NCBI RefSeq assembly: GCF_024223415.1
Contig: NZ_CP100500.1
Reading direction: 5' to 3' (one strand)
DNA length: 64,000 nucleotides
DNA from: Escherichia coli
GTDB lineage: Bacteria; Pseudomonadota; Gammaproteobacteria; Enterobacterales; Enterobacteriaceae
Shown here: piece by piece, positions 1-64,000 of the stretch
Position numbering within the stretch: the first letter of the stretch is position 1
Layout of the letters: every line of letters begins with the position of its first letter
The notes under the pieces: generated by a model
The model's input: the letters and a program-made list of their open reading frames with translations, nothing else
What the model was told of the DNA's origin: nothing
The model's database searches: none
Translations under genes and position numbers: made by a program

Positions 1-74
1 TTTGCAGTGGCATGAGGGCACCACTTTATATGTCAGAAAAGTTTCACTCTCCCGACATATTCTTACAAAACAAA

Positions 75-1178
75 TCAGAACTGATAAGTCAAACCAACAG
101 CGACAATATCATCGGTTAATACATCAGTTCTTTCAGTGAATTGATTCTTATCAAGCAGGTTGATTTTATAGTCTACGTATGTAGACATATTTTTGTTGAA
201 GTAATAAGCAGCACCGACTTCAATGAATTTTTCAATGTATCCGTCATTATGTTTTTCAGGGATACCAGTTTTGGTGGAAAGGTCTTTGGCTTTCGACTGG
301 ATATAAGCAAGAGACGGGCGCAAACCAAAGTCGAACTGATACTGTGCAACTACAGCGAAATCTTCAGTTTTATTGGCTACACCGTTGTAGCCGCCGGGCG
401 AGTACTTGATTGCGCGGGTATTACGTGTTTCACCATAAGTGGCTGCCAGGTACAGATTATTCGCGTCATATTTTACGCTGGTAGCCCACTGTTCAGCTTT
501 TTTACCTTTACCAAAAGTCGTCGCTTCCTGTGCATTGGTGCGATCGGCTGCACCATATGCAGCTACAAAACCAAAGCCTTCATATTCATAACTGACAGAG
601 CCGCCAACACCGTCGCCGTTTGAAGTGCCTGCATTGTCACGCTCATTTTTACCCAGATACTGAACCGCAAAGTTCAGTCCATCAACCAGACCGAAGAAGT
701 CGGTATTACGGTAAGTGGCAACACCACCTACACGACCCACGAAGAAGTTATCCCCGTTAACAGAACCAGGCCCAAATTCAGGGAGGACATCAGTATAGCT
801 TAATGCGTCATACACCACGCCATAGTTACGACCATAATCCAGAGAGCCAATATTTTCTAGTTTCAGGCCAGCGTATGCCAGACGGGTTTTGTCTCCTGCA
901 GAGCCATCTTTTTCTGCCTTGTTGCCTTTGAATTCATATTCCCATTGACCAAAACCAGTTAACTGATTGTTGATTTGGGTTTCACCTTTGAATCCAAGAC
1001 GGGCATAAGTTCCATCACCTTCTTCTTTGGCGTTAGAAGAAAAGTAATGTTTACCCACTACTTTGCCATATAAATCCAGTTTATTACTGTTTTTATTATA
1101 TATTTCTGCTGCATTTGCAGACATTGCCAGAAATACTGATGCTGCTACAGCAGAAAGTGCCACTGTTAAATTTTTCAT
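75..1178 (-). CDS. Outer-membrane porin, OmpC/OmpF/PhoE family (NmpC/OmpD-like prophage moron)
   Basis: 367 aa with signal peptide [23 protein letters not shown] and C-terminal beta-barrel ending GLTYQF; SD GAGGA 5 nt upstream; sits upstream of the lysis genes as nmpC does in DLP12. Confidence 0.9.
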
Positions 1179-1776
1179 TTTTTATCCTCTGGTGGGAGTT
1201 AATTGGACGACAAAATGCTATCAGGATGAAAATTTAATTTCTGTGTATAATGTATACAAGGAAAATTAAGGAGTCCGATTCTTTATATGTGACCACCATC
1301 ACAAAATAAGAAGTCATGCAAGCTAATAAATAGATGGCTATCTTTCACTCAAAAAATTAAGATCAATCTTTTTTATTAGAAGTGCTAAATATATTTAATT
1401 ATTTGGGGTTGTGAGTTATTTATATAACCTTAATAAAGACATTACTTTTGAAGAAAAATACGTGCATAGAAGAATGCATAATCTTTAATTACATCTTGCC
1501 AAGCGTCGCAACAATCCAGAGATTGTATGTGGGGTGAATCATGCAGCATGCAGGGTATGAACAAACACTTTACGATCGTAAAAGTATGCATATCATGGTA
1601 AGAGTGGTTCCTACGCCACACAACTTAAACCCGCAGCCAGGCGGTTTTTTACATCGAAAATCTGCACCGGACATTAAGCTCTTTGGCGGACCAGATAAGA
1701 GGTGCGCTTAGTTGGGTTTGTCGGGCTTTCTCTGAGATTTGCGGTATTAATCCCGTAACGTTATTATGCTGCTCGA

Positions 1777-1852
1777 GGCCCTTTAGCTCAGTGGTGAGAG
1801 CGAGCGACTCATAATCGCAAGGGCGCTGGTTCAAATCCAGCAAGGGCCACCA
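1777..1852 (+). tRNA. tRNA-Ile2 (anticodon CAT, lysidine type; ileX/ileZ-like)
   Basis: Cloverleaf with 7-bp acceptor ggccctt/aagggcc, D stem gctc/gagc, anticodon loop ctCATaa, T loop ttcaaat, encoded CCA; close to E. coli ileX. Confidence 0.85.
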
Positions 1853-1853
1853 A

Positions 1854-1927
1854 CCGCCACTAGCTCATCAGTACAGAGCATCAGCCTTCTAAGCAGACGG
1901 TGCGGGGTTCGAGTCCTCGGTGGCGGA
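1854..1927 (+). tRNA. tRNA-Arg (anticodon TCT)
   Basis: Acceptor ccgccac/gtggcgg, D stem gctc/gagc, anticodon loop ctTCTaa, T arm cgggg-ttcgagt-cctcg; one A-A mismatch in the anticodon stem; no encoded CCA. Confidence 0.75.
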
Positions 1928-1933
1928 TATCAT

Positions 1934-2009
1934 GCCGACTTAGCTCAGCAGGCAGAGCAGTTGATTTGTAATCATCAGGTCACCAGTTCGAACCCGGTAG
2001 TCGGCACCA
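1934..2009 (+). tRNA. tRNA-Thr (anticodon TGT), thrU-like, possibly slightly degenerate
   Basis: Acceptor gccgact/agtcggc plus ACCA, D stem gctc/gagc, anticodon loop ttTGTaa, T loop ttcgaac; one mismatch each in anticodon and T stems. Confidence 0.6.
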
Positions 2010-2017
2010 TATTTTCA

Positions 2018-2040
2018 GGCTCGCATTTGCGGGCCTTTTT
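2018..2040 (+). terminator. Rho-independent terminator after the tRNA cluster
   Basis: Hairpin ggctcgc-attt-gcgggcc followed by TTTTT; a second weaker hairpin plus T7 follows at ~2059-2078. Confidence 0.5.
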
Positions 2041-2404
2041 CATATCTGAACAATACAGCCGCTTTGTGCGGTTTTTTTCATTTGCACAACAGGTAAGAGT
2101 ATTGAATCCGCAGACCTCGCGGAACTGGTGAAAGGTGCCGCGCAGTGCTCTTATCGTTGTGGTGAAGCTCAATGGCGAGCTAGCAGATAGGCGACAGTGA
2201 AAATACTAGTCATGTATCTGACCGCCGCGCGTACTGCAATCGGCAGCGCACCGATGGAAGCCGGTTCGATTCCGGCCGCCACAACCCAAACTGAGCCGTA
2301 GCCACTGGCTGTCCTGAACTCCTCAGTGATAGTTACGCTGCGGCCTTCTTTTTCCCCTTCCTAATACAAGAACTACGCAATCCGTTACTGGCGGAGGCGT
2401 TGCT

Positions 2405-2620
2405 ATGAAATCCATGGATAAGATAACAACGGGTGTCGCCTATGGCACCTCGGCAGGCAGTGCCGGGTACTGGTTTTTGCAGTGGATTGATCAGGTCAGT
2501 CCGTCACAGTGGGCTGCTATTGGTGTGCTGGGGAGTCTGGCACTGGGCTTTCTGACTTATCTGACGAATCTGTACTTCAAAATAAGAGAAGACAAGCGTA
2601 AGGCTGCACGGGGAGAGTAA
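2405..2620 (+). CDS. S: Class II holin (pinholin, phage 21 S21-like) with dual-start motif
   Basis: 71 aa, [30 protein letters not shown]... matches S21 as recalled; two TM segments; SD GGAGG upstream; M1-K-S-M4 dual start. Confidence 0.9.
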
Positions 2621-2624
2621 TTCA

Positions 2625-3176
2625 ATGACTCAAAACTATGAACTGATTGTGAAAGGGATCCGCAATTTTGAGAATAAAGTTACGGTAACTTTAGCGTTAC
2701 GGGACAAAAAACGCTTTGACGGTGAAATTTTTGACCTGGACATCTCGCTGGACCGTGTTGAAGGTGCCGCGCTGGAGTTTTATGAGTCAGCAGCCAGAAG
2801 GAGCATCAGACAGGTCTTCCTGGATGTTGTTGCCGGGTTATGTGAAGGGGATGAGCAGTCGCCGGAAAAGCGCCCCGTAATTTTAGAGGCGCAGAATGTG
2901 TGGATAACCTACAAAGGAAAGCTACCGGGAAGAATTACTGGTTCTCTGAAGACGCCACCGACGGCATTGCGGTCAGAAAAAGATGATATTGAATCGCCCA
3001 TTGAAAAACTGGAGGGCAGCGTAGCTGATCTGAATAAAAAATTGTCGGTGCTGATCCCTTCTGAAGATGAAAAAAAACGCCGCGATGAGCAGTTTGCGGC
3101 GTTTTACGATTATTGCATTGAAGTTACTCGCAGGAATTTTGTGAAGATTTTTGAGGAGGGTAAATCTCTTCAGTAA
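2625..3176 (+). CDS. Hypothetical protein (moron inserted between holin and endolysin)
   Basis: 183-aa ORF starting 4 nt after the holin stop with SD GGGGAGAG; no family recognised; AT-richer than flanking lysis genes. Confidence 0.6.
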   Translation: MTQNYELIVKGIRNFENKVTVTLALRDKKRFDGEIFDLDISLDRVEGAALEFYESAARRSIRQVFLDVVAGLCEGDEQSPEKRPVILEAQNVWITYKGKLPGRITGSLKTPPTALRSEKDDIESPIEKLEGSVADLNKKLSVLIPSEDEKKRRDEQFAAFYDYCIEVTRRNFVKIFEEGKSLQ

Positions 3177-3384
3177 GCTTAATGGCGGACGCTGCAATTA
3201 ATTCAGGAAGGTCCGCAAGGTCATCTGTCAGTGGATATGATGAAAAATCGGCGGCAGTTCTGTTAAGAATCGCTTTAACTAATTCCTTTTCCTTCTCCGG
3301 CAACAAGTTGATTAGAGCTACGACTGCTTGCCTGAGTGCGATTAAATCAGCAAAAGTTTGTTTTGGTAGATTTGTGTAATCCAT
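3124..3384 (-). CDS. Hypothetical small acidic protein, convergent with and 3'-overlapping the previous ORF
   Basis: 86 aa from ATG at 3384 (MDYTNLPKQTF...) with SD GAGGTG 3 nt upstream; the six-frame ORF extends to 3507 but that part overlaps the endolysin start and lacks an RBS. Confidence 0.5.
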   Translation of the reverse strand: MDYTNLPKQTFADLIALRQAVVALINLLPEKEKELVKAILNRTAADFSSYPLTDDLADLPELIAASAIKLTEEIYPPQKSSQNSCE

Positions 3385-3497
3385 AGTCACCTCTGTGTTT
3401 ATCAGATTGACATCCTCCTCCCGCCAGTGCCCATCACTGGTGAGGTAAGATTTAACATATCCAGGGTTCAGAAACCGATAAATCCTGATAAATATCC

Positions 3498-4031
3498 ATG
3501 AGCGCAAAAATCAAATACGGCCTGTCAGCTGCTGTTCTGGCGCTGATTGCTGCAGGCGCGTCTGCTCCTCAAATACTTGACCAGTTTCTGGATGAAAAAG
3601 AGGGTAACCACACTACGGCATACCGCGATGGTTCCGGTATATGGACCATCTGTCGTGGTGCCACAATGGTGGATGGTAAGCCCGTCATACCGGGAATGAA
3701 GCTGTCGAAGGAAAAATGCGACCAGGTTAACGCTATTGAACGTGATAAGGCGCTGGCATGGGTGGAGCGCAATATTAAAGTACCACTGACCGAACCACAA
3801 AAAGCGGGTATAGCGTCATTCTGTCCCTATAACATTGGCCCCGGTAAGTGTTTCCCGTCGACGTTTTATAAGCGGCTTAATGCCGGTGATCGTAAAGGTG
3901 CCTGTGAGTCGATTCGCTGGTGGATTAAGGACGGTGGGCGTGATTGCCGCACACGTTCAAATAACTGCTACGGACAGGTTATTCGTCGTGACCAGGAAGC
4001 AGCACTTGTGTGCTGGGATATCGACAGATGA
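3498..4031 (+). CDS. R: SAR endolysin (phage lysozyme, R21-like)
   Basis: 177 aa; N-terminal signal-anchor LSAAVLALIAAGASAP followed by lysozyme-like motifs (EGNHTTAYRDGSGIWTICRG); paired with a pinholin. Confidence 0.9.
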   Translation: MSAKIKYGLSAAVLALIAAGASAPQILDQFLDEKEGNHTTAYRDGSGIWTICRGATMVDGKPVIPGMKLSKEKCDQVNAIERDKALAWVERNIKVPLTEPQKAGIASFCPYNIGPGKCFPSTFYKRLNAGDRKGACESIRWWIKDGGRDCRTRSNNCYGQVIRRDQEAALVCWDIDR

Positions 4032-4125
4032 GCAGAATATTTTGCTGAAAAATGACGTTGGCCAACGCGGACGGATAACACGATATTCGACATAAATGAA
4101 TTTAAATAGTGAATAAAAGCAGAAA

Positions 4126-4154
4126 CCCCGATTGTTGGTCGCAATCGGGGTTTT
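4126..4154 (+). terminator. Rho-independent terminator immediately downstream of R
   Basis: 9-bp stem ccccgattg/caatcgggg, 7-nt loop, then TTTT. Confidence 0.6.
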
Positions 4155-4216
4155 GTGTTTCTGGCAGTAAGTTATGGGAGGCTGCCTTGATTAATTTTAG
4201 CGGAGGAGACTGGATT

Positions 4217-4354
4217 GTGGAAGCTCTGAAATTGCTCGAAAGAAGTCCGGTTCTGAGAAGAATGTTTTATATAGCTCTTATAGTTATCGGAGCATTCGCC
4301 GTTGCGAAATCACTTCCGGGAATAGCTGAAATCATAAAGGCGCTGAATGCATAA
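4217..4354 (+). CDS. Small membrane protein (45 aa, GTG start), part of the insertion between R and Rz
   Basis: SD GGAGGA 9 nt upstream of GTG; one predicted TM helix MFYIALIVIGAFAVA; alternative ATG start at 4262. Confidence 0.35.
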   Translation: MEALKLLERSPVLRRMFYIALIVIGAFAVAKSLPGIAEIIKALNA

Positions 4355-4520
4355 AGAATACCTGGCTGAGGCTGACAAACAGGTCTCTGAATTGAAAGCT
4401 CCGGTAACCGATGACATCAGCGGAGCGGTGGCTTTTGCCATTAAGTGGGTGGCAGTCGGCGTTGCTATATCACCGGTACTGTATGGGCTGGCAAAGCTGG
4501 TTATTGCGTTGAAATCATAA
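4347..4520 (+). CDS. Small membrane protein (57 aa), start overlaps the stop of the previous small ORF
   Basis: MHKEYLAEADKQVSELK... with C-terminal TM helix AFAIKWVAVGVAISPVLYGLAKLVIAL; below the 60-aa cutoff of the ORF track. Confidence 0.4.
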   Translation: MHKEYLAEADKQVSELKAPVTDDISGAVAFAIKWVAVGVAISPVLYGLAKLVIALKS

Positions 4521-4583
4521 CTGTTACGGCCAGGTGATTCGTCGTGACCAGGAAAGTGCATTAGCCTGTTGGGGGATAGATCA

Positions 4584-5051
4584 GTGAGCAGAGTCGCCGC
4601 GATTATTTATGCTCTGGTTATCTGCATCATCGTCTGCCTGTCGTGGGCGGTCAATCATTACCGTGATAACGCCATCGCCTACAAAGAACAGCGTGATAAA
4701 AAAGTCAGTGAGCTGAAGCAGGCGACCGCCACCATTACTGACATGCAGCAACGCCAGCGTGCTGCTGATGTACTCGATGCTAAATACACGAAGGAGTTGG
4801 CTGATGCGAAAGCTGAAAATGATGCTCTTCGGCGCAAGCTTGATAATGGTGGTCGGGTGCTCGTCAAAGGAAAATGCCCTGTGCCATCCTCAGCCGAAAC
4901 CTCCAGCGCCTCCGGCATGGGCAATGATGCCACCGTCGAACTCTCTCCAGTTGCTGGACGAAACGTTCTCGGTGTCCGGGACGGAATTATCCGCGACCAA
5001 ACAGCACTGAGAACGCTTCAGGAATACATCAGGACGCAATGCCTTCGATGA
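4584..5051 (+). CDS. Rz: Rz i-spanin
   Basis: GTG start, [40 protein letters not shown]... closely matches lambda Rz as recalled; N-terminal TM anchor. Confidence 0.85.
4804..5010 (+). CDS. Rz1: Rz1 o-spanin lipoprotein, embedded in the +1 frame of Rz
   Basis: [21 protein letters not shown]... with lipobox VVGC and proline-rich mature part; entirely inside Rz. Confidence 0.8.
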
Positions 5052-5191
5052 TAGCGATAATTTTACTCATCATCCTTCACATCTGGCTGTGTAGACAGGG
5101 TGGTGATCACTTCTGGAGTGAATCCAGATTAAACATCTCATTGCTGATGCTTGAAGTTGAGCATCTGGCGCGCGGTAAGGGGCTGCGTTGA
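5048..5191 (+). CDS. Possible small membrane protein (47 aa), ATG overlaps the Rz stop
   Basis: ATGA overlap with Rz stop; N-terminal hydrophobic [15 protein letters not shown]; followed by a terminator at 5226-5248. No homology support. Confidence 0.3.
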
Positions 5192-5225
5192 AATAAGAGC
5201 CAGTCATTAAAAATACCTGGATTTA

Positions 5226-5248
5226 GCCTCGCATTCGCGGGGCTTTTT
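5226..5248 (+). terminator. Rho-independent terminator
   Basis: Hairpin gcctcgc-attc-gcggggc followed by TTTTT. Confidence 0.5.
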
Positions 5249-5546
5249 ATTGCCATTACAAAAGCCACTCCCTACAGAGTGGCTTTGATAATGGCTTATA
5301 CCCTACACGGGATAACTTAACTGATATCCCTTTTAACGGATAAAGGTATTCAAGCCTGACACATCATGCGCTGTATCGTCGCCGTATTCCCGTATTAACA
5401 GAGACCGTAGCCCGACGGGGAACTCCTTCTGCGCGAGTGTGCGGGAATAATCAAAAACGATGCACACCGGGTTTTACTGTGCTGACAGACGCAGGGTTAC
5501 CCTCATAGTCGCTTTTCCGGTGCGATGGTGGAAGAAACCGGGATGT

Positions 5547-5741
5547 TTATTCATCATCTCTTTGGATTGATGTATATGCTCTCTTTTCTGACGTTAGTCT
5601 CCGACGGCAGGCTTCAATGACCCAGGCTGAGAAATTCCCGGACCCTTTTTGCTCAAGAGCGATGTTAATTTGTTCAATCATTTGGTTAGGAAAGCGGATG
5701 TTGCGGGTTGTTGTTCTGCGGGTTCTGTTCTTCGTTGACAT
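5547..5741 (-). CDS. YlcI/YnfO-family small protein (DUF3950, ribbon-helix-helix-like)
   Basis: 64 aa with motif NIRFP...NFSAWV..AC; paralogous to the ORF at 63486-63683; this family sits before the terminase genes in DLP12 and Qin. Confidence 0.7.
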   Translation of the reverse strand: MSTKNRTRRTTTRNIRFPNQMIEQINIALEQKGSGNFSAWVIEACRRRLTSEKRAYTSIQRDDE

Positions 5742-5899
5742 GAGGTTGCCCCGTATTCTGTGTCGCTGATTTGTATTGTCTGAAGTTGTTTTTACGTTAA
5801 GTTGATGCAGATCAATTAATACGATACCTGCGTCATAATTTATTATTTGACGTGGTTTGATGGCGTAGATGCACGTTGTGACATGTAGATGATAATTAT

Positions 5900-6060
5900 T
5901 ATCATTTTGCGGGTCCTTTCCGGCATGTGGACCCGTTACGGGGCGTCGACCTCGCGGTTTTTCGCTATTTATGAGATTTTTTGAGGGGGTGGTTGTTGTT
6001 TAATTGTTTGGTATATCTAATTGATAAGTAAGGTGAAAATAAAATAAATACAACAACCTT
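5900..6060 (+). other. cos site (cosN cohesive-end sequence at 5941-5952, flanked by cosQ and cosB regions)
   Basis: gttacg|GGGCGTCGACCT|cgcggtttttcgctatttatga matches the lambda cos sequence GGGCGGCGACCTCGCGGGTTTTCGCTATTTATGA with one mismatch in the 12-nt overhang. Confidence 0.75.
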
Positions 6061-6168
6061 ACGATGTGCTTTGATGTCATTAATGTGAAAAAATTAAATG
6101 ATATCAAATGGTTTTGTAAAAACACATGGTTGTTGTATCGCTTTTTATCGATGACTTATGGAGAGGAG

Positions 6169-6675
6169 ATGGCCTTTTTATTGAATAAAAGTGATATGGC
6201 CTCCTCCATCGGTATCTCTGTTCAGGCATTTGATAAATGGGGCGTTCCTCCTGTCGAGCGTCGGGGGAGGGAAGTTTTTTATGACGTTAAAACTGTACTG
6301 GAGATAGATCGCGAGCGGCGACAACACAATCATAGAACACCTGATGACGGGGGCGATCTGGAGGAAAGGCTGCTTCGGGCCAGAGCTGAACTGACAGAAG
6401 AACAGGCCGTAGCTCAAAAACTTAAAAATCAGGTAACCGAAGGTAAGCTCATCGATTCAGACTTCTGCGTTTTCGCCCTCAGCAAGCTGGCAATGGCGTT
6501 ATCCAGTACGCTTGATTCCATCCCTTTATCCATGCAACGACAGTTTCCTGATTTAACACCGCGCCATCTTGACCATCTGAAAACCCTTATTGCGAAGGGG
6601 GCAAATCAGTGTGCGCGGGCAGGGGATAAATTACCGGATTTACTCGATGAATATATCAGAGCAACAACTGAATAA
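6169..6675 (+). CDS. Nu1: Terminase small subunit (Nu1-like)
   Basis: N-terminal HTH region NKSDMASSIGISVQAFDKWGVPP aligns with lambda Nu1; exact start uncertain (6151, 6169 or 6196 all in frame). Confidence 0.8.
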   Translation: MAFLLNKSDMASSIGISVQAFDKWGVPPVERRGREVFYDVKTVLEIDRERRQHNHRTPDDGGDLEERLLRARAELTEEQAVAQKLKNQVTEGKLIDSDFCVFALSKLAMALSSTLDSIPLSMQRQFPDLTPRHLDHLKTLIAKGANQCARAGDKLPDLLDEYIRATTE

Positions 6676-8575
6676 TATGATGAGTGCTGTCACAACAGCA
6701 TTACAGCCCCTGATAAGGGCATTGCCGGTGACGGCAGTTGAATGGGCTGACCAGTATTATTATCTGCCTAAAGAATCCTCATACGGTGACGGCGAATGGA
6801 AAACGCTGCCGTTCCAGATCGCCATCATGAACAGTATGGGTAATGACCTGATCCGCACTGTTAATCTGATTAAATCTGCCCGTATTGGTTATACAAAGAT
6901 GTTGCTGGGGGTGGTCGGGTATTTTATTGAGCATAAATCCCGAAACAGTCTGCTTTTTCAGCCCACGGATTCTGCCGCTGAAGATTTTATGAAGTCTCAC
7001 GTGGAGACGACGATTAGGGACGTGCCATGCCTGAAAGACCTTTCCCCATGGCTGGGTCGTAAACATCGTGATAATACCCTCACGCTGAAACGCTTTTCAT
7101 CGGGCGTCGGTTTCTGGTGCCTGGGCGGCGCTGCCGCCAAAAACTACCGTGAAAAATCCGTGGACGTGGTCTGCTATGACGAACTCTCATCGTTTGAACC
7201 TGATGTTGAAAAAGAGGGCTCGCCAACCCTGCTGGGGGATAAGCGTATTGAGGGCTCTGTATGGCCAAAATCCATTCGCGGCTCGACGCCTAAAATCAAA
7301 GGCTCCTGCCAGATCGAAAAAGCCGCTAACGAGTCGGCACATTTCATGCGTTTTTATGTGCCCTGTCCGCACTGTGGGGAGGAGCAGTATCTGAAATTTG
7401 GTGATGATGCCTCGGCTTTCGGTCTTAAGTGGGAGAAGAATAAGCCAGAAAGTGTTTTCTACCTTTGTGAGCATCATGGCTGTGTGATCCATCAGTCTGA
7501 GCTTGACCAGAGTAACGGGCGGTGGATCTGTGAAAACACGGGGATGTGGACCCGTGACGGTCTGACGTTTTTCAGCGCCCGGGGTGATGAAATTCCGCCG
7601 CCGCGCTCCATCACTTTCCATATCTGGACGGCGTACAGTCCGTTCACCACCTGGGTACAGATAGTCTATGACTGGCTGGATGCACTGAAAGATCCCAACG
7701 GCCTGAAAACCTTTGTGAACACCACGCTGGGCGAGACCTGGGAAGAGGCCGTGGGCGAAAAACTCGATCACCAGGTACTGATGGATAAGGTTGTGCGTTA
7801 CACGGCGGCGGTGCCTGCCCGGGTGGTTTATCTGACGGCGGGCATTGACTCGCAGCGAAACCGTTTTGAGATGTATGTCTGGGGATGGGCTCCGGGAGAG
7901 GAAGCCTTTCTGGTGGATAAAATCATCATTATGGGACGTCCCGATGAGGAAGAGACGCTGTTACGTGTGGATGCGGCGATCAACAAAAAATACTGCCATG
8001 CAGACGGAACCGAAATGACCATTTCCCGTGTCTGCTGGGACATCGGGGGGATCGATGGCGAAATCGTTTATCAGAGGTCAAAAAAACACGGTGTTTTCCG
8101 GGTGCTGCCGGTAAAAGGCGCATCTGTCTATGGCAAGCCGGTGATCACCATGCCAAAAACCCGCAATCAGCGGGGCGTGTATCTGTGTGAAGTGGGGACG
8201 GACACCGCAAAAGAAATTCTCTATGCCCGTATGAAAGCCGCTCCCACGCCTGCGGATGAATCCACGTCGTATGCCATCCGTTTTCCTGATGATCCGGAGA
8301 TTTTTTCGCAGACAGAGGCGCAGCAACTGGTCGCGGAAGAGCTTGTGGAGAAGTGGGAAAAAGGAAAGATGCGTCTGCTGTGGGATAACAAAAAGCGGCG
8401 TAACGAAGCGCTGGACTGCCTGGTGTATGCCTACGCGGCATTACGTGTGTCCGTGCAACGCTGGCAGCTTGATCTGGCTGTACTGGCAAAATCCCGGGAA
8501 GAAGAGACGACCCGGCCAACCCTTAAAGAACTGGCAGCGAAGCTGTCCGGAGGAGTGAATGGTTACAGTCGCTGA
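6647..8575 (+). CDS. A: Terminase large subunit (gpA-like)
   Basis: 642 aa; MNISEQQLNN...TAVEWADQYYYLPKESSYGDGEWKTLPFQIAIMNSMG closely parallels lambda gpA. Confidence 0.95.
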   Translation: MNISEQQLNNMMSAVTTALQPLIRALPVTAVEWADQYYYLPKESSYGDGEWKTLPFQIAIMNSMGNDLIRTVNLIKSARIGYTKMLLGVVGYFIEHKSRNSLLFQPTDSAAEDFMKSHVETTIRDVPCLKDLSPWLGRKHRDNTLTLKRFSSGVGFWCLGGAAAKNYREKSVDVVCYDELSSFEPDVEKEGSPTLLGDKRIEGSVWPKSIRGSTPKIKGSCQIEKAANESAHFMRFYVPCPHCGEEQYLKFGDDASAFGLKWEKNKPESVFYLCEHHGCVIHQSELDQSNGRWICENTGMWTRDGLTFFSARGDEIPPPRSITFHIWTAYSPFTTWVQIVYDWLDALKDPNGLKTFVNTTLGETWEEAVGEKLDHQVLMDKVVRYTAAVPARVVYLTAGIDSQRNRFEMYVWGWAPGEEAFLVDKIIIMGRPDEEETLLRVDAAINKKYCHADGTEMTISRVCWDIGGIDGEIVYQRSKKHGVFRVLPVKGASVYGKPVITMPKTRNQRGVYLCEVGTDTAKEILYARMKAAPTPADESTSYAIRFPDDPEIFSQTEAQQLVAEELVEKWEKGKMRLLWDNKKRRNEALDCLVYAYAALRVSVQRWQLDLAVLAKSREEETTRPTLKELAAKLSGGVNGYSR

Positions 8576-8765
8576 ACTGCAGGCGCTGCGTCAGGCGCGC
8601 CTTGATTTATTAACCGGTAAACGGGTGGTGTCTGTCCAGAAAGATGGTCGCAGAATTGAATATACGGCGGCTTCTCTGGATGAGCTTAACCGGGCGATCA
8701 ATGATGCGGAGTCGGTACTGGGGACAACCCGACGTCGCCGTCGTCCGCTGGGAGTGAGGTTATGA
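8559..8765 (+). CDS. W: Head-tail joining protein W
   Basis: 68 aa, ...LTGKRVVSVQKDGRRIEYTAASLDEL... resembles lambda gpW; SD GGAGG. Confidence 0.9.
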   Translation: MVTVAELQALRQARLDLLTGKRVVSVQKDGRRIEYTAASLDELNRAINDAESVLGTTRRRRRPLGVRL

Positions 8766-10354
8766 AAAGAACGCCTGTCCTGATTGATGTGAACGGCGTT
8801 CCGCTTCGTGAGAGTCTCAGCTACAACGGGGGCGGCGCAGGATTTGGCGGGCAAATGGCGGAGTGGTTGCCACCGGCGCAGAGTGTCGATGCGGCCCTGC
8901 TGCCCGCGTTGCGTCTGGGGAATGCCCGGGCAGATGATCTGGTGCGCAATAACGGAATAGCGGCTAATGCGGTGGCCCTGCATAAGGATCACATAGTCGG
9001 GCATATGTTTCTGATCAGCTACCGTCCGAACTGGCGCTGGCTGGGGATGCGGGAGACCGCAGCAAAAAGCTTTGTCGATGAGGTGGAGGCGGCCTGGTCG
9101 GAATACGCCGAAGGGATGTCTGGCGAGATCGACGTGGAAGGAAAACGCACGTTCACGGAATTTATCCGGGAAGGCGTGGGCGTTCATGCGTTTAACGGCG
9201 AAATCTTTGTGCAGCCGGTCTGGGATGCGGAGACTACGCAGCTGTTTCGTACGCGTTTTAAAGCCGTGAGTCCGAAACGGGTGGACACGCCAGGATACGG
9301 TTTGGGGAACCGCTTTCTGCGGGCCGGGGTGGAGGTCGATCGGCATGGACGGGCCGTTGCGTACCATATCTGTGAGGATGATTTTCCGCTCTCTGGTAGT
9401 GGACGATGGGAACGGATCCCGCGTGAACTTCCCACCGGGCGTCCGGCCATGCTGCATATTTTCGAGCCGGTTGAGGACGGGCAGACCCGTGGGGCTAATC
9501 AGTTTTACAGCGTCATGGAACGGCTGAAAATGCTCGATTCCCTGCAGGCAACACAGCTTCAGTCAGCCATAGTGAAGGCGATGTATGCAGCGACGATTGA
9601 AAGTGAACTTGATACCGAAAAGGCCTTTGAATATATCGCCGGTGCGCCGGAGGGGCAGAAGGATAATCCGCTTATTAATATTCTGGAGAAGTTCTCCAGC
9701 TGGTATGACACGAATAACGTGACACTGGGCGGTGTCAAAATTCCGCACCTTTTCCCCGGTGATGATCTGAAACTACAGACTGCGCAGGATTCAGACAATG
9801 GATTTTCTGCGCTTGAACAGGCGCTGCTGCGGTATATCGCCGCCGGTCTTGGCGTTTCCTACGAACAGTTGTCCCGTGATTACTCGAAGGTCAGCTATTC
9901 AAGTGCCCGCGCCTCCGCCAATGAGTCGTGGCGCTATTTTATGGGGCGGCGAAAATTTATTGCGGCCCGGCTGGCCACGCAGATGTTTTCCTGCTGGCTG
10001 GAAGAGGCTCTTCTGCGGGGGATTATTCGTCCGCCACGGGCGCGTTTTGATTTTTATCAGGCGCGTTCATCCTGGTCACGGGCAGAGTGGATTGGAGCCG
10101 GAAGAATGGCCATTGACGGGCTCAAGGAGGTCCAGGAATCGGTGATGCGCATTGAGGCCGGACTGAGCACGTATGAGAAAGAGCTGGCGCTGATGGGTGA
10201 GGATTATCAGGACATTTTCCGCCAGCAGGTCAGGGAATCTGCAGAGCGGGAAAAAGCCGGACTCTCACGTCCGGTGTGGATAGCGCAGGCGTATCAGCAG
10301 CAGATAGCGGCGAGTCGCAGGCCGGAAGAGGAGACAACACCACGTGAGACGTAA
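8762..10354 (+). CDS. B: Portal protein (gpB-like)
   Basis: 530 aa, lambda-B length and position; start overlaps the W stop. Confidence 0.9.
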   Translation: MKRTPVLIDVNGVPLRESLSYNGGGAGFGGQMAEWLPPAQSVDAALLPALRLGNARADDLVRNNGIAANAVALHKDHIVGHMFLISYRPNWRWLGMRETAAKSFVDEVEAAWSEYAEGMSGEIDVEGKRTFTEFIREGVGVHAFNGEIFVQPVWDAETTQLFRTRFKAVSPKRVDTPGYGLGNRFLRAGVEVDRHGRAVAYHICEDDFPLSGSGRWERIPRELPTGRPAMLHIFEPVEDGQTRGANQFYSVMERLKMLDSLQATQLQSAIVKAMYAATIESELDTEKAFEYIAGAPEGQKDNPLINILEKFSSWYDTNNVTLGGVKIPHLFPGDDLKLQTAQDSDNGFSALEQALLRYIAAGLGVSYEQLSRDYSKVSYSSARASANESWRYFMGRRKFIAARLATQMFSCWLEEALLRGIIRPPRARFDFYQARSSWSRAEWIGAGRMAIDGLKEVQESVMRIEAGLSTYEKELALMGEDYQDIFRQQVRESAEREKAGLSRPVWIAQAYQQQIAASRRPEEETTPRET

Positions 10355-11849
10355 TCTTTCACACATTATTGCCGCAGCATTCAATGAACCGCTGCTTCTG
10401 GAGCCCGCCTATGCGCGGGTTTTCTTTTGCGCGCTCGGGCGCGAGATGGGGGCAGCAAGTCTTTCGGTACCACAACAGCAGGTACAGCTTGATGCTCCCG
10501 GAATGCTGGCTGAAACGGACGAGTACATGGCCGGAGGTAAACGACCGGCCCGTGTTTACCGGGTGGTGAACGGTATTGCTGTACTGCCGGTGACCGGCAT
10601 GCTGGTGCACCGGCTGGGTGGTATGCGGCCATTTTCCGGAATGACAGGCTATGACGGCATTGTCGCCTGTCTTCAGCAGGCAATGGCGGACACCGCTGTC
10701 CGGGGCGTACTGCTGGACATTGACAGTCCGGGCGGGCAGGTCGCAGGCGCGTTTGACTGCGCTGACATGATTTACCGCCTCCGTCAGCAGAAGCCGGTCT
10801 GGGCACTGTGCAATGACACGGCCTGTTCTGCAGCCATGCTGCTGGCGTCGGCCTGCTCCCGACGGCTGGTTACCCAGACATCCCGTATCGGCTCCATTGG
10901 CGTGATGATGAGCCATCTCAGCTATGCCGGTCATCTGGCGCAGGCCGGTGTGGATATCACGCTGATTTATGCCGGGGCGCACAAGGTGGATGGCAATCAG
11001 TTTGAAGCCTTACCGGAAGAGGTGCGTCAGGACATGCAGCAGCGCATTGATGCGGCACACCGGATGTTTGCCGAAAAAGTGGCGATGTATACCGGGCTGT
11101 CTGTGGATGTGGTCACGGGAACAGAGGCCGCCGTTTTTGAAGGTCAGTCCGGCATTGAGGCCGGGCTGGCGGATGAATTAGTCAATGCGTCGGATGCCAT
11201 CAGTGTGATGACCACGGCGCTGTACACACATGATACAGGAGGCACTATGCCGCAATTAACTGCAACGGAAGCCGCCGCGCAGGAGAACCAGCGAGTGATG
11301 GGGATCCTGACGAGTAAGGAAGCGAAAGGACGTGAACAGCTTGCCACGATGCTGGCGGGACAACAGGGCATGAGCGTTGAACAGGCCCGGGAGATCCTGG
11401 CCGCGGCGGCACCACAGCAGCCGGTGGCATCCGCGCAGAGTGAAGCCGATCGCATTATGGCGTGTGAAGAGGCGAAAGGTCGTGAACAACTGGCGGCAAC
11501 GCTGGCGGCGATGCCGGAGATGACGGTGGAAAAAGCCCGCCCGATCCTGGCAGCTTCACCGCAGGCGGATGCCGGACCATCACTCCGTGATCAGATCATG
11601 GCCCTGGATGAGGCAAAAGGGGCTGAGGCGCAGGCTGAACAGCTGGCTGCCTGCCCGGGAATGACCGTGGAGAACGCCCGGGCTGTGCTGGCTGCGGGAT
11701 CAGGTAAGGCAGAACCGGTCTCTGCATCCACAACCGCCATGTTTGAACATTTCATGGCGAACCATTCACCGGCAGCGGTACAGGGTGGCGTGCCACAGAC
11801 GTCAGCAGACGGTGATGCGGACGTGAAAATGCTCATGGCCATGCCATGA
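10344..11849 (+). CDS. C: Head maturation protease / scaffold (gpC with nested Nu3-like region)
   Basis: N-terminal half aligns with lambda C (ClpP-like protease); C-terminal part has three tandem ~40-aa EAKGREQLA repeats. Confidence 0.85.
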   Translation: MRRNLSHIIAAAFNEPLLLEPAYARVFFCALGREMGAASLSVPQQQVQLDAPGMLAETDEYMAGGKRPARVYRVVNGIAVLPVTGMLVHRLGGMRPFSGMTGYDGIVACLQQAMADTAVRGVLLDIDSPGGQVAGAFDCADMIYRLRQQKPVWALCNDTACSAAMLLASACSRRLVTQTSRIGSIGVMMSHLSYAGHLAQAGVDITLIYAGAHKVDGNQFEALPEEVRQDMQQRIDAAHRMFAEKVAMYTGLSVDVVTGTEAAVFEGQSGIEAGLADELVNASDAISVMTTALYTHDTGGTMPQLTATEAAAQENQRVMGILTSKEAKGREQLATMLAGQQGMSVEQAREILAAAAPQQPVASAQSEADRIMACEEAKGREQLAATLAAMPEMTVEKARPILAASPQADAGPSLRDQIMALDEAKGAEAQAEQLAACPGMTVENARAVLAAGSGKAEPVSASTTAMFEHFMANHSPAAVQGGVPQTSADGDADVKMLMAMP

Positions 11850-11885
11850 AGCCAGTGCTGACCATCAATAGGAGGTTTTTACAAT

Positions 11886-12233
11886 ATGGTAACGAAAACC
11901 ATCACTGAACAGCGTGCGGAAGTACGTATTTTTGCCGGTAATGATCCGGCTCATACCGCCACAGGCAGCAGCGGGATTTCCTCGCCAACACCGGCACTGA
12001 CGCCCCTGATGCTGGATGAAGCCACCGGGAAACTGGTGGTCTGGGACGGACAGAAAGCCGGTAGTGCGGTTGGCATACTGGTACTGCCGCTTGAAGGCAC
12101 AGAGACGGTGCTGACGTATTACAAGTCGGGAACCTTTGCGACGGAGGCAATCCGCTGGCCTGACAGTGTGGATGAACACAAAAAGGCCAACGCCTTTGCC
12201 GGTAGTGCCCTGAGTCACGCGGCGCTGCCGTAA
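11886..12233 (+). CDS. D: Head decoration protein D
   Basis: 115 aa; NDPAHTATGSSGIS...PLMLDEATGKLVVWDG...YKSGTF matches lambda gpD; strong SD. Confidence 0.9.
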   Translation: MVTKTITEQRAEVRIFAGNDPAHTATGSSGISSPTPALTPLMLDEATGKLVVWDGQKAGSAVGILVLPLEGTETVLTYYKSGTFATEAIRWPDSVDEHKKANAFAGSALSHAALP

Positions 12234-12290
12234 CACGTTATCAGGCCACCGCGGTGGCCTGACTGATTTCTGAATGAAAGGAACTGATTT

Positions 12291-13220
12291 ATGGGATTGT
12301 TTACGACCCGCCAGTTACTCGGTTATACCGAACAAAAAGTGAAATTTCGTGCGCTGTTTCTGGAGCTGTTTTTCCGTCGTACGGTGAATTTCCATACCGA
12401 AGAGGTGATGCTGGACAAAATTACCGGAAAAACGCCGGTGGCGGCCTATGTCTCCCCGGTTGTTGAAGGAAAAGTGCTGCGTCATCGTGGTGGTGAAACC
12501 CGCGTGTTGCGTCCGGGCTACGTCAAGCCGAAACACGAATTTAATTCCCGGCAGGCGGTTGAGCGCCTTCCTGGTGAAGATCCGGCTCAACTGAACGATC
12601 CGGCTTACCGCCGTCTGCGTATCATTACCGATAACCTCAAACAGGAAGAGCACGCGATTGTCCAGGTGGAAGAAATGCAGGCGGTAAATGCCGTGCTGTA
12701 TGGCAAATACACCATGGAAGGAGACCAGTTCGAGAAAATTGAGGTCGATTTTGGCAGGTCGACGAAGAATAACATTACGCAGGCCAGTGGTAAAAAATGG
12801 TCTGAGCACGATCGTGACACGTTCGATCCTGCGCATGATATTGACCTCTACTGCGACCAGGCCAGCGGCCTTGTGAATATTGCCATTATGGACGGTACCG
12901 TCTGGCGTCTGCTGAATGGTTTTAAGCTGTTCCGCGAAAAACTGGATACCCGTCGCGGTTCAAATTCGCAACTCGAAACGGCAGTGAAAGACCTGGGGGC
13001 GGTGGTGTCTTTCAAAGGGTATTACGGTGATCTGGCCATTGTGGTGGCGAAAACGTCTTATGTGGCAGAGGACGGTACCGAAAAACGTTATCTGCCAGAC
13101 GGCACGCTGGTCCTGGGGAATACTGCTGCAGATGGGATCCGTTGTTACGGTGCCATTCAGGATGCACAGGCGTTGTCTGAAGGAGTGGTGCCTCTTCCCG
13201 TTATCCGAAACACTGGCTGA
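12291..13220 (+). CDS. E: Major capsid protein E, apparently frameshifted near 13186 (C-terminal 44 codons continue in another frame to 13318)
   Basis: N-terminal 300 aa align with lambda gpE; after ...QALSEGV the frame reaches a stop, while frame +2 encodes ASSRYPKHWLTVGDPAREFTMTQSAPLMVLPDPDEFVVVQVK, the expected gpE C-terminus. Confidence 0.75.
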   Translation: MGLFTTRQLLGYTEQKVKFRALFLELFFRRTVNFHTEEVMLDKITGKTPVAAYVSPVVEGKVLRHRGGETRVLRPGYVKPKHEFNSRQAVERLPGEDPAQLNDPAYRRLRIITDNLKQEEHAIVQVEEMQAVNAVLYGKYTMEGDQFEKIEVDFGRSTKNNITQASGKKWSEHDRDTFDPAHDIDLYCDQASGLVNIAIMDGTVWRLLNGFKLFREKLDTRRGSNSQLETAVKDLGAVVSFKGYYGDLAIVVAKTSYVAEDGTEKRYLPDGTLVLGNTAADGIRCYGAIQDAQALSEGVVPLPVIRNTG

Positions 13221-13327
13221 CGGTGGGGGATCCCGCCCGTGAATTTACCATGACGCAGTCCGCGCCGCTGATGGTGTTGCCGGACCCGGATGAGTTTGTG
13301 GTGGTACAGGTGAAATAATCCGTGAGC

Positions 13328-13355
13328 GGGGGCGAAATGCCCCCGTGTCTTTTTT
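13328..13355 (+). terminator. Hairpin plus T-run between capsid gene E and FI
   Basis: gggggc-gaaat-gccccc, 5 nt, then TTTTTT. Confidence 0.5.
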
Positions 13356-13369
13356 CACAGGGGGCTGAT

Positions 13370-13732
13370 ATGGCAACGAAAGAGCAAAATCTGAAACGGC
13401 TTGATGAACTGGCCCTGATTCTGGGGCGTGAGCCGGATATATCCGGGAGTGCCGCAGAGATAGCGCAGCGGGTGGCGGAATGGGAAGAGGAAGCAGAGGA
13501 CAAAAACCAGGAGAGTGATGAGAACGAAAGGCATTTGATGACGTATAGCCACTCCACTGGCGGGGATGAAATGAGCACTGTTCGTGTACTCAAAACCCTG
13601 CATGTGGCGGGAAAACATCCGCATGATGACAGTGATATGGAGATTGTTGTTACAGGTATGACTGTCAGAGTTGATCCAGTGAATGTTGCGGAACTTGTCC
13701 TGGAGGGGCTTGTTACAGATGAAAGTTATTAA
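13370..13732 (+). CDS. FI: DNA-packaging protein FI-like
   Basis: Position after E, lambda FI-like size, acidic; SD AGGGGG. Confidence 0.7.
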   Translation: MATKEQNLKRLDELALILGREPDISGSAAEIAQRVAEWEEEAEDKNQESDENERHLMTYSHSTGGDEMSTVRVLKTLHVAGKHPHDDSDMEIVVTGMTVRVDPVNVAELVLEGLVTDESY

Positions 13733-14081
13733 TATCAGGGATAACGGTTTTGATACAGCCATTGCCCGGGCTGATGAAACGATACGCGGGCATATGGGAA
13801 CGTCAGCCACCATTACATCCGGTGAGCAGCCCGGCGCAGTAATACGTGGTGTTTTTGATGACCCTGAAAATATCAGCTATGCCGGACAGGGCGTGCGCGT
13901 TGAAGGCTCCAGCCCGTCCCTGTTTGTCCGGACTGATGATGTGCGGCAACTGCGGCGTGGAGACACGCTGACCATCGGTGAGGAAAACTTCTGGATAGAC
14001 CGGGTTTCGCCGGATGATGGCGGAAGCTGTCATCTCTGGCTTGGGCGGGGCGTACCGCCTGCCGTTAATCGTCGCCGCTGA
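13719..14081 (+). CDS. FII: Head completion protein FII
   Basis: ...FDTAIARADETIRGHMGTSATITSGEQPGAVIRGVFDDPENISYAGQGVRVEGSSPSLFVRTDDVRQLRRGDTLTIGEENFW... near-identical to lambda FII as recalled. Confidence 0.9.
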   Translation: MKVINIRDNGFDTAIARADETIRGHMGTSATITSGEQPGAVIRGVFDDPENISYAGQGVRVEGSSPSLFVRTDDVRQLRRGDTLTIGEENFWIDRVSPDDGGSCHLWLGRGVPPAVNRRR

Positions 14082-14092
14082 AAGGGGGATGT

Positions 14093-14668
14093 ATGGCCAT
14101 ACAGGGTCTTGAGCAGGCCGTTGAAAACCTCAGCCGTATCAGCAGAACGGCGGTGCCTGGTGCCGCCGCAATGGCCATTAACCGCGTGGCCACAACGGCG
14201 ATTAATCAGTCTTCGTCTCAGGTCGCCCGTGAAACCCGGGTGCCGAGAAAACTTGTTAAAGAGCGATCCAGACTGAAACGGGCTACGGTCAGAAATCCGA
14301 ACGCAAAAATTATCGTTAACCGCGGCGATCTTCCTGTGATTAAGCTGGGGATCAGGATGCTGGGACGTCGCCCGAACAGCATACTCAAAGCCGGTCAGCA
14401 TCGTTATCAGCGGGCATTCATCCAGCGACTGAATAATGGGCGCTGGCATGTTATGCAACGTCTGCCAGAAGCCAGGTATGCGAAGGGCAATGACGATAAG
14501 GGAAGGAAAAAGCGTAATCGTCTTCCCATTCAGGTGGTGAAAATTCCGATGTCGGCCCCACTGAAACAGGCTTTTGATGAGAACGTTAACCGTATCCGAC
14601 GCGAACGTCTGCCAAAAGAACTGAGCTATGCGCTGAAACAACAACTGAGGATTGTGATAAAGCGATGA
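14093..14668 (+). CDS. Z: Minor tail protein Z
   Basis: 191 aa, lambda Z position and size. Confidence 0.85.
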   Translation: MAIQGLEQAVENLSRISRTAVPGAAAMAINRVATTAINQSSSQVARETRVPRKLVKERSRLKRATVRNPNAKIIVNRGDLPVIKLGIRMLGRRPNSILKAGQHRYQRAFIQRLNNGRWHVMQRLPEARYAKGNDDKGRKKRNRLPIQVVKIPMSAPLKQAFDENVNRIRRERLPKELSYALKQQLRIVIKR

Positions 14669-15060
14669 AAAATACTGATATCCGTACAGCCGTACTGGAT
14701 GCACTGGAGAAGCATGACACCGGGGCGACGTTTTTTGATGGTCGCCCCGCTGTTTTTGATGAGGCGGATTTTCCGGCAGTTGCCGTTTATCTCACCGGCG
14801 CTGAATACACGGGCGAAGAGCTGGACAGCGATACCTGGCAGGCGGAGCTGCATATTGAAGTTTTCCTGCCTGCTCAGGTGCCGGATTCAGAGCTGGATTC
14901 GTGGATGGAGTCCCGGATTTATCCGGTGATGAGCGATATCCCGGCACTGTCAGATTTGATCACCAGTATGGTGGCCAGTGGCTATGACTACCGGCGCGAC
15001 GATGATGCGGGCCTGTGGAGTTCAGCCGATCTGACTTATGTCATTACCTATGAAATGTGA
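14665..15060 (+). CDS. U: Minor tail protein U (tail terminator)
   Basis: 131 aa, near-identical to lambda gpU (…[46 protein letters not shown]…). Confidence 0.95.
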
Positions 15061-15067
15061 GGACGAT

Positions 15068-15808
15068 ATGCCAACACCAAATCCTCTGGCACCGGTGAAA
15101 GGGGCCGGGACCACACTGTGGGTTTATAAGGGGAACGGTGACCCTTATGCGAACCCGCTTTCAGACAATGACTGGTCGCGTCTGGCTAAAGTTAAAGACC
15201 TGACGCCCGGCGAACTGACCGCAGATTTCTATGACGACAGCTATCTCGATGATGAAGATTCGGACTGGGCCGCGACCGGACAGGGGCAGAAATCCGCCGG
15301 AGATACCAGCTTCACGCTGGCGTGGATGCCCGGAGAGCAGGGGCAGCAGGCGCTGCTGGCGTGGTTTAATGAAGGTGATACCCGTGCCTATAAAATCCGC
15401 TTCCCGAACGGCACGGTCGATGTGTTCCGCGGCTGGGTCAGCAGCATCGGTAAGGCGGTGACAGCGAAGGAAGTGATCACCCGCACGGTGAAAGTCACCA
15501 ACGTGGGACGTCCGTCGATGGCAGAAGATCGCAGCACGCTAACAGCGGCAACCGGCATGACCGTGACGCCTGCCAGCACCTCGGTGGTGAAAGGGCAGAG
15601 CACCACGCTGACCGTGGCATTCCAGCCGGAAGGCGCAACCGACAAGAGCTTCCGTGCGGTGTCTGCGGATAAAACAAAAGCCACCGTGTCGGTCAGTGGT
15701 ATGACCATCACCGTGAAGGGCGTTGCTGCAGGCAGGGTCAACATTCCGGTCGTATCCGGTAATGGTGAACTTGCTGCGGTTGCAGAAATCAACGTCACCG
15801 CCAGTTAA
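15068..15808 (+). CDS. V: Major tail protein V
   Basis: 246 aa, lambda V length; C-terminal Ig-like region. Confidence 0.9.
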
Positions 15809-15823
15809 TCCGGAGAGTCAGCG

Positions 15824-16246
15824 ATGTTCCTGAAAAACGAATCATTTGAACATAACGGCGTGACCGTCACGCTTTCTGAACTGTCAGCCCTGCAGCGTAT
15901 TGAGCATCTTGCCTGGTTGAAAGAGCAGGAAAAAAAGGCTGAATCCAGTGGCAACCTGCAGGTGTCTGTAGAGGATCTTATCAGAGGCGGGGCGTTTCTG
16001 GTGGCGATGTCTCTGTGGCATAACCATCCGCAGAAGACAAAGCTGCTGCCCATGAATGAAGCCATTACGCAGATTGAGCAGGAAGTGCTTACCACCTGGC
16101 CCACGGAGGCAATTGCTCAGGCTGAAAACGTGGTGTTACGTCTGTCCGGAATGTCTGAGTTTGTTGTGAATAATGCCCCTGAACAGGCAGATGACGCCGG
16201 GCCTGCAGAGCCTGTTTCTGCGGGAAAGTGTTCGACGGTGAGCTGA
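15824..16246 (+). CDS. G: Tail assembly chaperone G
   Basis: 140 aa; ends just after the slippery heptamer GGGAAAG. Confidence 0.9.
   Translation: MFLKNESFEHNGVTVTLSELSALQRIEHLAWLKEQEKKAESSGNLQVSVEDLIRGGAFLVAMSLWHNHPQKTKLLPMNEAITQIEQEVLTTWPTEAIAQAENVVLRLSGMSEFVVNNAPEQADDAGPAEPVSAGKCSTVS
16222..16228 (+). promoter_or_regulatory. Programmed -1 ribosomal frameshift slippery site (G GGA AAG) producing the G-T fusion
   Basis: Exact lambda G/GT heptamer located 6 codons before the G stop; the T frame opens here. Confidence 0.8.
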
Positions 16247-16662
16247 GTTTTGCCCTGAAACTGGCGCGTGAGATGGGGCGACCCGACTGGCGCGCCATGC
16301 TTGCCGGGATGTCATCCACGGAGTATGCCGACTGGCACCGCTTTTACAGTACCCATTATTTTCATGATGTTCTGCTGGATATGCACTTTTCCGGGCTGAC
16401 GTACACCGTGCTCAGCCTGTTTTTCAGCGATCCGGATATGCATCCGCTGGATTTCAGTCTGCTGAACCGGCGCGAGGCTGACGAAGAGCCTGAAGATGAT
16501 GTGCTGATGCAGAAAGCGGCAGGGCTTGCCGGAGGCGTCCGCTTTGGCCCGGACGGGAATGAAGTTATCCCTGCATCCCCGGATGTGGCGGACATGACGG
16601 AGGATGACGTAATGCTGATGACAGTATCAGAAGGGATCGCAGGAGGAGTCCGGTATGGCTGA
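16228..16662 (+). CDS. T: Tail assembly protein T (made only as a G-T fusion by -1 frameshift)
   Basis: -1 frame ORF extending from the slippery site to the start of H. Confidence 0.8.
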   Translation: MFDGELSFALKLAREMGRPDWRAMLAGMSSTEYADWHRFYSTHYFHDVLLDMHFSGLTYTVLSLFFSDPDMHPLDFSLLNRREADEEPEDDVLMQKAAGLAGGVRFGPDGNEVIPASPDVADMTEDDVMLMTVSEGIAGGVRYG

Positions 16663-19216
16663 ACCGGTAGGCGATCTGGTCGTTGATTTAAGTCTGGATG
16701 CGGCCAGGTTTGACGAGCAGATGGCCAGAGTCAGGCGTCATTTTTCCGGTACGGAAAGTGATGCGAAAAAAACAGCGGCAGTCGTTGAACAGTCAATGAA
16801 CCGGCAGGCGCTGGCTGCACAGAAAGCGGGGATTTCCGTCGGACAGTATAAAGCCGCCATGCGTATGCTGCCTGCACAGTTCACCGACGTGGCCACACAG
16901 CTTGCAGGCGGGCAGAGTCCGTGGCTGATCCTGCTGCAACAGGGTGGTCAGGTGAAGGACTCCTTCGGCGGGATGATCCCCATGTTCAGGGGGCTTGCCG
17001 GTGCGATCACCCTGCCGATGGTCGGGGCCACCTCGCTGGCGGTGGCGACCGGTGCGCTGGCGTATGCCTGGTATCAGGGCAACTCAACCCTGTCCGATTT
17101 CAACAAAACGCTGGTCCTTTCCGGCAATCAGGCGGGACTGACGGCAGATCGTATGCTGGTCCTGTCCAGAGCCGGGCAGGCGGCAGGGCTGACGTTTAAC
17201 CAGACCAGCGAGTCACTCAGCGCACTGGTTAAGGCGGGGGTAAGCGGTGAGGCTCAGATTGCGTCCATCAGCCAGAGTGTGGCGCGTTTCTCCTCTGCAT
17301 CCGGCGTGGAGGTGGACAAGGTCGCTGAAGCCTTCGGGAAGCTGACCACAGACCCGACGTCGGGGCTGACGGCGATGGCGCGCCAGTTCCATAACGTGAC
17401 GGCGGAGCAGATTGCGTATGTTGCTCAGTTGCAGCGTTCCGGCGATGAGGCAGGGGCATTGCAGGCGGCGAACGAGGCCGCAACGAAAGGGTTTGATGAC
17501 CAGACCCGCCGCCTGAAAGAGAACATGGGCACGCTGGAAACCTGGGCAGACAGGACAGCACGGGCATTCAAATCCATGTGGGATGCGGTGCTGGATACTG
17601 GTCGTCCTGATACCGCGCAGGAGATGCTGATTAAGGCAGAGGCCGCGTTTAAGAAAGCGGACGATATCTGGAATCTGCGCAAGGATGATTATTTTGTTAA
17701 CGATGAAGCGCGGGCGCGTTACTGGGATGATCGTGAAAAGGCCCGTCTTGCGCTTGAAGCCGCCCGAAAGAAGGCTGAGCAGCAGAGTCAACAGGACAAA
17801 AATGCGCAGCAGCAGAGCGATACCGAAGCGTCACGGCTGAAATATACCGAAGAGGCGCAGAAGGCTTACGAACGCCTGCAGACACCGCTGGAGAAATATA
17901 CCGCCCGTCAGGAAGAACTGAACAAGGCACTGAAAGACGGAAAAATCCTGCAGGCAGATTACAACACGCTGATGGCGGCGGCGAAAAAGGATTATGAAGC
18001 GACGCTGAAAAAGCCGAAACAGTCCGGCGTGAAGGTGTCTGCGGGCGATCGTCAGGAAGACAGTGCTCATGCCGCCCTGCTGACGCTTCAGGCAGAACTC
18101 CGGACGCTGGAGAAGCATGCCGGAGCAAATGAGAAAATCAGCCAGCAGCGCCGGGATTTGTGGAAGGCGGAGAGTCAGTTCGCGGTACTGGAGGAGGCGG
18201 CGCAACGTCGCCAGCTGTCTGCACAGGAGAAATCCCTGCTGGCGCATAAAGATGAGACGCTGGAGTACAAACGCCAGCTGGCTGCACTTGGCGACAAGGT
18301 TACGTATCAGGAGCGCCTGAACGCGCTGGCGCAGCAGGCGGATAAATTCGCACAGCAGCAACGGGCAAAACGGGCCGCCATTGATGCGAAAAGCCGGGGG
18401 CTGACTGACCGGCAGACAGAACGGGAAGCCACGGAACAGCGCCTGAAGGAACAGTATGGCGATAATCCGCTGGCGCTGAATAACGTCATGTCAGAGCAGA
18501 AAAAGACCTGGGCGGCTGAAGACCAGCTTCGCGGGAACTGGATGGCAGGCCTGAAGTCCGGCTGGAGTGAGTGGGAAGAGAGCGCCACGGACAGTATGTC
18601 GCAGGTAAAAAGTGCAGCCACGCAGACCTTTGATGGAATTGCACAGAATATGGCGGCGATGCTGACCGGCAGTGAGCAGAACTGGCGCAGCTTCACCCGT
18701 TCCGTGCTGTCCATGATGACAGAAATTCTGCTTAAGCAGGCAATGGTGGGGATTGTCGGGAGTATCGGCAGCGTCATTGGCGGTGCTGCCGGTGGTGGCG
18801 CATCAGTGTCAGGCGGTACAGCCATTCAGGCTGCTGCGGCAAAATTCCATTTTGCGACCGGGGGATTTACGGGAACCGGCGGCAAATATGAGCCAGCGGG
18901 GATTGTTCACCGTGGTGAGTTTGTCTTCACGAAGGAGGCAACCAGCCGGATTGGCGTGGGAAATCTCTACCGGCTGATGCGCGGCTATGCCACTGGTGGT
19001 TATGTCGGTGGCACCGGAAGTCCGGCACAAATGCGGCGTTCAGAGGGTATCAGGTTTGAGCAGAACAACAACGTGGTGATTCAGAACGACGGTACGAATG
19101 GTCTGCCAGGTCCACAGATGCTGAAGGCGGTGTATGACATGGCCCGCAAGGGTGCCCGTGATGAAATTCAGACACAGATGCGTGATGGTGGTCTGTTCTC
19201 CGGAGGTGGACGATGA
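16655..19216 (+). CDS. H: Tail tape measure protein H
   Basis: 853 aa, the same length as lambda H; coiled-coil-rich with a Gly-rich C-terminal region. Confidence 0.9.
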   Translation: MAEPVGDLVVDLSLDAARFDEQMARVRRHFSGTESDAKKTAAVVEQSMNRQALAAQKAGISVGQYKAAMRMLPAQFTDVATQLAGGQSPWLILLQQGGQVKDSFGGMIPMFRGLAGAITLPMVGATSLAVATGALAYAWYQGNSTLSDFNKTLVLSGNQAGLTADRMLVLSRAGQAAGLTFNQTSESLSALVKAGVSGEAQIASISQSVARFSSASGVEVDKVAEAFGKLTTDPTSGLTAMARQFHNVTAEQIAYVAQLQRSGDEAGALQAANEAATKGFDDQTRRLKENMGTLETWADRTARAFKSMWDAVLDTGRPDTAQEMLIKAEAAFKKADDIWNLRKDDYFVNDEARARYWDDREKARLALEAARKKAEQQSQQDKNAQQQSDTEASRLKYTEEAQKAYERLQTPLEKYTARQEELNKALKDGKILQADYNTLMAAAKKDYEATLKKPKQSGVKVSAGDRQEDSAHAALLTLQAELRTLEKHAGANEKISQQRRDLWKAESQFAVLEEAAQRRQLSAQEKSLLAHKDETLEYKRQLAALGDKVTYQERLNALAQQADKFAQQQRAKRAAIDAKSRGLTDRQTEREATEQRLKEQYGDNPLALNNVMSEQKKTWAAEDQLRGNWMAGLKSGWSEWEESATDSMSQVKSAATQTFDGIAQNMAAMLTGSEQNWRSFTRSVLSMMTEILLKQAMVGIVGSIGSVIGGAAGGGASVSGGTAIQAAAAKFHFATGGFTGTGGKYEPAGIVHRGEFVFTKEATSRIGVGNLYRLMRGYATGGYVGGTGSPAQMRRSEGIRFEQNNNVVIQNDGTNGLPGPQMLKAVYDMARKGARDEIQTQMRDGGLFSGGGR

Positions 19217-19542
19217 AAACCTTCCGCTGGAAAGTGAAACCCGGTATGGATGTGGCTTCGGTCCCTTCTGTAAGAAAGGTGCGCTTTGGTGATGGCTATT
19301 CCCAGCGAGCGCCTGCCGGGCTGAATGCCAACCTGAAAACGTACAGCGTGACGCTTTCTGTCCCCCGTGAGGAGGCCACGGTACTGGAGTCGTTTCTGGA
19401 AGAGCACGGGGGCTGGAAATCCTTTCTGTGGACGCCGCCTTATGAGTGGCGGCAGATAAAGGTGACCTGCGCAAAATGGTCGTCGCGGGTCAGTATGCTG
19501 CGTGTTGAGTTCAGCGCAGAGTTTGAACAGGTGGTGAACTGA
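19213..19542 (+). CDS. M: Minor tail protein M
   Basis: 109 aa, lambda M size and position. Confidence 0.9.
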   Translation: MKTFRWKVKPGMDVASVPSVRKVRFGDGYSQRAPAGLNANLKTYSVTLSVPREEATVLESFLEEHGGWKSFLWTPPYEWRQIKVTCAKWSSRVSMLRVEFSAEFEQVVN

Positions 19543-20240
19543 TGCAGGATATCCGGCAGGAAACACTGAATGAATGCACCCGTGCGGAGCAGTCGGCCAG
19601 CGTGGTGCTCTGGGAAATCGATCTGACAGAGGTCGGTGGAGAACGTTATTTTTTCTGTAATGAGCAGAACGAAAAAGGTGAGCCGGTCACCTGGCAGGGG
19701 CGACAGTATCAGCCGTATCCCATTCAGGGGAGTGGTTTTGAACTGAATGGCAAAGGCACCAGTACGCGCCCCACGCTGACGGTTTCTAACCTGTACGGTA
19801 TGGTCACCGGTATGGTGGAAGATATGCAGAGTCTGGTCGGCGGAACGGTGGTCCGGCGTAAAGTTTATGCCCGTTTTCTGGATGCGGTGAACTTCGTCAA
19901 CGGAAACAGTGACGCCGATCCGGAGCAGGAGGTTATCAGCCGCTGGCGCATCGAGCAGTGCAGTGATTTGACAGCGGTCAGCGCGACCTTTGTACTGGCC
20001 ACGCCGACGGAAACGGACGGCGCTGTTTTTCCGGGACGTATCATGCTGGCCAACACCTGCACCTGGACCTATCGCGGCGATGAGTGCGGTTATAGCGGTC
20101 CGGCTGTCGCGGATGAATATGACCAGCCAACGTCCGATATCACGAAGGATAAATGCAGCAAATGCCTGAGTGGCTGTAAGTTCCGCAATAACGTCGGCAA
20201 CTTTGGCGGTTTTCTTTCCATTCACAAACTTTCGCAGTAA
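19542..20240 (+). CDS. L: Minor tail protein L
   Basis: 232 aa, lambda L size; C-terminal Cys cluster. Confidence 0.9.
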   Translation: MQDIRQETLNECTRAEQSASVVLWEIDLTEVGGERYFFCNEQNEKGEPVTWQGRQYQPYPIQGSGFELNGKGTSTRPTLTVSNLYGMVTGMVEDMQSLVGGTVVRRKVYARFLDAVNFVNGNSDADPEQEVISRWRIEQCSDLTAVSATFVLATPTETDGAVFPGRIMLANTCTWTYRGDECGYSGPAVADEYDQPTSDITKDKCSKCLSGCKFRNNVGNFGGFLSIHKLSQ

Positions 20241-20244
20241 TTCC

Positions 20245-20988
20245 ATGACAGAGACAGAATCAGCGATTCTGGCGCACGCCCGGCGATGTGCGCCAGCGGA
20301 GTCGTGCGGCTTCGTGGTGAGAGCGCCGGAGGGGGAAAGATATTTCCCCTGCGTGAATATCTCCGGTGAGCCGGAGGCGTATTTCCGGATGTCGCCGGAG
20401 GACTGGCTGCAGGCAGAGATGCAGGGTGAGATTGTGGCGCTGGTCCACAGTCACCCCGGTGGTCTGCCCTGGCTGAGTGAGGCCGACCGGCGGCTGCAGG
20501 TGCAGAGTGATTTGCCGTGGTGGCTGGTCTGCCGGGGGGCGATTCACAAGTTCCGCTGTGTGCCGCATCTCACCGGGCGGTGCTTTGAGCACGGGGTGAC
20601 GGACTGTTACACGCTGTTCCGGGATGCTTACCATCTGGCGGGAATTGAGATGCCGGATTTTCATCGCGGGGATGACTGGTGGCGTAACGGTCAGAATCTC
20701 TATCTTGACAATATGGAGGCGACTGGTTTTTACCGTGTCGCACTGACAGAGGCGCAGCCCGGCGACGTGCTGCTGTGCTGTTTTGGTTCATCGGTGCCGA
20801 ATCATGCCGCCATTTACTGCGGCGACGGCGGGCTGCTGCACCATATTCCTGAACAACTGAGCAAACGAGAGAGGTATACCGACAAATGGCAGCGACGCAC
20901 ACACTCCCTCTGGCGTCACCGGGCATGGCACGCATCTGCCTTTACGGGGATTTGCAACGATTTGGCCGCCGCATCGACCTTCGTGTGA
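20245..20988 (+). CDS. K: Tail assembly protein K (NlpC/P60 plus JAB-like domains)
   Basis: MTETESAILAHARRCAPAESCGFVV... matches lambda K as recalled. Confidence 0.9.
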   Translation: MTETESAILAHARRCAPAESCGFVVRAPEGERYFPCVNISGEPEAYFRMSPEDWLQAEMQGEIVALVHSHPGGLPWLSEADRRLQVQSDLPWWLVCRGAIHKFRCVPHLTGRCFEHGVTDCYTLFRDAYHLAGIEMPDFHRGDDWWRNGQNLYLDNMEATGFYRVALTEAQPGDVLLCCFGSSVPNHAAIYCGDGGLLHHIPEQLSKRERYTDKWQRRTHSLWRHRAWHASAFTGICNDLAAASTFV

Positions 20989-21533
20989 AAACGGGAGCCG
21001 AAGCCATCCGGGCGCTGGCCACGCAGCTCCCTGCGTTTCGTCAGAAACTGAGCGACGGCTGGTATCAGGTGCGTATTGCCGGGCGTGATACAGGCGAAAA
21101 CGAATTATCAGCCCGTCTTAATGAACCGCTGGCAAATGGTGCCGTGATCCACATCGTGCCGCGTCTGGCGGGAGCCAAACGTGGTGGTGTGTTTCAGGCA
21201 GTGCTGGGCGCGGCGCTGATTGCGGTGGCATGGTGGAACCCTGCAGGCTGGCTGGGGGCTGCGGCTTTATCGGGCATGTATGCGGCAGGGGCCAGTATGG
21301 TGCTCGGTGGTGTGGCGCAGATGCTGGCACCGAAAGCCAAAACCCCCCGCACACAGACAACGGATAACGGCAAACAGAACACCTATTTTTCTTCACTGGA
21401 TAACATGGTTGCCCAGGGGAATGCTCTGCCCGTTCTGTACGGTGAAATGCGCGTGGGGTCACGGGTAATTTCGCAGGAGATCAGCACAGCGGATGAGGGG
21501 GATGGCGTCCGGGTTGTGGTGATTGGTCGCTGA
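20886..21533 (+). CDS. I: Tail assembly protein I
   Basis: MAATHTLPLASPGMARICLYGDLQRFGRR... lambda I-like; overlaps the K 3' end. Confidence 0.85.
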   Translation: MAATHTLPLASPGMARICLYGDLQRFGRRIDLRVKTGAEAIRALATQLPAFRQKLSDGWYQVRIAGRDTGENELSARLNEPLANGAVIHIVPRLAGAKRGGVFQAVLGAALIAVAWWNPAGWLGAAALSGMYAAGASMVLGGVAQMLAPKAKTPRTQTTDNGKQNTYFSSLDNMVAQGNALPVLYGEMRVGSRVISQEISTADEGDGVRVVVIGR

Positions 21534-21593
21534 TGAAAAACGTTTTATGTGAAACCGCCTCCGGGCGGTTTTGTCGTTTATGGAGCGTGAGGA

Positions 21594-24500
21594 ATGGGTA
21601 AAGGCAGCAGTAAGGGGCATACCCCGCGCGAAGCGAAGGACAACCTGAAGTCCACGCAGTTGCTGAGTGTGATCGATGTCATCAGCGAAGGGCCGATACA
21701 AGGACCGGTGGATGGATTAAAAAGCGTGCTGCTGAACGGTACGCCGGTGCTGGACAGTGAGGGGAATACCAATATATCCGGCGTCACGGTGGTATTCCGG
21801 GCCGGTGAGCAGGAGCAGACGCCGCCGGAGGGATTTGAATCCTCCGGCTCCGAGACGGTGCTGGGTACGGAAGTGAAGTACGACACGCCGATTACCCGGA
21901 CCATCACGTCGGCAAACATCGACCGTCTGCGCCTGACCTTCGGTGTGCAGGCACTGGTGGAAACCACCTCAAAGGGGGACCGGAATCCGTCGGAAGTCCG
22001 CCTGCTGGTTCAGATACAGCGTAACGGTCGCTGGTTAACGGAAAAAGACATCACCATTAAGGGCAAAACCACTTCACAGTATCTGGCTTCGGTGGTGGTG
22101 GATAACCTGCCGCCGCGCCCGTTCAGTATCCGGATGCGCAGGATGACACCGGACAGCACCACAGACCAGCTGCAGAACAAAACGCTCTGGTCGTCATACA
22201 CCGAAATCATCGATGTGAAACAGTGCTACCCGAACACGGCACTGGTCGGTGTGCAGGTGGATTCGGAGGAGTTCGGCAGCCAGCAGGTGAGCCGTAATTA
22301 TCATTTTCGCGGGCGCATTCTGCAGGTGCCGTCGAACTATAACCCGCAGACGCGGCAATACAGCGGTATCTGGGACGGAACGTTTAAACCGGCATACAGC
22401 GATAACCCGGCCTGGTGTCTGTGGGATATGCTGACCCACCCGCGCTACGGCATGGGGAAACGTGTTGGCGCAGCGGATGTGGACAAATGGGCGCTGTATG
22501 TCATCGGCCAGTACTGCGACCAGTCGGTGCCGGACGGCTCTGGTGGCACGGAGCCGCGCATCACCTGTAATGCCTGGCTGACCAGGCAGCGTAAGGCGTG
22601 GGATGTGCTCAGTGATTTCTGCTCGGCGATGCGCTGTATGCCGGTATGGAACGGGCAGACGCTGACGTTCGTGCAGGACCGACCGTCGGATAAGGTGTGG
22701 ACCTATAACCGCAGTAATGTGGTGATGCCGGATGATGGCGCGCCGTTCCGCTACAGCTTCAGCGCCCTGAAGGACCGCCATAATGCCGTTGAGGTGAACT
22801 GGAGTGACCCGGATAACGGCCAGGAGACGGCGACAGAGCTTGTGGAGGACACGCAGGCCATTGCCCGTTACGGTCGTAACGTCACGAAGATGGATGCCTT
22901 TGGCTGTACCAGCCGGGGGCAGGCACACCGCGCCGGGCTGTGGCTGATTAAAACGGAGCTGCTGGAAACGCAGACCGTGGACTTCAGCGTGGGTGCCGAA
23001 GGGCTTCGCCATGTGCCGGGCGATGTCATTGAAATCTGTGATGATGACTATGCCGGTATCAGCACCGGTGGGCGCGTGCTGGCGGTGAACAGCCAGACCC
23101 GGACGCTGACGCTCGATCGTGAAATCACGCTGCCATCCTCCGGTACCACGCTGATAAGCCTGGTTGACGGAAGTGGCAATCCGGTCAGCGTGGAGGTTCA
23201 GTCCGTCACTGACGGCGTGAAGGTGAAAGTGAGCAGTGTTCCTGACGGCGTTGCTGAATACAGCGTGTGGGGGCTGAAGCTGCCGACGCTGCGCCAGCGC
23301 CTGTTCCGCTGCGTGAGTATCCGTGAGAACGACGACGGCACGTATGCCATCACTGCCGTGCAGCATGTACCGGAAAAAGAGGCCATCGTGGATAACGGGG
23401 CGCACTTTGACGGCGACCAGAGCGGAACGGTGAATGGTGTCACGCCGCCAGCGGTGCAGCACCTGACCGCAGAAGTCACCGCAGACAGCGGGGAATATCA
23501 GGTGCTGGCGCGCTGGGACACGCCGAAGGTGGTGAAGGGCGTGAGCTTCCTGCTTCGCCTGACCGTGGCAGCGGATGACGGCAGTGAGCGGCTGGTCAGC
23601 ACGGCCCGGACGACGGAAACCACATACCGCTTCAGGCAACTGGCGCTGGGGCGTTACACGCTGACGGTCCGGGCGGTAAATGCCCGGGGGCAGCAGGGAG
23701 ACCCGGCGTCGGTATCGTTCCGGATTGCCGCACCGGCAGCGCCGTCGCGGATTGAGCTGACGCCGGGCTATTTTCAGATAACCGCCACGCCGCATCTTGC
23801 GGTTTACGATCCGACGGTACAGTTTGAGTTCTGGTTTTCGGAAAAGCGGATTACCGATATCAGGCAGGTTGAAACCACAGCCCGTTATCTTGGTACCGGA
23901 AGGCAGTGGCTTGTCTCCGGCCAGAATATTAAACCTGGCCATGATTATTACTTTTATATCCGCAGTGTTAACACTGTCGGTAAATCGGCATTCGTGGAGG
24001 CAGTCGGTCGGGCGAGTAATGATCCTGCCGGTTACCTTAATTTTTTCAGGGGGGCGATAAATAAAACGCATCTGGGACGGGAGATCAATGAACGCATTGA
24101 TGCCTCTGCACGGCGCACTGAAGTTGAGCAACTGGAGAATGCGATTAACCGCGAAATGACGCAGCTGGAGAAAGATGTGAGGCAGCGTGCGGAGCGTGAT
24201 ATCGCAGAGGTGACGAAAAAAATCACGGCGTCTGAAAACAGCATAACGGAACTGGTGGCGAAAAAGAGCGGTGAACAGTCAATGGCCATTGCGGAAGTTG
24301 ACAGAAAAGTTGACAGGATGGGAAGCGAAATCCGGCAGACAGTAAGCAGGAGCACGGAGGAGAACAGCCGACAGATAGCGCAGATCAGACAGTATGTTGA
24401 TGATAAGGGAAGTCAGATCACACAGAGCACGGATAAAAAACTGGGATCCTGGAATGCCAGCATTGAGCAGATACAGAAAGTTCAGGAGGACACGCGCCGG

Positions 24501-25325
24501 AACCTGAACAGCATGTGGGCTGTGAAGCTGCAGCAGACACGGGATGGACGTCTCTATATTGCAGGTATTGGTGCCGGAATCGAAAATACGTCTGACGGAA
24601 TTCAGAGTCAGATCCTGATGCAGGCAGATCGTATTGCGATGATTAACCCGGAAAATGGCAATACAACACCTTTGTTTGTAGCTCAGGGTGATCAGCTGTT
24701 CATGAATGATGTTTTCATGAAGCGACTGTTTGCGGTGAGTATCACCTCATCCGGCAATCCCCCGGCATTTTCCCTGACACCGGACGGGCGTCTGACGGCG
24801 AAAAATGTCGATATCAGTGGTAACGTGAATGCGAATTCGGGCTCGCTCAACAACGTCACGATTAACGAGAACTGTCGGGTTCTGGGAAAACTGTCTGCAA
24901 ACCAGATTGAAGGCGATCTCGTTAAAACAGTGGGTAAGGCTTTCCCCCGTGACTCCCGTGCACCGGAGACGTGGCCATCAGGGACCATTACCGTCAGGGT
25001 TTATGACGATCAGCCGTTTGACCGGCAAATTGTTATTCCAGCGGTGGCTTTCAGGGGGGCCAGACATCCGCGGAAGGATAAGGAGCCTTATTCGTCATGC
25101 CGCCTGATAGTGAAGAAAAACGGGGCTGAAATTTATAACCGAACGGCTCTGGATAATACGCTGATATACACGGGTGTTATTGATATGCCTGCAGGCAGTG
25201 GCGTAATGACACTGGAGTTTTCGGTATCAGCATGGTGGGTAAATGGCTGGTATCCCTCAGCAAGTATCAGCGATTTGCTGGTTGTTGTGATGAAGAAAGC
25301 CACTGCAGGCATCACGATTAGCTGA
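21594..25325 (+). CDS. J: Central tail fibre / host specificity protein J
   Basis: 1243 aa with conserved J N-terminal domains; C-terminal ~350 aa is the receptor-binding region. Confidence 0.9.
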
Positions 25326-25343
25326 ATTTTATAACCCAGATAC

Positions 25344-25368
25344 GGGCGCCAGAAATGGCGCCTTTTTT
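25344..25368 (+). terminator. Rho-independent terminator after J
   Basis: ggcgcc-agaaat-ggcgcc followed by TTTTTT. Confidence 0.6.
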
Positions 25369-25383
25369 ATTTGTGGAGCGAGT

Positions 25384-27198
25384 ATGGCGGCTGTAAAAAT
25401 TTCAGGCGTGCTGAGGGACGGAACCGGAAAACCGGTACCGGGATGCATTATTGAGCTGAAAGCGAAGAGAACCAGCGAGACAGTCATCGCCACGACAGTG
25501 GCTTATGGCATGCCGGAAGAGACGGGGAGTTACAGTATGGATGTGGAGCCAGGAATATACAGGGTGACACTCAATACAGAAGGTTACCGTCCTTCGTATG
25601 TGGGAGATATCGTGGTCAGGGAGGATTCTTCACCGGGAACACTGAATAAATTTCTGATGGAGATGGAAGATGCTCCTTATTATCCGAAGGCGTTGTCAGA
25701 GCTGGAGGCTGTGGTGCAGTCCATACTGCACAGAGCAGAGTCCGCGGCATCTGAGGCGGAGGAAGCCCGGAAACGAGCTGCATCTGCCCGGGGACCACGA
25801 GGAGAGAAAGGGGATACTGGTGCTCGTGGTGAAAGAGGCATTACCGGGCCACAGGGGCCAAAAGGTGAAACAGGAGCACGTGGCCCGGCAGGACCACAGG
25901 GACCAAAAGGTGAAACAGGTGAACGCGGTCCGGCAGGTCCACAGGGACTAAAGGGCGATACAGGTGAACGCGGCCCGGCAGGTCCACAGGGACCAAAGGG
26001 TGAAACAGGTGCACGCGGCCCGGCAGGTCCACAGGGAGCAAAGGGCGAAACAGGTGAACGCGGCCCGGCAGGTCCACAGGGAGCAAAGGGCGAAACAGGT
26101 GCACGTGGTCCGGAAGGCCCTCAGGGTCTGAAGGGAGAAAAGGGTGAGCGAGGAGAAAAAGGCCCTAAGGGGGATAAAGGAGATCCGGGAGGTCCACAGG
26201 GACCAAAGGGGGATACAGGTGAACGCGGCCCGGCAGGTCCACAGGGATCAAAGGGCGATACAGGTGAACGTGGCCCGGCAGGTCCTCAGGGACCAAAGGG
26301 GGATACAGGTGAACGTGGCCCGGAAGGTCCACAGGGAGCAAAGGGTGAAACAGGTGAACGCGGCCCGGCAGGACCACAGGGACCAAAAGGTGAAACAGGT
26401 GAACGCGGTCCGACAGGTCCACAGGGAGCAAAAGGTGAAACAGGAGCACGCGGTCCGGCAGGTCCTCAGGGACCAAGAGGAGAGTCAGCCCGTGGACAAC
26501 TGCTGAATGGTGATCTGAACCGACTGGGACGAGTGACCGATCAGGGTGATTATTATCAGCCATCAGACAGTGGGGCTACACGAGAAAATAATTATCCGAT
26601 TCAGAGAGCGGGTTATCTTCAGGTAAGAGTTGGTGCATGGGGATATTGCCAGCATGAATATACAACCTGGAACCCACCACGAAAGTTCGTAAGAACTGTT
26701 ACTGGTAATTTTACCGGTAATGGCCCCTGGTCTGAATGGAAAGAGCTGGGAGCCCAGGGGGAGCGTGGTCCACAGGGACCAAAAGGTGAAACAGGTGCAC
26801 GCGGTCCGGCAGGTCCACAGGGGCCAAGAGGGTATACAGGTGAACGCGGGCAGACAGGTCTACAGGGGCCAAGAGGGTATACAGGTGAACGCGGTCCGGC
26901 AGGTCCACAGGGGCCAAGAGGAGAAGCGGGGCGGCCAGCGAGCGTCGGAAGTGTTTATTCCGTGGGGTCTTATGTTCTGGGGATCATAGAACGAAATCAT
27001 GAGATAACAAATACCCGTCAAATACCCGGGTATCGTATCAGACAGGCCGTTATTGTGTCGTCGTCATCGGATAAACTTACAGATATCCGCTTTTTATTTG
27101 GCAATCCTATGCTTGGTACATGGATGTTATGCACAACTAACATGACGGTGAATAATATCATTGGGACGATTTGGGGCCTGTTTCAGAGAATACGGTGA
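25384..27198 (+). CDS. stf: Side tail fibre protein with collagen-like Gly-X-Y repeats (Stf N-terminus)
   Basis: N-terminus [29 protein letters not shown] resembles lambda Stf; then long runs of [16 protein letters not shown]. Confidence 0.85.
25790..26490 (+). repeat. Collagen-like (Gly-X-Y)n coding repeats inside stf; second block at ~26750-26935
   Basis: Tandem 27-bp units encoding [16 protein letters not shown] and variants; these create spurious ORFs in other frames. Confidence 0.85.
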
Positions 27199-27212
27199 CA
27201 GGGGAGAAATGA

Positions 27213-27788
27213 ATGAAGGTCGATAAAATCACGTCACCAGTGTGGGCTGACAGGGGTCATACGACCATAAACTGTATAGTGAAGTTTTCAGACGCGGAAA
27301 CAGAATGTGTATTTACAGCAAGTGCGGATGATCCTGAGTCTTACGGTCGTGAAATATTTGAAGCCTGCATAAGAGGTGATGCAGGGCCGGTAGGTGAGTA
27401 CCGGGCAAATGATGATATGGCTGTGGAAGAAGCACGCAGGATGAAAAACGCGGAGATAAATGCCTGGCGTGATGCGATGGAGGCGTCAGGGTATGTTTTT
27501 GAGCACAGAGGACGGAAATGGGATTATGGAAAGGAAACCATGACACGTCTTGGAATGTCGGCATCAGCGGCCAGAGGCGGTGTGTTGCCGGAAGGATTTT
27601 TCTGGACGGACGCAGAGAATAATGATGTACCGATGACGGCAGATGAACTGATATCCCTGAGTGATGCTGCTGGTAAAGCGATGTTCAGGAAAGGCCTTGA
27701 AATACATATAAGGCAAAGGGAGATGAAAAAGGCAATAGCAGAACTGAGTGACAGTGAAACCATTCTGGCGTACAGGGTTGGATGGTGA
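27213..27788 (+). CDS. Hypothetical protein downstream of stf (possible tail-fibre assembly or accessory protein; not lambda Tfa-like)
   Basis: 191 aa with SD GGGGAG; sits where tfa would be but lacks the Tfa sequence pattern. Confidence 0.6.
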   Translation: MKVDKITSPVWADRGHTTINCIVKFSDAETECVFTASADDPESYGREIFEACIRGDAGPVGEYRANDDMAVEEARRMKNAEINAWRDAMEASGYVFEHRGRKWDYGKETMTRLGMSASAARGGVLPEGFFWTDAENNDVPMTADELISLSDAAGKAMFRKGLEIHIRQREMKKAIAELSDSETILAYRVGW

Positions 27789-28534
27789 AACTGATAAAAA
27801 AACCCCTCTGAAAATTCTGTCAGAGGGGGGCAAGGATCTATATTTATTATGCAGTAATGCTTTCACTCCGGTAATTAATTTCCGTGATTAACTGCTTTCG
27901 ATCAATAAAGGAATTGCAAAAAGGTGATCTTGTTCACGACATCGTGGATGATAATATGCCTGATGTCTGAATCCGGAAACAGTGATCTGGCGGGTTTCAT
28001 GTGAAGTTGACGGATAAAAAAATCCGCACGACCAGACAGACGTGCGGTTTACGAAATTCGTAACAAGAGGCTTTTCTACGGATCACGTGGTGCGTGCCAC
28101 GTGAAATTTTTGTAGCGCAAAATGTGTAATGTGTAAATACAAGGAAGGAAAAAGTTAAATCGGTGGAAGTCCATGCCTGCCACATGTATGTCTGCATTCC
28201 TCGTTTTGAACAGAATTCTCACCAGACATCGTGAATTTCTCATTCAATCATCAGAGATATTAACCAGGATTTTTATTGTTTTGTGATATCAGCAGTGCAG
28301 GTATACAGACATTAAAGTAATCAGGTTTATTATAACCACCTTTACAAAGTTGTATGTGTTTATAATTTAAGGATTTTAATCCCAGTCGTTTTCTGCTGCT
28401 TAAATTGAGGGCGCATATTATACACAATAATATTCCTGGCATTATTAAATTAATAAAAGAGGATTCTTATCACTGTATTTTTGCTCCGCACTACCGTTCT
28501 GGCTGGTGAAGTAATAATACAGGAGAATAACAGA

Positions 28535-29644
28535 ATGCTTAAAAGACGTGATGCTTTTTTAAAGAAAAGCGCGCTGGCAGTGAGTGTGGCCCTGCTGCTC
28601 TCATCTCAGGCTTCGGCTCATAAAACAATTACTGATTCAACGGCGGGTATTATCTGGATTGATGGTGGCGGTCAGTCACTTGAAAAAGTAGCTGTGATTG
28701 ACCGTCAACTAAATGATACAGGATATAATTTTGCCGTAGGTAGTGGTGCAGCAATTCTGGATGCGGATAAATCCATGGCAACAGGAAATAATACAGCTGT
28801 TTTTAATGCAGACAACAGTGTCGCTCTGGGGTATGGCTCTCAGGTGAATGGAGAAAGCAATGTACTTTCTGTAGGGGCCGGTCCTTCAGGATATGGATTT
28901 TCAGTTGATGGTGCACCGGAAACCCGCCGGATTATAAATGTTTCAGATGGTGTTAAGGATAGTGATGCGGCCACAAAAGGACAGATGGACAACGCCATTG
29001 CAGATGCTGTACGGGAGTCGGGGGATGCCCTGCGCGGTGAGATAGGAGCTGTCTACCGTGATGCTGTTGCTGATGCTAAGAGTCGAGTGGAATCGGCAGA
29101 AAACAGACTTAACGGTAATATTACAGCTGCCAGGGCTTCTGCGCAGGAATACACGGATGCGGTGAAGTCGGATGTTCTGGACGAGACGCGTACATATACA
29201 GACAGCAGTGTGCGTACTGTCCGTAACGAGGTGAAAAGCCAGGCAGAACATCTCAGCGATGTGCTTGTGAAGAACAGGGCGCAGACGGATGCAGCAATAG
29301 CCTCAAATACAGCAGCGATAAGGAATAACAGTCATCGTCTGGATTTGACGGAAGCCTGGCAGAAGATGGCGACAGAGAGAATGAATAATATGCAGGAGCA
29401 GATTAAAGAGAACCGGAAGGAGTTAAGGGAGAGTGCAGCCCAGAGCGCGGCACTGGCCGGTCTTTTCCAGCCATACAGTGTTGGAAAATTTAACGCGACA
29501 GCAGCCGTTGGTGGTTACCGTGATGAGCAGGCCATTGCGGTGGGCGTGGGCTACCGTTTCACAGAGAATGTGGCAGGAAAAGTTGCAGTTGCTGCAGGTG
29601 GGTCATCCGCATCGTGGAATGCTGGTGTGAATTTTGAGTTCTGA
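28535..29644 (+). CDS. Trimeric autotransporter adhesin, YadA-like (Eib-family-like)
   Basis: Signal peptide, head/neck motifs (INVSDGVKDSDAATKGQMDNAIAD), coiled-coil stalk and C-terminal anchor ending AGVNFEF; SD AGGAGA. Confidence 0.8.
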   Translation: MLKRRDAFLKKSALAVSVALLLSSQASAHKTITDSTAGIIWIDGGGQSLEKVAVIDRQLNDTGYNFAVGSGAAILDADKSMATGNNTAVFNADNSVALGYGSQVNGESNVLSVGAGPSGYGFSVDGAPETRRIINVSDGVKDSDAATKGQMDNAIADAVRESGDALRGEIGAVYRDAVADAKSRVESAENRLNGNITAARASAQEYTDAVKSDVLDETRTYTDSSVRTVRNEVKSQAEHLSDVLVKNRAQTDAAIASNTAAIRNNSHRLDLTEAWQKMATERMNNMQEQIKENRKELRESAAQSAALAGLFQPYSVGKFNATAAVGGYRDEQAIAVGVGYRFTENVAGKVAVAAGGSSASWNAGVNFEF

Positions 29645-29704
29645 CAGGTCAGGATTTAGATATCTGTCCCGGGGGAGTCCCCCGGGATATAATGAGGTAC
29701 AGAG

Positions 29705-30160
29705 ATGCTGGATATAATCCTGGCGACGAGAGATATTTATTTTGAAAAAGCCCTGCGAGAGATATTTGGAACCGTAAGCAGTCGAATCAGATATATAGAA
29801 GATGCCATATCAGACAGAAGAAGGGTGCAGTCAGGCAGGTCATTCAGATATTATTTTGTATTCTGTGATGATGAGTATACAGATATTGTTCGTATTCTTT
29901 TTACCGGAGAGGCCTGCTGTATTCTGAATAAGTCGATGCTGAATCTGAGAGCGGCCGGAGGTGTGTTGACGCTGGAAGAGCGCAGAGCGGTACTGAACCG
30001 GTATTACAGAGGTTTAAGTATTGCGGAGATTACAGAAGAGACGGGGCAGAATGACAAGACGGTATACGGTCATCTTCGTCGTGCACTGCAGCGGTCTGGA
30101 TTCCGGAAGGGGCGTTTTATAAAGGGGAGAGAAGCTGCGGGGGATTCAGGTGTTGAATAA
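29705..30160 (+). CDS. Putative transcriptional regulator with sigma-70 region-4/LuxR-type HTH
   Basis: C-terminal LTLEERRAVLNRYYRGLSIAEITEETGQNDKTVYGHLRRALQR; preceded by palindrome cccgggggagtcccccggg. Confidence 0.6.
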   Translation: MLDIILATRDIYFEKALREIFGTVSSRIRYIEDAISDRRRVQSGRSFRYYFVFCDDEYTDIVRILFTGEACCILNKSMLNLRAAGGVLTLEERRAVLNRYYRGLSIAEITEETGQNDKTVYGHLRRALQRSGFRKGRFIKGREAAGDSGVE

Positions 30161-30543
30161 TGTATCTTATATTGTGATATCGGTGCTGCTGCTGTTATTT
30201 TTTGTTGTATTTGTGACGAATGGTTAAGAATAAAACATGAGCTGGTGATTATCAGGACAGGTTGCTTGTATATGAAGATAACAAAGGCGGCATTTATTTT
30301 TGCGCTGTCAGTGTGGAGTGTTGCTGTGATATGTCTTTTATTATTTGTACTGGTTGTTCTGGGATAGCTATAGTGGAATTATTATTTTTTTAAGACTATG
30401 GTTTATATTTTTATTCGGCAATATTTCTGTAAACAATTAAATATCAGAAAGGCGTGTTGTATGCGTGAACACGCCTGAGTATGTATACAGAGATTGTTAA
30501 TTTGGAGAGAATAATTACAGTTGTTATTTATTTGACGTCCTGA

Positions 30544-30792
30544 TTAGTGAAAAAACCAGTCATCAGCAGTTTCCCAGACTTCCTGCAGCGTTTCCTGTAT
30601 GAACTTCTGAGCGTTTTCTTTATCTACGGCTCTTAAAATGGTCAGTCCGTCATTACTGGCGGATTTTACTATAACCTCCACATCGTCATATCGTTTTCTG
30701 ATACGGCGAGACATTTCCTGTTGTAGAGCAGGTACAGAGCCTTTTGGCATTTTGCTGAATTTTTCTTTAGCGATACAGATCTCAACACGCAT
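30544..30792 (-). CDS. DinI-like protein
   Basis: 82 aa [16 protein letters not shown]...[14 protein letters not shown] resembles DinI; SD GGAGGG. Confidence 0.85.
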
Positions 30793-31005
30793 AACCCCCT
30801 CCTGTAACTGTAGTTATGTACAGGTGTTATTTTTAGCTGTGTGGATAACCAGTGTCAATTGGTAATATTGCCTATGGGGCATGTATGGGACACTTTTTAT
30901 CGGCGAAATCCGTCGAAGTTCGTCGACATCGAAAACGAATCATCTGTCCAACCCTTGAAAAATGGCGCTCCTGGACGATCTTCGTCGATTTTTAAAAATG
31001 TTGCG

Positions 31006-31074
31006 TCACGCGCGTAACGTGACAGGATTAATATCACAAAGCAACGCCACTTCACCAATTGTGTAAAGCGCCAT
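31006..31074 (-). pseudogene. mlrA: mlrA (yehV) 5' fragment, truncated after codon 23 by prophage insertion
   Basis: Minus-strand ATG at 31074 encodes MALYTIGEVALLCDINPVTLRA then a stop; this matches the MerR-type MlrA N-terminus as recalled, and the sequence to the left is phage. Confidence 0.7.
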
Positions 31075-31295
31075 CGTCTCACCCTTGCTCGCGAGGTCCC
31101 GGTTTAACTTTAGACGCAGTTTTGCGAACCAGGTAGTTTTGCCCGTTTTTTGTGCATCTATAGGGTGATTTTATTTTTGCCAGGCGATTTTGAGTGATCG
31201 TACTCACGAATTCTCATTTTTCTGCAAGAGTTCAAAGAAAGTTAAACGCAGGCAATGTATGTTACGCGTTTTAAAGGGAAGTGTGGTTTGCGGGT

Positions 31296-32981
31296 ATGTA
31301 CGATTTTAATCTGGTGTTGCTGCTGCTTCAGCAGATGTGCGTTTTTTTAGTCATTGCATGGTTAATGAGTAAAACGCCATTATTCATACCGTTAATGCAG
31401 GTCACGGTTCGTCTGCCGCATAAATTTCTCTGCTACATCGTCTTTTCCATCTTCTGCATCATGGGCACCTGGTTTGGGTTGCACATTGACGATTCTATTG
31501 CCAATACCCGTGCGATAGGCGCGGTAATGGGCGGCTTACTCGGCGGTCCGGTCGTCGGTGGGCTGGTTGGGCTGACCGGCGGCTTACATCGATATTCGAT
31601 GGGGGGCATGACCGCGTTAAGTTGCATGATCTCGACCATCGTTGAAGGATTACTCGGTGGCCTGGTACACAGCATCCTGATCCGCCGCGGGCGCACTGAT
31701 AAAGTCTTTAACCCCATTACCGCCGGTGCCGTCACGTTCGTCGCTGAAATGGTGCAAATGCTGATCATCCTTGCGATCGCCCGACCTTATGAAGATGCGG
31801 TGCGTCTGGTGAGTAATATTGCTGCGCCAATGATGGTCACCAATACCGTCGGCGCGGCGCTGTTTATGCGTATATTGCTCGATAAACGCGCGATGTTTGA
31901 AAAATACACTTCGGCTTTTTCTGCCACTGCGCTGAAAGTGGCAGCCTCGACGGAAGGCATTTTGCGCCAGGGGTTTAACGAAGTGAACAGCATGAAAGTG
32001 GCTCAGGTGCTGTATCAGGAACTGGATATTGGTGCAGTCGCGATTACCGATCGAGAGAAATTGCTGGCCTTTACCGGAATTGGTGACGACCACCATTTAC
32101 CCGGCAAACCGATTTCTTCAACTTATACTTTAAAAGCGATTGAAACCGGTGAAGTGGTCTACGCTGATGGCAACGAAGTACCTTACCGTTGCTCTTTGCA
32201 TCCGCAATGCAAACTGGGGTCGACGCTGGTAATTCCGTTGCGTGGTGAAAATCAGCGGGTGATGGGCACCATCAAATTGTATGAAGCCAAAAACCGTTTA
32301 TTCAGTTCAATCAACCGCACGTTGGGTGAGGGGATTGCGCAATTGCTTTCGGCGCAGATCCTTGCCGGGCAATATGAGCGGCAAAAAGCGATGCTCACCC
32401 AGTCAGAGATCAAACTGCTTCACGCCCAGGTGAATCCCCATTTTTTGTTTAATGCGCTTAACACCATTAAAGCGGTGATCCGCCGCGACAGCGAACAGGC
32501 CAGCCAGCTGGTGCAGTATCTTTCCACTTTTTTCCGCAAAAACTTAAAGCGGCCTTCGGAGTTTGTTACTCTCGCCGACGAAATTGAACATGTGAATGCT
32601 TATCTGCAAATTGAAAAGGCGCGCTTCCAGTCGCGGTTGCAGGTCAACATTGCTATTCCGCAAGAATTATCCCAGCAGCAATTGCCCGCGTTTACCCTGC
32701 AACCGATAGTGGAAAACGCCATTAAACATGGGACATCACAACTGCTGGATACAGGGCGAGTGGCAATCAGCGCCCGACGTGAGGGGCAACATTTGATGCT
32801 GGAGATCGAAGACAATGCCGGTTTGTATCAACCGGTAACCAATGCCAGTGGGCTGGGGATGAATCTGGTGGATAAGCGTTTACGTGAACGGTTTGGCGAT
32901 GACTATGGAATAAGCGTCGCCTGTGAGCCTGATAGTTACACCCGAATAACGTTACGACTACCATGGAGGGACGAGGCATGA
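31296..32981 (+). CDS. btsS: Sensor histidine kinase BtsS (YehU), LytS family
   Basis: 561 aa; 5TM-LytS, GAF and HisKA_3/HATPase domains; followed by a LytTR regulator. Confidence 0.95.
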
Positions 32982-33697
32982 TTAAAGTCTTAATTGTCGA
33001 TGATGAACCGTTAGCACGGGATAACCTGCGTGTATTTTTGCAGGAGCAGAGCGATATTGAAATCGTTGGAGAGTGTTCAAACGCCGTGGAAGGGATCGGC
33101 GCGGTGCATAAACTGCGCCCGGATGTGCTGTTTCTCGATATCCAGATGCCGCGCATCAGTGGTCTGGAAATGGTGGGGATGCTTGACCCGGAACATCGCC
33201 CGTATATTGTTTTTCTCACTGCGTTTGACGAATACGCAATTAAAGCCTTTGAAGAACATGCCTTTGATTATCTGCTGAAGCCAATTGATGAAGCGCGACT
33301 GGAGAAAACGCTGGCGCGATTGCGTCAGGAGCGCAGCAAGCAGGATGTTTCGCTGTTACCGGAAAATCAACAGGCGCTGAAATTTATCCCTTGTACGGGG
33401 CATAGTCGGATTTATTTGCTGCAAATGAAAGATGTGGCATTTGTCAGCAGTCGGATGAGCGGTGTCTACGTTACCAGCCACGAAGGGAAAGAGGGCTTTA
33501 CCGAATTGACATTACGTACCCTGGAAAGTCGTACACCACTACTGCGCTGCCATCGTCAGTATCTGGTTAACCTCGCGCATTTACAGGAGATTCGTCTGGA
33601 AGATAACGGCCAGGCCGAGTTGATTTTGCGTAATGGCTTAACCGTGCCGGTCAGCCGCCGTTATCTGAAAAGCTTAAAAGAGGCGATTGGCCTGTAA
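32978..33697 (+). CDS. btsR: Response regulator BtsR (YehT), LytTR family
   Basis: 239 aa; receiver domain [18 protein letters not shown] plus LytTR DNA-binding domain. Confidence 0.95.
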
Positions 33698-33743
33698 AAG
33701 ACTGCTAAAATGGCTTTTTGCCTCATCAACACCTGAAGGCCTC

Positions 33744-34214
33744 ATGCTAAGTAACGATATTCTGCGCAGCGTGCGCTACATTTTGAAAGCCAATAATAAT
33801 GACCTGGTGCGTATTCTGGCGCTGGGTAATGTCGAAGCCACCGCGGAACAGATCGCCGTCTGGCTACGTAAAGAAGACGAAGAGGGTTTTCAGCGTTGTC
33901 CGGACATTGTTTTGTCGTCATTCCTCAATGGCCTGATTTATGAAAAACGCGGCAAGGATGAGTCTGCTCCGGCACTGGAGCCGGAACGTCGCATTAATAA
34001 CAACATCGTGCTGAAAAAATTACGCATCGCGTTTTCGCTGAAAACCGATGACATTCTGGCTATCCTCACCGAACAGCAGTTCCGCGTTTCGATGCCGGAA
34101 ATTACAGCGATGATGCGCGCACCGGATCATAAAAACTTCCGCGAATGCGGCGATCAATTTTTACGTTATTTTCTGCGTGGACTGGCAGCGCGCCAGCATG
34201 TGAAAAAAGGCTAA
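33744..34214 (+). CDS. yehS: YehS (DUF1456)
   Basis: 156 aa; conserved position after btsR. Confidence 0.85.
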   Translation: MLSNDILRSVRYILKANNNDLVRILALGNVEATAEQIAVWLRKEDEEGFQRCPDIVLSSFLNGLIYEKRGKDESAPALEPERRINNNIVLKKLRIAFSLKTDDILAILTEQQFRVSMPEITAMMRAPDHKNFRECGDQFLRYFLRGLAARQHVKKG

Positions 34215-34220
34215 AAAATT

Positions 34221-34247
34221 GGCGGTCATGTTTAGAGCATGACCGCC
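34221..34247. terminator. Bidirectional terminator hairpin between yehS and yehR
   Basis: ggcggtcatg-tttagag-catgaccgcc flanked by A-run and T-run. Confidence 0.55.
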
Positions 34248-34253
34248 AACCGA

Positions 34254-34715
34254 TTATTTCACTTCTTTAAAACCAGCGGCTTTCATCACCAGTTCCATTT
34301 GCGCCATAGTGATACCTTTTTTGGCATCTTCAGCAGAAACGTTGATTCCTGAAATACCCTGCAGGGCTTTAAAATCCACTTTTTCCATATCGATAGTCAC
34401 GTTTTCCTGCGCGTAGGTATCGGTATAGGTTAATTTTTCTTCAACACCCGCGATGTTTTTGTATTTGGCGCTTAACGGCTCAAGTGTCTTGGCAGCATCT
34501 TCTTTGGTGGTTGCACCAATGGAGGCAAATTGAATTTTGGTTTCAGAAGATTGCTTAAGCACCTTGTCACCTTTGTAGACATAGGTAATGGCAATTTCAG
34601 TGCCGTTCAGATTGGCGCTGAATTTCTTCGATTCTTCTTTGTCACCGCAGCCAGCAAGAGAGAAAACCAGAACAGATGCAACAACGAGGGAAAACAGCTT
34701 ATTGAAAGCCTTCAT
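34254..34715 (-). CDS. yehR: Lipoprotein YehR (DUF1307)
   Basis: 153 aa with lipobox LAGC. Confidence 0.85.
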   Translation of the reverse strand: MKAFNKLFSLVVASVLVFSLAGCGDKEESKKFSANLNGTEIAITYVYKGDKVLKQSSETKIQFASIGATTKEDAAKTLEPLSAKYKNIAGVEEKLTYTDTYAQENVTIDMEKVDFKALQGISGINVSAEDAKKGITMAQMELVMKAAGFKEVK

Positions 34716-34839
34716 GTAAAACTCCATTTTATTTAATCAAGGAACTGGTGACTCTCACCAGGGGCTATATAGGATATGCCTAATACCGTGGCGTGAGCAG
34801 TCCGGAACTGGAGTAGAACTCTTAGTAAAAAGCACTATT

Positions 34840-36840
34840 TCATCCTTGTTGCTGAAGCATGGGGAATAATTGTTCGCAAAGCAAAACACCGTTATTCATT
34901 GCTTCTACCCGTGCCTCGCTTTCTGTATTACGAAATTGTCCCAACACATGTGCCAGCCGATAAAAACCCACCGCGGTGAGGTCATTCGCCAGCAACTCTG
35001 CCTGACCAATAGCACTCTGTTCCTGATAGCGCCAGCCGTTATGGAGCAGTTGAATAAGTAACGCCTGGCAGCGTATCAGCAACTGATGAGCAGTAGACGG
35101 CACAGGCAAAACGCTGGCAGAAGGTAGCGGTGCCACAGGCGTAGTTTCTGCGTCCAGCGCCCAGGCACGGGTTTTTGTCATCATCACCCGTGGTTCCAGT
35201 GTCAATTGCCCTTCAACAAAACTGACAAAGCCAGAAACCAGACACACGGGGTCGTCTGTTTGTTGCAAAAGCGCCGCCATGCGTTCAACGGCATAAGGTG
35301 CGCTGGCTGAGGCTGGTAATGATAACGTCAGCACATTATCTTCCCCTTCGCCGCTAATGACCTGCGCATCCAGCGTCTGGCGGCTGCTGTCCCAACCGAG
35401 CGAAATACACTCAGCGACCGGCAGAATAAATAAGTTATCGACCTGATTAAGAGGCCGTATGCAGGCGGGGGGACGCTGGCGTAAATATTCCCGCAAAGCC
35501 ACAATGCCCGGCTGGCGTAACGGCGCGCTCAACATTTGCCAGGCATCAGGCGACAGCGGCACAACGCTGCTTAAGCGGTTGCGGGTAGCTAACAGCAGCT
35601 CGCCATCGGCACTGCGTTTTGCTGCTTGTGAAACAATTTGCCCGCCCGCCAGTGCGCCAGCCTGAAAACTAAACAGCCGACGCGTAGCTGCCGGTGAGTT
35701 TTCCTGTTCACTTCGCGGCCAACTGCGCGAAAGGTGCAAAATACTGCCGGTGTCGGGATCGGTAAACCAGATGCGTAAACCATAATGCTCAATATCCTGC
35801 CAGCAACGCATACCTAAAGACACCAGCCGCAGATGATCAAGCTTTGCTTCTCCGGCAATGCCAGAGCCAACGACCGTGCGCCACGGCACAGGAGGAACTT
35901 CACCAATACTGTCGCGCCGGGCCATCTCTTGTGCGCAATTTAATCGACTGTTTAATGCCGCAAGCTGATGTAAGCATTCTCCGGCATTATAGTGGCTGGC
36001 GCGGGCGTGGAAGGCATCAACGCTGGCGCGCAGTTGCCGTAGCGATTCACTCACCCAGCGCCAGTTGCAGGTCTCTGCCGCCTGCAATGCGCGGTTGAAT
36101 GCTGCCTCGTAATGGATGAGCGGCTGGCTGATGCCGCCAAGCCATAATGTCTGGCTTAATTGCTGAACATATTGACGACACGCGTTGCCTTCTTCGCTGG
36201 CAAACGGATCGTCAGATGATGTGACGTGTTCGCTGCGCATCTGCCAGATTAAATGGTTAAATTCTGCTTGCTGCGCTTTGGCCTCGACGAAGGCCTGTAC
36301 CGCCAGTACGACATGTTCGCAAAGTGTGCCTTCAATACAATCACAACGGGCGAAACGAATACTGCTGCGGGAATAAAAACGCACATCGCTCATCGGTAAG
36401 CGGGCAGAGGGAATTTCACCCGGCGCACAGAACAACTCAATGGTGATGCCTTTAGCGACCAGCGCCTGTGCGCGTTTGCGGGTAGCATCGGGAAGGGTAG
36501 CCAGTTCTTCCAGCCAGATTGCCGGATCCCACTCTTCTTCTTTTTCCGTAGACTGAGTGGTGGCACAAAGTCGTTGATAACTTAACACCAGCATCACGCG
36601 ATGACGGCACATACCGTTGGCCCCGCAACTGCACTGAGCCTCTTTCAGTGCCTGGCCGTTCGCCAGCTGGGTACGGACACCGTCACTGAAGGTGGCGATT
36701 AAAGCGTCGTTCTCATGGCTGATCTCCGGGACGTTGCCATTTTCCAGTTCCTTAAGACTGCGCTTAACAAAACCGGCATTGCTTAACGCCGTCAGGGCCT
36801 GCGGTGTCAGTTCTAATAATTCCGGACGTAGTGAATTCAT
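34840..36840 (-). CDS. yehQ: YehQ (SWIM zinc-finger protein), last gene of yehLMPQ
   Basis: Start overlaps the yehP stop (ATGA); SWIM-like Cys/His motif CSCGANGMCRH. Confidence 0.8.
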   Translation of the reverse strand: MNSLRPELLELTPQALTALSNAGFVKRSLKELENGNVPEISHENDALIATFSDGVRTQLANGQALKEAQCSCGANGMCRHRVMLVLSYQRLCATTQSTEKEEEWDPAIWLEELATLPDATRKRAQALVAKGITIELFCAPGEIPSARLPMSDVRFYSRSSIRFARCDCIEGTLCEHVVLAVQAFVEAKAQQAEFNHLIWQMRSEHVTSSDDPFASEEGNACRQYVQQLSQTLWLGGISQPLIHYEAAFNRALQAAETCNWRWVSESLRQLRASVDAFHARASHYNAGECLHQLAALNSRLNCAQEMARRDSIGEVPPVPWRTVVGSGIAGEAKLDHLRLVSLGMRCWQDIEHYGLRIWFTDPDTGSILHLSRSWPRSEQENSPAATRRLFSFQAGALAGGQIVSQAAKRSADGELLLATRNRLSSVVPLSPDAWQMLSAPLRQPGIVALREYLRQRPPACIRPLNQVDNLFILPVAECISLGWDSSRQTLDAQVISGEGEDNVLTLSLPASASAPYAVERMAALLQQTDDPVCLVSGFVSFVEGQLTLEPRVMMTKTRAWALDAETTPVAPLPSASVLPVPSTAHQLLIRCQALLIQLLHNGWRYQEQSAIGQAELLANDLTAVGFYRLAHVLGQFRNTESEARVEAMNNGVLLCEQLFPMLQQQG

Positions 36841-37973
36841 GACTGAAGATTCTCCGCAAGCCATGATGCCAGCTCGCCCGGCGTCATGGCGGCTATTTGT
36901 GCGCCGACATTAACCAGCGCCTGGGCCGTATCGCGGTCATAGCAAGGTGTTGCGGTGCTATCGAGCGCTGCCAGTCCCAGCACTTTGATGCCGCTCTGGA
37001 CACACTTTTTCACCTGATGCGTCAGTAATGATGATGAACCCCCTTCGTAAAAATCGCTCACGAGGATAATGACGCTTTTCGCTGGTTGTTCAATAAGTTG
37101 CCGACCATACTCCACGGCACTGGCGATATTGGTCCCGCCGCCCAACTGTACTTTCATTAATAACTCTACCGGATCGGCAACGTCTGCCGTGAGATCAACG
37201 ACGCTTGTGTCAAACGCCACCAGATGGGTACGAATGCCGGGTAACTGCCACAAACAGGCCGCCATCACCGCAGAGTGGATCACCGAATCGACCATCGATC
37301 CGCTTTGATCAACCAGTAAGACCAGTTGCCATTGTTCGCTTTGGCGTTTAATGCGGCTGTTAAAGCGGGGGGATTCGATATACAACTTGCCGTGTTGCGG
37401 GTGCCAGTGTTGCAGGTTGGCGCGCAGAGTACTTTTGAAATCAAAGTTTCGCGCCAGTGGAATAAATGAACGGCGACGGCGATCGCGGACACCAGAAAAA
37501 GCCTGACGAACTTCCTTTGCCAGTCGAGCCATAATTTCTTCAACAACCTGGCACACTATCCGGCGGGCGGCAGCCAGTACTTCGGGGTTCATCAGATGTT
37601 TGGTGTGCAAAACAGCGCGTAGCAGGCTTTCAGAAGGCTGCATACGTTCCAGCACGTCGAGATTCGTCACCACATCTTCAATGCCGTAGCGCAGCACGGC
37701 ATCGCTTTCCAGCCGCTCAATCACCTGCTGCGGAAACAGCGTGTGAATACTGTTGATCCACTCAGGGGTGGTGAGATTTGAGCCACCTAATCCACCGGAA
37801 CGTTCACCACGCTGGAGCCGTTCAGGATCGCGCCCATACAGCCACTCCAGCGCGTGGTCTATCTGCCGGGCGTTGTCATCCAGCCCACAAAGCGTCGTTT
37901 CTGCCGCTTCGCCAAGAATTAATCGCCAGCGTTGTAGCTCACGGGTGGTCAGAAGATCGTTCAGTTCAGACAT
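36837..37973 (-). CDS. yehP: YehP (von Willebrand factor A domain protein)
   Basis: 378 aa; VWA motif LLVDQSGSM. Confidence 0.85.
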   Translation of the reverse strand: MSELNDLLTTRELQRWRLILGEAAETTLCGLDDNARQIDHALEWLYGRDPERLQRGERSGGLGGSNLTTPEWINSIHTLFPQQVIERLESDAVLRYGIEDVVTNLDVLERMQPSESLLRAVLHTKHLMNPEVLAAARRIVCQVVEEIMARLAKEVRQAFSGVRDRRRRSFIPLARNFDFKSTLRANLQHWHPQHGKLYIESPRFNSRIKRQSEQWQLVLLVDQSGSMVDSVIHSAVMAACLWQLPGIRTHLVAFDTSVVDLTADVADPVELLMKVQLGGGTNIASAVEYGRQLIEQPAKSVIILVSDFYEGGSSSLLTHQVKKCVQSGIKVLGLAALDSTATPCYDRDTAQALVNVGAQIAAMTPGELASWLAENLQS

Positions 37974-40245
37974 GGAAAACTCCCCAGTTTTGCAGCGATG
38001 CCAGTGCCTGCTGTTCGAGTTGTTGATGATGTGCAATGGCCTGTGGTGGACAATGCAACGGCATTTGCAGCGCCGAAACGGGAAGTTGCGCCAGTTGATA
38101 ATGCTCAAGCACCTGATGCGCCAGCGTCCCGCGTTCTCGTGGTGGTAGCCAGGCCATCGCCGCGCGTAAATCGGGCAGGGCGTTAATAAAATCGGCTTCA
38201 CTCAGTTGATTTAAATGACTGCTGAAACCAGCGATAAATGCCGGCTGACAGGCCAGTTGATGGCGGGCCAGCGCCAGCAAACCGTGCAGCGCCTCACCAG
38301 ATTGTGCCGGGGATAACTGCGCCAGCATCGTCAGCGCCGCTTCGGCACTGGCGTTGGGATGTTCCAGACGCATTAGTGCGCCAAGAGCCGCGCCGCGATC
38401 CAGCGCCGGGGCATGAATTGCCTGACTGCGTCGCTCCAGTAAGGCTACCGCCGCAGAAAGAGAAACGCCGGGTAAATTAACGCCGCTATGTAGATCGCGC
38501 AGAATATGGCAAAGCGCTTGCCAGCTATGCAGGTGAGCGTGAAACTCCTTTTCATCCGGTCTGCCGTTAGATTCACACAGCCACAGCGTGCGATCGATAG
38601 TCGCGCATAACGTCGTTTGTAATATCTGCGCGCCTTGCATACCGCTAATTTCATCCAGCCGCCATAAGGCATAAAGCACTTCCAGCGCCTGGCCCATTTC
38701 GGCAAATTGATTTTCCTGGGCGATTAATAGTGTGAGTTGCTCCAGTAATTGTTGACTGAAGGACGCCAGACCCGCTAACGCCGCCTGGCTAAGACATGTG
38801 GTGATACTGCCGATTCCGCCCGCGTCCAGCATATCGGCTTCTAATTTATTGCGTGCGGCTTCCTGGAGTGTGGCACCAAAACAGGCGGCCTCAATCAATG
38901 CCGCATGCTGGCTAAGCGGGCGGGTTAATTTCCAGCGTTCTTCACCGTTGCCTGCAAGTGTCAGTGTACTTCCCTGCTGGCGTACAATCCCAGGGATCTC
39001 CAGTATTGCCAGCCGATGTAACACCTGACTTTGCGCCAGCCCATCGGGGGTAAAGCGATTTAAGGTAAGCTCCGCCGGAAGGGAGATTGCGGTACGTTCC
39101 AGTTCGCAGGTGACATCTTTTGGCAGAGGCGGTTGTGGCGTAGAAGGGGCAAGTTTACCGAATCCGTCACCCGCTAATGTGTCTATCAACGTTAGCAGAA
39201 TCGGATCGGTATCGGGATGAATAACGCCGCGATAGCTCCACGGCAACGGCGCGTTCAGGGCTTCTTTAATCAGCGAGCCTGCTATGGCATCCAGCCAGTC
39301 AGTGCGTAACGGTAGTGTATGACCGCGCAACTGTGCCAGCGCCATCGCATGCAGATGAGCGGCAGCCATATCCGCGGTAGAAGCGGGCAATTTGTGCTGG
39401 CGCAAACGGGTAAGGATAGTTTTTAGCAGTTGTTCACCGGCCTTCTGCAAGCCCCACTGCCAGCACCAGTTTTGCCATACCGGGGCAGGCATTCCTGAAA
39501 GGTATCCTGCCAGCACATCAAGGCGCTTTTCACTGTAGGGTGTGAGATAACAACCTGTAACGGCATCTGCCAGCGAGGGCAATTCTGGCTTGTTAATTTT
39601 CTGAGGGCATTCGCGCCACATCTTTGCCAGTGCCGGAGCGTGCCAGCCACCGCAGACAACTAACACGTCGCCATTATTTTGCTGCATCGCCCATCCAATC
39701 CAGCGGGCCATAAAGGCTTCGCGCTGACGATTGAGCGCATCGCCGGAGGCGTCGCCCCGCAGTTGGGCAAAATAGTGCGCCAGCGCAGAGGGTAATGCAG
39801 TTTGCTGGCTTTCATCTTCGAACAAGTGATCCCACAGGGTATCGCTGTTATCCATGCGGGTGGCACGCAGCAGTAAGGCCTGGCTTTCATCTTGCGTATC
39901 AGGCGAATCGTCCTCTTCTTCACTCTGCGCCCAGCAAGGCAAATCGATGAAGTAAGTTTGTGCCTGAATGCGACGTGCGGCTTGTAGCGCCTGCCACTCC
40001 GGCGAAAATTCAGCAAATGGCGTCCAGGCACCACGCCCGGGGGCTGCACCGTCCTGATACTGGCAATAACTGTAAATAGCTACCGGAAGCTGGTGGGCTA
40101 AAAACAGTTCGTCTACCCGGTCATTAAAATCAGCCGGGCCTTCAATCAACACGTATCGTGGCCGCTGGCTTTCGATTAACGATTTCACCAGCCGGGCGCA
40201 GGCCGGACTATGATGCCGGATGCCGACAATTAACGGCTCGCTCAT
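37966..40245 (-). CDS. yehM: YehM
   Basis: 759 aa from MSEPLIVGIRHH...; operon context. Confidence 0.85.
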   Translation of the reverse strand: MSEPLIVGIRHHSPACARLVKSLIESQRPRYVLIEGPADFNDRVDELFLAHQLPVAIYSYCQYQDGAAPGRGAWTPFAEFSPEWQALQAARRIQAQTYFIDLPCWAQSEEEDDSPDTQDESQALLLRATRMDNSDTLWDHLFEDESQQTALPSALAHYFAQLRGDASGDALNRQREAFMARWIGWAMQQNNGDVLVVCGGWHAPALAKMWRECPQKINKPELPSLADAVTGCYLTPYSEKRLDVLAGYLSGMPAPVWQNWCWQWGLQKAGEQLLKTILTRLRQHKLPASTADMAAAHLHAMALAQLRGHTLPLRTDWLDAIAGSLIKEALNAPLPWSYRGVIHPDTDPILLTLIDTLAGDGFGKLAPSTPQPPLPKDVTCELERTAISLPAELTLNRFTPDGLAQSQVLHRLAILEIPGIVRQQGSTLTLAGNGEERWKLTRPLSQHAALIEAACFGATLQEAARNKLEADMLDAGGIGSITTCLSQAALAGLASFSQQLLEQLTLLIAQENQFAEMGQALEVLYALWRLDEISGMQGAQILQTTLCATIDRTLWLCESNGRPDEKEFHAHLHSWQALCHILRDLHSGVNLPGVSLSAAVALLERRSQAIHAPALDRGAALGALMRLEHPNASAEAALTMLAQLSPAQSGEALHGLLALARHQLACQPAFIAGFSSHLNQLSEADFINALPDLRAAMAWLPPRERGTLAHQVLEHYQLAQLPVSALQMPLHCPPQAIAHHQQLEQQALASLQNWGVFHV

Positions 40246-40255
40246 GCATCTTTCC

Positions 40256-41344
40256 TCACGGCAGGCGGTGGCGGGCTTGATAATAAGCCTGCCAGTGAGC
40301 TTCTTTATGTGTGGCGACACGCTGTTCGAAGTAACGGCGCAGACGCGCGCGATCTTCTTCGTTATCTTTGACGATGGTTCCGGCAATACATTCCACCAGG
40401 TCGGCAGGCTCCCCCGCGCGATTCGCTAAAAACCAGGCGCGGACGCCCACAGCATGGGCCACGTTCACGGCTTCAGCGGTGGACATAATCGCTGTCAGTG
40501 TATCCATTGACGTTTTCTTTTCGCCGTTGGCACGCAGATCGCGGAAGGTGCGGACCAGTAATTCCAGTACCGCGTCAGGCACTTTATGCGGAATACCGCT
40601 ATGGGCCAGCAAACGCGCCGAAGCACTGGCGACCAGTTCCAACTCCTGGGCGAAATCCATAATCGGAAAAACCGTTTCAAAATCGAAGCGACGCTTTAGC
40701 GCAGCACTCATTTCATTGACGCCGCGATCGCGGGTATTGGCAGTGGCAATAATATTAAAGCCTTCTCGCGCATAGAGCTGACTGGCTTCACCAGTGAGTT
40801 CCGGCACCGTCATCACCCTGTCAGAAAGCATACCTAACAGACAGTCCTGCACTTCCAGCGGTGTACGCGTTATCTCTTCGAAACGGACGATTTTGCCGTC
40901 GCGCATTCCCTGATAAAGCGGGGCAGGGACCAGCGCTTCCGTTGACGGACCATGATTGATAAGCAAGGCGTAGTTCCAGCCATACTTGATTTGATCTTCG
41001 GTGGTAGATGCCCCGCCCTGGATGGTTAACCCGGCATCGCCGCTAATAGCGGTTGCCAGTAATTCAGAAAGAAGAGATTTTGCGGTACCCGGTTCCCCCA
41101 CCAACATCAAACCGCGGCCGGTAGCAAGAGTGACTAACATACGTTCGACAGCGGAGGGGCTAATCACCACTTTACGGCTGATATTTTGCGCTTCGTCGCC
41201 AAGGATAAAAGCACGGGCCGCAGGCAAACTTAACTGCCAACCGGGCGGGCAAGGTGCGTTATCATTTTGTTTTAATTTTGCCAGTTCATCGGCGTATAAC
41301 ACAGCAGCAGGCGGACGCTGCAGATGATTATTCTGCGGTGACAT
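40256..41344 (-). CDS. yehL: YehL, MoxR-like AAA+ ATPase
   Basis: 362 aa; Walker A GEPGTAKS. Confidence 0.85.
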   Translation of the reverse strand: MSPQNNHLQRPPAAVLYADELAKLKQNDNAPCPPGWQLSLPAARAFILGDEAQNISRKVVISPSAVERMLVTLATGRGLMLVGEPGTAKSLLSELLATAISGDAGLTIQGGASTTEDQIKYGWNYALLINHGPSTEALVPAPLYQGMRDGKIVRFEEITRTPLEVQDCLLGMLSDRVMTVPELTGEASQLYAREGFNIIATANTRDRGVNEMSAALKRRFDFETVFPIMDFAQELELVASASARLLAHSGIPHKVPDAVLELLVRTFRDLRANGEKKTSMDTLTAIMSTAEAVNVAHAVGVRAWFLANRAGEPADLVECIAGTIVKDNEEDRARLRRYFEQRVATHKEAHWQAYYQARHRLP

Positions 41345-41650
41345 ATATTCATCCCTGAAATGTATTAATGAAATAAACGATATTTTACGCGCAATAAATG
41401 TTTGGCGCATTAGTTGTTTGAGCGAAAAATATCTGGAAAGCAGATCACAGTAAATAAAAAAACCTGCTGGTGAGGCAGGTTCTTTTATTTACTATTTTCA
41501 GGCCTAACACCACAGCCTGTGCAACATCGTGTTCCAACGAACGAATTATAACCACGGCTGGACCCCGTTGCAATTAAGATAATGAGATTTATAATCCAGG
41601 CCATTGGGACGTTGCGCCGGATCGGACCAATTTGAATTATTTAGAGTATA

Positions 41651-41968
41651 TTATTCTATTTCTTGGTTGAATATATTCTGTAGTTCACGATTAAAAATTG
41701 CTATTACAGTTTCAGGTGATTCACCTCGTAATTTCCGCTCATCAATACACTCATCTCTTATATAAATCAACGCATCATTTATTAGCGGGTCAGCATCTTC
41801 TCGATCACGTTGATGAAATGTTGGACGTAGCCGGAATCGCTCCAGTCGATAGACGGAACCTGTAAATAATTCAGAGCATTTATGGATCTCAAGTCTGAAG
41901 GAAAACGGATCTTCAGGTACAGGGACCTCATAATCGTAAATAGCAACCAGCTCTTTTTGCACGATCAT
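41651..41968 (-). CDS. yehK: YehK
   Basis: 105-aa conserved small protein. Confidence 0.8.
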   Translation of the reverse strand: MIVQKELVAIYDYEVPVPEDPFSFRLEIHKCSELFTGSVYRLERFRLRPTFHQRDREDADPLINDALIYIRDECIDERKLRGESPETVIAIFNRELQNIFNQEIE

Positions 41969-42028
41969 CGCTTTCCCCGCTGGTAAGTCGTGTTGATAAC
42001 GGGCAGTTGCATCACTGCCCGCTGTGTT

Positions 42029-45000
42029 TTAATGGAAAATGACGTCAGGTGCGCTTAACGCCTCACTCAAATCAAACACATCAAGTTCGGCAAAGGTGAC
42101 GGATTTATTGTCACGGTACACTCGAAGAGAACGGAAGCTCATTAGCGCTTTGCTATCAACATTGTAGTGGTTAAAACCGGGTGAAAACTTAAGGACCAGC
42201 CGGTACTCACCCAGGTTATAGACAAATGCGTCCTCATAGCCTGACTCCCAGCCTTTGTATCGCATTCCCATAAGTTGCCCAACGGTAGCGGATTTACCTT
42301 CCCAGCGAGTCAGGCTGTTACTGGTTGACTCGTCAGGTGTGAGCAGCACCGTGCGGCGCGACAACTGGCGAAAAGGCGGCATAATTTCGTAATCGGCAAA
42401 AAGCTGTGCAAATTCACTGCGCATTTCTGCTGTCATTTCTAACGGGTGGGCAATGCCAATCAGAGCGTCCGCAGGCAGGTCAATTGGCTCATCTTGCGCA
42501 TTGCAGAACTCCCCCTCTGCGGCCACACGAAAGGCTTTGAGTAAACAACGCGGTTCATTTGCCGGATAAACCCCCCATATTAATCGCTGGGTAACCAGAC
42601 GGGTAAAGGGATGATTAACAAACAGAGAATGAAAATCTGCCAGCGACCAGCGTCGGGTGGTACGTAGGGCCGTTTCAAGACGCGGGAGCAGGTTTTTGCT
42701 CACCTGAGTAGCATCTTTTTTTAGCCCTTTTAGTCGGGCCAGTGCCTCGGGCGCTTTCAGTTGATCGTCATCGGCGCGCAAACGGGGAACGCTTTTCTGG
42801 CGAACGTTTTGCTGATCAAAGATAACCGGGTTGAGATTTTCATCGAAGCGAACGGTAAACTGCCGGGGACCAAAATCAAAACTCAACGCCTGCGGATCAT
42901 CAAGGCCCAGGGTTGGGACTAATCTGTCCGCTAGCTCTTCCTGGCTTAGCCCGCGATTTTCTGCGACCACCTGAAGAAATTCCGCCGCGTTATCACGTAA
43001 GGGGCGGGATTTAGCCCGTTGCGATATATGATGCAGCTGTATCAGCGCCATATCATTATTCATCAGGGTAAGGATGTTCAGGCCGCTGACAGCACGGGCA
43101 GATTTGCCTTCTTGTGGCCAGGCGAGGATCTGTGTCGTCAGATCCCGTGCCGTGCTTTCGTCACCAAAGAGACTTAACGCCAGAAATGCCCAGTTGTCTT
43201 TTGCGGGGGCACCAGCTTGTTGCCACGCAGTGAAGAGATCCCAAGCAAAAGCTGCCAGCGTTTGTGGCTGGCAGAACGTTTTCAGTTGTTCCAGCCCGCT
43301 ATAAAAACGTCCCCCCTGGGTAAAGCGCAGCATTTCGCCGATAATTTCCAGAGCGTCATTGGTAACAGTTTGATTATTAGTGATAAGGCGCGGCCTGGAC
43401 CACATTTGCGGATGCCAGAAATCAGGGGCTTTTGGAATGCGTGCCGGGTAAATGTCCATTGGACCCTGTTTAAGCAACTGCTCCAGGGCAGACCATACAT
43501 CTGTACGCTGCCAGCGGTTTGCCACGGTTTGTAGCAATTCGCCATGTCCCTGTTCGTACAGTAAACGCAGGGCAAGTAATGCGGCTTCGCTATTATCGCT
43601 GGGTTTGGTAAAGACAAGAGGGATAAGTGCACTAGCCGTATGTTCCGGCCATTGTAAAATCCACTGGCGAGCCAGATCACGCTGCGCCGCGAAACGTCGC
43701 CAGACGTGGGCAACAGGCAGCGCCAGTTCTGTTGCGCCAAAATTTAAAATTAACGGAAATGTTTCTTTTGGACGATGTGAAAAAGCCAACAGCAGACCTG
43801 GTAGCGCATCCAATCCGAGGATACTGAGAAAATAGTCCTCACCCGCGAACAGATGCTTTTTCTCATTGATACGCAGCCAGAAGGTCAAAGCCATCTCACG
43901 CGGCAACTGTGCCAATAAATACAGGTTCCAGACACTCTTTTCCGGACGATAATGTGAGTAGTTGTCATTTTCCCATATGTTAATTAACGCTTCTATGTGA
44001 CCGCTGCGGAGCGCCTGTTCTGCTAATTGTGCTTCCGGGGAGTTCCAGCCATTCAGGATCTCTTCAACCCGCCCCTGGTAGTAATGCCACTGAACAAAGA
44101 GTGAATTGCGTGCAGCATCCAGTTTTCCGGGGAGTATATAATTCAGAAACAGCCATACATCATCCCCAAAACCCAGTTCCTGTAATACAACTCGTCCACT
44201 TTTTTGTTCCATGCGTTGCGCAAGAGATTCCGTGCTGAAATAACGGGCAGGCTCAGTGGCGGCAAGCCTCTCTTGTTCGCCTGGTTGCCAGTAAACTTGC
44301 GGAGTTAATTCGAGCGGTGCCAAATCAAGACGTGGAGCTGTCATTTTTTTCTTACTACGCCACGGTGGTGAAACGAGGATTTCTGGCAGATTGCTGTTAT
44401 CGGTGCCATCAATAACCGGTTTGGGCGGTGCCGATAAATAACTCTTCAGCACTGACTGGGGTTGAGTACTTAACCACGGCATCACTTCTGCTGCCAGTTG
44501 TGGCTGCGATGCCATCAGCGTTTGTAACAGCGCACGCCAGTATTCATCGCGTGCTTTTTGCTGTGCAGGCAGCTTTTTGTCTTCGATGATTGGATAACCA
44601 GGGCGGGCTGGTGGTTCTGTTAACGCCAGCAGTTCTGCCAGTGCGGCGAGCGTCGCATGGGGGAAGTTTTTATGGTATTTAGCTACACGTTGCAGGCTGG
44701 GTTTGTTTTTATCAGCCACCAGTAGCAAGGTGCGGATGACTTGCGGATGGTTAATTTGTACCAGCAGACTGCCGCAATCTTCTTTATGGGCATACATCGC
44801 GAGGCGCGGAATGGCTGCCAGTCCTTGTTCGCGCAAAAGGGCGGCGCAGGCCGCGTAGCCGAAGTGGTTTTCATGCGACATGTAGCTGGCTTCTCGATCG
44901 CTAAATATATCCTGGCTCCAGTAGTGTTCGAGTTTTCTCACCGCTGTGGGGTCATTAGCAACAACTTTTAACCACTCCTTAGAATGAAAATGAGTTCGCG

Positions 45001-45661
45001 GGCATTCAAGGCCTACCAACTCATTGGCTATTTCTGGTTTTTCCGGGAGGATCAGCGCAATAAAAGGGCGGCGAACTTTGGTTATTCCTGGTAGTGCGGC
45101 AATGAGTTTGTCGGCGCAACGCTGCCAGCAGCTTTCCTCTGCCAGAGAGAGATGCTTACGCAGTCGGAGATCGAATTCGTTATAGGTTTCTGAGCGATAA
45201 CCATAGCCATAATCCTCGTCCTGATACTGCAATGTCACTACCAGAGGATCACTCTCATAACACCGCGCAATAAACTGGCGTGCAATCACCACCTCAGTCG
45301 CATATTCCAGCCCCTCTTGTTGGACGATTTCGTCGAGCAACTGTTGGCTGTCATTTTGCGCGATACAGGCTAGCGCCGCCATTGTCCGGTCCGGGATTGA
45401 GGGTTTGTGTTCGCCGATCAAGTTGATGGCCTGCGTGATGGCGGACTGCCACTCCAGTGAAAAATTCTCATAACGCCAGACAATGTTTTTTTTCTTCTCA
45501 GCTTTTTGTAGCAATTCATCACCCAATGTCTGGATGAGACTTCCAGTGATAACGGACACTGGTTCGCCCGGCCAGCGACGATGACTGAGCGGCGTTTTGC
45601 CTTTTTTATATTTCAGTTCCAGTTGGGCGTTATCCGCCAGCCACGGTAATTCCTTGTCCAT
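42029..45661 (-). CDS. yehI: YehI (DUF4132 protein)
   Basis: 1210 aa; paralogous to MolR over much of its length. Confidence 0.85.
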   Translation of the reverse strand: MDKELPWLADNAQLELKYKKGKTPLSHRRWPGEPVSVITGSLIQTLGDELLQKAEKKKNIVWRYENFSLEWQSAITQAINLIGEHKPSIPDRTMAALACIAQNDSQQLLDEIVQQEGLEYATEVVIARQFIARCYESDPLVVTLQYQDEDYGYGYRSETYNEFDLRLRKHLSLAEESCWQRCADKLIAALPGITKVRRPFIALILPEKPEIANELVGLECPRTHFHSKEWLKVVANDPTAVRKLEHYWSQDIFSDREASYMSHENHFGYAACAALLREQGLAAIPRLAMYAHKEDCGSLLVQINHPQVIRTLLLVADKNKPSLQRVAKYHKNFPHATLAALAELLALTEPPARPGYPIIEDKKLPAQQKARDEYWRALLQTLMASQPQLAAEVMPWLSTQPQSVLKSYLSAPPKPVIDGTDNSNLPEILVSPPWRSKKKMTAPRLDLAPLELTPQVYWQPGEQERLAATEPARYFSTESLAQRMEQKSGRVVLQELGFGDDVWLFLNYILPGKLDAARNSLFVQWHYYQGRVEEILNGWNSPEAQLAEQALRSGHIEALINIWENDNYSHYRPEKSVWNLYLLAQLPREMALTFWLRINEKKHLFAGEDYFLSILGLDALPGLLLAFSHRPKETFPLILNFGATELALPVAHVWRRFAAQRDLARQWILQWPEHTASALIPLVFTKPSDNSEAALLALRLLYEQGHGELLQTVANRWQRTDVWSALEQLLKQGPMDIYPARIPKAPDFWHPQMWSRPRLITNNQTVTNDALEIIGEMLRFTQGGRFYSGLEQLKTFCQPQTLAAFAWDLFTAWQQAGAPAKDNWAFLALSLFGDESTARDLTTQILAWPQEGKSARAVSGLNILTLMNNDMALIQLHHISQRAKSRPLRDNAAEFLQVVAENRGLSQEELADRLVPTLGLDDPQALSFDFGPRQFTVRFDENLNPVIFDQQNVRQKSVPRLRADDDQLKAPEALARLKGLKKDATQVSKNLLPRLETALRTTRRWSLADFHSLFVNHPFTRLVTQRLIWGVYPANEPRCLLKAFRVAAEGEFCNAQDEPIDLPADALIGIAHPLEMTAEMRSEFAQLFADYEIMPPFRQLSRRTVLLTPDESTSNSLTRWEGKSATVGQLMGMRYKGWESGYEDAFVYNLGEYRLVLKFSPGFNHYNVDSKALMSFRSLRVYRDNKSVTFAELDVFDLSEALSAPDVIFH

Positions 45662-45670
45662 GCTCTTTCC

Positions 45671-48600
45671 TTATTCAAACAGGGCTTCAATATCGTTAAT
45701 TAGCTCGCTGGCGGTGATGGCATCGATTACGGAGAACTGCGCTTCCTGTGTTGAATTACTCCCCCAGCCATATCTTTCTGCTTTGCCTTCCCATAGCCAC
45801 AGCTTGCTTAAGAGCTGCTCAGCGCTGAGTTCGGCTGGCGACATGCCTACCGCAAAGCCTTCATCGATTTCCATGATTAACGACCAGCGACCCAAAGGTT
45901 TGATCATCCATCCGATCCAGCCTCCATCCTGTGGTTCGCCCTTTATCCAGCCTTTATTCGCCAGCCCCATGACCCGACCACTCGGGCATTTTCTGCCTGC
46001 CCAGCGGGTCAGTTCACTGGCATTGCGCTCGGCTTCTGTCAGGGCGTAGCTGTTACGGTCGATCTGGCGGAACGGTGGTAGCAGTTCGTAGTCGGCAAAA
46101 AGCTGACCAAAGGCGGCAGCATCCGTTGGTGATATTTCCAGAACGTGAGGAGTGCCGATAGAGATATCGCCTTCCGGCAGGGTGAAAAGATCATCGTCAG
46201 CGGTGCTGGAGCTGTTATCTTCTGCTACGCGAAAGCAAGCCAGTAGCTGGTTTTCGGCGCTATAAACGCCCCAAATCAGACGGCGGGTTAAGTGACGAAC
46301 CAGCGGATGCTCAACCAGGAAGAGCTGGAAGTTTTCCAGCGACCAGCGGCGGCGCAGGCACATGGCGGATTCCAGCCTTGCTACCTGCTGGGCGGCGATG
46401 GTACGCGCATCTTTTTTCAGCAATTTGTAGCGGTTAACCGCATCGTTCGCCCGCGTTTCATCATCGCTTTTGTTCGGTTTGGGCAGGTCTTTCAGGCGGC
46501 TGCCGGAAACATCACGCACAAACGGTTTTAAGGTTTCATCAAAGCTGACGGTGAACTGCCGTGGGCCAAAATCCAGCAGCAGCGAACCGTTATCATCCAG
46601 ACCGAGATCCGGTGCTAACCGATCTTCAAGCTCCGCCACCGTGAGTTCGCGGCTCTCGGCAATGTCGGCAATTTTTTCTTTTGCCCGCTCCTGTAATGCT
46701 TTGAATTTCAGTTTCTGGGCGATGCCGTTAAGCTGCATAAGGGCGATATCACTACCGATAGCAGCGAGAATATCCAACCCAACGGTGGCGCGTTTATGCT
46801 GGGATTCACCAGGCCAGGCGCGTATTAATGGCGTCAGTTTGCGGGCGGTGTCATCGTTACCGAGAACGCCTAACGCAGTGAACGCCCAACTCTCTTTCGA
46901 CGGCGCGCCAGCGGTCTGCCAGGCGGTAAACAGATCCCAGGCAAATCCCGCCAGTGAGTCGGCGGAACAGACGTCTTTCACCTGCAATAATCCCGGATAC
47001 AGAGCCTCTTCCTGAGGGAAGCGGAGCATTTCACCGAGGTGGAGGAGGGCGCTATCTGGCAGTGATTGGGCATTTGCTTTTAATACCGGGCGCGTCCAGA
47101 GCGATGGCTGATAAAAGGCCGGAAGAGTGGGGATTTTTGTCGGGTGATTATCTAAGGGATCGAGCGCAAGCAGAGCGTTCACCGCATCGGTTACTTCCGG
47201 CTGGTTATAACGTCGGGCGATTTCTTGCAGTAATGGCTGATGACCGTTTTCGGTAAGCATACGCAAGGCAGCGCGGGCGTTATCCTGGGCTTCACCGGCT
47301 TTGCCGAGCGCCGCAGGCAGCAGGCCGGTAAGGGCATGTTCCGGGTATTTCAACAGCCAGCTACGGGCGTTTTCGCGTAGCGTTTTCAGTTTGTTGAAGG
47401 CACGGGCGACGGCAGGAGCCAGCTCACTCGCTGCGAAGTAATTCGTGATGGGCAAGGCTTCTTGTGGATAGCGTGCAAGTGAGTTTACTAACCCAGGTAA
47501 CCCTTTGAGTCCAAAATGTAACATGGAGTATTCGGTATCGGTATGTGGAGATAGGGTAAGGGCATTCCATGCTTTTACTGCTTTCTCCAGCGGCAATGTT
47601 GTCAAAATCCCCAACTGCCAATAATGCCCGGTAGGTGAATGAAACACCTTAAATTCACTTAGTAAGGTTGAATAATCTTCATTTAGCCATGCCTCAACTA
47701 CCGCTTCGGGAGCTTTAATATATGTACCAGCGATCCGTCGTTGAAAACCCATCCTTGCCAACAGGTTGGTAGTACTTTCTTCATGGCTAACCGTGATGTG
47801 TTTTGAATACCAGATATATTTCGCCAAAAGTTGATTACTGATTTCTTCTGTCAGATAACAGATTGGCTCAATGCCTAATGGCGCTAAATCCAGCACCGGA
47901 ATCGGCGATTTTTTCTTTTTCGAAAGCCAGGGAGGGGAGACTACTACGGCTGGCAGTAGATCGGCGCTGGCATGGTTTGAGGGCTGTGTCAGTTGTTGCT
48001 GGCATGATTTCAGTACGGCAACTGCGGGTGTCGAGAGCCAGGGAATGACCTGTTCTGCCAGTGCTGGTTGTGAGATAAGCATTGTCATTAGCATAATGCG
48101 CCAACTGTTCTCTTCTTTTTGCCCAAGAAGTTCCGTCAGTGCCGCCATTGCTGCATGTGGGAACGCAGCAATGGCTTTCGTCATCCGATCGTGACAGCGT
48201 TTAGTTTGCCCGGCTACACGTATAAGCAGTGTCAATGCGAACGGATGATTGATATGACGCAACACATCGGCGCAGTAGTCACTTGCGGCATAGGGAGCAA
48301 ATCGGGGCAGGGCTGCAACACCTTGCTCCTGTAATACGGTGGCTGACCATATCGCACCACAATAGTAATCATCAAAAATGGCATATGGTTCGTGATATTT
48401 TTCTAATGAGGCAAGAATGTGCTCATCAGTCGCCACTATTTTTAACCACTCAAGCGAGGGTAATTTTTTTTGCCCCAGTAGACGCTGGGCAATTTCATGT
48501 GCAATTTCTGGTTTTTCGGGTAATAACAAAGCAATTAATGGTTGCCGCCATTCTGGAATATGTGGAATTGCTGCAATAAGTTTTTGTGCACATTTTTGCC

Positions 48601-49465
48601 AGAGAGACTCTTCCGTCAGTGATAAATGTTTACGTAGGCGTAATTCAAATCTGGAATATTGCTCCAAGTAGCTAGGTGCAATGCCAGACGGCAGAATAAT
48701 AATGACATTATTCGCATAATCCCATTCAATATCAATCTGTTGAAGGTGTGTTATTACATCAGTAGCATATTCCAGACCGCCTTCCTGGACGATCTGATCC
48801 ATAACATCCTCACGCACTTTATATCTTGTGCATTTCATTTCAAGTGCCGTGAGTACAGCCATTACTGGTGATGGTAACTGTGTTGTTTTCAGGCCGTCGA
48901 TCTGACTGATCGCCTGGGCGACGGTGTTTTGCCATTCTAAAGAACAGGCGCTGAAGTCAAATGTGGCTGTTTTATTATCCCGTTGCGACACACTACAGGC
49001 TAAGCGACGTAATTGGGTCAATTTGTCTGCTTGCTGAACAGGAACTCCGGGAAAGCGGCGATGACTTAACGTGGTGTGTACAACTTCGGGCGGAAAAACG
49101 ACAGCAATATCTTTCGCCAGCCACGGTAAAACAGCATCTGTATTTTTGTCAGGCGCACGGGTTTCTGCTACGAAAGAGGGTTGTTCCTGAATAATGGTGG
49201 ATAAGTCCGCTACCTTGAGAGAGCCCGTTACCGTTTGGGAAGGTTGCAAAGAATTATCCTTCGCTTGCTCCACATACCCCTTCTTCACCTTCTCCGCAAT
49301 CAGCTTAAGTTCCGCTTTTTCCGCTGCCGCAGCATCTGAAAAACTTTTTATCTGACTTTGCCCTTTGGTGCCAACTTTTCCCCAACTGATATGCAACTCG
49401 TTTCCCTGTTGCTCCACCGCCCAGAATTTATGTGATTTTTCGTCCTGATAGATAAAGTGTCTCAT
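45671..49465 (-). CDS. molR: MolR, intact (WGR domain N-terminus plus DUF4132)
   Basis: Single 1264-aa ORF; N-terminal WGR-like HKFWAVEQQGNELHISWGKVGTKGQ. Confidence 0.8.
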   Translation of the reverse strand: MRHFIYQDEKSHKFWAVEQQGNELHISWGKVGTKGQSQIKSFSDAAAAEKAELKLIAEKVKKGYVEQAKDNSLQPSQTVTGSLKVADLSTIIQEQPSFVAETRAPDKNTDAVLPWLAKDIAVVFPPEVVHTTLSHRRFPGVPVQQADKLTQLRRLACSVSQRDNKTATFDFSACSLEWQNTVAQAISQIDGLKTTQLPSPVMAVLTALEMKCTRYKVREDVMDQIVQEGGLEYATDVITHLQQIDIEWDYANNVIIILPSGIAPSYLEQYSRFELRLRKHLSLTEESLWQKCAQKLIAAIPHIPEWRQPLIALLLPEKPEIAHEIAQRLLGQKKLPSLEWLKIVATDEHILASLEKYHEPYAIFDDYYCGAIWSATVLQEQGVAALPRFAPYAASDYCADVLRHINHPFALTLLIRVAGQTKRCHDRMTKAIAAFPHAAMAALTELLGQKEENSWRIMLMTMLISQPALAEQVIPWLSTPAVAVLKSCQQQLTQPSNHASADLLPAVVVSPPWLSKKKKSPIPVLDLAPLGIEPICYLTEEISNQLLAKYIWYSKHITVSHEESTTNLLARMGFQRRIAGTYIKAPEAVVEAWLNEDYSTLLSEFKVFHSPTGHYWQLGILTTLPLEKAVKAWNALTLSPHTDTEYSMLHFGLKGLPGLVNSLARYPQEALPITNYFAASELAPAVARAFNKLKTLRENARSWLLKYPEHALTGLLPAALGKAGEAQDNARAALRMLTENGHQPLLQEIARRYNQPEVTDAVNALLALDPLDNHPTKIPTLPAFYQPSLWTRPVLKANAQSLPDSALLHLGEMLRFPQEEALYPGLLQVKDVCSADSLAGFAWDLFTAWQTAGAPSKESWAFTALGVLGNDDTARKLTPLIRAWPGESQHKRATVGLDILAAIGSDIALMQLNGIAQKLKFKALQERAKEKIADIAESRELTVAELEDRLAPDLGLDDNGSLLLDFGPRQFTVSFDETLKPFVRDVSGSRLKDLPKPNKSDDETRANDAVNRYKLLKKDARTIAAQQVARLESAMCLRRRWSLENFQLFLVEHPLVRHLTRRLIWGVYSAENQLLACFRVAEDNSSSTADDDLFTLPEGDISIGTPHVLEISPTDAAAFGQLFADYELLPPFRQIDRNSYALTEAERNASELTRWAGRKCPSGRVMGLANKGWIKGEPQDGGWIGWMIKPLGRWSLIMEIDEGFAVGMSPAELSAEQLLSKLWLWEGKAERYGWGSNSTQEAQFSVIDAITASELINDIEALFE

Positions 49466-49605
49466 TCTGCATCCCTGTAATTTTATCCAGTTGAATGCAG
49501 ATGCTACCAGTATTTATGCGGGTTAGAGAGAGACAAAATCGCAAGAAAACAACTTTAGGAATTTATAAAGAAAAGGCGCTGTCGATGCAGCGCCTTGAAG
49601 GGGGA

Positions 49606-51639
49606 TTATTTCACCTGATGACCCGGTTTAGCACCAGCATCCGGGCTTAGCAGGAAGATATCTTTCCCGCCTGGACCGGCAGCCATCACCATGCCTTCGG
49701 AGATTCCAAAGCGCATTTTACGTGGTGCCAGGTTAGCCACCATAATGGTGTGACGACCAATCAGTGCCTGCGGATCCGGGTAGGCAGAACGAATACCGGA
49801 GAAGACATTGCGTTTTTCACCGCCGAGATCCAGTGTCAGGCGCAGCAGTTTGTCAGAACCTTCAACAAACTCTGCGTTTTCGATCAGCGCTACGCGCAGG
49901 TCAACTTTGGCGAAGTCGTCAAAGGTGATGGTTTCCTGAATCGGATCATCTGCCAGTGGGCCAGTAACTGGCGCGGCAGCTGCTTTCACTTCTTCTTTAG
50001 AGGCTTCCACCAGAGCTTCAACCTGTTTCATATCGATGCGGTTATACAGCGCCTTGAACGGATTCACTTTGTGGCCCAGCAGCGGTTGCTGGATACCATC
50101 CCAGGTCAGTTCCGTATTGAGGAAGGCTTCTGCACGCTCGGTCAGTTTCGGCAGTACCGGCTTCAGGTAAGTCATCAGCACGCGGAACAGGTTGATGCCC
50201 ATTGAGCAAATCGCCTGCAGGTCAGCATCGCGACCTTCCTGTTTTGCGACTACCCACGGAGCCTGTTCATCGACATAGCGGTTAGCCAGATCAGCCAGCG
50301 CCATGATTTCGCGCACAGCTTTACCAAATTCACGGCTTTCCCACGCTTCACCAATCACTTCAGCGGCATCAGTGAAGGTTTTGTACAACTGCGGGTCAGC
50401 CAGTTCGTTTGCCAGCACGCCGTCAAAACGTTTGTTGATAAAGCCCGCGTTACGGGAGGCCAGGTTAACCACTTTGTTAACGATATCGGCATTCACGCGC
50501 TGAACGAAATCCTCCAGGTTGAGATCGATATCATCAATGCGCGAAGAGAGTTTCGCAGTGTAGTAGTAACGCAGGCTGTCAGCGTCAAAATGATTCAGCC
50601 AGGTGCTGGCTTTAATAAAGGTGCCGCGAGACTTGGACATCTTCGCGCCGTTCACCGTCACATAGCCATGAACAAACAGGTTGGTCGGCTTGCGGAAGTT
50701 GCTGCCTTCCAGCATGGCAGGCCAGAACAGGCTGTGGAAGTAAACGATATCTTTACCGATGAAGTGGTACAGCTCGGCGGTGGAGTCTTTCTTCCAGTAT
50801 TCATCGAAGCTTACGCTGTCGCCGCGCTTGTCGCACAGATTCTTGAAAGAACCCATGTAGCCAATCGGTGCGTCCAGCCAGACGTAGAAATATTTGCCCG
50901 GCGCGTTCGGAATTTCAAAACCGAAGTAAGGGGCGTCGCGGGAGATATCCCACTGTTGCAGGCCAGATTCAAACCACTCCTGCATTTTATTTGCCACCTG
51001 CTCCTGCAACGCACCGCTGCGGGTCCATGCCTGCAACATTTCGCTGAAAGAGGGCAGATCAAAGAAGAAGTGTTCAGAATCACGCATTACCGGCGTAGCG
51101 CCAGAAACCACCGATTTCGGCTCGATCAATTCAGTCGGGCTGTAGGTCGCGCCGCAGACTTCGCAGTTATCGCCGTATTGATCCGGGGATTTACATTTCG
51201 GGCAGGTGCCTTTCACAAAACGGTCCGGCAGGAACATGCCTTTTTCCGGATCGTACAGCTGAGAGATGGTGCGGTTTTTAATAAAACCGTTTTCTTTCAG
51301 GCGAGAGTAGATAAGTTCTGACAACTGGCGGTTCTCTTCGCTGTGCGTCGAGTGATAGTTGTCATAGCTGATGTTAAAGCCTGCGAAATCAGTCTGATGC
51401 TCCTGACTCATTTCGCCAATCATCTGCTCCGGTGTGATACCAAGCTGCTGAGCTTTCAGCATGATCGGTGTACCGTGGGCATCGTCGGCGCAGATGAAGT
51501 TGACCTCGTGGCCGCGCATTCGCTGGTAACGGACCCAGACATCAGCCTGGATGTGCTCCAGCATATGGCCGAGGTGGATTGAGCCGTTAGCGTACGGCAG
51601 TGCGCACGTCACCAGAATTTTCTTCGCGACTTGAGTCAT
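49606..51639 (-). CDS. metG: Methionine--tRNA ligase
   Basis: 677 aa; HIGH motif (ANGSIHLGH), KMSKS, Zn knuckles CPKC/CEVC. Confidence 0.97.
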
Positions 51640-51770
51640 AGTAGGCATTACTTCTTAATAGTGAAAAGGGGTTAGATAGTACCAAATGGGAAAATGTTAA
51701 GTAAGTACTTCTCTATATTCTTCAGGTAAACTATCAGCTGATGGTTTATCTATACAAAAAAGGAGTCGGG

Positions 51771-52880
51771 ATGAACGAACAATCCCAGGCCAAATCACCA
51801 GAAGCCTTGCGCGCAATGGTCGCCGGGACACTGGCCAATTTTCAGCACCCAACCCTGAAGCATAACCTCACCACGCTGAAAGCGTTGCACCATGTCGCCT
51901 GGATGGACGACACGTTGCATGTGGAACTGGTTATGCCATTCGTCTGGCATAGCGCGTTTGAAGAGTTAAAAGAGCAATGTAGCGCCGAACTGCTGCGTAT
52001 CACCGGGGCGAAAGCTATCGACTGGAAACTGTCGCACAATATCGCCACCTTAAAACGCGTGAAGAATCAGCCGGGTATTAATGGCGTGAAGAACATCATT
52101 GCGGTCAGTTCCGGTAAAGGCGGCGTGGGTAAATCCTCCACGGCGGTAAACCTGGCACTGGCGCTGGCGGCAGAAGGGGCGAAAGTCGGCATTCTGGACG
52201 CCGATATCTACGGCCCATCAATCCCAACAATGTTGGGCGCAGAAAATCAGCGTCCAACTTCGCCGGACGGTACCCATATGGCACCGATTATGTCTCATGG
52301 CCTGGCAACCAATTCAATTGGTTATCTGGTCACTGACGACAATGCGATGGTGTGGCGTGGACCGATGGCGAGCAAGGCGTTAATGCAGATGTTGCAGGAA
52401 ACCTTGTGGCCGGATCTCGACTATCTGGTGCTTGATATGCCGCCAGGCACCGGTGACATTCAATTGACGCTTGCGCAAAACATTCCAGTAACTGGTGCAG
52501 TCGTGGTCACCACCCCGCAGGACATCGCGTTGATCGATGCGAAAAAAGGCATTGTGATGTTCGAGAAAGTCGAGGTTCCGGTGCTTGGTATTGTCGAGAA
52601 CATGAGTGTGCATATTTGCAGTAACTGTGGTCACCATGAACCGATTTTCGGTACCGGTGGTGCAGAGAAACTGGCTGAAAAATACCACACACAGCTGCTG
52701 GGGCAGATGCCGTTACACATCTCCTTACGTGAGGATCTCGATAAAGGCACGCCAACGGTTATCAGCCGTCCGGAGAGCGAATTTACCGCTATCTACCGCC
52801 AGCTGGCTGACCGCGTTGCAGCTCAGCTCTACTGGCAGGGTGAAGTCATTCCAGGCGAGATTTCCTTCCGCGCGGTCTAA
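51771..52880 (+). CDS. apbC: Fe-S cluster carrier ATPase ApbC (Mrp)
   Basis: 369 aa; P-loop GKGGVGKS, CxxC motif; divergent from metG. Confidence 0.95.
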   Translation: MNEQSQAKSPEALRAMVAGTLANFQHPTLKHNLTTLKALHHVAWMDDTLHVELVMPFVWHSAFEELKEQCSAELLRITGAKAIDWKLSHNIATLKRVKNQPGINGVKNIIAVSSGKGGVGKSSTAVNLALALAAEGAKVGILDADIYGPSIPTMLGAENQRPTSPDGTHMAPIMSHGLATNSIGYLVTDDNAMVWRGPMASKALMQMLQETLWPDLDYLVLDMPPGTGDIQLTLAQNIPVTGAVVVTTPQDIALIDAKKGIVMFEKVEVPVLGIVENMSVHICSNCGHHEPIFGTGGAEKLAEKYHTQLLGQMPLHISLREDLDKGTPTVISRPESEFTAIYRQLADRVAAQLYWQGEVIPGEISFRAV

Positions 52881-53142
52881 CGCCTATTAACCATTCTGGT
52901 TATTCTTCATACACCGCAGAGATGTTACATTGATGCGGTGTATTAGTTTTTGCCGCATTAATGAACACTTATTTAATACTGCGAATATTCTGCGGACCTT
53001 CGTCCGAAACTCTACAAAGTCGATTGATCATACAGGCAATGCTTCATTATCATCCTTCGTGGCTGTGTAGTGGATGTACAGCTATAGTTTGTTATGCACT
53101 CATTCTATCCAGGCATAACCTTTACTACAGGGATAACGTTCA

Positions 53143-53424
53143 ATGAATAAGTATTGGCTGTCAGGAATTATTTTTCTTGCCTATGGATTGGCTTCTCCCG
53201 CATTCTCTTCAGAGACTGCCACATTAGCGATTAATGGCAGGATCAGTCCCCCAACATGCAGTATGGCTATGGTTAATGGTCAACCTCAACAGCATTGTGG
53301 TCAGTTAACGTATAATGTTGACACCCGTCATCTGTTTTCTTCGCCCGTCAAAGGTGTAACGACAGAAGTGGTTGTTGCAGGTAGCGATAGCAAACGTCGA
53401 ATCGTGTTAAATCGCTACGATTAA
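53143..53424 (+). CDS. yehE: YehE (DUF2574)
   Basis: 93 aa with signal peptide; upstream of the yeh fimbrial operon. Confidence 0.8.
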   Translation: MNKYWLSGIIFLAYGLASPAFSSETATLAINGRISPPTCSMAMVNGQPQQHCGQLTYNVDTRHLFSSPVKGVTTEVVVAGSDSKRRIVLNRYD

Positions 53425-53716
53425 TTTGGCAACCTGATTTTAATTGCATTTAGAAAGCCGAAATCATTTATATAAATGATTTCGGCTTTTTTATTGATAT
53501 CAACAATACCATTTACATAAATCTACATTAATTGATAGATGCGATAAATAGTTAATACTCTTAAATATTTGTTGTATTTATATTGCAATGGTTAATTTGT
53601 TTTAAATCAATAAAACAATGTGTTTACATTGCGGCAACTTTTTTGATGTGAGAAATTTGTTTCCAAGAGATACAGACTCTTAACAACCAAAAATAAATTT
53701 TATTAAGGAACATATT

Positions 53717-54259
53717 ATGAAACGTTCAATTATTGCTGCCGCTGTCTTTTCTTCTTTTTTTATGAGCACTGGAGTATTTTCTGCAGACGTTGATACCGGA
53801 ACATTAACTATTAAGGGGAATATTGCAGAATCTCCGTGTAAATTCGAAGCGGGTGGTGATTCAGTAAGTATTAATATGCCGACTGTACCAACCACTGTCT
53901 TTGAAGGTAAAGCTAAATATTCTACCTATGATGATGCAGTCGGTGTAACCAGCAGCATGTTAAAAATTAGCTGCCCGAAAGAAGTTGCTGGTGTAAAACT
54001 CTCGTTGATTACCAACGATAAAATAACCGGTAACGATAAGGCGATAGCCAGTAGCAACGATACCGTGGGGTACTATCTCTATTTAGGTGATAACAGCGAT
54101 GTCCTGGATGTTTCTGCACCTTTTAACATTGAGAGTTATAAAACAGCGGAAGGTCAATATGCTATTCCGTTTAAAGCAAAATACCTGAAACTGACAGATA
54201 ACTCAGTGCAATCAGGTGATGTGTTATCTTCTCTGGTTATGCGTGTGGCGCAGGATTAA
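53717..54259 (+). CDS. yehD: Fimbrial major subunit YehD
   Basis: 180 aa; signal peptide, conserved Cys pair, fimbrial C-terminal strand. Confidence 0.9.
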   Translation: MKRSIIAAAVFSSFFMSTGVFSADVDTGTLTIKGNIAESPCKFEAGGDSVSINMPTVPTTVFEGKAKYSTYDDAVGVTSSMLKISCPKEVAGVKLSLITNDKITGNDKAIASSNDTVGYYLYLGDNSDVLDVSAPFNIESYKTAEGQYAIPFKAKYLKLTDNSVQSGDVLSSLVMRVAQD

Positions 54260-54338
54260 TAAATAAAATTGTAAGTTTCTCCAGGTAATAAACATGGCCG
54301 CTATCCCATGGCGGCCTTTTAATTTAAGAGGCATTAAA

Positions 54339-55013
54339 ATGAAAGGATTATTATCTTTACTCATTTTTTCTATGGTCCTTCCTGCACATGCCGGAATTGT
54401 TATCTACGGGACGCGCATTATTTACCCGGCAGAAAATAAAGAAGTGATGGTGCAGTTGATGAACCAGGGAAACCGTTCTTCGCTGCTGCAGGCGTGGATT
54501 GATGATGGCGATACGTCATTACCACCAGAAAAAATTCAGGTTCCTTTCATGTTAACGCCACCAGTGGCAAAAATAGGGGCAAATTCCGGGCAGCAAGTAA
54601 AAATCAAAATTATGCCGAATAAACTGCCCACTAATAAAGAAAGCATTTTTTATCTGAATGTTCTGGATATTCCACCAAATAGTCCAGAGCAAGAAGGTAA
54701 GAATGCACTGAAGTTTGCGATGCAAAACAGAATTAAGTTGTTTTACCGGCCAGCGGGTATTGCTCCGGTAAATAAAGCGACATTTAAAAAATTGCTGGTA
54801 AATCGCAGTGGCAATGGTTTGGTGATAAAAAATGACTCAGCTAATTGGGTGACGATTTCGGATGTCAAAGCTAATAATGTTAAAGTCAATTATGAAACTA
54901 TTATGATTGCCCCCTTAGAAAGTCAGAGTGTTAATGTCAAAAGTAATAATGCAAATAACTGGTATCTGACCATTATCGATGACCACGGCAACTATATTAG
55001 TGACAAAATTTAA
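54339..55013 (+). CDS. yehC: Fimbrial periplasmic chaperone YehC
   Basis: PapD-like; start at MKGLLSLL with SD AAGAGG. Confidence 0.85.
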   Translation: MKGLLSLLIFSMVLPAHAGIVIYGTRIIYPAENKEVMVQLMNQGNRSSLLQAWIDDGDTSLPPEKIQVPFMLTPPVAKIGANSGQQVKIKIMPNKLPTNKESIFYLNVLDIPPNSPEQEGKNALKFAMQNRIKLFYRPAGIAPVNKATFKKLLVNRSGNGLVIKNDSANWVTISDVKANNVKVNYETIMIAPLESQSVNVKSNNANNWYLTIIDDHGNYISDKI

Positions 55014-55028
55014 TTGCAGGAGCTGCCT

Positions 55029-57509
55029 ATGTTGAGAATGACCCCACTTGCATCAGCAATCGTAGCGTTATTGCTCGGCATTGAAGCTTATGCAGCTGAA
55101 GAAACCTTTGATACCCATTTTATGATAGGTGGAATGAAAGACCAGCAGGTTGCAAATATTCGTCTTGATGATAATCAACCCTTGCCGGGGCAGTATGACA
55201 TCGATATTTATGTCAATAAGCAATGGCGCGGGAAATATGAGATCATTGTTAAAGACAACCCGCAAGAAACATGTTTATCAAGAGAAGTTATCAAGCGGTT
55301 AGGCATTAATAGCGATAACTTCGCCAGCGGTAAGCAATGTTTAACATTTGAGCAACTTGTTCAGGGGGGGAGCTATAGCTGGGATATCGGGGTTTTTCGT
55401 CTCGATTTCAGTGTCCCGCAGGCTTGGGTGGAAGAACTGGAAAGTGGCTATGTTCCACCGGAAAACTGGGAGCGGGGTATTAATGCGTTTTATACCTCTT
55501 ATTATGTGAGTCAGTATTACAGCGACTATAAAGCGTCGGGTAATAACAAGAGTACATATGTACGTTTTAACAGCGGGTTAAATTTACTGGGGTGGCAACT
55601 GCATTCTGATGCCAGTTTCAGTAAAACAAATAACAATCCAGGGGTGTGGAAAAGCAATACCCTGTATCTGGAACGTGGATTTGCCCAACTTCTCGGCACG
55701 CTTCGCGTGGGTGATATGTACACATCAAGCGATATTTTTGATTCTGTTCGCTTCAGCGGTGTGCGGTTGTTTCGTGATATGCAGATGTTGCCTAACTCGA
55801 AACAAAATTTTACGCCACGGGTGCAGGGGATTGCTCAGAGTAACGCGCTGGTAACTATTGAACAGAATGGTTTTGTGGTTTATCAGAAAGAGGTTCCTCC
55901 TGGCCCGTTTGCGATTACAGATTTGCAGTTGGCCGGTGGTGGAGCGGATCTTGATGTCAGCGTGAAAGAGGCGGACGGTTCGGTAACCACCTATCTGGTG
56001 CCTTATGCAGCGGTGCCAAATATGCTGCAACCCGGCGTGTCGAAATATGATTTTGCGGCGGGTCGTAGCCATATTGAAGGGGCGAGCAAACAAAGTGATT
56101 TTGTCCAGGCGGGTTATCAGTATGGTTTTAATAACTTATTGACGCTGTATGGTGGCTCGATGGTTGCTAATAATTACTATGCCTTTACTTTGGGGACTGG
56201 CTGGAATACACGCATTGGTGCCATTTCCGTCGATGCCACGAAGTCGCATAGTAAACAAGACAACGGCGATGTGTTTGACGGGCAAAGTTATCAAATTGCC
56301 TACAACAAATTTGTGAGCCAAACGTCGACGCGTTTTGGTCTGGCGGCCTGGCGTTATTCGTCGCGTGATTACCGGACATTTAACGATCACGTTTGGGCAA
56401 ACAATAAAGATAATTATCGCCGTGATGAAAACGATGTCTATGACATTGCCGATTATTACCAGAATGATTTTGGTCGCAAAAATAGCTTTTCCGCCAATAT
56501 GAGCCAGTCATTGCCAGAAGGTTGGGGGTCTGTGTCATTAAGTACGTTATGGCGAGATTACTGGGGGCGTAGCGGCAGTAGTAAGGATTATCAGTTGAGT
56601 TATTCCAACAACCTGCGACGGATAAGCTATACCCTCGCGGCAAGCCAGGCTTATGACGAGAATCATCATGAAGAGAAACGTTTTAATATTTTTATATCGA
56701 TTCCCTTTGATTGGGGTGATGACGTTTCGACGCCTCGTCGGCAAATATATATGTCTAACTCAACGACGTTTGATGATCAGGGGTTTGCCTCAAATAATAC
56801 GGGATTATCAGGAACAGTAGGGAGTCGGGATCAGTTCAATTATGGTGTCAACCTGAGTCATCAACATCAGGGAAATGAAACGACAGCTGGGGCGAATTTG
56901 ACCTGGAACGCGCCGGTTGCGACAGTGAATGGCAGTTATAGTCAGTCGAGTACTTATCGACAGGCTGGAGCCAGTGTTTCAGGGGGCATTGTCGCCTGGT
57001 CGGGTGGCGTTAATCTGGCGAACCGTCTTTCCGAAACGTTTGCTGTGATGAATGCGCCAGGAATTAAAGATGCTTATGTCAATGGGCAAAAATATCGCAC
57101 AACAAACCGTAATGGAGTGGTGATATACGACGGAATGACACCTTATCGGGAAAATCACCTGATGCTGGATGTGTCGCAAAGCGATAGCGAAGCAGAATTA
57201 CGTGGCAACCGGAAAATTGCCGCCCCTTATCGCGGCGCGGTTGTACTGGTTAATTTTGATACCGATCAGCGCAAGCCCTGGTTTATTAAAGCGTTAAGAG
57301 CGGATGGTCAACCATTAATGTTTGGTTATGAAGTCAATGATATCCATGGTCATAATATTGGCGTTGTCGGCCAGGGAAGCCAGTTATTTATTCGCACCAA
57401 TGAAGTACCGCCATCGGTTAATGTGGCAATTGATAAGCAACAAGGACTTTCATGCACAATCACCTTCGGTAAAGAGATTGATGAAAGTAGAAATTATATT
57501 TGCCAGTAA
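55029..57509 (+). CDS. yehB: Fimbrial outer-membrane usher YehB
   Basis: 826 aa usher-family protein; SD AGGAG. Confidence 0.9.
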   Translation: MLRMTPLASAIVALLLGIEAYAAEETFDTHFMIGGMKDQQVANIRLDDNQPLPGQYDIDIYVNKQWRGKYEIIVKDNPQETCLSREVIKRLGINSDNFASGKQCLTFEQLVQGGSYSWDIGVFRLDFSVPQAWVEELESGYVPPENWERGINAFYTSYYVSQYYSDYKASGNNKSTYVRFNSGLNLLGWQLHSDASFSKTNNNPGVWKSNTLYLERGFAQLLGTLRVGDMYTSSDIFDSVRFSGVRLFRDMQMLPNSKQNFTPRVQGIAQSNALVTIEQNGFVVYQKEVPPGPFAITDLQLAGGGADLDVSVKEADGSVTTYLVPYAAVPNMLQPGVSKYDFAAGRSHIEGASKQSDFVQAGYQYGFNNLLTLYGGSMVANNYYAFTLGTGWNTRIGAISVDATKSHSKQDNGDVFDGQSYQIAYNKFVSQTSTRFGLAAWRYSSRDYRTFNDHVWANNKDNYRRDENDVYDIADYYQNDFGRKNSFSANMSQSLPEGWGSVSLSTLWRDYWGRSGSSKDYQLSYSNNLRRISYTLAASQAYDENHHEEKRFNIFISIPFDWGDDVSTPRRQIYMSNSTTFDDQGFASNNTGLSGTVGSRDQFNYGVNLSHQHQGNETTAGANLTWNAPVATVNGSYSQSSTYRQAGASVSGGIVAWSGGVNLANRLSETFAVMNAPGIKDAYVNGQKYRTTNRNGVVIYDGMTPYRENHLMLDVSQSDSEAELRGNRKIAAPYRGAVVLVNFDTDQRKPWFIKALRADGQPLMFGYEVNDIHGHNIGVVGQGSQLFIRTNEVPPSVNVAIDKQQGLSCTITFGKEIDESRNYICQ

Positions 57510-57524
57510 TAGTCAGGTGGTTCT

Positions 57525-58559
57525 ATGGAAATTCGCATAATGCTATTTATATTAATGATGATGGTTATGCCTGTGAGCTATGCGGCATGTTATAGTGAGT
57601 TATCTGTTCAGCACAATTTGGTTGTTCAGGGGGATTTTGCACTTACTCAAACACAAATGGCGACATATGAGCATAATTTTAATGATTCGTCATGCGTGAG
57701 TACAAATACTATCACCCCTATGAGCCCGTCGGATATTATTGTTGGACTTTATAACGATACCATTAAATTAAATTTACATTTTGAATGGACCAATAAAAAC
57801 AACATCACGTTGTCAAATAATCAGACCAGTTTCACCAGTGGTTATTCAGTTACGGTGACACCTGCGGCCAGTAATGCAAAAGTGAATGTTTCTGCGGGGG
57901 GCGGCGGTTCAGTGATGATTAATGGTGTTGCGACATTATCCAGTGCTTCATCATCGACACGCGGGAGTGCCGCAGTACAATTTCTACTGTGTTTATTAGG
58001 TGGCAAGTCATGGGATGCATGTGTAAATAGCTACAGAAATGCATTGGCACAAAATGCAGGTGTCTATTCCTTTAATCTGACATTGTCATACAACCCGATA
58101 ACCACAACCTGCAAACCGGACGATTTATTAATTACTTTAGACAGTATTCCCGTTTCACAATTACCAGCCACAGGTAACAAAGCAACAATAAATAGTAAAA
58201 AAGAGGATATTATTCTGCGTTGTAAAAATTTATTAGGTCAACAAAATCAAACATCACGGAAAATGCAGGTGTATTTATCAAGTTCTGACTTGTTAACCAA
58301 CAGCAACACAATACTGAAAGGTGCGGAAGATAATGGCGTAGGATTTATTCTTGAAAGTAATGGTTCGCCAGTCACACTTTTAAATATCACTAACAGCAGT
58401 AAAGGATACACAAATTTAAAAGAAATTGCGGCAAAGTCAAAACTTACAGATACAACGGTTTCAATTCCGATAACAGCCAGTTACTACGTCTACGATACAA
58501 ATAAAATTAAATCTGGCGCACTGGAGGCAACCGCATTAATCAACGTGAAATACGACTAA
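57525..58559 (+). CDS. yehA: Fimbrial adhesin-like protein YehA
   Basis: 344 aa; last gene of the chaperone-usher operon. Confidence 0.85.
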   Translation: MEIRIMLFILMMMVMPVSYAACYSELSVQHNLVVQGDFALTQTQMATYEHNFNDSSCVSTNTITPMSPSDIIVGLYNDTIKLNLHFEWTNKNNITLSNNQTSFTSGYSVTVTPAASNAKVNVSAGGGGSVMINGVATLSSASSSTRGSAAVQFLLCLLGGKSWDACVNSYRNALAQNAGVYSFNLTLSYNPITTTCKPDDLLITLDSIPVSQLPATGNKATINSKKEDIILRCKNLLGQQNQTSRKMQVYLSSSDLLTNSNTILKGAEDNGVGFILESNGSPVTLLNITNSSKGYTNLKEIAAKSKLTDTTVSIPITASYYVYDTNKIKSGALEATALINVKYD

Positions 58560-58640
58560 TAACAAGCAAGACGAGCAAGTGGCTAATAATAAAAAATAAC
58601 AAGGTGTCTGCATTTCCCCCTCATGATGAGGGGGCTTTTT

Positions 58641-58979
58641 TTAGCGATGATAAAAAATCTCACCGTCGTAGGCTTTAATGATTTTACCGTCGGTGTCGCT
58701 GATCAACACGTACGCGCCACCCATATAGGTCCAGTGCGTCCCGGCATCAGGCGCGGGCAGGTTACGTAACTGCCACTGCTTAATGTTGTACTCATCGGTG
58801 CGGTACATCTCTGGGACGGTATCACCTGGTTTGAAATGCTTAAAGTCAGCAATGAAACTACTTAACTCATACTTAGAAATTCCCGAGGTATTGGTCGAAC
58901 CCGCGGTGGCTGGTGCGGCCCAGGCGGCACTGGTAACCAGCAAAAGCACACCCAGCAACATCTTATTTTTAATGGTCAT
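58641..58979 (-). CDS. rcnB: Periplasmic Ni/Co homeostasis protein RcnB (YohN)
   Basis: 112 aa from MTIKNKMLLGVLLL; downstream of rcnA. Confidence 0.9.
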   Translation of the reverse strand: MTIKNKMLLGVLLLVTSAAWAAPATAGSTNTSGISKYELSSFIADFKHFKPGDTVPEMYRTDEYNIKQWQLRNLPAPDAGTHWTYMGGAYVLISDTDGKIIKAYDGEIFYHR

Positions 58980-59197
58980 AAACTCTCCACTTTGGGGATC
59001 TGTAATATCAGTCGCATATCTTTCCTGCCATACAATATAACTGACAAGCGATATTTTGTTAGTGATCCCATGATTTCGTAAAAAGTGTAAATGAAAGGAT
59101 GCCCTAAAAGCATCCTTAGCGAGCAGAGAGTCAGCGGAAATAGCTGATTTAAGAATCATCCTGGGCTGAAGATAACATGCAAGCCTAAAGGATTGAG

Positions 59198-60022
59198 TTA
59201 TCGCATTATGCCCATGAAGCCATGTACGCCCATATACACACCGACTAAGCCAATCAACAGACTGGAAAAATAGGGGGCGCGTTTAGCGAGAGTGTTAAAT
59301 CCGCTCCAGCGTTTTGCGACCTGCTGAACGCTGATTGCTGCGCCAACGCCTACGGTGACAAGCGTTAACGCCAGGCCAATGCTGAAACTGACGACCAGTG
59401 TTGCGCCCAGTGTCAGGGCTTTCAACTGAATGCAAATCAACAGCACGGTAATTGCTGCCGGACAGGGGATAAGACCACCTGTTAAGCCAAATAACAAAAT
59501 TTGCCAGTTGGTGACCTCTCTACCATCAAAGCGTCGTTTAATATCATTGGCATGGGCTCGTGCATGGGCATCCTGATACTCGCCATGTTCGTGATGGTGA
59601 TGATGTCCATGGTCGTGGTGATCTTCGTGATCGTGGTGATGATGTTCATGATCATACTCGTGCATATTCTCCAGCCAGTTGCGTTCGCCGCGCCAGGTAC
59701 GCCAGAACATCCAGAACGCGGTGCCAATAATGATCACTGCGGAAATCAGCTGGAGCCACGGTTCTGCTGATTGAGCAGTAAAGCGCTTGCTGATCACCAT
59801 CCCGCCAAAGGCAATTAACCAGACCACTGCGGTATGCGAAATAGTTGCTGCCAGTCCGAGCATCACCGCCTGTTTAATGGTGCCTTTGATGGCGATGATA
59901 AACGCCGCCATCATCGTTTTTGAGTGCCCTGGTTCCAGGCCATGAAGCGCACCAAGTAAGATGGCGCTGGGGATGAAGAACCAGGCGTTTCCTTGCTGAA
60001 GAAGAGTTGTAAATTCGGTCAT
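59198..60022 (-). CDS. rcnA: Nickel/cobalt efflux permease RcnA
   Basis: 274 aa with His-rich loop (HEYDHEHHHHDHEDHHDHGHHHHHEHGEYQDAH). Confidence 0.95.
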   Translation of the reverse strand: MTEFTTLLQQGNAWFFIPSAILLGALHGLEPGHSKTMMAAFIIAIKGTIKQAVMLGLAATISHTAVVWLIAFGGMVISKRFTAQSAEPWLQLISAVIIIGTAFWMFWRTWRGERNWLENMHEYDHEHHHHDHEDHHDHGHHHHHEHGEYQDAHARAHANDIKRRFDGREVTNWQILLFGLTGGLIPCPAAITVLLICIQLKALTLGATLVVSFSIGLALTLVTVGVGAAISVQQVAKRWSGFNTLAKRAPYFSSLLIGLVGVYMGVHGFMGIMR

Positions 60023-60143
60023 GATAATAATTCTTAGTATTAATTCGGCAATCTGATTCTACTCCCCCCCCAGTACCTGATACTACCCCCCAGTAGATTA
60101 ATAGTGCTATGATTTTTCATATTCTTGTTAACCAGGTGTTGCC

Positions 60144-60416
60144 ATGTCTCATACAATCCGTGATAAACAGAAACTGAAAGCGCGTGCCAGTAAGATTCAG
60201 GGCCAGGTCGTGGCGCTCAAGAAAATGCTCGACGAGCCGCACGAATGCGCTGCAGTTTTACAACAGATTGCTGCTATCCGTGGCGCGGTAAACGGTCTGA
60301 TGCGGGAAGTGATTAAAGGTCATCTGACGGAACACATCGTTCACCAGGGGGATGAGCTAAAACGTGAAGAAGATCTGGATGTCGTTCTGAAGGTGCTGGA
60401 TTCATATATCAAATAA
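60144..60416 (+). CDS. rcnR: Metal-responsive repressor RcnR (CsoR/RcnR family)
   Basis: 90 aa; divergent from rcnA. Confidence 0.95.
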
Positions 60417-60505
60417 TTTATTAACGCGATTGTAAAACTGCCGTTTTTCCTCGTTTACAACGCGTGCGCTGGACATTACCATCCTCCTCTGCGATTTATC
60501 ATCGC

Positions 60506-60557
60506 AACCAAACGACTCGGGGTGCCCTTCTGCGTGAAGGCTGAGAAATACCCGTAT
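60506..60557 (+). promoter_or_regulatory. thiM TPP riboswitch aptamer, 5' portion only, truncated by insertion
   Basis: AACCAAACGACTCGGGGTGCCCTTCTGCGTGAAGGCTGAGAAATACCCGTAT matches the E. coli thiM leader as recalled, then diverges (expected CACCTGATCTGG..., found TTTCTCATTTAG...). Confidence 0.75.
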
Positions 60558-60745
60558 TTTCTCATTTAGTGTTTTTTGTGGTTCGGGGTTGTTCGTGGTT
60601 GTTTGTGTATGTGTTTGATATATATTGAATTATTGTGTTTTCTTGTTTGTTGTTGTTCGTCGTTGTTCGTAGAGCTTCAACAAAATGTGTGGTCAGTTGT
60701 GTGGTCAGTTTTTTGAGGCTGGAGGACTGAAAAGAGGATCTGATA

Positions 60746-61969
60746 GTGGGAAAAGCACTAAACAAACTGAGCGATTCGACGTTAAAAAAATTGGCGTCTG
60801 TCCAAGCAGAAAAAGAGCGTTTTTACTCCGACGGGGGCGGGCTGGAGATTAAACACTCAAAGGGCGGCAAATTAACCTGGTATTTCCGGTACCGAACGGG
60901 AGGCCGTGAGGTTGCCGCAGAGCGGTTAAAGCTGGGGGCTTACCCTGAATTGTCGCTGAAAGCTGCAAGGGAAAAACGCGCACAGTGCCGGGCATGGCTG
61001 GCTGAGGGTAAAAACCCCCGTTATGAGTTGTGCGCCACAGTACAGGAAGCGCTAAAACCCGTTACGGTGAAGGAGGCGATTAACTACTGGCTGGATGAAT
61101 ATGCGAAGGATAACCGCAAAGACTACATAAAGCTGGTGCAACGTATGGATAAGCACATCATTTGCCATATAGGGGCAATTCCCCTTGATAAGTGTGATAC
61201 AAGGCAGTGGATCGCATGTTTTGACCGTGTACGAAAAAAAGCACCAGTAGCAGCAGGGCACGTCATGCAAACCTGCAAACAGGCGCTAAAGTTCTGCCGC
61301 AGGAGACGCTACGCGTTCAGTAATGCCCTGGACGATTTGATCGTCAGCGATGTGGGTAAGAGAGCAGAAATTCGCGAGAGGGTGCACAGCAACAGCGAAT
61401 TAAAGGAAATTTTACGCGCTATTGATGGTGATGTGTTCGCGCCTTACTACAGCGCGTTAATGCGCTTGCTGATTGTGTTCGGGTGCAGAACGGCAGAGGT
61501 CAGACTTTCAGAGATCAAAGAATGGGATCTGAAAGAAATGTTGTGGACAGTGCCAAAAGAGCATAGCAAAACGAAGGTAACGATATTCAGGCCAATCCCC
61601 GATGGCATTTTGCCGTTCATTCAGAAGCTGGTGGAGCAGAACCGGCATACAGGGTTATTACTCGGAGAACTGAAAAAAGATACCACGGTAGCGCAATATG
61701 GGCGAAATGCGCATAAGCGGCTTAACCAGGAACACTGGACGCTGCATGACTTTCGCCACACGTTTACAACGATGCTGAACGATTTAGGTGTCGATCCGCA
61801 TATCGTGGAGCACATCACAGCGCATCAGATGCCCGGTCAGCAAAAAACCTATAACCATTCACGCTATTTACAGGCGAAGCGAGACGCTCTGAATCTGTGG
61901 GTTGAGCGCCTCGATGTGCTGGCTGGAAATCATGAAAATATTGTCATATTAAGGGCTGAAAATGAATAA
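60746..61969 (+). CDS. int: Tyrosine recombinase, P4/CP4-57-type integrase
   Basis: 407 aa; C-terminal catalytic motifs (HDFRHTF...HITAH...Y); GTG start. Confidence 0.9.
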   Translation: MGKALNKLSDSTLKKLASVQAEKERFYSDGGGLEIKHSKGGKLTWYFRYRTGGREVAAERLKLGAYPELSLKAAREKRAQCRAWLAEGKNPRYELCATVQEALKPVTVKEAINYWLDEYAKDNRKDYIKLVQRMDKHIICHIGAIPLDKCDTRQWIACFDRVRKKAPVAAGHVMQTCKQALKFCRRRRYAFSNALDDLIVSDVGKRAEIRERVHSNSELKEILRAIDGDVFAPYYSALMRLLIVFGCRTAEVRLSEIKEWDLKEMLWTVPKEHSKTKVTIFRPIPDGILPFIQKLVEQNRHTGLLLGELKKDTTVAQYGRNAHKRLNQEHWTLHDFRHTFTTMLNDLGVDPHIVEHITAHQMPGQQKTYNHSRYLQAKRDALNLWVERLDVLAGNHENIVILRAENE

Positions 61970-62747
61970 TCTGGGCCGTGTATATCATACGCTGCCAATG
62001 GCAGCTAAAAAAATGGGATGTACTGTAGAGGATATTCTACATTTTGGTGCAACTAACCGACTTGAAATATGTGCGTATATTGATGATATTGAACAGAGAA
62101 AAGATTATTGCACTTTTAATGTGTTTTTTGATAATGAAGATAGCGAGAATAGTTTTTCTAAAACTATAAATAAATATAATTCCATATTTACTGACATGTA
62201 TGAAATATCATTGTTTAATTATAATGATGAGTTTTGTGTTGATGATGAGCGTATGGTTATTGAAGGTTTGTATGCTAATCATATGAAAGGCTTTTTTGCA
62301 ATACCATCTGAATTTCTTGTCGAAGTTGAATTGTCAAGTGCCTGTGAAATCATAAATCTATCGCCTCGTTATTTATATACACCGAAAGGTTATGGTGATT
62401 ATATTCGGTTGGATAGTATAGAAGGTCTTTCTATTCCAGAAAACAGGCTCGTGATATTCGATAGTGAGATATCGGGTTTTAATTATCAAAAGAAACCTAA
62501 ATATGCCGGAGGTGAAAGAGAATCACCTAAAACCAGAGCTAAAAAAGCCGAGATAATACCTGCTCTCATAAAACTGATCCCTGAGATGCAAGATGTGGAT
62601 TTGGAGGATACACCCGTATCCAAAATTGCAGAAATGATAGAGGTTATTGCTGCACAAAGAGGGGTTGAGTTACCTAGCACTCACAGGCAGACATGGCAGA
62701 AATATTTAGGGCGTGATGCTGGTGACGTTCCAAAACGTCAAAAGTGA
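61962..62747 (+). CDS. Hypothetical protein, low GC, start overlaps the integrase stop
   Basis: 261-aa ORF overlapping the int stop (ATGAATAA); AT-rich codon usage; no family recognised. Confidence 0.6.
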   Translation: MNNLGRVYHTLPMAAKKMGCTVEDILHFGATNRLEICAYIDDIEQRKDYCTFNVFFDNEDSENSFSKTINKYNSIFTDMYEISLFNYNDEFCVDDERMVIEGLYANHMKGFFAIPSEFLVEVELSSACEIINLSPRYLYTPKGYGDYIRLDSIEGLSIPENRLVIFDSEISGFNYQKKPKYAGGERESPKTRAKKAEIIPALIKLIPEMQDVDLEDTPVSKIAEMIEVIAAQRGVELPSTHRQTWQKYLGRDAGDVPKRQK

Positions 62748-62837
62748 TATCACGTACAGATAGTGTGATATCACACAAACGGCATTTTACCACCGCCTAG
62801 AATCGTCCTCGTTCGGCAACGTTCGAGGACGTTTTTT

Positions 62838-63062
62838 ATGAATCAAAATACACAATTTCAATCACTATCAGATCGCGTAATCCGTGAGGATGAATGCCGT
62901 AAGTTAACAGGAGTGTGCCGCACTACACGCTACGAACTGGAGAAAAAAGGGAGCTTTCCGTCTCGCCGTAATCTTGGTGGGCGTTCTGTAGGTTGGCTGC
63001 TGTCCGAGGTTATGGAATGGGTTAAAAGCCGGGATCGCATTAATTCAGGCAAGGCAGCGTAA
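62838..63062 (+). CDS. alpA: AlpA-family phage transcriptional regulator
   Basis: 74 aa; HTH region RKLTGVCRTTRYELEKKGSFPSRRNLGGRSVGWLLSEVMEWV typical of AlpA. Confidence 0.85.
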   Translation: MNQNTQFQSLSDRVIREDECRKLTGVCRTTRYELEKKGSFPSRRNLGGRSVGWLLSEVMEWVKSRDRINSGKAA

Positions 63063-63200
63063 AGGGGAGTATATGACACATAAAACAAAGGCGACCGGGG
63101 GCGGTCGCCAATGGGAAAACACTAAACATAAGCCCGGCCATCATAGCGATTTGCTGGCTGGTGGGCAATGTGTCCAGTGTGGTGGCTTGCTGGTGGATTG

Positions 63201-63428
63201 TCAGCCAGGCGGTCGGTTTTTGCCGGATTTAAGCCGCCGTGGGTATTTATCGACAAAATCTTCAAGGGCAAATTTTTCTGGTGGCACTAAGCGCGGCGCT
63301 GGTGGTGGTATTTTTGTTCTGGTTAGTTCTTCCTCAAGTCTGGCGCAGGCTTCTGACTGCCTTTGCCGGATGATTTCATCATCTTGCGTTTGCGTGTCTT
63401 GTATTGGTGATAGTGTGTTGTTGGTCAT
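63201..63428 (-). CDS. Hypothetical protein
   Basis: 75-aa ORF downstream of the RHH-like gene on the same strand. Confidence 0.45.
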   Translation of the reverse strand: MTNNTLSPIQDTQTQDDEIIRQRQSEACARLEEELTRTKIPPPAPRLVPPEKFALEDFVDKYPRRLKSGKNRPPG

Positions 63429-63485
63429 GATACTGCCCTGTAAAGCAATGCGCCGTAGTACCTCACACCACGGCGCTGATAGTGA

Positions 63486-63683
63486 TTATTCTGATTCTTT
63501 GGCCTTGCGGCGCTGTTCATATTTTAATTTGCGTCCACAGGCATCTAAGACCCATGCGGAAAAATTAGCACTAGGATTAGTTAATTTTTCTTGTTCAACG
63601 CTGGCATCAATCCCATCTATAAGCTCATGTGGGAATCGAATATTTTTCTTTGCTGATTTGTTGTTTGTGTTACCACTAGACAT
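63486..63683 (-). CDS. YlcI/YnfO-family ribbon-helix-helix-like small protein, candidate repressor
   Basis: 65 aa with NIRFP...NFSAWV..AC motif; SD GAGGTG; divergent from an operator-containing promoter. Confidence 0.7.
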   Translation of the reverse strand: MSSGNTNNKSAKKNIRFPHELIDGIDASVEQEKLTNPSANFSAWVLDACGRKLKYEQRRKAKESE

Positions 63684-63751
63684 TGATGCACCTCACTTAA
63701 ATGGACTTTATGGGCGCACACAATACAGCAAAAAAAGTGAGAAGTTAAGTA

Positions 63752-63790
63752 TTGACATGTGCGCACACATGATTCTAATCTGTGCGCACA
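63752..63790 (+). promoter_or_regulatory. Sigma-70-type promoter (TTGACA, 16 nt, TCTAAT) overlapped by two TGTGCGCACA palindromic operators
   Basis: -35 at 63752-63757, -10 at 63774-63779; perfect 10-bp palindromes at 63758-63767 and 63781-63790; related half-sites at ~63711-63720 and 63911-63920. Confidence 0.55.
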
Positions 63791-63883
63791 GTTTGGGTTG
63801 CATTGCTCAAATTAAGCAACGCCCCGCAGTGCTCGCAACACATGCAGGGCGTCTAACCAAACCGTTAATAGGAGTAACGATTA

Positions 63884-64000
63884 TGGCTGGAACACAGCAT
63901 ACCCCACGCCTTGCGCACACACAAACCGCCTTTGTGTGGCGTTTTCTGGCACTGAGTGCCGGAGAATCTCAAATTATCCACGTAACCGCCTGGACGGAAC
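63884..64000 (+). CDS. Hypothetical protein, 5' end only (runs off the window)
   Basis: ATG with SD AGGAG downstream of the operator-controlled promoter. Confidence 0.5.

Follow-up and report, generated by a model that had tools for sequence, protein, structure and literature searches.

A collagen-like side tail fibre and its DUF4376 partner gene in a lambdoid prophage of Escherichia coli: shaft length variation in 15-residue steps and a predicted fibre chaperone

Biochemical work on the collagen-like side tail fibre proteins of E. coli prophages, known as EPcl, has shown that they are trimeric, that their collagen helix is genuine and that the C-terminal domain brings about trimerisation, properties demonstrated for EPclA only (Ghosh et al., 2012; PMC3368898). 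The classes EPclA and EPclB are defined by the PfC C-terminal domain (PF06820), and classes C and D by 'different C-terminal regions'. [quoted passage not shown] A second line of work concerns the small genes that accompany phage fibres. Proteins with a DUF4376 domain have been shown to be indispensable for fibre activity only in Alteromonas phage V22, where the protein is gp27, and a Campylobacter CJIE1 prophage (PMC7289586; PMC7882524; PMC10579305), and the V22 protein acts as a chaperone in producing the active fibre (PMC7289586).

The window examined here, a 64,000-nucleotide stretch of E. coli DNA (contig NZ_CP100500.1), contains an ordinary side tail fibre of an E. coli lambdoid prophage, with a collagen-like shaft that differs between strains in length steps of 15 residues. 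The two open reading frames of the initial annotation are present exactly where it had placed them (Table 1), in a tail operon of lambda type (tape measure, gpI, gpJ). The second gene is co-oriented with the fibre gene, starts 14 bp past its stop codon and is preceded by a GGAG-type ribosome-binding site of its own. The hairpin to the left of the cassette has eight pairs, six of them GC, and the tail TTTTTATTTG, whilst the hairpin to the right is flanked by an A-run on the plus strand and a T-run on the minus strand. We consider it likely that the region is a two-gene side tail fibre cassette of a lambdoid prophage, in which the 604-residue protein forms a homotrimeric fibre whose shaft varies in length by repeat recombination and the 191-residue protein serves as the cognate intermolecular chaperone or cap.

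Table 1. Features of the two-gene cassette and its borders; positions are those of the window and residues those of the encoded protein.
Feature	Position	Strand	Remarks
gpJ tail-tip gene	21594-25325		1243 aa; directly upstream of fibre gene
Hairpin with T-run, terminator-like	25344..25363	+	between gpJ and fibre gene; left edge of cassette
Side tail fibre gene	25384-27198	+	604 aa; collagen-like Stf, EPcl type; PF08400 and PF01391
PfN (phage_tail_N) domain	25390..25782	+	aa 3-133; presumed attachment end, by homology with lambda Stf
Collagen run 1a	25792..26196	+	aa 137-271; 45 Gly-X-Y triplets
GDPGGPQG interruption	26179..26202	+	aa 266-273; conserved G-x-P-G-G-P-x-G break (PMC3368898)
Collagen run 1b	26200..26487	+	aa 273-368; 32 triplets
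Internal non-collagen module, 87 aa	26488..26748	+	aa 369-455; predicted beta-rich, low confidence
Collagen run 2	26749..26937	+	aa 456-518; 21 triplets
C-terminal tip domain, 86 aa	26938..27195	+	aa 519-604; presumed trimerisation/receptor-binding end
DUF4376 gene, 3' of fibre gene	27213-27788	+	191 aa
N-terminal module of 191-aa protein	27213..27410	+	aa 1-66; three beta strands and a helix; putative fibre-binding module
DUF4376 module of 191-aa protein	27411..27788	+	aa 67-191, including stop codon; putative oligomerisation/chaperone module
GC-rich hairpin just past cassette	27803..27828	.	right edge of cassette

That the fibre has an Stf N-terminus, as first proposed, is confirmed by the match to phage_tail_N (PF08400; E 4.4e-40, profile positions 2–132 of 134) and by the place of its gene directly 3′ of gpJ. 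With the match to Collagen (PF01391; E 5.5e-48) as well, chance is excluded, and the protein also matches phrog_366, labelled 'tail fiber protein' (E 2e-118). PfC (PF06820) gave no match in the fibre at E≤0.01, nor in the tip family at E≤10, which excludes EPclA and EPclB and fits classes C and D. PCoil is absent, with just three residues separating the end of PfN from the start of Col. In layout the fibre is closest to EPclC, for example ORF-401 of prophage P-EibA, an assignment made by architecture only: both have PfN, two collagen blocks with GxPGGPxG in the first, no PCoil and a C-terminus unrelated to PfC, both lie in a lambdoid prophage with an Eib-like trimeric autotransporter downstream, and in both the Col lengths vary among alleles by multiples of three. 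The collagen content by block is greater in the window fibre (231 + 63 residues) than in the listed EPclC proteins (117 + 75, 106 + 102 and 118 + 117), and comes near that of the longest EPcl (322 residues). The cassette also resembles Stf and Tfa of lambda in its position after J, its PF08400 attachment domain and the small helper gene that comes after the fibre gene. It differs from them in that the shaft is collagen, where lambda has Pf2-repeat/beta structure, in the type of tip, and in a helper that belongs to DUF4376 and not to Caudo_TAP. The Pf2 'phage tail fibre repeat' (PF03406) had no match in the window fibre in the Pfam profile search; PF03406 shaft elements are present in the relatives PhiR12_5 and 1720a-02.

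Two long collagen blocks follow the N-terminal domain, as the initial annotation had described, the first consisting of runs 1a and 1b with a one-residue interruption and the second of run 2, beyond the 87-residue module. Their size and their repeat unit had both been misjudged. By our count the Gly-X-Y triplets number 98, in runs of 45, 32 and 21, and make up 294 residues instead of about 330, and the DNA repeat has a period of 45 bp (15 residues, five triplets), with the consensus GPAGPQGxKGxTGxR. Tandem Repeats Finder reports a period of 45/135 at 25849–26476 (14.3 copies, 76% matches) and again at 26767–26921 (3.4 copies, 87% matches), and the copy spacing in a second repeat search is 45 throughout. 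The 27-bp period given originally is ruled out, since both analyses yield solely 45 bp and its multiples. Nor are the copies near-identical, as had been claimed, being 76–92% alike.

Outside the collagen, the internal module is also found in the non-collagen tail fibres of other phages. The tip carries the motifs VGSY..L, G.R[IL]R, PGTW.C and LFQRI and belongs to no Pfam family. A tblastn search with the tip against the phage collection gave no match at E≤0.01, despite which the tips of PhiR12_5 and phiP27 were found by profile methods. [quoted passage not shown] Most sequences recovered in homology searches with the tip and the internal module were fragments, as assemblies from short reads are interrupted at the repeats, which limited the depth of the alignments. 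Structure prediction, which had been suggested for both proteins, succeeded for one of them. The model of the 191-residue protein is confident (pLDDT 96) and shows a beta module at the N-terminus and a C module built as a helical hairpin, whereas AlphaFold2 modelling of fibre residues 369–604 from a 16-sequence alignment was poor (mean pLDDT 42.7); the tip was modelled as all-beta, with pLDDT of 45–78 per 10-residue block.

Comparison of the window with eight complete E. coli genomes, nine alleles in all, bears out the early suggestion that the fibre could vary in length. The alleles range from 73 to 102 triplets, between flanks that are at least 98% identical (N-domain DNA 99.5–100%, tip DNA 98.1–99.2%). 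The triplets per block are 45/32/21, 45/32/20, 45/37/20, 45/17/20, 35/17/21 or 45/32/15, and 55/23 in allele L008, from which the internal module has been deleted. Repeat number among related prophages is not invariant but changes in 15-residue steps, the indels between alleles being 15, 30 or 45 residues, multiples of the 45-bp unit. Run 1b is the most length-variable segment in the relatives (17, 23, 32 or 37 triplets), and run 2 has 15, 20 or 21. Variation in fibre length is supported by these data, yet it has already been published (PMC3368898).

The downstream gene had been described as not Tfa-like, and the profile searches agree. Its product matches DUF4376 (PF14301) over residues 73–180 (73.7 bits; cut-off 25), and has no match to Caudo_TAP/Tfa (PF02413) at E≤0.01; Mu U scores 127 bits on PF02413. 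The protein is a new member of the described DUF4376 fibre-chaperone family, with chaperone activity predicted, and the initial proposal of a possible dedicated chaperone is supported by the experimental demonstration that DUF4376 proteins are fibre chaperones in other phages. A DUF4376 gene lies immediately 3′ of a fibre gene in every locus examined (L001–L010, PhiR12_5, 1720a-02, phiP27 and L020–L022). V22 gp27, A5 gp9 (PMC7289586; PMC10579305) and the product of the gene downstream of the CJIE1 H-fibre (PMC7882524) resemble the 191-residue protein in this gene position, in a C-terminal DUF4376, in a size of about 190–240 residues and in an alpha-helical body with beta hairpins, the predicted DUF4376 module here being a long helical hairpin with beta hairpins; the likeness is at the level of the Pfam family only, and the client fibre differs. 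A PDB sequence search with the protein found nothing at E≤10. The published equation of DUF4376 with the conserved C-terminus of TfaMu (PMC7882524) was not reproduced, as hhalign of the 191-residue family profile (A1) against Mu U (gpU) gave a probability of 0.2% and no alignment, and of the two proteins only Mu U matches PF02413.

Although classical Tfa proteins (Mu gpU/TfaMu, P2 gpG and lambda Tfa) are unlike the 191-residue protein in these profile comparisons, they share with it a variable, tip-matched N-module and a conserved helical C-module, and the solved chaperones Pam3 gp25, from a cyanophage, and Mu Tfa have the same two-part plan as our model (PMC9608196). Matches to either half alone were found. 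In P0229 and P0279 an N-module of the window type is joined to a genuine Caudo_TAP C-half, and a P2-like prophage has a Caudo_TAP_N + DUF4376 protein in the gpG (Tfa) slot. Because its N-module occurs fused to a Caudo_TAP C-half in other phages, the 191-residue protein is a mosaic relative of the Tfa chaperones and not unrelated to them, and the DUF4376 C-module is interchangeable with the classical Tfa C-half. The N-module keeps company with the tip: six of six loci have N-module and tip type A together, and five of five have neither (concordant in 11/11), the tip profile having been built from five of the six positive tips, with E217 as the sole independent match. The DUF4376 module is present in 3/6 tip-A loci and 4/5 other loci. 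The N-module co-varies with tip type and, judging from co-occurrence only, may contact the tip.

These observations can be assembled into a model for the cassette. The fibre would be a homotrimer whose PfN domain attaches it to the tail tip, as homology with lambda Stf suggests, and whose collagen triple-helical shaft would measure about 66 nm + about 18 nm (294 residues at a rise of 0.286 nm per residue), interrupted by the 87-residue module as a globular domain. The beta-rich tip would trimerise and probably bind the host surface. The N-module of the 191-residue protein may recognise the tip type, and its DUF4376 module may form a helical oligomerisation scaffold that aligns the three tips in register, allowing triple-helix nucleation from the C-terminus. 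Steps of 15 residues (about 4.3 nm) in shaft length, which may affect infection, would arise by unequal homologous recombination or by slippage in the 45-bp register, and recombination between the two collagen blocks could excise the internal module.

The differences in repeat number might equally be neutral by-products of recombination, involving the repeats or co-resident prophages, or in part assembly artefacts, with no functional tuning, an account that we find somewhat unlikely but that has several points in its favour. A 601-residue allele is common to about five apparently different strains (H2–H14), so length change is not rapid and may be neutral, and the substitution patterns within the repeats are reshuffled across alleles, as expected from gene conversion. 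Very short variants of 282–294 residues may be collapsed repeats (P0129 on a 1.5-kb contig, P0130 on an 86.5-kb NCBI contig), and many family database entries are fragments that end at repeats. All indels in the complete genomes, however, keep the reading frame, the Gly-X-Y register and both terminal domains, which argues for selection for an intact fibre, although length itself is not thereby proven adaptive, and the family-wide variation in multiples of three also speaks against artefact or mere by-product. Decay of the whole cassette, as a remnant of a defective prophage that is no longer expressed or used, is very improbable. Relatives are indeed often hit by IS66/ISCro1 or truncated, in the fibre gene (L004 and L009) or the chaperone gene (L007), and L011 keeps only a truncated 123-residue DUF4376 gene directly 3′ of a truncated J pseudogene. 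In the window, nevertheless, both open reading frames run to full length and keep their terminal domains intact, the tape measure, I and J genes upstream are intact, and the identical 191-residue protein is carried by 462 contigs.

It is also conceivable, if unlikely, that the 191-residue protein is a lasting part of the virion, remaining at the fibre tip as a distal structural component or adhesin and helping in receptor recognition (compare T2/T6 gp38 and Mu Tfa). It matches PHROG families with the label 'tail fiber protein', and homologues are entered in several phage records as tail fibre or tail fibre component, but such names are assigned by automatic annotation and are not the outcome of tests. 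On the Mu fibre, TfaMu stays bound (PMC7882524), a transient 'cap' role has been proposed for DUF4376 chaperones (PMC10579305), and the tight co-variation of N-module and tip suits stable as well as transient binding. On the other side stand the chaperone behaviour of the V22 protein and the nature of the conserved part, an interchangeable helical module and not the variable surface-exposed domain expected of an adhesin. A chaperone or cap is the reading that we prefer. A more speculative extension, of which we are doubtful, is that the collagen repeats serve to diversify the fibre and are more than a spacer. Recombination in the 45-bp register would adjust the reach of the fibre, about 4.3 nm at a time, to the depth of the surface polysaccharide of the host, and the 87-residue module, possibly a ligand-binding one, would be gained or lost by recombination between the two collagen blocks, as in L008. 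Alongside this, tip type A and N-module A would travel together as a recognition unit, common to Escherichia siphophages, the Stx myophage phiP27 and Pseudomonas Pbunaviruses, that can be mounted on three or more oligomerisation modules with no relation to one another (DUF4376, the Caudo_TAP C-half and the E217-type C-half). DUF4376 would in that case stand in for the Tfa C-domain as a prefoldin-like counterpart.

In conclusion, the initial annotation had set this locus apart from the ordinary by a variable repeat number and a downstream protein lacking a clear Tfa-type fold. Both features are found, and the finding is nonetheless ordinary, because collagen-length variation (PMC3368898) and DUF4376 chaperones (PMC7289586; PMC10579305) have already been published. 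The natural allele series, which spans 73–102 triplets and in which the internal module is present or absent, is usable for testing the effect of fibre length, and the pairing of modules suggests an engineering rule, whereby the helper N-module must match the fibre tip and the C-module (DUF4376 or Tfa) can be swapped; neither alters current understanding. Side tail fibres determine the adsorption speed and host range of the lambdoid prophages that move virulence genes among E. coli, and where simple recombination between repeats can alter the reach of a fibre, host range could plausibly drift by that route.

The late and tail region of a lambdoid prophage is present in the window, and the two reading frames of the initial annotation, a 604-residue collagen-like side tail fibre (stf) and a 191-residue protein referred to here as the helper, lie exactly where it placed them. 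The helper gene starts 14 bp past the fibre stop codon, behind a GGAG-type ribosome-binding site of its own. The top PHROG for the fibre is 'tail fiber protein' (E 2e-118), and it matches both Pfam phage_tail_N (PF08400, residues 3–133, E 4e-40) and Pfam Collagen (E 5.5e-48). The collagen repeats are genuine and well beyond what chance would give, yet two numbers first attached to them were wrong: in place of about 330 Gly-X-Y residues we counted 98 triplets (294 residues) in uninterrupted runs, and the unit is not 27 bp but 45 bp, or 15 residues (GPAGPQGxKGxTGxR). TRF reported periods of 45 and 135 in the first tract (14.3 copies, 76% matches) and of 45 in the second, and the start-to-start spacing of copies in a repeat search was 45 throughout. 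Runs 1 and 2 form a single block broken by one extra residue in GDPGGPQG (residues 266–273), whilst run 3 is a second block, with an 87-residue non-collagen module between the two.

Features of the prophage tail region in the window
Feature	Coordinates	Strand	Detail
tRNA genes (three)	1777–2009		Met-CAT, Arg-TCT, Thr-TGT
Tape measure gene	16655–19216		lambda-type
gpI gene	20886–21533
gpJ gene	21594–25325		1243 aa
J–stf gap	25326–25383		no gene
Hairpin	25344–25363		terminator-like, 5′ of fibre/helper pair
Fibre gene	25384–27198		604 aa
Gly-X-Y run 1			aa 137–271, 45 triplets
Gly-X-Y run 2			aa 273–368, 32 triplets
TRF tract 1	25849–26476		periods 45, 135
Internal module	26488–26748		aa 369–455
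TRF tract 2	26767–26921		period 45
Gly-X-Y run 3			aa 456–518, 21 triplets
Helper gene	27213–27788		191 aa
Hairpin	27803–27828		GC-rich, 3′ of fibre/helper pair
YadA-type trimeric autotransporter	28481–29644		387 aa, YadA_anchor domain
Sigma-70 region-4 HTH protein	29705–30160		151 aa
DinI gene	30544–30792	minus	near prophage end

The fibre fits the grammar that Ghosh et al. (2012; PMC3368898) described for EPclA to EPclD, collagen-like proteins of E. coli prophages: PfN (phage_tail_N) is followed by a PCoil that may be absent, by one or two Col domains whose lengths vary between copies by multiples of three, and by a C-terminal domain. Proteins with two Col domains usually have one G-x-P-G-G-P-x-G interruption, in the first (PMC3368898), and the window fibre likewise has PfN, two Col blocks and the exact interruption motif. 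In classes C and D the C-termini are unrelated to PfC and PCoil is often missing; the EPclC type is ORF-401 of prophage P-EibA (PMC3368898). Only three residues separate PfN from Col in the window fibre, leaving no PCoil, and an Eib-like trimeric autotransporter lies downstream; a Pfam profile search found no PfC (PF06820) in the fibre or its tip. Its collagen (231 + 63 residues) is longer than that of the listed EPclC examples and near the record holder (322 residues). By its architecture we assign the fibre provisionally to class EPclC. Biochemical work on EPclA showed it to be trimeric, with a true collagen helix and a C-terminal domain that trimerises (PMC3368898).

Variation in repeat number among related prophages, as had been proposed, is borne out by nine alleles with near-identical flanks. 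Of 5,426 complete E. coli genomes searched by megablast, 17 matched over 80% or more of the region. The best of these reached 98.2% identity, so that no exact copy of the window region was among them; eight full alleles were extracted for comparison with it.

Gly-X-Y triplets and fibre length in nine alleles
Allele	Triplets (runs in order)	Fibre (aa)
Window, L001	45/32/21	604
L002	45/32/20	601
L003, L005	45/37/20	616
L006	45/17/20	556
L007	35/17/21	529
L010	45/32/15	586
L008	55/23, without internal module	457

Fibre genes range from 1374 to 1851 nt. Length varies in frame and by whole units whilst the ends are conserved, and the internal module is lost in one allele. Alignment indels are 15, 30 and 45 residues, plus one of three; apart from this last and the rearranged L008, all are multiples of the 45-bp unit. 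N-domain DNA is 99.5–100% identical, tip DNA 98.1–99.2%, and the helper gene 99.7–100% when L007, where IS66 truncates it, is left out. With the standard 0.286 nm rise per collagen residue, the computed shaft spans about 63–88 nm across alleles and one unit about 4.3 nm. Variation is not fast, because about five apparently different strains have the same 601-residue allele. Very short variants (282–294 residues) in draft assemblies may be collapsed repeats.

The helper had been called non-Tfa and possibly a chaperone, and this reading holds: a Pfam search found no match to Caudo_TAP (PF02413, classical Tfa) but assigned residues 73–180 to DUF4376 (PF14301, 73.7 bits), a family with a published role in fibres. 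Active fibres of Alteromonas phage V22 need a DUF4376 protein encoded directly after the fibre gene (PMC7289586), the synteny seen here; the same requirement holds for a Campylobacter CJIE1 prophage (PMC7882524), and such proteins have been modelled as trimeric 'caps' (PMC10579305). Length variation and a non-Tfa chaperone are thus both already in the literature. Identical helpers occur on 462 contigs, all from E. coli. AlphaFold2 models the helper with confidence (pLDDT 96) as three strands and a helix (residues 3–54), then a long helical hairpin bearing beta hairpins (71–176). A PDB sequence search with the helper found no relative; in BFVD it matches DUF4376 proteins of many phage groups, down to E 6e-8. 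A full-database HMMER scan gave 679 relatives, most covering only residues ~70–191 and a minority only 1–~79. Relatives that match one half only indicate that the helper consists of two modules, N (1–66) and C (67–191), which shuffle independently.

A homology of DUF4376 to the conserved C-terminus of TfaMu has been proposed (PMC7882524). We could not reproduce it, since Mu gpU (locus L019, 2976–3503) is pure Caudo_TAP (127 bits to PF02413, no other match) and fails to align with the DUF4376 profile (hhalign probability 0.2%). Mixing of modules is nevertheless seen. The database proteins P0229 and P0279 join a window-type N-module to a Caudo_TAP C-half (49–51 bits), E217 joins one to a third, unassigned C-half, and a 223-residue helper (1720a-02, L020 and L021) combines DUF4376 with an N-module judged P2-gpG-like by visual inspection, its PF02413 match in 1720a-02 being a weak one that, at 18.8 bits, falls short of the 22.1-bit cut-off. 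The gpG slot of a P2-like prophage, behind the H fibre, is taken by a protein that pairs Caudo_TAP_N with DUF4376. The window, PhiR12_5, phiP27, L016, L017 and E217 have both tip type A and N-module A, and 1720a-02, L020, L021, L022 and Mu have neither, an agreement at 11 of 11 loci. The tip profile was built from five of these six positive tips, which leaves E217 as the sole independent match. DUF4376 is present in three of the six tip-A loci and absent from one of the other five (Mu). Thus it is the N-module, not the C-module, that follows the tip. The same plan is established for Mu Tfa and Pam3 gp25, with an N-domain that binds the fibre and a helical C-domain that oligomerises (PMC9608196).

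No Pfam family covers the 86-residue tip (519–604), which belongs to a recognisable family (motifs VGSY..L, G.R[IL]R, PGTW.C and LFQRI) that includes the PhiR12_5 fibre, phiP27 L56, two metagenomic fibres (that of L017 adjoining a Baseplate_J gene) and a Pbunavirus fibre (E217 gp46; Pa193 gp47, PDB 9b45, E 6e-6). Only residues 1–350 of Pa193 gp47 were built (PMC11456595), so no structure of the tip exists. The AlphaFold2 model of residues 369–604 is poor (mean pLDDT 42.7); within it the tip is all-beta (pLDDT 45–78 per 10-residue block). The internal module, also without a Pfam family, is 41–45% identical to annotated (lateral) tail fibres of unrelated Escherichia (e.g. IME18, Over9000, TheodorHerzl), Aeromonas, Vibrio, Proteus and Achromobacter phages, and occurs within non-collagen, Pf2-containing E. 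coli fibres. Two database ORFs fuse helper to fibre, P0121 joining the first 18 helper residues to collagen, internal module and tip, and P0256 joining residues 1–59 to the tip at a common 'GEI'; such fusions reflect either rearranged loci or chimeric assembly of repeat-rich DNA.

The surrounding locus is itself variable. The J–stf junction, which in the window holds only the terminator-like hairpin, is a variable insertion point: lom lies there in L002 and L010, and two hypothetical genes (74 and 220 residues) in L001, L003, L005, L007 and L008. The IS66-family element ISCro1 is found at the cassette in L001 (7713–10328), L004 (130–2745), L007 (4516–7131) and L009 (1–1976), and IS66-family transposases lie on both sides in L010 (1–2264 and 5866–7484). 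Insertions among relatives fall past the helper gene, within it, within stf or flanking the cassette, and this recurrence suggests either that the locus is a hot spot for insertion or that it has decayed repeatedly. In gpJ, presumably longer than lambda J, a long predicted coiled-coil-like stretch coincides with a Phage_Tail_Tip match (residues 957–1084) ahead of the C-terminal receptor-binding Ig domain; J proteins of relatives are annotated at differing lengths. The tRNA cluster, in the late-regulatory region, appears similar to the clusters of Stx-type lambdoid prophages. The autotransporter shares only about 36% identity with EibC/EibD. It is kept in relatives together with the HTH protein, its own annotated length varying widely (about 345–515 residues); it may be an Eib-like protein, as yet uncharacterised, that binds immunoglobulin or confers serum resistance and has its own regulator. 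A LytS/LytTR-type two-component pair comes after DinI, its kinase annotated btsS in E. coli relatives of the same layout.

In conclusion, the initial annotation identified the locus correctly, and its interpretation is supported. Trimerisation of the fibre would start at the C-terminal tip, where the helper N-module would bind whilst DUF4376 holds three copies together, allowing the collagen helix to zip up; the reach of the fibre would change as 45-bp units slip or recombine unequally. The series of alleles and the module rule are of use in engineering and make it simple to test whether the length of the fibre matters.

Follow-up and report, generated by a model that had tools for sequence, protein, structure and literature searches.

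The stretch of DNA analysed here (the window) comprises 64,000 nt of Escherichia coli contig NZ_CP100500.1 (assembly GCF_024223415.1), read on one strand. It contains a lambdoid prophage, which is inserted in mlrA beside btsS and whose junction with the chromosome lies at ~31007. At the right end of this prophage, 3' of the tail-fibre genes, an ORF at 28481–29644 encodes a YadA-like trimeric-autotransporter adhesin. Its gene is followed by a GC-rich perfect palindrome and, on the same strand, by an orphan gene for a 151-aa protein with a helix-turn-helix (HTH) domain (29705–30160, WP_000884153.1 family). Two short ORFs come next, termed ORF1 (30150–30227) and ORF2 (30272–30367), which encode strongly hydrophobic peptides of 25 and 31 aa, respectively. 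The RefSeq/PGAP annotation never lists either of them, whereas automatic gene callers predict ORF2 as a 31-aa gene on more than 200 public contigs. An AT-rich spacer of 164 bp (30380–30543) then leads to a convergent gene for a DinI-like protein of 82 aa (30544–30792, minus strand).

The ORFs close a mobile adhesin cassette

We compared the locus with public genomes. Of 5426 complete E. coli genomes, 183 (~3%) contain a match to the stretch 29650–30560, always in the chromosome. Carriers of the cassette include the strains APEC IMT5155, BEN2908 and Ch1. In 161 of these genomes the match ends at ~30379, and in the remaining 22 it continues through the spacer and the present dinI allele. The right edge can be placed at 30368–30379, where the homology shared between prophages and islands ends ~12 nt past the ORF2 stop (query position 240), and this boundary is the same in two unrelated contexts. 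The left boundary is equally sharp: at ~29232, within the adhesin gene, the mean pairwise identity among 22 loci rises from ~0.8 to at least 0.99, and this level is sustained up to the ORF2 stop. The block of 1.15 kb thus delimited is ~99.5% identical as a whole, with all copies being at least 97.5% identical, and among the 40 records listed the best copy fell short of full cassette coverage in only one. Copies reside in two kinds of setting. In lambdoid prophages, such as that of the window, the block occupies the right end, and in islands flanked by integrase genes and IS elements it adjoins IS256-type elements, YaiO or MliC. One copy assigned to 'Salmonella' (P0005, locus L032) shares the island haplotype and does not widen the divergence. 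Hence, ORF1 and ORF2 form the 3' end of a near-invariant mobile cassette, which consists of the C-terminal part of the adhesin gene, the HTH gene and both ORFs and which is transferred as a single unit between the ends of lambdoid prophages and islands flanked by IS elements.

The cassette resembles the morons of phages, a term for genes such as lom and bor of phage lambda, which lambdoid prophages have acquired independently as cassettes at their ends. Like these, it is found in a lambdoid prophage, with the tail-fibre genes on one side and attR on the other; its mosaic boundaries are sharp, and copies exist outside prophages, too. However, the term fits the cassette and not the two small ORFs as such, and no dedicated terminator was found at the 3' end of the cassette.

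The portion of the adhesin gene that belongs to the conserved block (29232–29644) encodes the membrane anchor (Pfam YadA_anchor, E = 2.3e-16). The passenger domain is hypervariable, and the products range from 362 to 548 aa. The adhesin may correspond to Eib; among solved structures, a sequence search matched the membrane anchor of YadA and, weakly, a single chimeric construct that contains a putative adhesin/invasin, and none of the chains is named Eib. Past the adhesin stop and ahead of the HTH gene, the palindrome TCCCGGGGGA-G-TCCCCCGGGA (29667–29687) represents an inverted repeat with 100% complementarity and is directly followed by TATAAT. One run of G residues in this element counts five in the window and six in each of the 26 other copies examined.

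The HTH protein resembles region 4 of sigma-70 factors (Pfam Sigma70_r4_2, E = 2.2e-7, residues 87–130), although its scores against sigma families (19–21 bits) lie far under the respective cut-offs of 43–222 bits. In addition, it weakly matches phrog_6585, a profile of 156 positions, which is close to its own length. To find out if related proteins end in a membrane anchor or are followed by small ORFs, we looked for distant homologues. No relatives below ~88–94% identity were detected among 5.8e9 proteins in a word-indexed search or among 1.84e9 representatives searched with HMMER, which yielded only fragments of at least 88% identity and HTH-only matches near E = 1e-4. Likewise, tblastn against 50,697 phage records as well as blastn against phages and against plasmids returned nothing, and an AlphaFold model of the HTH protein computed without an alignment was unusable (pLDDT 37).

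On the other side of the ORFs, the DinI-like protein is readily recognized (Pfam DinI, E = 2.4e-19), and its gene has a strong Shine-Dalgarno (SD) sequence (−11.9 kcal/mol). A LexA-box core of the form CTGT-N8-ACAG is present upstream at 30808–30823 and is one of just two such matches in the window; the dinI-like gene is therefore probably under LexA control. The spacer between this gene and the cassette is specific to the present prophage lineage. Only 22 genomes have it, along with this dinI allele, and other dinI alleles match from the dinI stop onward only. Within the spacer, the original prediction had noted a stable hairpin at 30449–30476. Such a structure, GGCGTGTT(9-nt loop)AACACGCC, does exist at 30450–30476 with a stem of 8–9 bp and a folding energy of −14.3 kcal/mol, but it stands out only to a moderate degree (z = −1.7; equally good folds arise in 12 of 200 shuffled sequences) and lies outside the block that bears the ORFs. 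Read on the minus strand, the hairpin is located 68 nt past the dinI stop and continues into the U-tract UUUCUGAUAUUU, as expected for an intrinsic terminator, whereas the plus strand continues with UGAGUAUGUAUAC, which lacks a U-tract. Our terminator scan had missed this element owing to its loop of more than 8 nt. As the U-tract is found on the minus strand only, the hairpin most likely serves as intrinsic terminator of the dinI-like gene. Neither the hairpin nor this gene is part of the ORF unit. The proximity of the ORFs to a DinI-like gene, which had also been pointed out, is true for the window but incidental, since 161 of the 183 ORF-bearing genomes lack this dinI and hairpin neighbourhood. 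That is, the ORFs adjoin dinI by an accident of this one lineage of prophages.

Two hydrophobic frames behind the HTH gene

The frame of ORF1 opens at GTG 30150 or TTG 30153 and, from the former, encodes the 25-aa peptide MLNNVSYIVISVLLLLFFVVFVTNG (GRAVY 1.96), in which ~5 residues precede a single hydrophobic segment of 18 residues. Its start overlaps the stop codon of the HTH gene (TAA, 30158–30160) by 11 nt, as would be expected if the two cistrons were translationally coupled. A GGGGG motif at 30139–30143, 6 nt 5' of GTG 30150, may provide the SD sequence. It is invariant in all aligned copies, and its predicted duplex with the anti-SD sequence (−8.6 kcal/mol) ranks in the top 1.2% of the 6045 ATG, GTG and TTG codons in the window. 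ORF1 had originally been described as a 17-aa ORF starting at a GTG further downstream. This shorter version exists, albeit one base from the coordinates given at the time (30174–30227 instead of 30175–30228), and its GTG shows no SD pairing (+0.4 to +0.9 kcal/mol). A competing start, the TAATG at 30160, would yield only the pentapeptide MYLIL.

For ORF2, the ATG at 30272 and the end of the stop codon at 30367 agree exactly with the earlier description. The 31-aa product MKITKAAFIFALSVWSVAVICLLLFVLVVLG (GRAVY 2.26) comprises a basic N-terminus (MKITK) and a hydrophobic segment of 26 residues. Its SD sequence is mediocre (−4.6 to −5.6 kcal/mol at a spacing of at least 10 nt, top 12%). Thus, the former assessment of both SD sequences as weak is fair for ORF2 but wrong for ORF1. 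ORF2 shares the frame of the HTH gene, from which it is separated by TAA 30158–30160 as the sole intervening stop. The hydrophobic signal, which is reflected by T at the second codon position, first follows the frame of ORF1 itself, where the HTH frame reads as the Cys-rich stretch CILYCDIGAAAVIFCCIC, and then switches to the frame of ORF2. Each of the two ORFs has a start and a stop, no more than 50 codons and one predicted helix of 18–26 residues, as is typical for genes of small membrane proteins.

Virtually every copy of the cassette has both frames intact. Among 27 copies compared, ORF1 has no variable site, and a 3-nt deletion in a CTG repeat was seen in two genomes. ORF2 has one common variable site (V28I) and four rare variants in protein databases (A6V, F9L, I20M and L30M); all five changes are nonsynonymous and all keep the residue hydrophobic. 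Across the same 27 copies, 5 sites vary in the 219 nt past the HTH stop as compared to 6 in the 456-nt HTH gene. In addition, two natural disruptions were found, one by an IS3 element within ORF2 in strain SFE8 and one by a rearrangement within ORF1 (locus L007). Loss of the frames in related prophages had been named as an outcome that would speak against the peptides. The frames are kept everywhere, but this observation carries no weight because identity is at least 97.5% in all copies and distant homologues are lacking. An analysis of the dN/dS type was abandoned for the paucity of variable sites (~6 in the HTH gene, one common site in ORF2 and none in ORF1).

Homology searches with the ORF1 and ORF2 peptides gave self-matches only and none outside the cassette, and the profiles of Pfam, NCBIfam, PHROG and PADLOC returned no relevant match. 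None of the papers in the library searched mentions the peptides or WP_000884153, and those on Eib and other YadA-like adhesins are silent on ORFs downstream.

Possible small membrane peptides or a relic

How can these two frames be explained? The reading we favour, to which we assign a probability of roughly 45%, is that ORF1 and ORF2 are co-transcribed and encode small, unannotated membrane peptides, each predicted to span the membrane once. The stretch between the HTH gene and ORF2 contains no site on the plus strand that conforms to promoter or terminator consensus sequences, which suggests that the ORFs share an mRNA with the HTH gene and perhaps also with the adhesin gene. Translation of ORF1 would be coupled to that of the HTH gene, as its GTG overlaps the HTH stop and lies 6 nt past the strong GGGGG motif. 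ORF2, in turn, may initiate independently and less efficiently at its own ATG, which has a mediocre SD sequence in an A/U-rich leader. Each peptide would form a single helix in the inner membrane, and the MKITK start of ORF2 predicts a cytoplasmic N-terminus. The original prediction had likened the arrangement to small-membrane-protein loci, and this part of it is compatible with all findings, namely a clean transmembrane stretch in each ORF, hydrophobicity beyond chance (see below), a strong putative ribosome binding site for ORF1 and retention in essentially all copies.

The main rival holds that the ORFs are untranslated or at least functionless. According to this scenario, the T-rich 220 bp behind the HTH gene are the decaying remnant of a membrane-protein coding sequence from the donor of the cassette, which hitch-hikes in a young, near-clonal block and whose frames are still open as there was too little time for stops to arise. 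We regard this as less likely than the favoured reading, though as the strongest of the alternatives. The cassette is indeed very young or has been homogenized, so that intact frames cost nothing. Moreover, the exclusively nonsynonymous variants of ORF2, the number of variable sites past the HTH stop relative to the HTH gene, the tolerated disruptions by IS element and rearrangement, the weak SD sequence of ORF2 and the absence of both ORFs from the PGAP annotation are all in line with a relic. However, decay leaves unexplained why an SD sequence of the top 1.2% precedes a well-spaced start that overlaps the upstream stop, why each ORF forms a complete unit of start, transmembrane segment and stop, and why in both contexts the cassette has its edge shortly behind the ORF2 stop. 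Also, no parent gene was found in the homology searches with the peptides.

Alternatively, the hydrophobic ORFs could have arisen by pure chance from a T-rich, A-poor intergenic stretch, in which stops are rare and codons with T at the second position dominate. The region 30161–30379 has 40.6% T and 36.5% G+C, and longish open stretches are present in all three forward frames. As such a composition favours both open frames and hydrophobic codons, the possibility was tested directly using 5000 shuffles of 30161–30379 that preserve dinucleotide composition. An ORF resembling ORF2 (ATG start, at least 31 aa, GRAVY of at least 2.26) appeared in 0.06% of the shuffles (p ~6e-4). One ORF of at least 25 aa with the hydrophobicity of ORF1 was obtained in 1.8%, and two or more in only 0.02% (p 2e-4). 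In the six frames of the whole window, a GRAVY of at least 1.9 is reached by just 4 of 711 ORFs of 20–60 aa, two of which are ORF1 and ORF2, leaving 2 such cases among the other 709. Therefore, the region carries a genuine signal of transmembrane-segment coding, present or past, and we consider an origin by chance very improbable.

Marginally less credible still is the idea that ORF2 is the C-terminal membrane anchor of the HTH regulator, a tethered protein of 220 aa being made now or once. Such a protein could be produced by readthrough of TAA 30158–30160, by frameshifting at the tracts of five G and six T residues (G5 and T6), or from an ancestral uninterrupted gene. A single TAA separates the two frames, 68 codons are open past it (p ~0.005), and the basic stretch RKGRFIKGR lies ahead of the hydrophobic part. 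Moreover, NCBI lists 'fused' proteins of 220 and 225 aa (P0002, i.e. MDC9149451.1, and P0019, respectively), which join the HTH domain to both helices. However, P0002 requires G5 to become G4 and T6 to become T7, and its source assembly (GCA_028598215.1, locus L006), when compared with a near-identical complete genome, shows 5 separate homopolymer indel events within 6.66 kb. The assembly behind P0019 (L029) differs from locus L013 by 139 gapped columns over ~2.8 kb, many of them single-base homopolymer gaps, and its adhesin gene is shattered. P0010 and P0047 represent similar artefacts. We rejected all four as evidence for an ancestral or phase-variable anchored regulator, because the assemblies from which they derive carry homopolymer errors. 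By contrast, T6 is found in 183 of 183 complete genomes and T7 in none, and G5 and the TAA are present in essentially all of them; 20 loci retrieved via the exact 31-aa peptide have T6, G5 and the TAA as well. Slippery heptamers for −1 frameshifting follow the pattern X XXY YYZ, and T6, which is preceded by A, would make a poor one. Furthermore, the HTH domain is located at the C-terminal end of the protein, as in ordinary proteins of the sigma-region-4/LuxR type, and the weakly matching profile phrog_6585 is close in length to the 151-aa protein. Finally, since the hydrophobic signal switches from the frame of ORF1 to that of ORF2, deriving both from one ancestral gene would call for two frameshifts, and a pair of independent small ORFs is the more parsimonious assumption.

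The least probable explanation is a type I toxin-antitoxin system, to which the locus had originally been compared and in which one of the peptides would depolarize the membrane under the control of an antisense RNA, possibly in connection with the SOS-regulated dinI. As in Hok, Ldr, Ibs, TisB, ShoB, DinQ or ZorO, the ORFs encode short hydrophobic peptides (a single transmembrane segment, <60 aa) on horizontally acquired DNA, here with an SOS-type gene adjoining; the convergent dinI transcript might read antisense into ORF2 should the hairpin leak, and one weak promoter-like site faces the minus strand at 30276–30248 (9 of 12 matches). The search for an antisense sRNA that had been proposed as a check came out negative, however, as promoter-like sites do not exceed chance (2 found, 3.5 expected), 29700–30440 contains no terminator on the minus strand, and the antisense strand is less structured than its shuffles (z = +1.05). 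The sense strand at 30125–30400 is unremarkable, too (z = −0.53), and provides no structured leader. Rfam gave no match at E ≤ 5 at the ORFs, while the same scan found OrzO-P, a genuine type I antitoxin RNA, at 41456–41531 in the window, 11 kb away. Taking Rfam (gathering and E-value thresholds), folding of both strands and a repeat search together, nothing in favour of an RNA-based explanation emerged. No toxin family of Pfam, NCBIfam, PHROGs, PADLOC or Rfam is matched, the ORFs appear as distal cistrons of an operon without a promoter of their own, and dinI adjoins them in just 22 of 183 genomes. We therefore dismiss the toxin reading as highly improbable.

Relation to known membrane peptides and regulators

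If the favoured reading of two translated membrane peptides is correct, ORF1 and ORF2 would have counterparts among the operon-encoded small inner-membrane peptides, such as MgtR (30 aa, encoded by the distal cistron of mgtCBR), KdpF (29 aa), PmrR, AcrZ and CydX. Like these, they are short (25–31 aa), comprise hardly more than one predicted transmembrane helix, form extra cistrons of an operon and are routinely missed by annotation pipelines. By analogy, they would probably act through binding of a larger membrane or regulatory partner. They differ from the peptides of the MgtR/KdpF type in having no sequence similarity to them (Pfam, NCBIfam, PHROG) and in being confined to a mobile cassette that is present in ~3% of E. 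coli genomes.

Which partner could this be? One may speculate, on the model of MgtR, KdpF and AcrZ, that the peptides modulate the regulator or the adhesin of the cassette at the membrane. More specifically, ORF1 and/or ORF2 might provide membrane partners for the orphan HTH regulator, so that a minimal pair of regulator and peptide would travel with the gene of a YadA-like adhesin. We consider this version improbable at present. The arrangement is reminiscent of ECF sigma factors and their membrane-bound anti-sigma factors, inasmuch as a gene for a region-4-like protein directly precedes an ORF with a transmembrane segment to which it may be translationally coupled. However, the HTH protein matches region 4 only, while such pairs are recognized by regions 2 and 4 of the sigma factor, and ORF1 has no anti-sigma domain since only ~5 residues precede its transmembrane segment. 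Were the partner reading nevertheless true, the pair could tune expression or biogenesis of the adhesin to the state of the envelope, e.g. through tethering or sequestration of the regulator, and it would represent a new, lineage-restricted family of regulatory membrane peptides that has no homologues among ~6 billion proteins.

Taken together, our analysis corrects the picture of this locus with respect to the start of ORF1, the unit to which the ORFs belong, the ownership of the hairpin, the dismissed toxin-antitoxin reading and the database 'fusions', which are homopolymer artefacts of assembly. If real, the peptides would be new, homologue-less examples of a well-known kind, that is membrane peptides encoded by small ORFs. 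Their translation would add two more under-annotated small membrane proteins, in this case tied to a mobile adhesin cassette. Carriers of this cassette include many avian-pathogenic E. coli and some Shiga-toxin producers. The peptides, if translated, could offer a handle on the regulation of the adhesin.

Prophage setting and the convergent dinI-like gene

The prophage is inserted in mlrA, with a junction at approximately 31007. From this position onward the sequence is core chromosome, comprising the 5' part of mlrA together with btsS, and it was found in 5425 of 5426 genomes; the corresponding segments lie at 31006-31074 (minus strand) and 31281-32981 (plus strand). At 1777-2006, three clustered tRNA genes are present on the plus strand, as is typical for the late region in lambdoid prophages. 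The dinI-like gene (30544-30792, minus strand), which converges on the cassette, is preceded by a promoter-like site on the same strand (TTGACA-18-AAAAAT, 30858-30829). A LexA-box core (CTGT-N8-ACAG, 30808-30823) is located between this site and the start of the gene, an arrangement that suggests SOS control of the prophage dinI-like gene.

The HTH protein and the small hydrophobic ORFs

Two very large protein searches returned no homologue of the 151-aa HTH protein (gene at 29705-30160) beyond the cassette, which makes it an orphan. The sole match of note was a weak one of its N-terminal part to phrog_6585 (E = 3e-4), and an alignment-free AlphaFold prediction, at pLDDT 37, was uninformative. 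The 220-aa and 225-aa proteins listed publicly as 'sigma factor-like' (e.g. MDC9149451.1) are artefacts of long-read assemblies, in which homopolymer errors have fused three reading frames; their source assemblies are GCA_028598215.1 and GCA_019430965.1 (cassette-carrying loci L006 and L029).

The end of the HTH gene forms a TAATG stop/start overlap, which opens a pentapeptide mini-ORF, MYLIL, at 30160-30177 (plus strand). The mini-ORF would compete with ORF1 (30150-30227, 25 aa) for re-initiating ribosomes. Besides ORF1 and ORF2 (30272-30367, 31 aa), only two small ORFs in the window reach a GRAVY of at least 1.9, namely MKYHCLIIMMSFVLMMSVWLLKVCMLII (28 aa, 62200-62286, plus strand) and MLFFIISHLLVLLVISRISR (20 aa, 58540-58602, minus strand). 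At 41456-41531 on the minus strand, Rfam identifies OrzO-P (99.9 bits, E = 2e-15), which serves as antisense antitoxin RNA in the type I system ZorO-OrzO; no ZorO-like ORF of at least 25 aa was found within the adjoining 500 bp.

A mosaic boundary within the adhesin gene

Between the adhesin stop codon and the HTH gene, a perfect 10+10 GC-rich palindrome (29667-29687) adjoins a TATAAT motif; possible roles include those of operator, attenuator or processing site. Its left arm carries G5 in the window as compared to G6 in all 26 other copies examined. Immediately 5' of the adhesin gene, gene callers repeatedly predict a small ORF, which encodes 34 aa in the window (28405-28509, plus strand) and 49 aa in many contigs, the latter version beginning MYFNDFLVIAFLLLKLRAHIIHNN (positions 531-680 of L009, a public-database contig carrying the cassette).

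The YadA-like adhesin gene itself (28481-29644) contains a sharp mosaic boundary at approximately 29232. Its passenger domain is hypervariable among loci, with product lengths ranging from 362 to 548 aa, whereas the final ~410 bp of the gene and the sequence through to 30379 are ~99.5% identical between loci. This pattern suggests that adhesin heads are swapped onto a constant 3' block by cassette-style recombination.

Follow-up and report, generated by a model that had tools for sequence, protein, structure and literature searches.

A prophage junction within mlrA

We found that positions 30793..31074 of the DNA analysed here (a stretch of 64,000 nucleotides from the Escherichia coli contig NZ_CP100500.1, hereafter the window) constitute the attR junction of a site-specific prophage integration in mlrA (yehV). 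In the mechanism that we propose, a tyrosine integrase would have joined the phage attP to a 20-bp core in codons 16-23 of mlrA, thereby inserting a lambda-like prophage and splitting the gene: its promoter and first 22 codons remain beside btsS and end in a TGA created by the junction, and codons ~16/23-243 would be displaced by tens of kb to a place just downstream of xis-int of the phage. Since the MerR-type helix-turn-helix (HTH) domain is interrupted by the cut, neither piece should be able to serve as a DNA-binding activator of csgD. Weak or negative MlrA-dependent curli and biofilm would hence be expected with the prophage in place, and precise excision would restore mlrA. We hold this explanation as a whole with high confidence.

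From left to right, the span 30793..31295 holds the P′ arm of the phage up to 31006, the mlrA stub (31006..31074) and, from 31075 onwards, the mlrA-btsS intergenic region. The features at the core and on its host side are:

31007..31026: att core of 20 bp, CCTGTCACGTTACGCGCGTG in the sense of mlrA, identical in attB, attR and attL
31006..31074, minus strand: 5′ stub of mlrA (mlrA′), codons 1-22 and the TGA formed by the junction, 100% identity to K-12
31075..31295: mlrA-btsS intergenic region with the undisturbed mlrA upstream region, 100% identical to K-12
31296..32981, plus strand: btsS (yehU), the nearest host gene left intact on the right-hand side, placed by gene order and by PGAP coordinates transferred from the genome of the isolate Ch1

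The minus-strand open reading frame 31006..31074 translates as MALYTIGEVALLCDINPVTLRA followed by a stop. Residues 1-22 of MlrA are encoded by 31074..31009, and the peptide is 100% identical to the corresponding residues of K-12 MlrA (tblastn E 1.4e-9); the remnant thus holds 22 sense codons, one fewer than the 23 given by an earlier reading made from the letters alone (the sequence-only reading). That reading had correctly noted that the MlrA N-terminus stops where a tryptophan is expected: directly after residue 22 the window has TGA (31008..31006) in place of the TGG at codon 23 of K-12, because the third base of the codon is the first base on the phage side. At the nucleotide level, K-12 DNA from inside btsS to nucleotide 68 of mlrA matches 31541..31007 at 100% over 535 nt and breaks off at 31007, which is that nucleotide 68. 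A tblastn search recovered no further mlrA sequence within the window, and beyond btsS the genes btsR, yehS, yehR and yehQ follow in K-12 order. In a three-way alignment with K-12 and the O157:H7 strain Sakai, the window and Sakai leave K-12 at the same column.

The attachment sites can be laid out as follows:

attB (K-12): GATATTAAT + CCTGTCACGTTACGCGCGTG + GCAGAGG
attR (window): GATATTAAT + core + ACGCAACATTTTT
attL (Ch1 and Sakai): TTTACCCTTAATC + core + GCAGAGG

Thus, a single core is common to the K-12 attB, the attR of the window and the attL of Ch1 and Sakai, attL being taken from these relatives. Within it lies an imperfect inverted repeat, TGTCACG / CGTGACG around TTACGCG, and by analogy with lambda we infer that its two halves could be core-type Int sites flanking a 7-bp overlap region.

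A simple scan also scores an inverted repeat at attR (31024..31004, minus strand, followed by CAACATTTTT) as terminator-like, and this hairpin sits just past the stop codon of the mlrA stub. We considered it as a special feature of the junction and rejected it: its stability is modest (-9.8 kcal/mol, z -1.9), and the uninterrupted attB folds equivalently, reflecting the inverted repeat of the core.

The phage arm and the DinI-like gene

The features on the phage side of attR are:

30793..31006: P′ arm of attR, from the core to the DinI-like gene, which aligns with Sakai Sp15, phage JLK-2012 and Ch1 at the same position
30873..30896, minus strand: candidate arm-type integrase-binding repeat, AAAGTGTCCCATacATGCCCCATA, with a direct copy in the P arm
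30829..30858, minus strand: sigma-70-type promoter-like site (TTGACA, 18-nt spacer, AAAAAT), a consensus match only
30808..30823: perfect palindrome CTGT-N8-ACAG of LexA-box form, past the promoter-like site and ahead of the start codon of the DinI-like gene
30544..30792, minus strand: DinI-like gene of 82 aa, with which the prophage ends (Pfam DinI, E 2.4e-19)

The P′ arm (30793..31006) has no homology in K-12. The two phage arms share a directly repeated 24-bp motif, AAAGTGTCCCATnnATGCCCCATA, with one copy at 30873..30896 in the P′ arm and the other, as seen in Ch1, in the P arm at a point 75 bp upstream of the core that falls within the 3′ end of int; from their sequence and placement these repeats are candidate arm-type Int sites. 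At the P′-arm repeat Sakai and JLK-2012 carry an extra 11-bp unit, ATGGGGCATCA, which the window and Ch1 lack. The copy number of the ATGGGGCAT-type unit of the P′ arm varies in this way.

The DinI-like gene is co-directional with the mlrA stub, has its counterpart at the same position in Sp15, JLK-2012 and Ch1, and is preceded by a GGAGG-type ribosome-binding site. Together, the promoter-like site, the palindrome and the predicted ribosome-binding site have the look of the usual SOS arrangement. The palindrome is meaningful through its position rather than its count, as the window holds 2 motifs of LexA-box form against 0.86 expected, which is not significant on its own.

Content of the visible prophage

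The part of the prophage that lies within the window is:

1..31006, plus strand: late half of a lambdoid prophage, from the porin to the DinI-like gene, cut by the left edge of the window

That the DNA to the left of the junction is of phage origin, as the sequence-only reading had held, is borne out by the DinI-like gene, a YadA-like adhesin, a tail fibre, J, terminase, endolysin and spanin. The genes run in the order: porin, tRNA-Met/Arg/Thr, endolysin, Rz spanin, terminase, head and tail genes, J, a tail fibre with collagen repeats, a DUF4376 protein, the YadA-like adhesin, a sigma-70-r4-like HTH protein and the DinI-like gene. Such a gene order, with tail-fibre genes and DinI closing the late genes at attR, is lambdoid and is also that of Sp15. 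The late region within the visible 31 kb is continuous, and its terminase, portal, tail genes and J are long open reading frames. The integrase end of the prophage lies beyond the left edge, and a tblastn search of the window with the Sp15 Int gave no match at E<=1.

The same kind of search with Stx1A and Stx1B gave no match at E<=1 in the window. This result covers the visible prophage including the canonical tRNA-to-lysis interval that is the usual site of stx, the region upstream of the porin being outside the window. In that interval the tRNAs end at 2009 and are followed by a 71-aa open reading frame, a 183-aa PHROG of unknown function, the endolysin and the spanin. For its visible part, the prophage is thus a non-Stx occupant of the Stx1-phage site. 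Hence, the sequence-only reading, which had called mlrA/yehV an integration site of Stx-type phages, holds as regards the site, which is the same nucleotide and core as in the Stx1 prophage Sp15, and does not extend to the cargo, as the visible part here carries no stx.

Several features of the cargo deserve mention in their own right. The porin (75..1178, minus strand; Porin_1, E 2.7e-127) is phage-borne and, with the tRNA-Met/Arg/Thr cluster (1777..2009, plus strand), sits upstream of the lysis cassette, close to the stx position of Stx phages. The mlrA prophage of Ch1 has tRNA-Lys and tRNA-Ile at the matching position, and the occupants of the site are therefore mosaic. The tail fibre (25384..27198, plus strand) combines a prophage tail-fibre N-terminal domain with long collagen-like G-X-Y repeats (Pfam Collagen, E 5.5e-48, 6 stretches). 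Two further cargo genes lie between the tail-fibre genes and DinI: one (28481..29644, plus strand) codes for a 387-aa trimeric-autotransporter-like protein (Pfam YadA_anchor, E 2.3e-16), and the other (29705..30160, plus strand) for a 151-aa sigma-70-region-4-like HTH protein. We dropped the identification of the former as an Eib protein, as its PDB match was to the YadA anchor only and no Eib structure was matched. When 24.5 kb of prophage together with the junction were used to search the genome collection, no record covered both, and the best match, with 80% coverage, was to a similar prophage in a different place.

The far junction in relatives

The far junction lies outside the window, and its structure was read in Ch1, a chicken isolate with the closest match to the junction (99.8%), and in Sakai; on this footing we infer the far junction, the integrase and the curli phenotype of the window's own strain. 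In both relatives the far end consists of xis-int, the core and then mlrA from about codon 16. In Ch1 the core is 36 bp downstream of int, and the distal mlrA is followed by yohO and yehW. Across the relatives int and the distal mlrA are co-directional and about 35-75 bp apart.

The sequence-only reading had proposed that the host probably lacks MlrA function unless the other junction reconstitutes the gene. In neither Ch1 nor Sakai is it rebuilt, because the far junction lacks a promoter, a ribosome-binding site and any in-frame ATG, GTG or TTG before Trp23; indeed, an in-frame TAA stands 48 nt upstream of the core. The first ATG, GTG or TTG of the distal part in Ch1 is a TTG at the native Leu29. 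At the protein level, MlrA comprises a MerR HTH (residues 4-72), a helical domain (81-155) and a C-terminal domain (162-238) by Pfam, so that a cut at residue 22 bisects the HTH. The distal fragment is without residues 1-15, and with them helix 1 of the HTH, and matches only profile positions 26-68 of the Pfam HTH model. Helix 1 is left behind at attR, together with the promoter, the ribosome-binding site and the start codon.

The annotation of these fragments is a matter of its own. In Ch1 the distal fragment (23619..24305 of the retrieved locus) is labelled by PGAP as “HTH-type transcriptional regulator MlrA” of 228 aa with ATC as its first codon, and in Sakai (3957..4604 of the retrieved locus) it is annotated as MlrA of 215 aa with a TTG start. 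With such fragments labelled as normal MlrA, presence/absence screens would score these lysogens as mlrA-positive. The int gene of Ch1 (22296..23583 of the retrieved locus) is annotated as frameshifted, as are the terminase large subunit and a tail peptidase; the Ch1 prophage may be locked in place and the split of mlrA may be permanent in that isolate.

Distribution among complete genomes

We surveyed 5,426 complete E. coli genomes, counting a genome when at least 80% of a probe was covered:

400-nt probe centred on attB (intact mlrA): 4,944 genomes
DinI-btsS junction as in the window: 458 genomes
int-mlrA′ junction: 457 genomes

The frequency of split mlrA is accordingly 457-458 of the 5,426 genomes, or about 8.4%. 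The attR-type and attL-type junctions occur in almost the same number of genomes, so that both ends are kept by most occupants. The attB probe matched 5,428 records at 5,885 places, with at most two places per genome; this is the pattern that split halves would produce, and it rules out a genome that combines the split with an intact copy. An intact mlrA beside the split, which would have spared MlrA function in the terms of the sequence-only reading, is thus absent across the complete genomes, and the distal part of mlrA is present in a single copy in Ch1. About 24 genomes have neither an intact mlrA nor the standard split. The junction is not confined to STEC, being found in VR50, IAI39 and several genomes labelled as UPEC or commensal.

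Expected phenotype and significance

According to Brown et al. 2001 (as cited in PMC5931665), csgD and curli are activated by MlrA. By virtue of the activation of csgD, a prophage in mlrA can be seen as a reversible switch by which curli and biofilm are suppressed. Published work on such lysogens points the same way. More than 95% of clinical O157:H7 isolates are said to carry an mlrA prophage (PMC3874044; PMC5931665, citing Uhlich 2013, 2016 and Shaikh & Tarr 2003), mlrA supplied in trans restores curli and Congo-red binding in mlrA-prophage strains (PMC3874044; PMC5931665), and excision gives back the native mlrA (Uhlich 2016, as cited in PMC5931665). Lysogens of O157:H7, O103 and O113 are reported to be Congo-red/curli-negative and to be complemented by mlrA in trans (PMC3874044), and in the O103 and O113 lysogens plasmid-borne mlrA restores curli (PMC3874044). 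Further determinants of curli output are rpoS, motility and the csgD promoter (PMC3874044). Run-off transcription induces the distal MlrA fragments, whose effects are weak and non-canonical (PMC5931665). Extrapolating from the relatives and this literature, we consider an mlrA-null or hypomorphic state of the window's strain highly likely, contingent on its far end. Given the Congo-red effect of the distal fragments (PMC5931665), the loss of MlrA function may not be absolute.

In O157:H7 the mlrA prophage is a textbook feature with a bearing on persistence and food safety. The disruption of mlrA, the loss of curli and biofilm, the non-Stx occupants and the distal MlrA fragments have all been published already, and the prophage end in mlrA is a correct but ordinary finding that opens no new question. 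The small addition of the window is a non-Stx lambdoid phage with a different cargo at exactly the same site, apparently in a non-O157, poultry-associated background. The occupancy of the att site in about 8.4% of complete E. coli genomes is useful for annotation, as the distal fragment is routinely mislabelled MlrA.

Alternative explanations

A plain nonsense mutation of TGG to TGA in a continuous mlrA, without any phage junction, might be suggested by codon 23 differing in one base only. However, the similarity to K-12 mlrA ends wholly at that base with no further mlrA in the window, and the sequence beyond codon 23 aligns with the P′ arms of Sp15, JLK-2012 and Ch1, with the DinI-like gene coming next; the end of the K-12 match and the three-way alignment refute this explanation, whose probability is negligible. 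It is also very improbable that MlrA function is kept, be it that the far junction rebuilds the gene or that the strain has another intact mlrA elsewhere. Such a view could appeal to the PGAP label on the 228-aa fragment of Ch1 and to the phage side of attL, which encodes I-P-V-T-L-R-A, like the native I-N-P-V-T-L-R-A. We rejected the 228-aa call as a rebuilt gene on account of its non-canonical ATC start, the in-frame stop upstream of it and the missing helix 1; the resemblance of the two peptides, for its part, comes down to the shared core and a one-base-shifted TTAAT. The survey likewise speaks against this view, with 0 complete genomes that have both the split and an intact mlrA. Another conceivable situation is that the window holds a prophage remnant, with an old attR whose far part (possibly including the distal mlrA) has been deleted or rearranged, in which case excision could not restore the gene. 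Truncated yehV phages in many stx1-negative O157:H7 strains (PMC8309913, in a passage citing Shaikh & Tarr), the frameshifted integrase of Ch1 and the approximately 24 genomes without either form of mlrA are compatible with remnants. Against this, the visible 31 kb are a continuous late region with its long open reading frames, and the attR-type and attL-type junctions are nearly equal in number, which leaves a remnant quite improbable here.

The split might also fall short of a pure null, with the distal MlrA being read through from the int side and having a partial or modulatory activity on CsgD-dependent traits. The co-directional, closely spaced int and distal mlrA of the relatives would favour this, as would the helical and C-terminal domains of MlrA that the fragment keeps, the 62-fold induction of distal mlrA after SOS induction (PMC5931665) and the recombinant MlrA fragments that restored some Congo-red affinity, though not biofilm (PMC5931665). 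Yet csgD was not raised despite high expression of the fragment (PMC5931665), and the fragment lacks the DNA-binding region; we regard such residual activity as unlikely, if worth bearing in mind. A more far-reaching version, to which we assign a slim chance, is that integration rewires both junctions and makes the lysogen a regulatory variant rather than a simple mlrA null. The mlrA promoter is RpoS-dependent, and at attR it might drive the 22-residue peptide and read through the weak core hairpin into the SOS-boxed DinI-like gene, and at attL read-through from int could yield an HTH-less MlrA that could still engage protein partners of MlrA. If true, the read-through at attR would link stationary phase to the modulation of RecA. 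The prophage-split mlrA set out at the beginning remains our preferred reading.

Relationship to named phages and prophages

The best-known counterpart is Sp15, the Stx1a prophage of O157:H7 Sakai, which is integrated in yehV/mlrA with its breakpoint at mlrA nucleotide 68 and the same core as in the window. Its layout is that of the window, with yehU/btsS, the mlrA stub, the P′ arm, DinI and tail genes, and continues to stx1, xis-int and the distal mlrA. The P′ arms of the two align throughout, with ~20 substitutions and the 11-bp repeat unit missing from the window. The differences are concentrated in the cargo: Sp15 has stx1AB between Q and the lysis genes, whereas the window has there the porin, the three tRNAs and the gene of unknown function; and next to DinI the window has the YadA-like adhesin, the sigma-r4-like HTH protein and the collagen-repeat tail fibre, whereas Sp15 has a tail fibre and Lom. 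We take CP-933V of EDL933 to be the equivalent of Sp15.

In the Escherichia phage JLK-2012 (from O55:H7 DEC5E) the 21-bp attR annotated in the GenBank record is the core of the window plus one base, dinI likewise comes last, and the P′ arm shares 86.6% identity with that of the window; the effector gene espV adjoins dinI in this phage, in the place of the adhesin module of the window. Non-Stx prophages in yehV are documented (PMC8309913), and these, too, lack stx at the Stx1-phage site. They occur in O157:H7 and are often truncated to ~20 kb, whereas the window has at least 31 kb of late genes and its nearest junction matches are the chicken-associated, non-O157-labelled Ch1 and GF60.

Finally, Stx phages that integrate in yecE, Stx1_14040 and Stx2_EH2246 among them, are homologous to the window in the P′ arm and at the dinI end, with 81-86% identity; they have a variant core, CACGCAGTTAAAGTGACGGGC, and yecD/yecE as the host flank (in Stx1_14040 the core is at 1862..1882 of the retrieved locus). 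This variant core, found in records of Stx1a-converting phages, was traced to the known yecE site and is not that of mlrA. The two cores have their outer parts in common (CACGC...GTGAC) and differ in the centre. As judged from these sequences, the yecE phages represent a sister att specificity, and the mlrA-type and yecE-type cores would make a natural pair for studying the change of integrase target specificity.

Follow-up and report, generated by a model that had tools for sequence, protein, structure and literature searches.

Rea1 (Midasin) carries out the ATP-driven extraction of proteins that are gripped through its MIDAS. It acts on pre-ribosomes and, like the locus described here, brings together AAA_5 ('dynein-related subfamily') modules, a MIDAS domain and long scaffolds of HEAT repeats. 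The MoxR-VWA pairs RavA-ViaA, CbbQ-CbbO, NorQ-NorD and CoxD-CoxE share with our locus a MoxR ATPase beside a MIDAS-bearing VWA protein (PMC3893208). Our locus differs from these pairs by three further obligatory partners (a DUF5682 protein with a TIKI-like domain, a SWIM protein and DUF4132 solenoids), by the lack of an adjacent client enzyme and by its predicted damage-response control. Membership in the class I chelatases (CobNST/BchHID) was also considered, but MolR shows no fold match to the CobN/BchH large subunit.

A damage-induced system of similar composition is the operon ddrTUVWX of Deinococcus deserti (Deide_18730-18690), which encodes among others a SWIM protein and a VWA CoxE-like protein and is radiation-induced in an IrrE/DdrO-dependent manner (PMC5552922). 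It has in common with our locus the combination of SWIM, AAA_5/MoxR, DUF5682 and VWA_CoxE proteins in one operon and a damage-responsive operator. However, in Deinococcus the SWIM gene is in first position and its product is shorter (466 aa), DUF5691 takes the place of the DUF4132/WGR adaptor, and the regulator is DdrO/IrrE instead of LexA. The counterpart in D. taeanensis L086 has the order SWIM-DUF5691-AAA_5-DUF5682-VWA_CoxE and is preceded by a perfect RDRM at a distance of 20 nt. Neither regular nor permissive Pfam searches found DUF5691 in the proteins of our locus, and hhalign comparisons of the YehQ family with the Deinococcus DUF5691 and SWIM proteins were not significant beyond the zinc finger. 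Because DUF4132 comes first, SWIM comes last and DUF5691 is missing, we regard our module as a sister architecture and not as a member of ddrTUVWX.

Organization of the E. coli locus

The window is a 64,000-nt stretch of Escherichia coli DNA (GCF_024223415.1, NZ_CP100500.1), in which the locus occupies positions 34840-49465; all features described below lie on the minus strand. Gene coordinates are based on the list of open reading frames and the RefSeq annotation of a 99.9%-identical genome. The first gene, molR (45671-49465), is intact and encodes 1264 aa with a WGR domain (residues 6-69, ~49259-49450; Pfam), a HEAT-like solenoid and a conserved C-terminal α/β region including DUF4132 (residues 988-1173, ~45947-46504; Pfam). 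It is followed by yehI (42029-45661; 1210 aa, Pfam DUF4132 at residues 954-1138), a molR paralogue without WGR, by yehK (41651-41968; 105 aa), which has no recognisable domain, and by an OrzO-P-type antitoxin sRNA gene (41456-41531; Rfam RF02083, 99.9 bits, full length). The remaining genes are yehL (40256-41344; 362 aa), encoding a MoxR-class AAA+ ATPase (Pfam AAA_5, E=1.7e-34), yehM (37966-40245; 759 aa, Pfam DUF5682), yehP (36837-37973; 378 aa, Pfam VWA_CoxE, E=3.3e-72, with a complete MIDAS) and yehQ (34840-36840), whose full-length product of 666 aa has two N-terminal SWIM zinc fingers and ~480 further residues of unknown fold. An earlier note on this DNA had listed molR as a single 1264-aa frame, together with yehI and yehLMPQ, in this interval, which agrees with our analysis. 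Pfam (AAA_5, DUF5682, VWA_CoxE, SWIM) supports both its gene content (MoxR ATPase, large partner, VWA, SWIM) and its description of a MoxR/VWA module that has giant partners. Scans of all proteins of the locus with PADLOC, NCBIfam and permissive Pfam (E<=10) yielded nothing past the known domains.

The note had also described an operon following molR and yehI. As a whole, the E. coli cluster is not a single operon, since molR-yehI are separated from yehLMPQ by yehK and by an sRNA gene that has a terminator of its own. No Pfam, PADLOC or NCBIfam match was found for yehK, and among 82 comparison loci it occurred in E. whittamii (Escherichia) only; as none of the loci outside Escherichia had it, it was probably not part of the ancestral module. 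The sRNA gene is preceded by a promoter-like site (41573..41545) and ends in a stem and T-run terminator (41481-41461), which should also block read-through from molR-yehI-yehK into yehL, judging from its sequence. No zorO/zorP 29-aa toxin frame was found beside it, so that it appears as an orphan antitoxin, while the O157:H7 counterpart has two toxins and two sRNAs.

A five-gene module in four phyla

The 82 comparison loci were from Proteobacteria, Actinomycetota, Myxococcota and Acidobacteriota. They revealed an ancestral unit with a fixed order, namely DUF4132 (one to three tandem copies), AAA_5/MoxR, DUF5682, VWA-MIDAS and SWIM. This order was kept on one strand in at least 64 of the 82 loci, in Enterobacterales, Burkholderiales, Xanthomonadales, Myxococcota, Acidobacteriota and Actinomycetota; Pfam-annotated contexts from Serratia and Variovorax had an identical gene order. 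A YehP-type VWA gene was located two genes downstream of yehL in nearly all loci, and natural fusions of DUF5682 and VWA exist in some genomes. The distribution across phyla is patchy, with unrelated flanks and occurrences on (mega)plasmids. Among 112 flanking ORFs from 37 loci there was no recurrent neighbour (no family was seen more than twice), no conserved client enzyme gene and, by comparison with PADLOC, no defence-island signature; the handful of flanking ORFs that matched PADLOC models did so through generic kinase/ATPase families.

Core proteins and DUF4132 adaptors

YehL is the type member of the YehL subfamily, one of seven MoxR subfamilies (PMC3893208). Its Walker A motif (GEPGTAKS), an acidic Walker-B-like motif (RFEEITR) and the KRRF arginines were at least 95% conserved among 84 homologues, and by its sequence features, including the genomic coupling to a VWA gene, it is a MoxR AAA+ protein. 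A weak match was obtained to the bpMoxR model, which was built from MoxR-vWA-beta-propeller ternary systems. The MIDAS of YehP (D221-Q-S-G-S225, T281, D306) was at least 95% conserved in 80 homologues, and YehP also matched a cobaltochelatase model weakly. Within yehP, a +1 frameshift hotspot has been published (PMC2790909), which corresponds to positions 37100-37115 (GTGGAGTATGGTCGGC). In YehQ the residues C70, C72, C78 and H80 were invariant in 43 homologues and are followed by a second CxC..CxH (Pfam SWIM, E=1.6e-7).

Structure prediction divided YehM into three parts: an N-terminal α/β domain (~residues 1-240, ~39526-40245), an α/β-helical region in the middle and, at the C-terminus (~residues 445-759), a HEAT-like solenoid. 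In the model, the N-terminal domain shares the fold of the TIKI/TraB/ChaN/erythromycin-esterase superfamily; the best structural match was the haem-binding ChaN, and BchI was also among the matches. The residues H11, E35, H51, E83, R175, E176 and H202 were invariant in homologues. At the sequence level PF04187 was matched by 4 of 62 YehM relatives (best E=0.0027), YehM itself had no TIKI/TraB/ChaN/Ere-family Pfam match at E<=10, and the hhalign comparison with the E. coli TraB-family protein YbaP aligned the second GxxH motif alone, with a probability of 0.2%, which is not significant. The predicted domain may be a hydrolase or a ligand binder. Unlike the known members of the superfamily (TIKI, TraB, PrgY, ChaN, erythromycin esterase), it is part of a 759-aa subunit with a HEAT scaffold, within a proposed AAA+/VWA machine. 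DUF5682 was not mentioned in the searched literature.

MolR and YehI are paralogues, as had been proposed, with 37% identity over 1184 residues. The structure prediction suggested for MolR by the earlier note was run and placed a HEAT solenoid between the WGR domain and the conserved α/β C-terminus; GUN4 and bilin-lyase HEAT proteins were among the structural matches, and CobN and BchH were not. In comparison to the ST131 counterpart, residues 61-660 were 25-65% identical except for one 60-residue stretch with 92%, and residues ~720-1264 were 87-100% identical. It is the N-terminal half of MolR that is hypervariable, both between E. coli alleles and between paralogues. In MolR-type proteins generally, the C-terminal ~420 residues were conserved everywhere and the N-terminal half, the copy number (1-3) and the WGR domain varied. 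PARP WGR domains contact DNA breaks. Residues 6-69 of MolR match the WGR domain of PARP3 at the profile level in addition to Pfam WGR, but MolR has no PARP catalytic domain; PDB sequence searches with single proteins and family profiles found the WGR domain alone. Presence of WGR depends on the lineage. As YehI and, in many actinobacterial loci, every paralogue lack this domain, we consider it an optional add-on. A role in molybdate metabolism found no support in the sequence, and we treat the name molR as historical.

Damage-response promoter motifs in front of the module

Directly upstream of molR we identified a LexA (SOS) box at 49473-49492 (AACTGGATAAAATTACAGGG), with its CTG-N10-CAG core at 49475-49490, that ends 8 nt before the ATG. 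This sequence has a unique exact match in the window; it is the only non-coding CTG-N10-CAG in 34840-49600 and has the most A/T-rich spacer (8/10). An identical box precedes the first DUF4132 paralogue of ST131, and Klebsiella grimontii has CTGGATAAAAACACAG at the position of the molR box. Going by these sites, molR carries a LexA box that fits the E. coli SOS regulon, and molR has been listed among the SOS genes with a known box (PMC6590174; PMC4576408 citing RegulonDB). We consider this regulon status the most informative fact that was absent from the earlier note. Searches for LexA boxes in front of the Serratia, Erwinia, Burkholderiales and Xanthomonadales modules found no convincing site, and neither did searches for Cheo-type boxes in Actinomycetota loci.

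Two further regulators appear to be connected with the module. In D. radiodurans, depletion of DdrO raises DRA0166 (DUF4132) and DR2173 (WGR) (PMC8533742). For Actinomycetota we used the PafBC consensus tGTCgg(N10)tA(N3)T (PMC8635444). In 42 actinobacterial loci (885 kb) it matched 17 times on the plus strand and 3 times on the minus strand, compared to none and one, respectively, in the non-actinobacterial loci (761 kb). Sixteen of the 17 plus-strand matches were followed, after 7-251 nt, by the first usable start codon of a DUF4132 gene (15) or of yehL (1), and seven matches showed a spacing of 7-8 nt to the start codon, as is typical of leaderless transcripts. Homologous modules thus stand behind predicted PafBC-type promoters in Actinomycetota, directly upstream of the module in 15 of the 42 loci.

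Variation within E. coli

An alignment of 14.9 kb of the window with MG1655 shows 21 substitutions and one 1-bp indel. These include MolR W15R, MolR L275stop, a +1 frameshift in molR and YehQ E615stop. As stated in the earlier note, molR is fragmented in K-12, where it is annotated as yehF and the pseudogene yehH. A lesion absent from that note is the one in K-12 yehQ, where GAG>TAG at window position 34998 creates an amber codon at E615 and shortens YehQ. The intact molR is the common state in E. coli and not a rarity, and K-12 is the exception: full-length MolR sequences formed clusters with 7,215 and 21,639 members, a MolR allele class at 88% identity was found on at least 1000 contigs, and so was the exact 666-aa YehQ protein. 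Other inactivating lesions were detected in O157:H7 (yehM and two DUF4132 genes), XYEH3934 (yehI) and ST131 (yehK frameshift); ST131 and O157 have three DUF4132 paralogues each. A resistance transposon has inserted in the region in ST131 L1a (PMC9334617).

Between the window and ST131, dN/dS was 0.024 for yehL, 0.078 for yehP, 0.090 for yehQ, 0.107 for yehM, 0.20 for yehI and 0.25 for molR (metG as comparison, 0.008), showing that every core gene is under purifying selection in this comparison. Coverage of yehLMPQ reached at least 80% in 5202 of the 5426 complete E. coli genomes (~96%), at a fixed position. The expectation of a core rather than mobile cluster therefore holds inside E. coli. 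It does not hold at the larger scale, in view of the patchy occurrence across phyla, the unrelated neighbourhoods, the (mega)plasmids, a GC content of the locus of 55% and the binding of H-NS to the yehL promoter region (PMC3686432).

Possible function and alternative explanations

Our preferred reading, to which we assign a probability of roughly 0.5, is a single conserved machine of the MoxR(AAA+)/VWA class, switched on by DNA damage, with MolR/YehI and YehL-YehM-YehP-YehQ as its subunits. A common machine is suggested because the five families co-occur in one order in four phyla and keep their ATPase and MIDAS motifs, and a role after DNA damage because LexA (Escherichia, Klebsiella), RDRM/DdrO (Deinococcus) and PafBC (Actinomycetota) signals front the module. 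DNA damage would induce the DUF4132 adaptors, and with them the rest of the operon in most genomes. A target that appears after damage might be picked by the variable N-terminal solenoid of MolR/YehI, which WGR would help in some versions, and the conserved C-terminus would dock on the YehLMPQ core. The YehP MIDAS could then grip an acidic residue on the client or on a partner subunit, the YehL hexamer would pull or remodel the client with ATP by analogy to other MoxR-VWA and Rea1/MIDAS systems, and the modelled TIKI-like domain of YehM may possibly hydrolyse it. In E. coli the ancestral operon would have been split, with the SOS box staying with molR-yehI and yehLMPQ coming under the H-NS-bound promoter.

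The main rival is an anti-phage or anti-mobile-element conflict system, in which MolR/YehI would be sensors of invader proteins or DNA and YehLMPQ the transducer or effector, so that damage control would reflect prophage induction or phage-triggered damage and not repair. The hypervariable half of MolR within one species, the one to three paralogues, the patchy and plasmid-borne occurrence with unrelated flanks, the GC content, the H-NS-bound promoter region (PMC3686432), the type I toxin-antitoxin locus inserted in the cluster and the weak bpMoxR match would all fit, and damage-response activators are reported to co-regulate defence genes in other bacteria (PMC12392091). However, none of the seven proteins of the locus matched PADLOC-DB 2.0 defence models at E<=0.01, few flanking ORFs did and only through generic families, no recognised toxic effector domain is present, the locus has its fixed position in ~96% of E. 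coli genomes, and gene-wide dN/dS (up to 0.25) gives no signal of positive selection at that resolution. We regard this explanation as rather unlikely, though worth keeping in view.

Characterised MoxR-VWA pairs are maturation factors (PMC3893208), and the module might accordingly be read as a maturation or cofactor-insertion chaperone similar to CoxD/E, NorQ/D, CbbQ/O, RavA/ViaA or the class I chelatases, with the 140-kDa MolR/YehI holding the substrate, the ChaN-like YehM domain binding a cofactor, and the old name 'molybdate metabolism regulator' pointing to metal handling. The VWA_CoxE and cobaltochelatase matches of YehP, the structural matches of YehM (ChaN, BchI) and MolR (GUN4/bilin-lyase HEAT) and an AAA+, VWA and ~140 kDa subunit architecture parallel to CobS/T/N are in line with this. 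We nevertheless consider it improbable: characterised MoxR systems usually adjoin their client and none was conserved in the 37 loci, MolR shows no match to the fold of CobN or BchH, the response of the Deinococcus homologues was not accompanied by one of molybdenum-cofactor genes (PMC8533742), and damage-response promoters in three phyla as well as hypervariable adaptors would be left unexplained. We consider it very improbable that the E. coli cluster, acquired horizontally long ago, is an island now slowly decaying under H-NS silencing, with no current function and with the SOS box as a leftover. The independent lesions in K-12 (molR, yehQ), O157:H7, XYEH3934 and ST131, the ST131 L1a transposon and the naming of all six genes in the DGF-298 genome-reduction paper could agree with decay, but the window and most genomes have all six core genes intact, dN/dS of 0.02-0.25 indicates continuing purifying selection and the LexA box is kept between Escherichia and Klebsiella.

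Implications for the MoxR-VWA family

Returning to the damage-induced machine, control of one module by three unrelated damage regulators would be difficult to account for if it had no role after DNA damage. molR has counted among the E. coli SOS genes since 2000, and ddrTUVWX belongs to the D. deserti operons with the strongest induction by radiation, both without an assigned function; our comparison suggests that their modules belong to one family of five-component MoxR-VWA machines. It is conceivable, though unlikely on present evidence, that this is a widespread damage-response machine with an AAA+ motor, a MIDAS grip, a TIKI-like hydrolase and exchangeable HEAT-solenoid adaptors, some with a PARP-type WGR break sensor, which clears or processes proteins trapped on damaged DNA; candidate targets would be DNA-protein crosslinks, poisoned topoisomerases and stalled complexes. 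If true, it would be a functional analogue of the eukaryotic p97-SPRTN/Wss1, and the recruitment by LexA, DdrO and PafBC would reflect a common need after DNA damage. E. coli genetics may have been uninformative here because molR and yehQ are interrupted by stop codons in K-12, the strain of the Keio collection. With an intact locus as in the window the role becomes directly testable, with the TIKI-like domain and the hypervariable adaptor half as concrete mutational targets.

Architecture and distribution of the module

The window corresponds to the metG-yehR interval of the E. coli chromosome and shows 99.9% identity to many complete genomes. Gene coordinates come from two sources, the ORF list and a near-identical genome annotated in RefSeq; these coordinates and the Pfam matches agree with the gene content and positions reported in an earlier note on this sequence. 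All genes lie on the minus strand, namely molR (45671-49465, 1264 aa, WGR and DUF4132 domains), yehI (42029-45661, 1210 aa, DUF4132), yehK (41651-41968, no Pfam match), yehL (40256-41344, AAA_5), yehM (37966-40245, DUF5682), yehP (36837-37973, VWA_CoxE) and yehQ (34840-36840, SWIM). YehI, which has no WGR domain, is indeed a paralogue of MolR as had been proposed, with 37% identity across 1184 residues.

When genomes were scanned with a profile of the YehM family, at least 581 species representatives proved to encode relatives. The 82 loci compared here, comprising the 80 best of the scan and two additional contexts, come from Enterobacterales, Burkholderiales, Xanthomonadales, Myxococcota, Acidobacteriota and many Actinomycetota. 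The synteny comparison suggested by the earlier note revealed a fixed order, DUF4132 gene(s)-yehL-yehM-yehP-yehQ on one strand, in at least 64 of the 82 loci; DUF4132 is encoded once in 36 of these, twice in 17 and three times in 11. In the independently Pfam-annotated contexts of Serratia and Variovorax a single WGR+DUF4132 gene is located immediately 5′ of the AAA_5 gene. Small unannotated ORFs occur within two loci, one of 145 aa before the AAA_5 gene in Variovorax (L004, 8387-8824) and one of 78 aa between the AAA_5 and DUF5682 genes in Deinococcus (L086, 8747-8983). Single-chain DUF5682-VWA_CoxE fusions of about 1120-1180 aa were found among metagenomic and genomic relatives (P0168, P0228, P0264), and their natural occurrence argues for YehM and YehP being direct physical partners.

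Among 112 flanking ORFs no family recurred more than twice and no defence-island signature was detected. Uracil-DNA-glycosylase-superfamily proteins account for two of these ORFs (loci L003-L084) and RecJ is encoded two genes upstream of the Variovorax module, which is too little for an association in either case. The module is also carried on large plasmids of Rhizobium, Streptomyces, Iodobacter and Deinococcus. Fixed order, unrelated flanks and plasmid copies thus mark a self-contained and, by this genomic evidence, horizontally mobile module of five components that is nevertheless nearly fixed in Escherichia. The view that the cluster is core rather than mobile therefore holds within E. coli, where 5202 of the 5426 complete genomes cover yehLMPQ to at least 80%, but not for the plasmid-borne copies and unrelated flanks seen elsewhere.

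The E. coli module is a split version of the five-gene unit. The gap between yehI and yehL, a spacing of just 78 nt in Klebsiella, holds an OrzO-P-type antitoxin sRNA gene (41456-41531, minus strand; Rfam RF02083, full length, 99.9 bits) with its own promoter-like site (41573..41545, minus) and terminator (41481-41461, minus), and yehK was found only in Escherichia among the 82 loci. The region upstream of yehL is occupied by H-NS (PMC3686432). No zorO/zorP toxin ORF was found near the sRNA gene, which stands alone. K-12 carries this orphan copy too, and the zor-orz locus has been described as missing from MG1655 (PMC2887945). O157:H7 and E. whittamii encode two sRNA copies each, O157 together with two 29-aa toxins. 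Within yehP we found the published +1 ribosomal frameshift hotspot (PMC2790909), GTGGAGTATGGTCGGC, at 37100-37115 (minus strand, codons ~287-291). Its residues are not conserved outside Escherichia, and a conserved regulatory role therefore seems unlikely.

Lesions in K-12 and selection on the module

The MG1655 annotation splits molR into yehF and the pseudogene yehH and gives yehQ 614 aa, in line with the earlier statement that molR is fragmented in K-12 and a single ORF here. Base-by-base comparison over 14.9 kb showed 21 substitutions and one 1-bp indel between the window and MG1655. The K-12 differences include an amber stop at yehQ codon 615 (E615stop, window 34998), an opal stop at molR codon 275 (L275stop, 48642), a +1 frameshift in molR (~46620) and W15R in the WGR motif of MolR (codon 15, 49423). 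Since these stops and the frameshift hit both molR and yehQ, the usual laboratory strain amounts to a naturally occurring double mutant of the module, and as a practical consequence K-12 genetics has been performed on a system broken in two subunits.

The intact molR is nothing special, as full length is the common form: full-length MolR clusters comprise 7,215 and 21,639 member sequences, a MolR allele class of 88% identity occurs on at least 1000 contigs, and so does the 666-aa YehQ of the window. The molR-yehI part is at least 80% covered in 4665 of 5426 genomes, often as diverged pieces of 90-95% identity. Lesions occur in other lineages as well, such as a frameshifted yehI in strain XYEH3934 and a resistance transposon inside the region in ST131 L1a (PMC9334617). 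A decaying island, the least probable of the explanations considered here, would be one reading of such a locus. Despite these lesions, the module genes are all subject to purifying selection when the window is compared with ST131: dN/dS is 0.024 (yehL), 0.078 (yehP), 0.090 (yehQ), 0.107 (yehM), 0.20 (yehI) and 0.25 (molR, relative to the ST131 paralogue nearest to it), and metG has 0.008.

Protein components and variation of MolR

YehL, the type member of one of seven MoxR subfamilies (PMC3893208), retains Walker A (GEPGTAKS), an acidic Walker-B-like motif (RFEEITR) and the KRRF arginines. The MIDAS motif of YehP is complete and conserved, and YehQ contains two SWIM fingers with invariant Cys/His residues. 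From structural modelling, a TIKI-like domain can be newly, if provisionally, assigned in YehM. MolR residues 65-1264 are predicted (pLDDT 86) to form a long HEAT-like solenoid followed by an α/β region including DUF4132, and structural matches were to generic solenoids only. At profile level its WGR domain matches that of PARP3; this domain is present in most single-copy loci and missing from all paralogues in many actinobacterial loci.

Residues invariant across phyla concentrate in the last ~420 residues of MolR. ST131 (L087, 12143-19717) and O157:H7 (L085, 7140-13614) encode three tandem DUF4132 genes compared to two in the window, and the window MolR is a mosaic whose WGR domain and C-terminal half (residues ~720-1264, 87-100% identical), but not residues 61-660 (25-65%, with one 60-residue stretch at 92%), are near-identical to one ST131 paralogue. 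This pattern suggests either recombination between paralogues or fast divergence of the 61-660 half, and this hypervariable half might serve as an adaptor.

Proposed regulation by DNA damage

E. coli molR has been listed as a LexA-regulated gene whose SOS box is known (PMC6590174, PMC11039860), and RegulonDB likewise lists it, according to a citation in PMC4576408. In the window the LexA box AACTGGATAAAATTACAGGG is located at 49473-49492, 8 nt 5′ of the molR ATG; it is identical in ST131, and Klebsiella grimontii conserves it as CTGGATAAAAACACAG in the corresponding place. The Serratia, Erwinia and Burkholderiales loci yielded no LexA-type box. Perfect CTGT-N8-ACAG palindromes, the strict LexA-box core, also occur on the plus strand at 18707-18722 and, inside mlrA by coordinate mapping, at 30808-30823, and with a chance expectation of ~0.9 per window both may mean nothing.

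In Deinococcus deserti, the ddrTUVWX operon, whose five genes begin with one for a SWIM protein and end with one for a VWA CoxE-like protein, is strongly radiation-induced in an IrrE/DdrO-dependent manner (PMC5552922). The counterpart in D. taeanensis is organized as SWIM-DUF5691-AAA_5-(78 aa)-DUF5682-VWA_CoxE, and a perfect RDRM lies 20 nt in front of it. This operon type is a sister architecture of the E. coli-type module and not identical to it. Depletion of DdrO in D. radiodurans de-represses both DRA0166 (DUF4132) and DR2173 (WGR) (PMC8533742).

The published PafBC consensus tGTCgg(N10)tA(N3)T (PMC8635444) matched 17 times on the gene strand and three times on the opposite strand of 42 actinobacterial loci, 15 of which contained the strict consensus, and was absent from the gene strand of the non-actinobacterial loci (761 kb). 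Sixteen of the 17 gene-strand matches precede a DUF4132 gene or yehL, at 7-251 nt from its first usable start codon; in seven matches the distance is the 7-8 nt that leaderless transcripts would have. The matches come from four actinobacterial families and differ in their spacer sequences. As far as the searched literature shows, these predicted PafBC promoters are new. The module would thus be under DNA-damage control in three phyla, which provides a clue to its function.

Proposed function

That the locus encodes a MoxR-VWA-type system we consider a real finding, whereas its role is proposed only. The best-supported reading, to which we assign a probability of about one half, is that of a MoxR-VWA remodelling machine induced by DNA damage. 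In it, solenoids of the MolR type would serve as exchangeable adaptors, binding the target through a variable half and docking through a conserved one, with WGR as an optional extra domain; YehP would grip via its MIDAS, YehL would provide force, YehM would act as scaffold and perhaps also hydrolyse, and YehQ would add zinc-finger contacts. For the first and last of these steps, the identity of the target and the chemistry, we infer rather than observe. A more specific version, in which the machine would clear damaged DNA of trapped proteins as a bacterial analogue of the p97-SPRTN type, is speculative.

The main rival, an SOS-linked conflict system, would account for why the adaptors are hypervariable, why paralogues have expanded and why the distribution is patchy, but the module has no PADLOC match, lacks a defence-island context and is near-fixed at one locus, and we consider this explanation unlikely, if less so than any other alternative. 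A role in cofactor maturation is improbable, only slightly ahead of a decaying island. We rate the interest of the locus higher than the earlier note did because of the family link, the intact locus compared to K-12, the TIKI-like domain of YehM and the hypervariable half of MolR. The family in question unites the SOS gene molR and the Deinococcus radiation operon, both of them orphans, with the loci that have predicted PafBC promoters.

Follow-up and report, generated by a model that had tools for sequence, protein, structure and literature searches.

An Integrase-Bearing Island, Very Probably of the PICI Type, Splits the thiM TPP Riboswitch Aptamer in Escherichia coli

Introduction

The locus described here raises a double question: which element has entered the interval between rcnR and thiM in a strain of Escherichia coli, where the homology to the thiM leader is broken within the TPP riboswitch aptamer, and does thiM still possess a working riboswitch on the other side of it? 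It is known that, in the thiM riboswitch, the binding of TPP closes P1 and frees the anti-Shine-Dalgarno strand, which sequesters the ribosome-binding site; in the ligand-free RNA, the 3' strand of P1 pairs with the anti-Shine-Dalgarno strand and the ribosome-binding site is open. It is also known that elements whose P4-family integrases target tRNA or tmRNA genes, such as P4 at leuX and CP4-57 at ssrA, duplicate the 3' part of the RNA gene, leaving the gene intact. The stretch of DNA under analysis (hereafter, the window) is 64,000 nucleotides long; it stops at position 64000, inside the element, and covers the first 3.4 kb of it, the right junction lying beyond.

The Junction Between rcnR and the Element

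The features on the two sides of the break are the following:

60144–60416, + strand: rcnR (so annotated in all relatives), the chromosomal ORF that precedes the thiM leader
60454–60482, + strand: predicted native thiM promoter (TTTACA-17-TACCAT), the sole consensus-type promoter in 60380–60800
60506–60557, + strand: 5' part of the thiM leader/TPP aptamer (P1-5', P2, P3, J3-2 and P2-3'), 100% identical to K-12, stopping before P4/P5
60544–60557, no strand: attL copy of the 14-bp att core AGAAATACCCGTAT, a perfect direct repeat in seven relatives
60558–60745, + strand: int-proximal arm (P' arm of attP), T-rich, 188 nt, 37% GC and 46% T, conserved in relatives
60653–60712, + strand: 60-bp arm repeat with tandem TGTGTGGTCAGT(T) units, candidate arm-type integrase sites
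60746–61969, + strand: P4-type tyrosine integrase, 407 aa, GTG start (PF13356 and PF00589; phrog_1 integrase, 5e-67)

From the rcnR stop codon to the break (60417–60557, 141 nt), the window is 100% identical to the rcnR-thiM interval of K-12 MG1655, and the homology ends exactly at 60557, right after ...GAGAAATACCCGTAT. Past this point, K-12 reads on as CACCTGATCTGGATAATGCC and the window as TTTCTCATTTAGTG; in other words, ...CCCGTAT is followed by TTTCTCATTTAG... in the window and by CACCTGATCTGG... in K-12. The initial annotation had reported 52 matching nucleotides of the thiM leader and then a break, followed by an AT-rich arm and the gene of a P4-type integrase; the match, corresponding to 60506–60557, was accurate to the base, and the arm and the integrase are borne out by the GC content and by the two domains listed above. 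The comparison with strains having an uninterrupted rcnR-thiM interval, which it had proposed, gave a clear outcome, since the native leader reads CACCTGATCTGG after CCCGTAT, unlike the window.

When 60510–61969 was used as a megablast query against 5,426 complete E. coli genomes, those with an intact riboswitch (thousands) aligned to positions 1–48 of the query only, i.e., up to 60557. The junction with the int element (half-aptamer and int both required) was found in 75/5,426 genomes; a stricter rcnR-int junction was present in 71 genomes, the count of 75 adding O157:H7 backgrounds, and the interval was uninterrupted in 4,728. The thiM att site is possessed by nearly all E. coli, and its occupancy is low. 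Since the junction recurs in 75 genomes and is always matched by another copy of the core where the element ends, on this comparison it is not a chance resemblance. No tRNA or tmRNA was detected at the junction by ARAGORN and Rfam in the window, whose tRNAs are located solely at 1777–2009. The junction falls inside the thiM leader, and it does not show the RNA gene, rebuilt by the element, of a tRNA/tmRNA-inserted island.

The Far End of the Element and the Relatives

Seven relatives were fetched (L001, L005–L009 and L011, the last one being the EcCI224 locus discussed below). In all of them, the element is about 10–15 kb long (10.6–15.8 kb between the core copies) and is bounded by a perfect 14-bp repeat of AGAAATACCCGTAT, so that the second junction with a direct repeat that the initial annotation had suggested looking for does exist at the far end in 7/7 relatives. 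Downstream of the right core, all seven continue with CACCTGATCTGG... and the remainder of the thiM leader, after which thiM and thiD are annotated, both of full length. It had been predicted that both thiMD and an intact riboswitch would lie beyond the element; this holds for thiMD in 7/7 relatives, but the riboswitch is represented there by its 3' half only.

Despite their differing cargo, all relatives have int, the two arms, and the core in common. Replication genes (DNA primase, DUF927 or RepA helicase) are annotated in all seven; L005 and L011 carry a DNA primase and a ClpP-protease/major-capsid fusion, L006–L009 the full capsid, protease, portal, connector, HNH, TerS, and TerL set of capsid-forming PICIs, and L001 DUF927 and PerC. 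The last ~205 bp before the right core are conserved in the six aligned relatives, the sequences being divergent further in. The closest whole-element match in the collection has 81% coverage and 94.7% identity, and none is identical. Past int, every element of the collection loses colinearity with the window, and the one in the window is therefore, as judged from these alignments, another mosaic member of the group. The right junction expected in the window strain is ...AATTAGTA-AGAAATACCCGTAT-CACCTGATCTGG, followed by thiM.

The 60-bp arm repeat of the window recurs in the far-end arm of the relatives, at -123..-64 from the core, and in the attP rebuilt from L001 it occurs twice in direct orientation, once to each side of the core (-123..-64 and +109..+168). 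Two tandem TGTGTGGTCAGT(T) units are contained in each copy, i.e., four in the rebuilt attP, and they do not vary among the relatives. The attL sequence around the core is GAGAAA-TACCCGTAT-TTTCTC, in which a 6-bp inverted repeat encloses a 9-bp centre. By analogy, the four TGTGTGGTCAGT(T) copies are candidate arm-type sites for the N-terminal Arm-DNA-bind_3 domain of the integrase, and the GAGAAA/TTTCTC inverted repeats around TACCCGTAT are plausible core-type sites; strand exchange would then take place inside ACCCGT(AT). A conserved structured-RNA sequence would serve as an invariant landing pad, following the same logic as tRNA targets, and excision after helper-phage induction would restore the riboswitch.

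It might be argued that the island is not an active satellite and that it represents a fixed, immobile remnant or a vertically inherited island. Its carriage in 1.4% of genomes only would agree with this idea, as would the outcome of the search for the excised form: with the attP junction pattern GTATTTTCTCA, no attP (excised) junction was recovered in IMG/VR or metagenome contigs, where 18 contigs matched, all of them attL. However, a full-length integrase is accompanied by perfect direct repeats and by two arms conserved in every relative; different cargo modules stand behind the shared arms; and the junction occurs in unrelated backgrounds (O157:H7, ETEC, and ST648; poultry, cattle, wildlife, and human isolates). 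An immobile remnant is, on the whole, unlikely. The combination of perfect repeats, intact integrases, swapped cargo, and unrelated lineages argues for several independent integrase-mediated insertions rather than for a single inherited scar.

A lone Saprospiraceae match to GTATTTCTCA, which has one T fewer than GTATTTTCTCA, was discarded as a chance 20-mer. Two public contigs (L016 and L023) have the first base of the att core as their own first base; these may be assembly breaks where occupied and empty sites coexist. In the IMG/VR provirus L019 (~8400–8480), attL is present and the aptamer is preceded by yet a third sequence.

Identity of the Element

Downstream of int, the window contains the following genes of the element:

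61962–62747, + strand: 261-aa ORF in the variable slot between int and alpA, AT-rich (36% GC), no family match
62838–63062, + strand: AlpA-type excisionase/transcriptional regulator (phrog_2790, 1e-17; phrog_66)
63486–63683, - strand: YlcI/YnfO family gene (NCBIfam NF041551, 59 bits versus a cut-off of 30)
63883–64000, + strand: start of an Icd-like gene (NF033153, 24.9 bits versus a cut-off of 25, borderline; PHROG matches; same gene order in relatives)

The integrase shows the P4-type architecture, with an N-terminal Arm-DNA-bind_3 (DUF4102) domain (PF13356, residues 8–94, 6e-18) and a C-terminal tyrosine recombinase domain (Phage_integrase, PF00589, residues 216–374, 2e-16); the H-x-x-R motif (HDFRH) is present in its translation. 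As in PICIs, int is located at one end of the element and alpA lies downstream in the same orientation (both on the + strand). The 261-aa ORF gave zero matches in Pfam, PHROGs, NCBIfam, and PADLOC, and in the relatives the int-alpA slot holds DUF6387 or other hypothetical proteins, the variability one would expect where accessory or defence cargo is placed.

The window very probably harbors the attL end of a PICI or of a capsid-forming PICI, put in by a P4-type integrase at the 14-bp core AGAAATACCCGTAT inside the thiM TPP aptamer. The site has a published counterpart: Table S1 of Fillol-Salom et al. 2018, ISME J (PMC6092414) lists the PICI EcCI224 of E. coli Ecol_224 (CP018948.1:1961620-1972242, 10.6 kb) with the att core AGAAATACCCGTAT and the att gene 'frmR-thiM', where 'frmR' is a misnaming of rcnR. 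According to the same work, E. coli PICIs use eight att sites that are never used by temperate phages, and most E. coli PICI att sites are intergenic or within genes (Table S1; PMC6092414). The core found here is the one listed for EcCI224, and the integrase and the arm had zero matches among 50,697 phage genomes, in agreement with that statement. The initial annotation, which had regarded a riboswitch as an unusual att site and tRNA or tmRNA as the norm, was overstated in this respect, since insertion outside tRNA genes is routine for E. coli PICI integrases and the core had been published. The word 'riboswitch' is absent from the main text of Fillol-Salom et al. 2018 (PMC6092414), and a full-text literature search of open-access papers retrieved no publication linking the thiM site, or any PICI site, to a riboswitch. 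The element and its att site are already known; what is new is the reading of the core as lying inside the TPP aptamer, which is broken without repair.

Compared over the part of the element that falls in the window, EcCI224 shares the att core and site, the arms, an integrase with 97% amino acid identity, and the gene order int - variable ORF - alpA - ylcI - icd. The ORF that follows int is different, encoding DUF6387 in EcCI224 versus the family-less 261-aa protein in the window, and the DNA beyond int is mosaic, with ~92–95% identity or unrelated. As regards capsid-forming PICIs, L006–L009, inserted at this att site, carry the full capsid-TerL set behind the same int-alpA-primase module, and the window ends before the region where capsid genes would stand.

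A P4-like satellite or a small prophage might also be considered, given the P4-type integrase, the Icd-like gene, the DUF927 primase-helicase of some relatives, and the fact that only the first 3.4 kb of the element are in the window. This is quite unlikely, since the rightward order int - alpA - icd - DUF4222 - primase matches the PICI layout, the capsid, portal, TerS, and TerL modules of the relatives match the layouts of capsid-forming PICIs, no P4 sid, psu, delta, or epsilon is annotated in the relatives, the closest element is published as a PICI, and the phage collection yielded no match.

The PICI at thiM can be set beside two other kinds of known systems. With the elements whose P4-family integrases target tRNA or tmRNA genes it shares the architecture, the position of int beside the junction, and a target in a conserved structured-RNA sequence; however, in those elements the duplication of the 3' part of the RNA gene keeps the gene whole, whereas here 14 bp are duplicated and the RNA is left broken. 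The other kind comprises prophages and islands whose insertion disrupts a gene and whose excision repairs it, known under the names of active lysogeny and regulated gene integrity. The likeness to them is that a functional unit is disrupted on insertion and would be regained through precise excision; the difference is that active lysogeny breaks a coding sequence, whereas the thiM island breaks a cis-regulatory RNA and its promoter linkage.

The Split Aptamer

The fragments on the two sides of the element were compared with the Rfam TPP model (RF00059, gathering threshold 54.3 bits). The native K-12 thiM leader scored 71.2 bits and was aligned end to end. The left half in the window scored 19.5 bits, with P1-5', P2, P3, and J3-2 aligned and without P4/P5 and P1-3', and the right-junction half in L001 scored 36.2 bits (E = 4e-4, cmscan); neither fragment reaches the 54.3 bits of a complete (P1–P5) aptamer. 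In the Rfam alignment, the 14-nt core corresponds to the AGA of CUGAGA (J3-2), the AAU linker, ACCC (the 3' strand of P2), and the GUAU of J2-4.

The right junction in the relatives retains P2-3', P4/P5, and P1-3' and is missing P1-5', P2-5', P3, and the CUG of CUGAGA. The element sequence that precedes the right core in the relatives is ...AAAAATTAGTA; in all of them, the junction reads TTAGTA-AGAAAT, which turns CUGAGA into GUAAGA and offers no GGGGUG partner for P2. The aptamer is thus shown to be split in two: the pyrimidine-sensing half (P1-5', P2, P3, and CUGAGA) stays beside rcnR, and the pyrophosphate-sensing half (P4/P5 and P1-3') stays with thiMD, which in the relatives lies 10–15 kb off. 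Within the seven relatives, comparison of the junctions shows that the element brings no substitute 5' aptamer half.

It is highly improbable that the far end, by means of a substitute promoter and 5' aptamer half, rebuilds a working TPP riboswitch before thiM in the manner of tRNA-targeting islands, because the 14 duplicated nucleotides of the aptamer and the weak full-length TPP alignment given by cmscan at the right junction of L001 are outweighed by a score below the threshold, by a 5' half that aligns via a 48-nt insertion with the P1, P2, and P3 pairs mismatched, by the TTAGTA-AGAAAT junction with its altered CUGAGA and absent P2 GGGGUG strand in all relatives, and by a far end without a consensus promoter, so that the idea is contradicted in seven relatives. 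Of the two outcomes that the initial annotation had left side by side, it is the loss of TPP control that the sequence favours, and the replacement promoter and 5' half that it speaks against (36.2 versus 54.3 bits; TTAGTA).

Predicted Consequences for thiMD

With the island integrated, the thiM leader would be unable to bind TPP, since the loss of P1-5', P2-5', and P3 deprives the ligand pocket of its pyrimidine-sensing half. The folding of the leader downstream of the element was predicted with RNAfold. In the native leader, the open conformer contains a GCCAGCGUAGGGAAG/CUUCUUCACGUUAUGGC stem and the Shine-Dalgarno sequence has an unpaired probability of 0.64; in the hybrid leader, the same stem is kept and the value is 0.62–0.77 when 20–100 nt of the upstream arm are included, dropping to 0.24 with 150 nt. 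The expression platform would therefore stay open at the Shine-Dalgarno sequence and the translation of thiM would be blind to thiamine; in these models, a thiamine-blind, translation-competent thiM mRNA is likely.

As regards transcription, the predicted thiM promoter is now cut off from thiM and faces int, located 264 nt downstream; no terminator-like site is predicted between the two, and the orphaned promoter would read toward int. A simple consensus scan of the last ~1 kb of three different elements revealed no sigma-70 promoter facing thiM. Severed from its own promoter and with no consensus replacement, thiMD would probably be transcribed at a lower level; the transcription of the two genes may be reduced, and weak promoters may exist in the AT-rich arm. 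It is known that ThiD is needed for de novo thiamine synthesis, and a reduced thiMD transcription could be costly for this reason.

In EcCI224 (L011), a strong terminator-like hairpin with an 11-bp stem (8 GC pairs), followed by T's, is located at 11034–11059 on the + strand, ~370 bp before the right core. Placed on the thiM-facing strand, it would block the read-through from island genes into thiMD.

A broader picture can be advanced tentatively, with the odds leaning somewhat against the whole of it: a satellite family would land on the most conserved stretch of a riboswitch aptamer without repairing it, and its carriage would rewire thiamine metabolism, uncoupling thiMD from both TPP sensing and its promoter (with either constitutive low expression or thiamine dependence via loss of ThiD as the outcome) and capturing the host thiM promoter for int, all of which would be reversed by precise excision. 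No supporting sign that excision is used as a regulatory switch emerged from the data. With the aptamer left as two non-functional halves by integration, about 1.4% of sequenced E. coli, some O157:H7 included, would carry a natural riboswitch knockout of thiMD, and the comparison of island-bearing with cured strains would provide a ready-made isogenic test of the in vivo contribution of TPP control over the salvage and HMP-P kinase operon. The reading of the site also widens the preference of integrases for conserved structured-RNA sequences, known for tRNA and tmRNA, to include a cis-regulatory RNA. If the expression of thiD truly falls, carrying the island would be metabolically costly, and the low occupancy of the site might stem from this.

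Other Features of the Locus and of the Window

Short matches in O157:H7 and B strains, where the homology starts from just before the aptamer, were considered as possible riboswitch-rebuilding elements and rejected, as they belong to integrase-less islands. In L003 (O157:H7, 13731–16003) and in L004 (B strain DL21, ~11780–15995), such islands replace the rcnR-thiM spacer and end just before an intact riboswitch, a different sequence replacing the K-12 thiM promoter region. The B-strain island is the McrX restriction island (PMC5487053). Since O157:H7 and B strains carry these other, integrase-less islands there, the rcnR-thiM interval is a hotspot independently of the PICI site.

The first part of the window (1–~29300) corresponds to the late region of a lambdoid prophage (terminase, portal, tape measure, J, Lom, and tail fibre), with a tRNA-Met/Arg/Thr trio at 1777–2009; it ends beside btsS, at the mlrA (yehV) insertion site. 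Some 30 kb separate it from the PICI, for which this prophage could be a helper phage. In the yeh region, the OrzO-P antitoxin small RNA was found at 41456–41531 on the - strand (Rfam RF02083, 99.9 bits), implying the existence of a zor-orz type I toxin-antitoxin locus.
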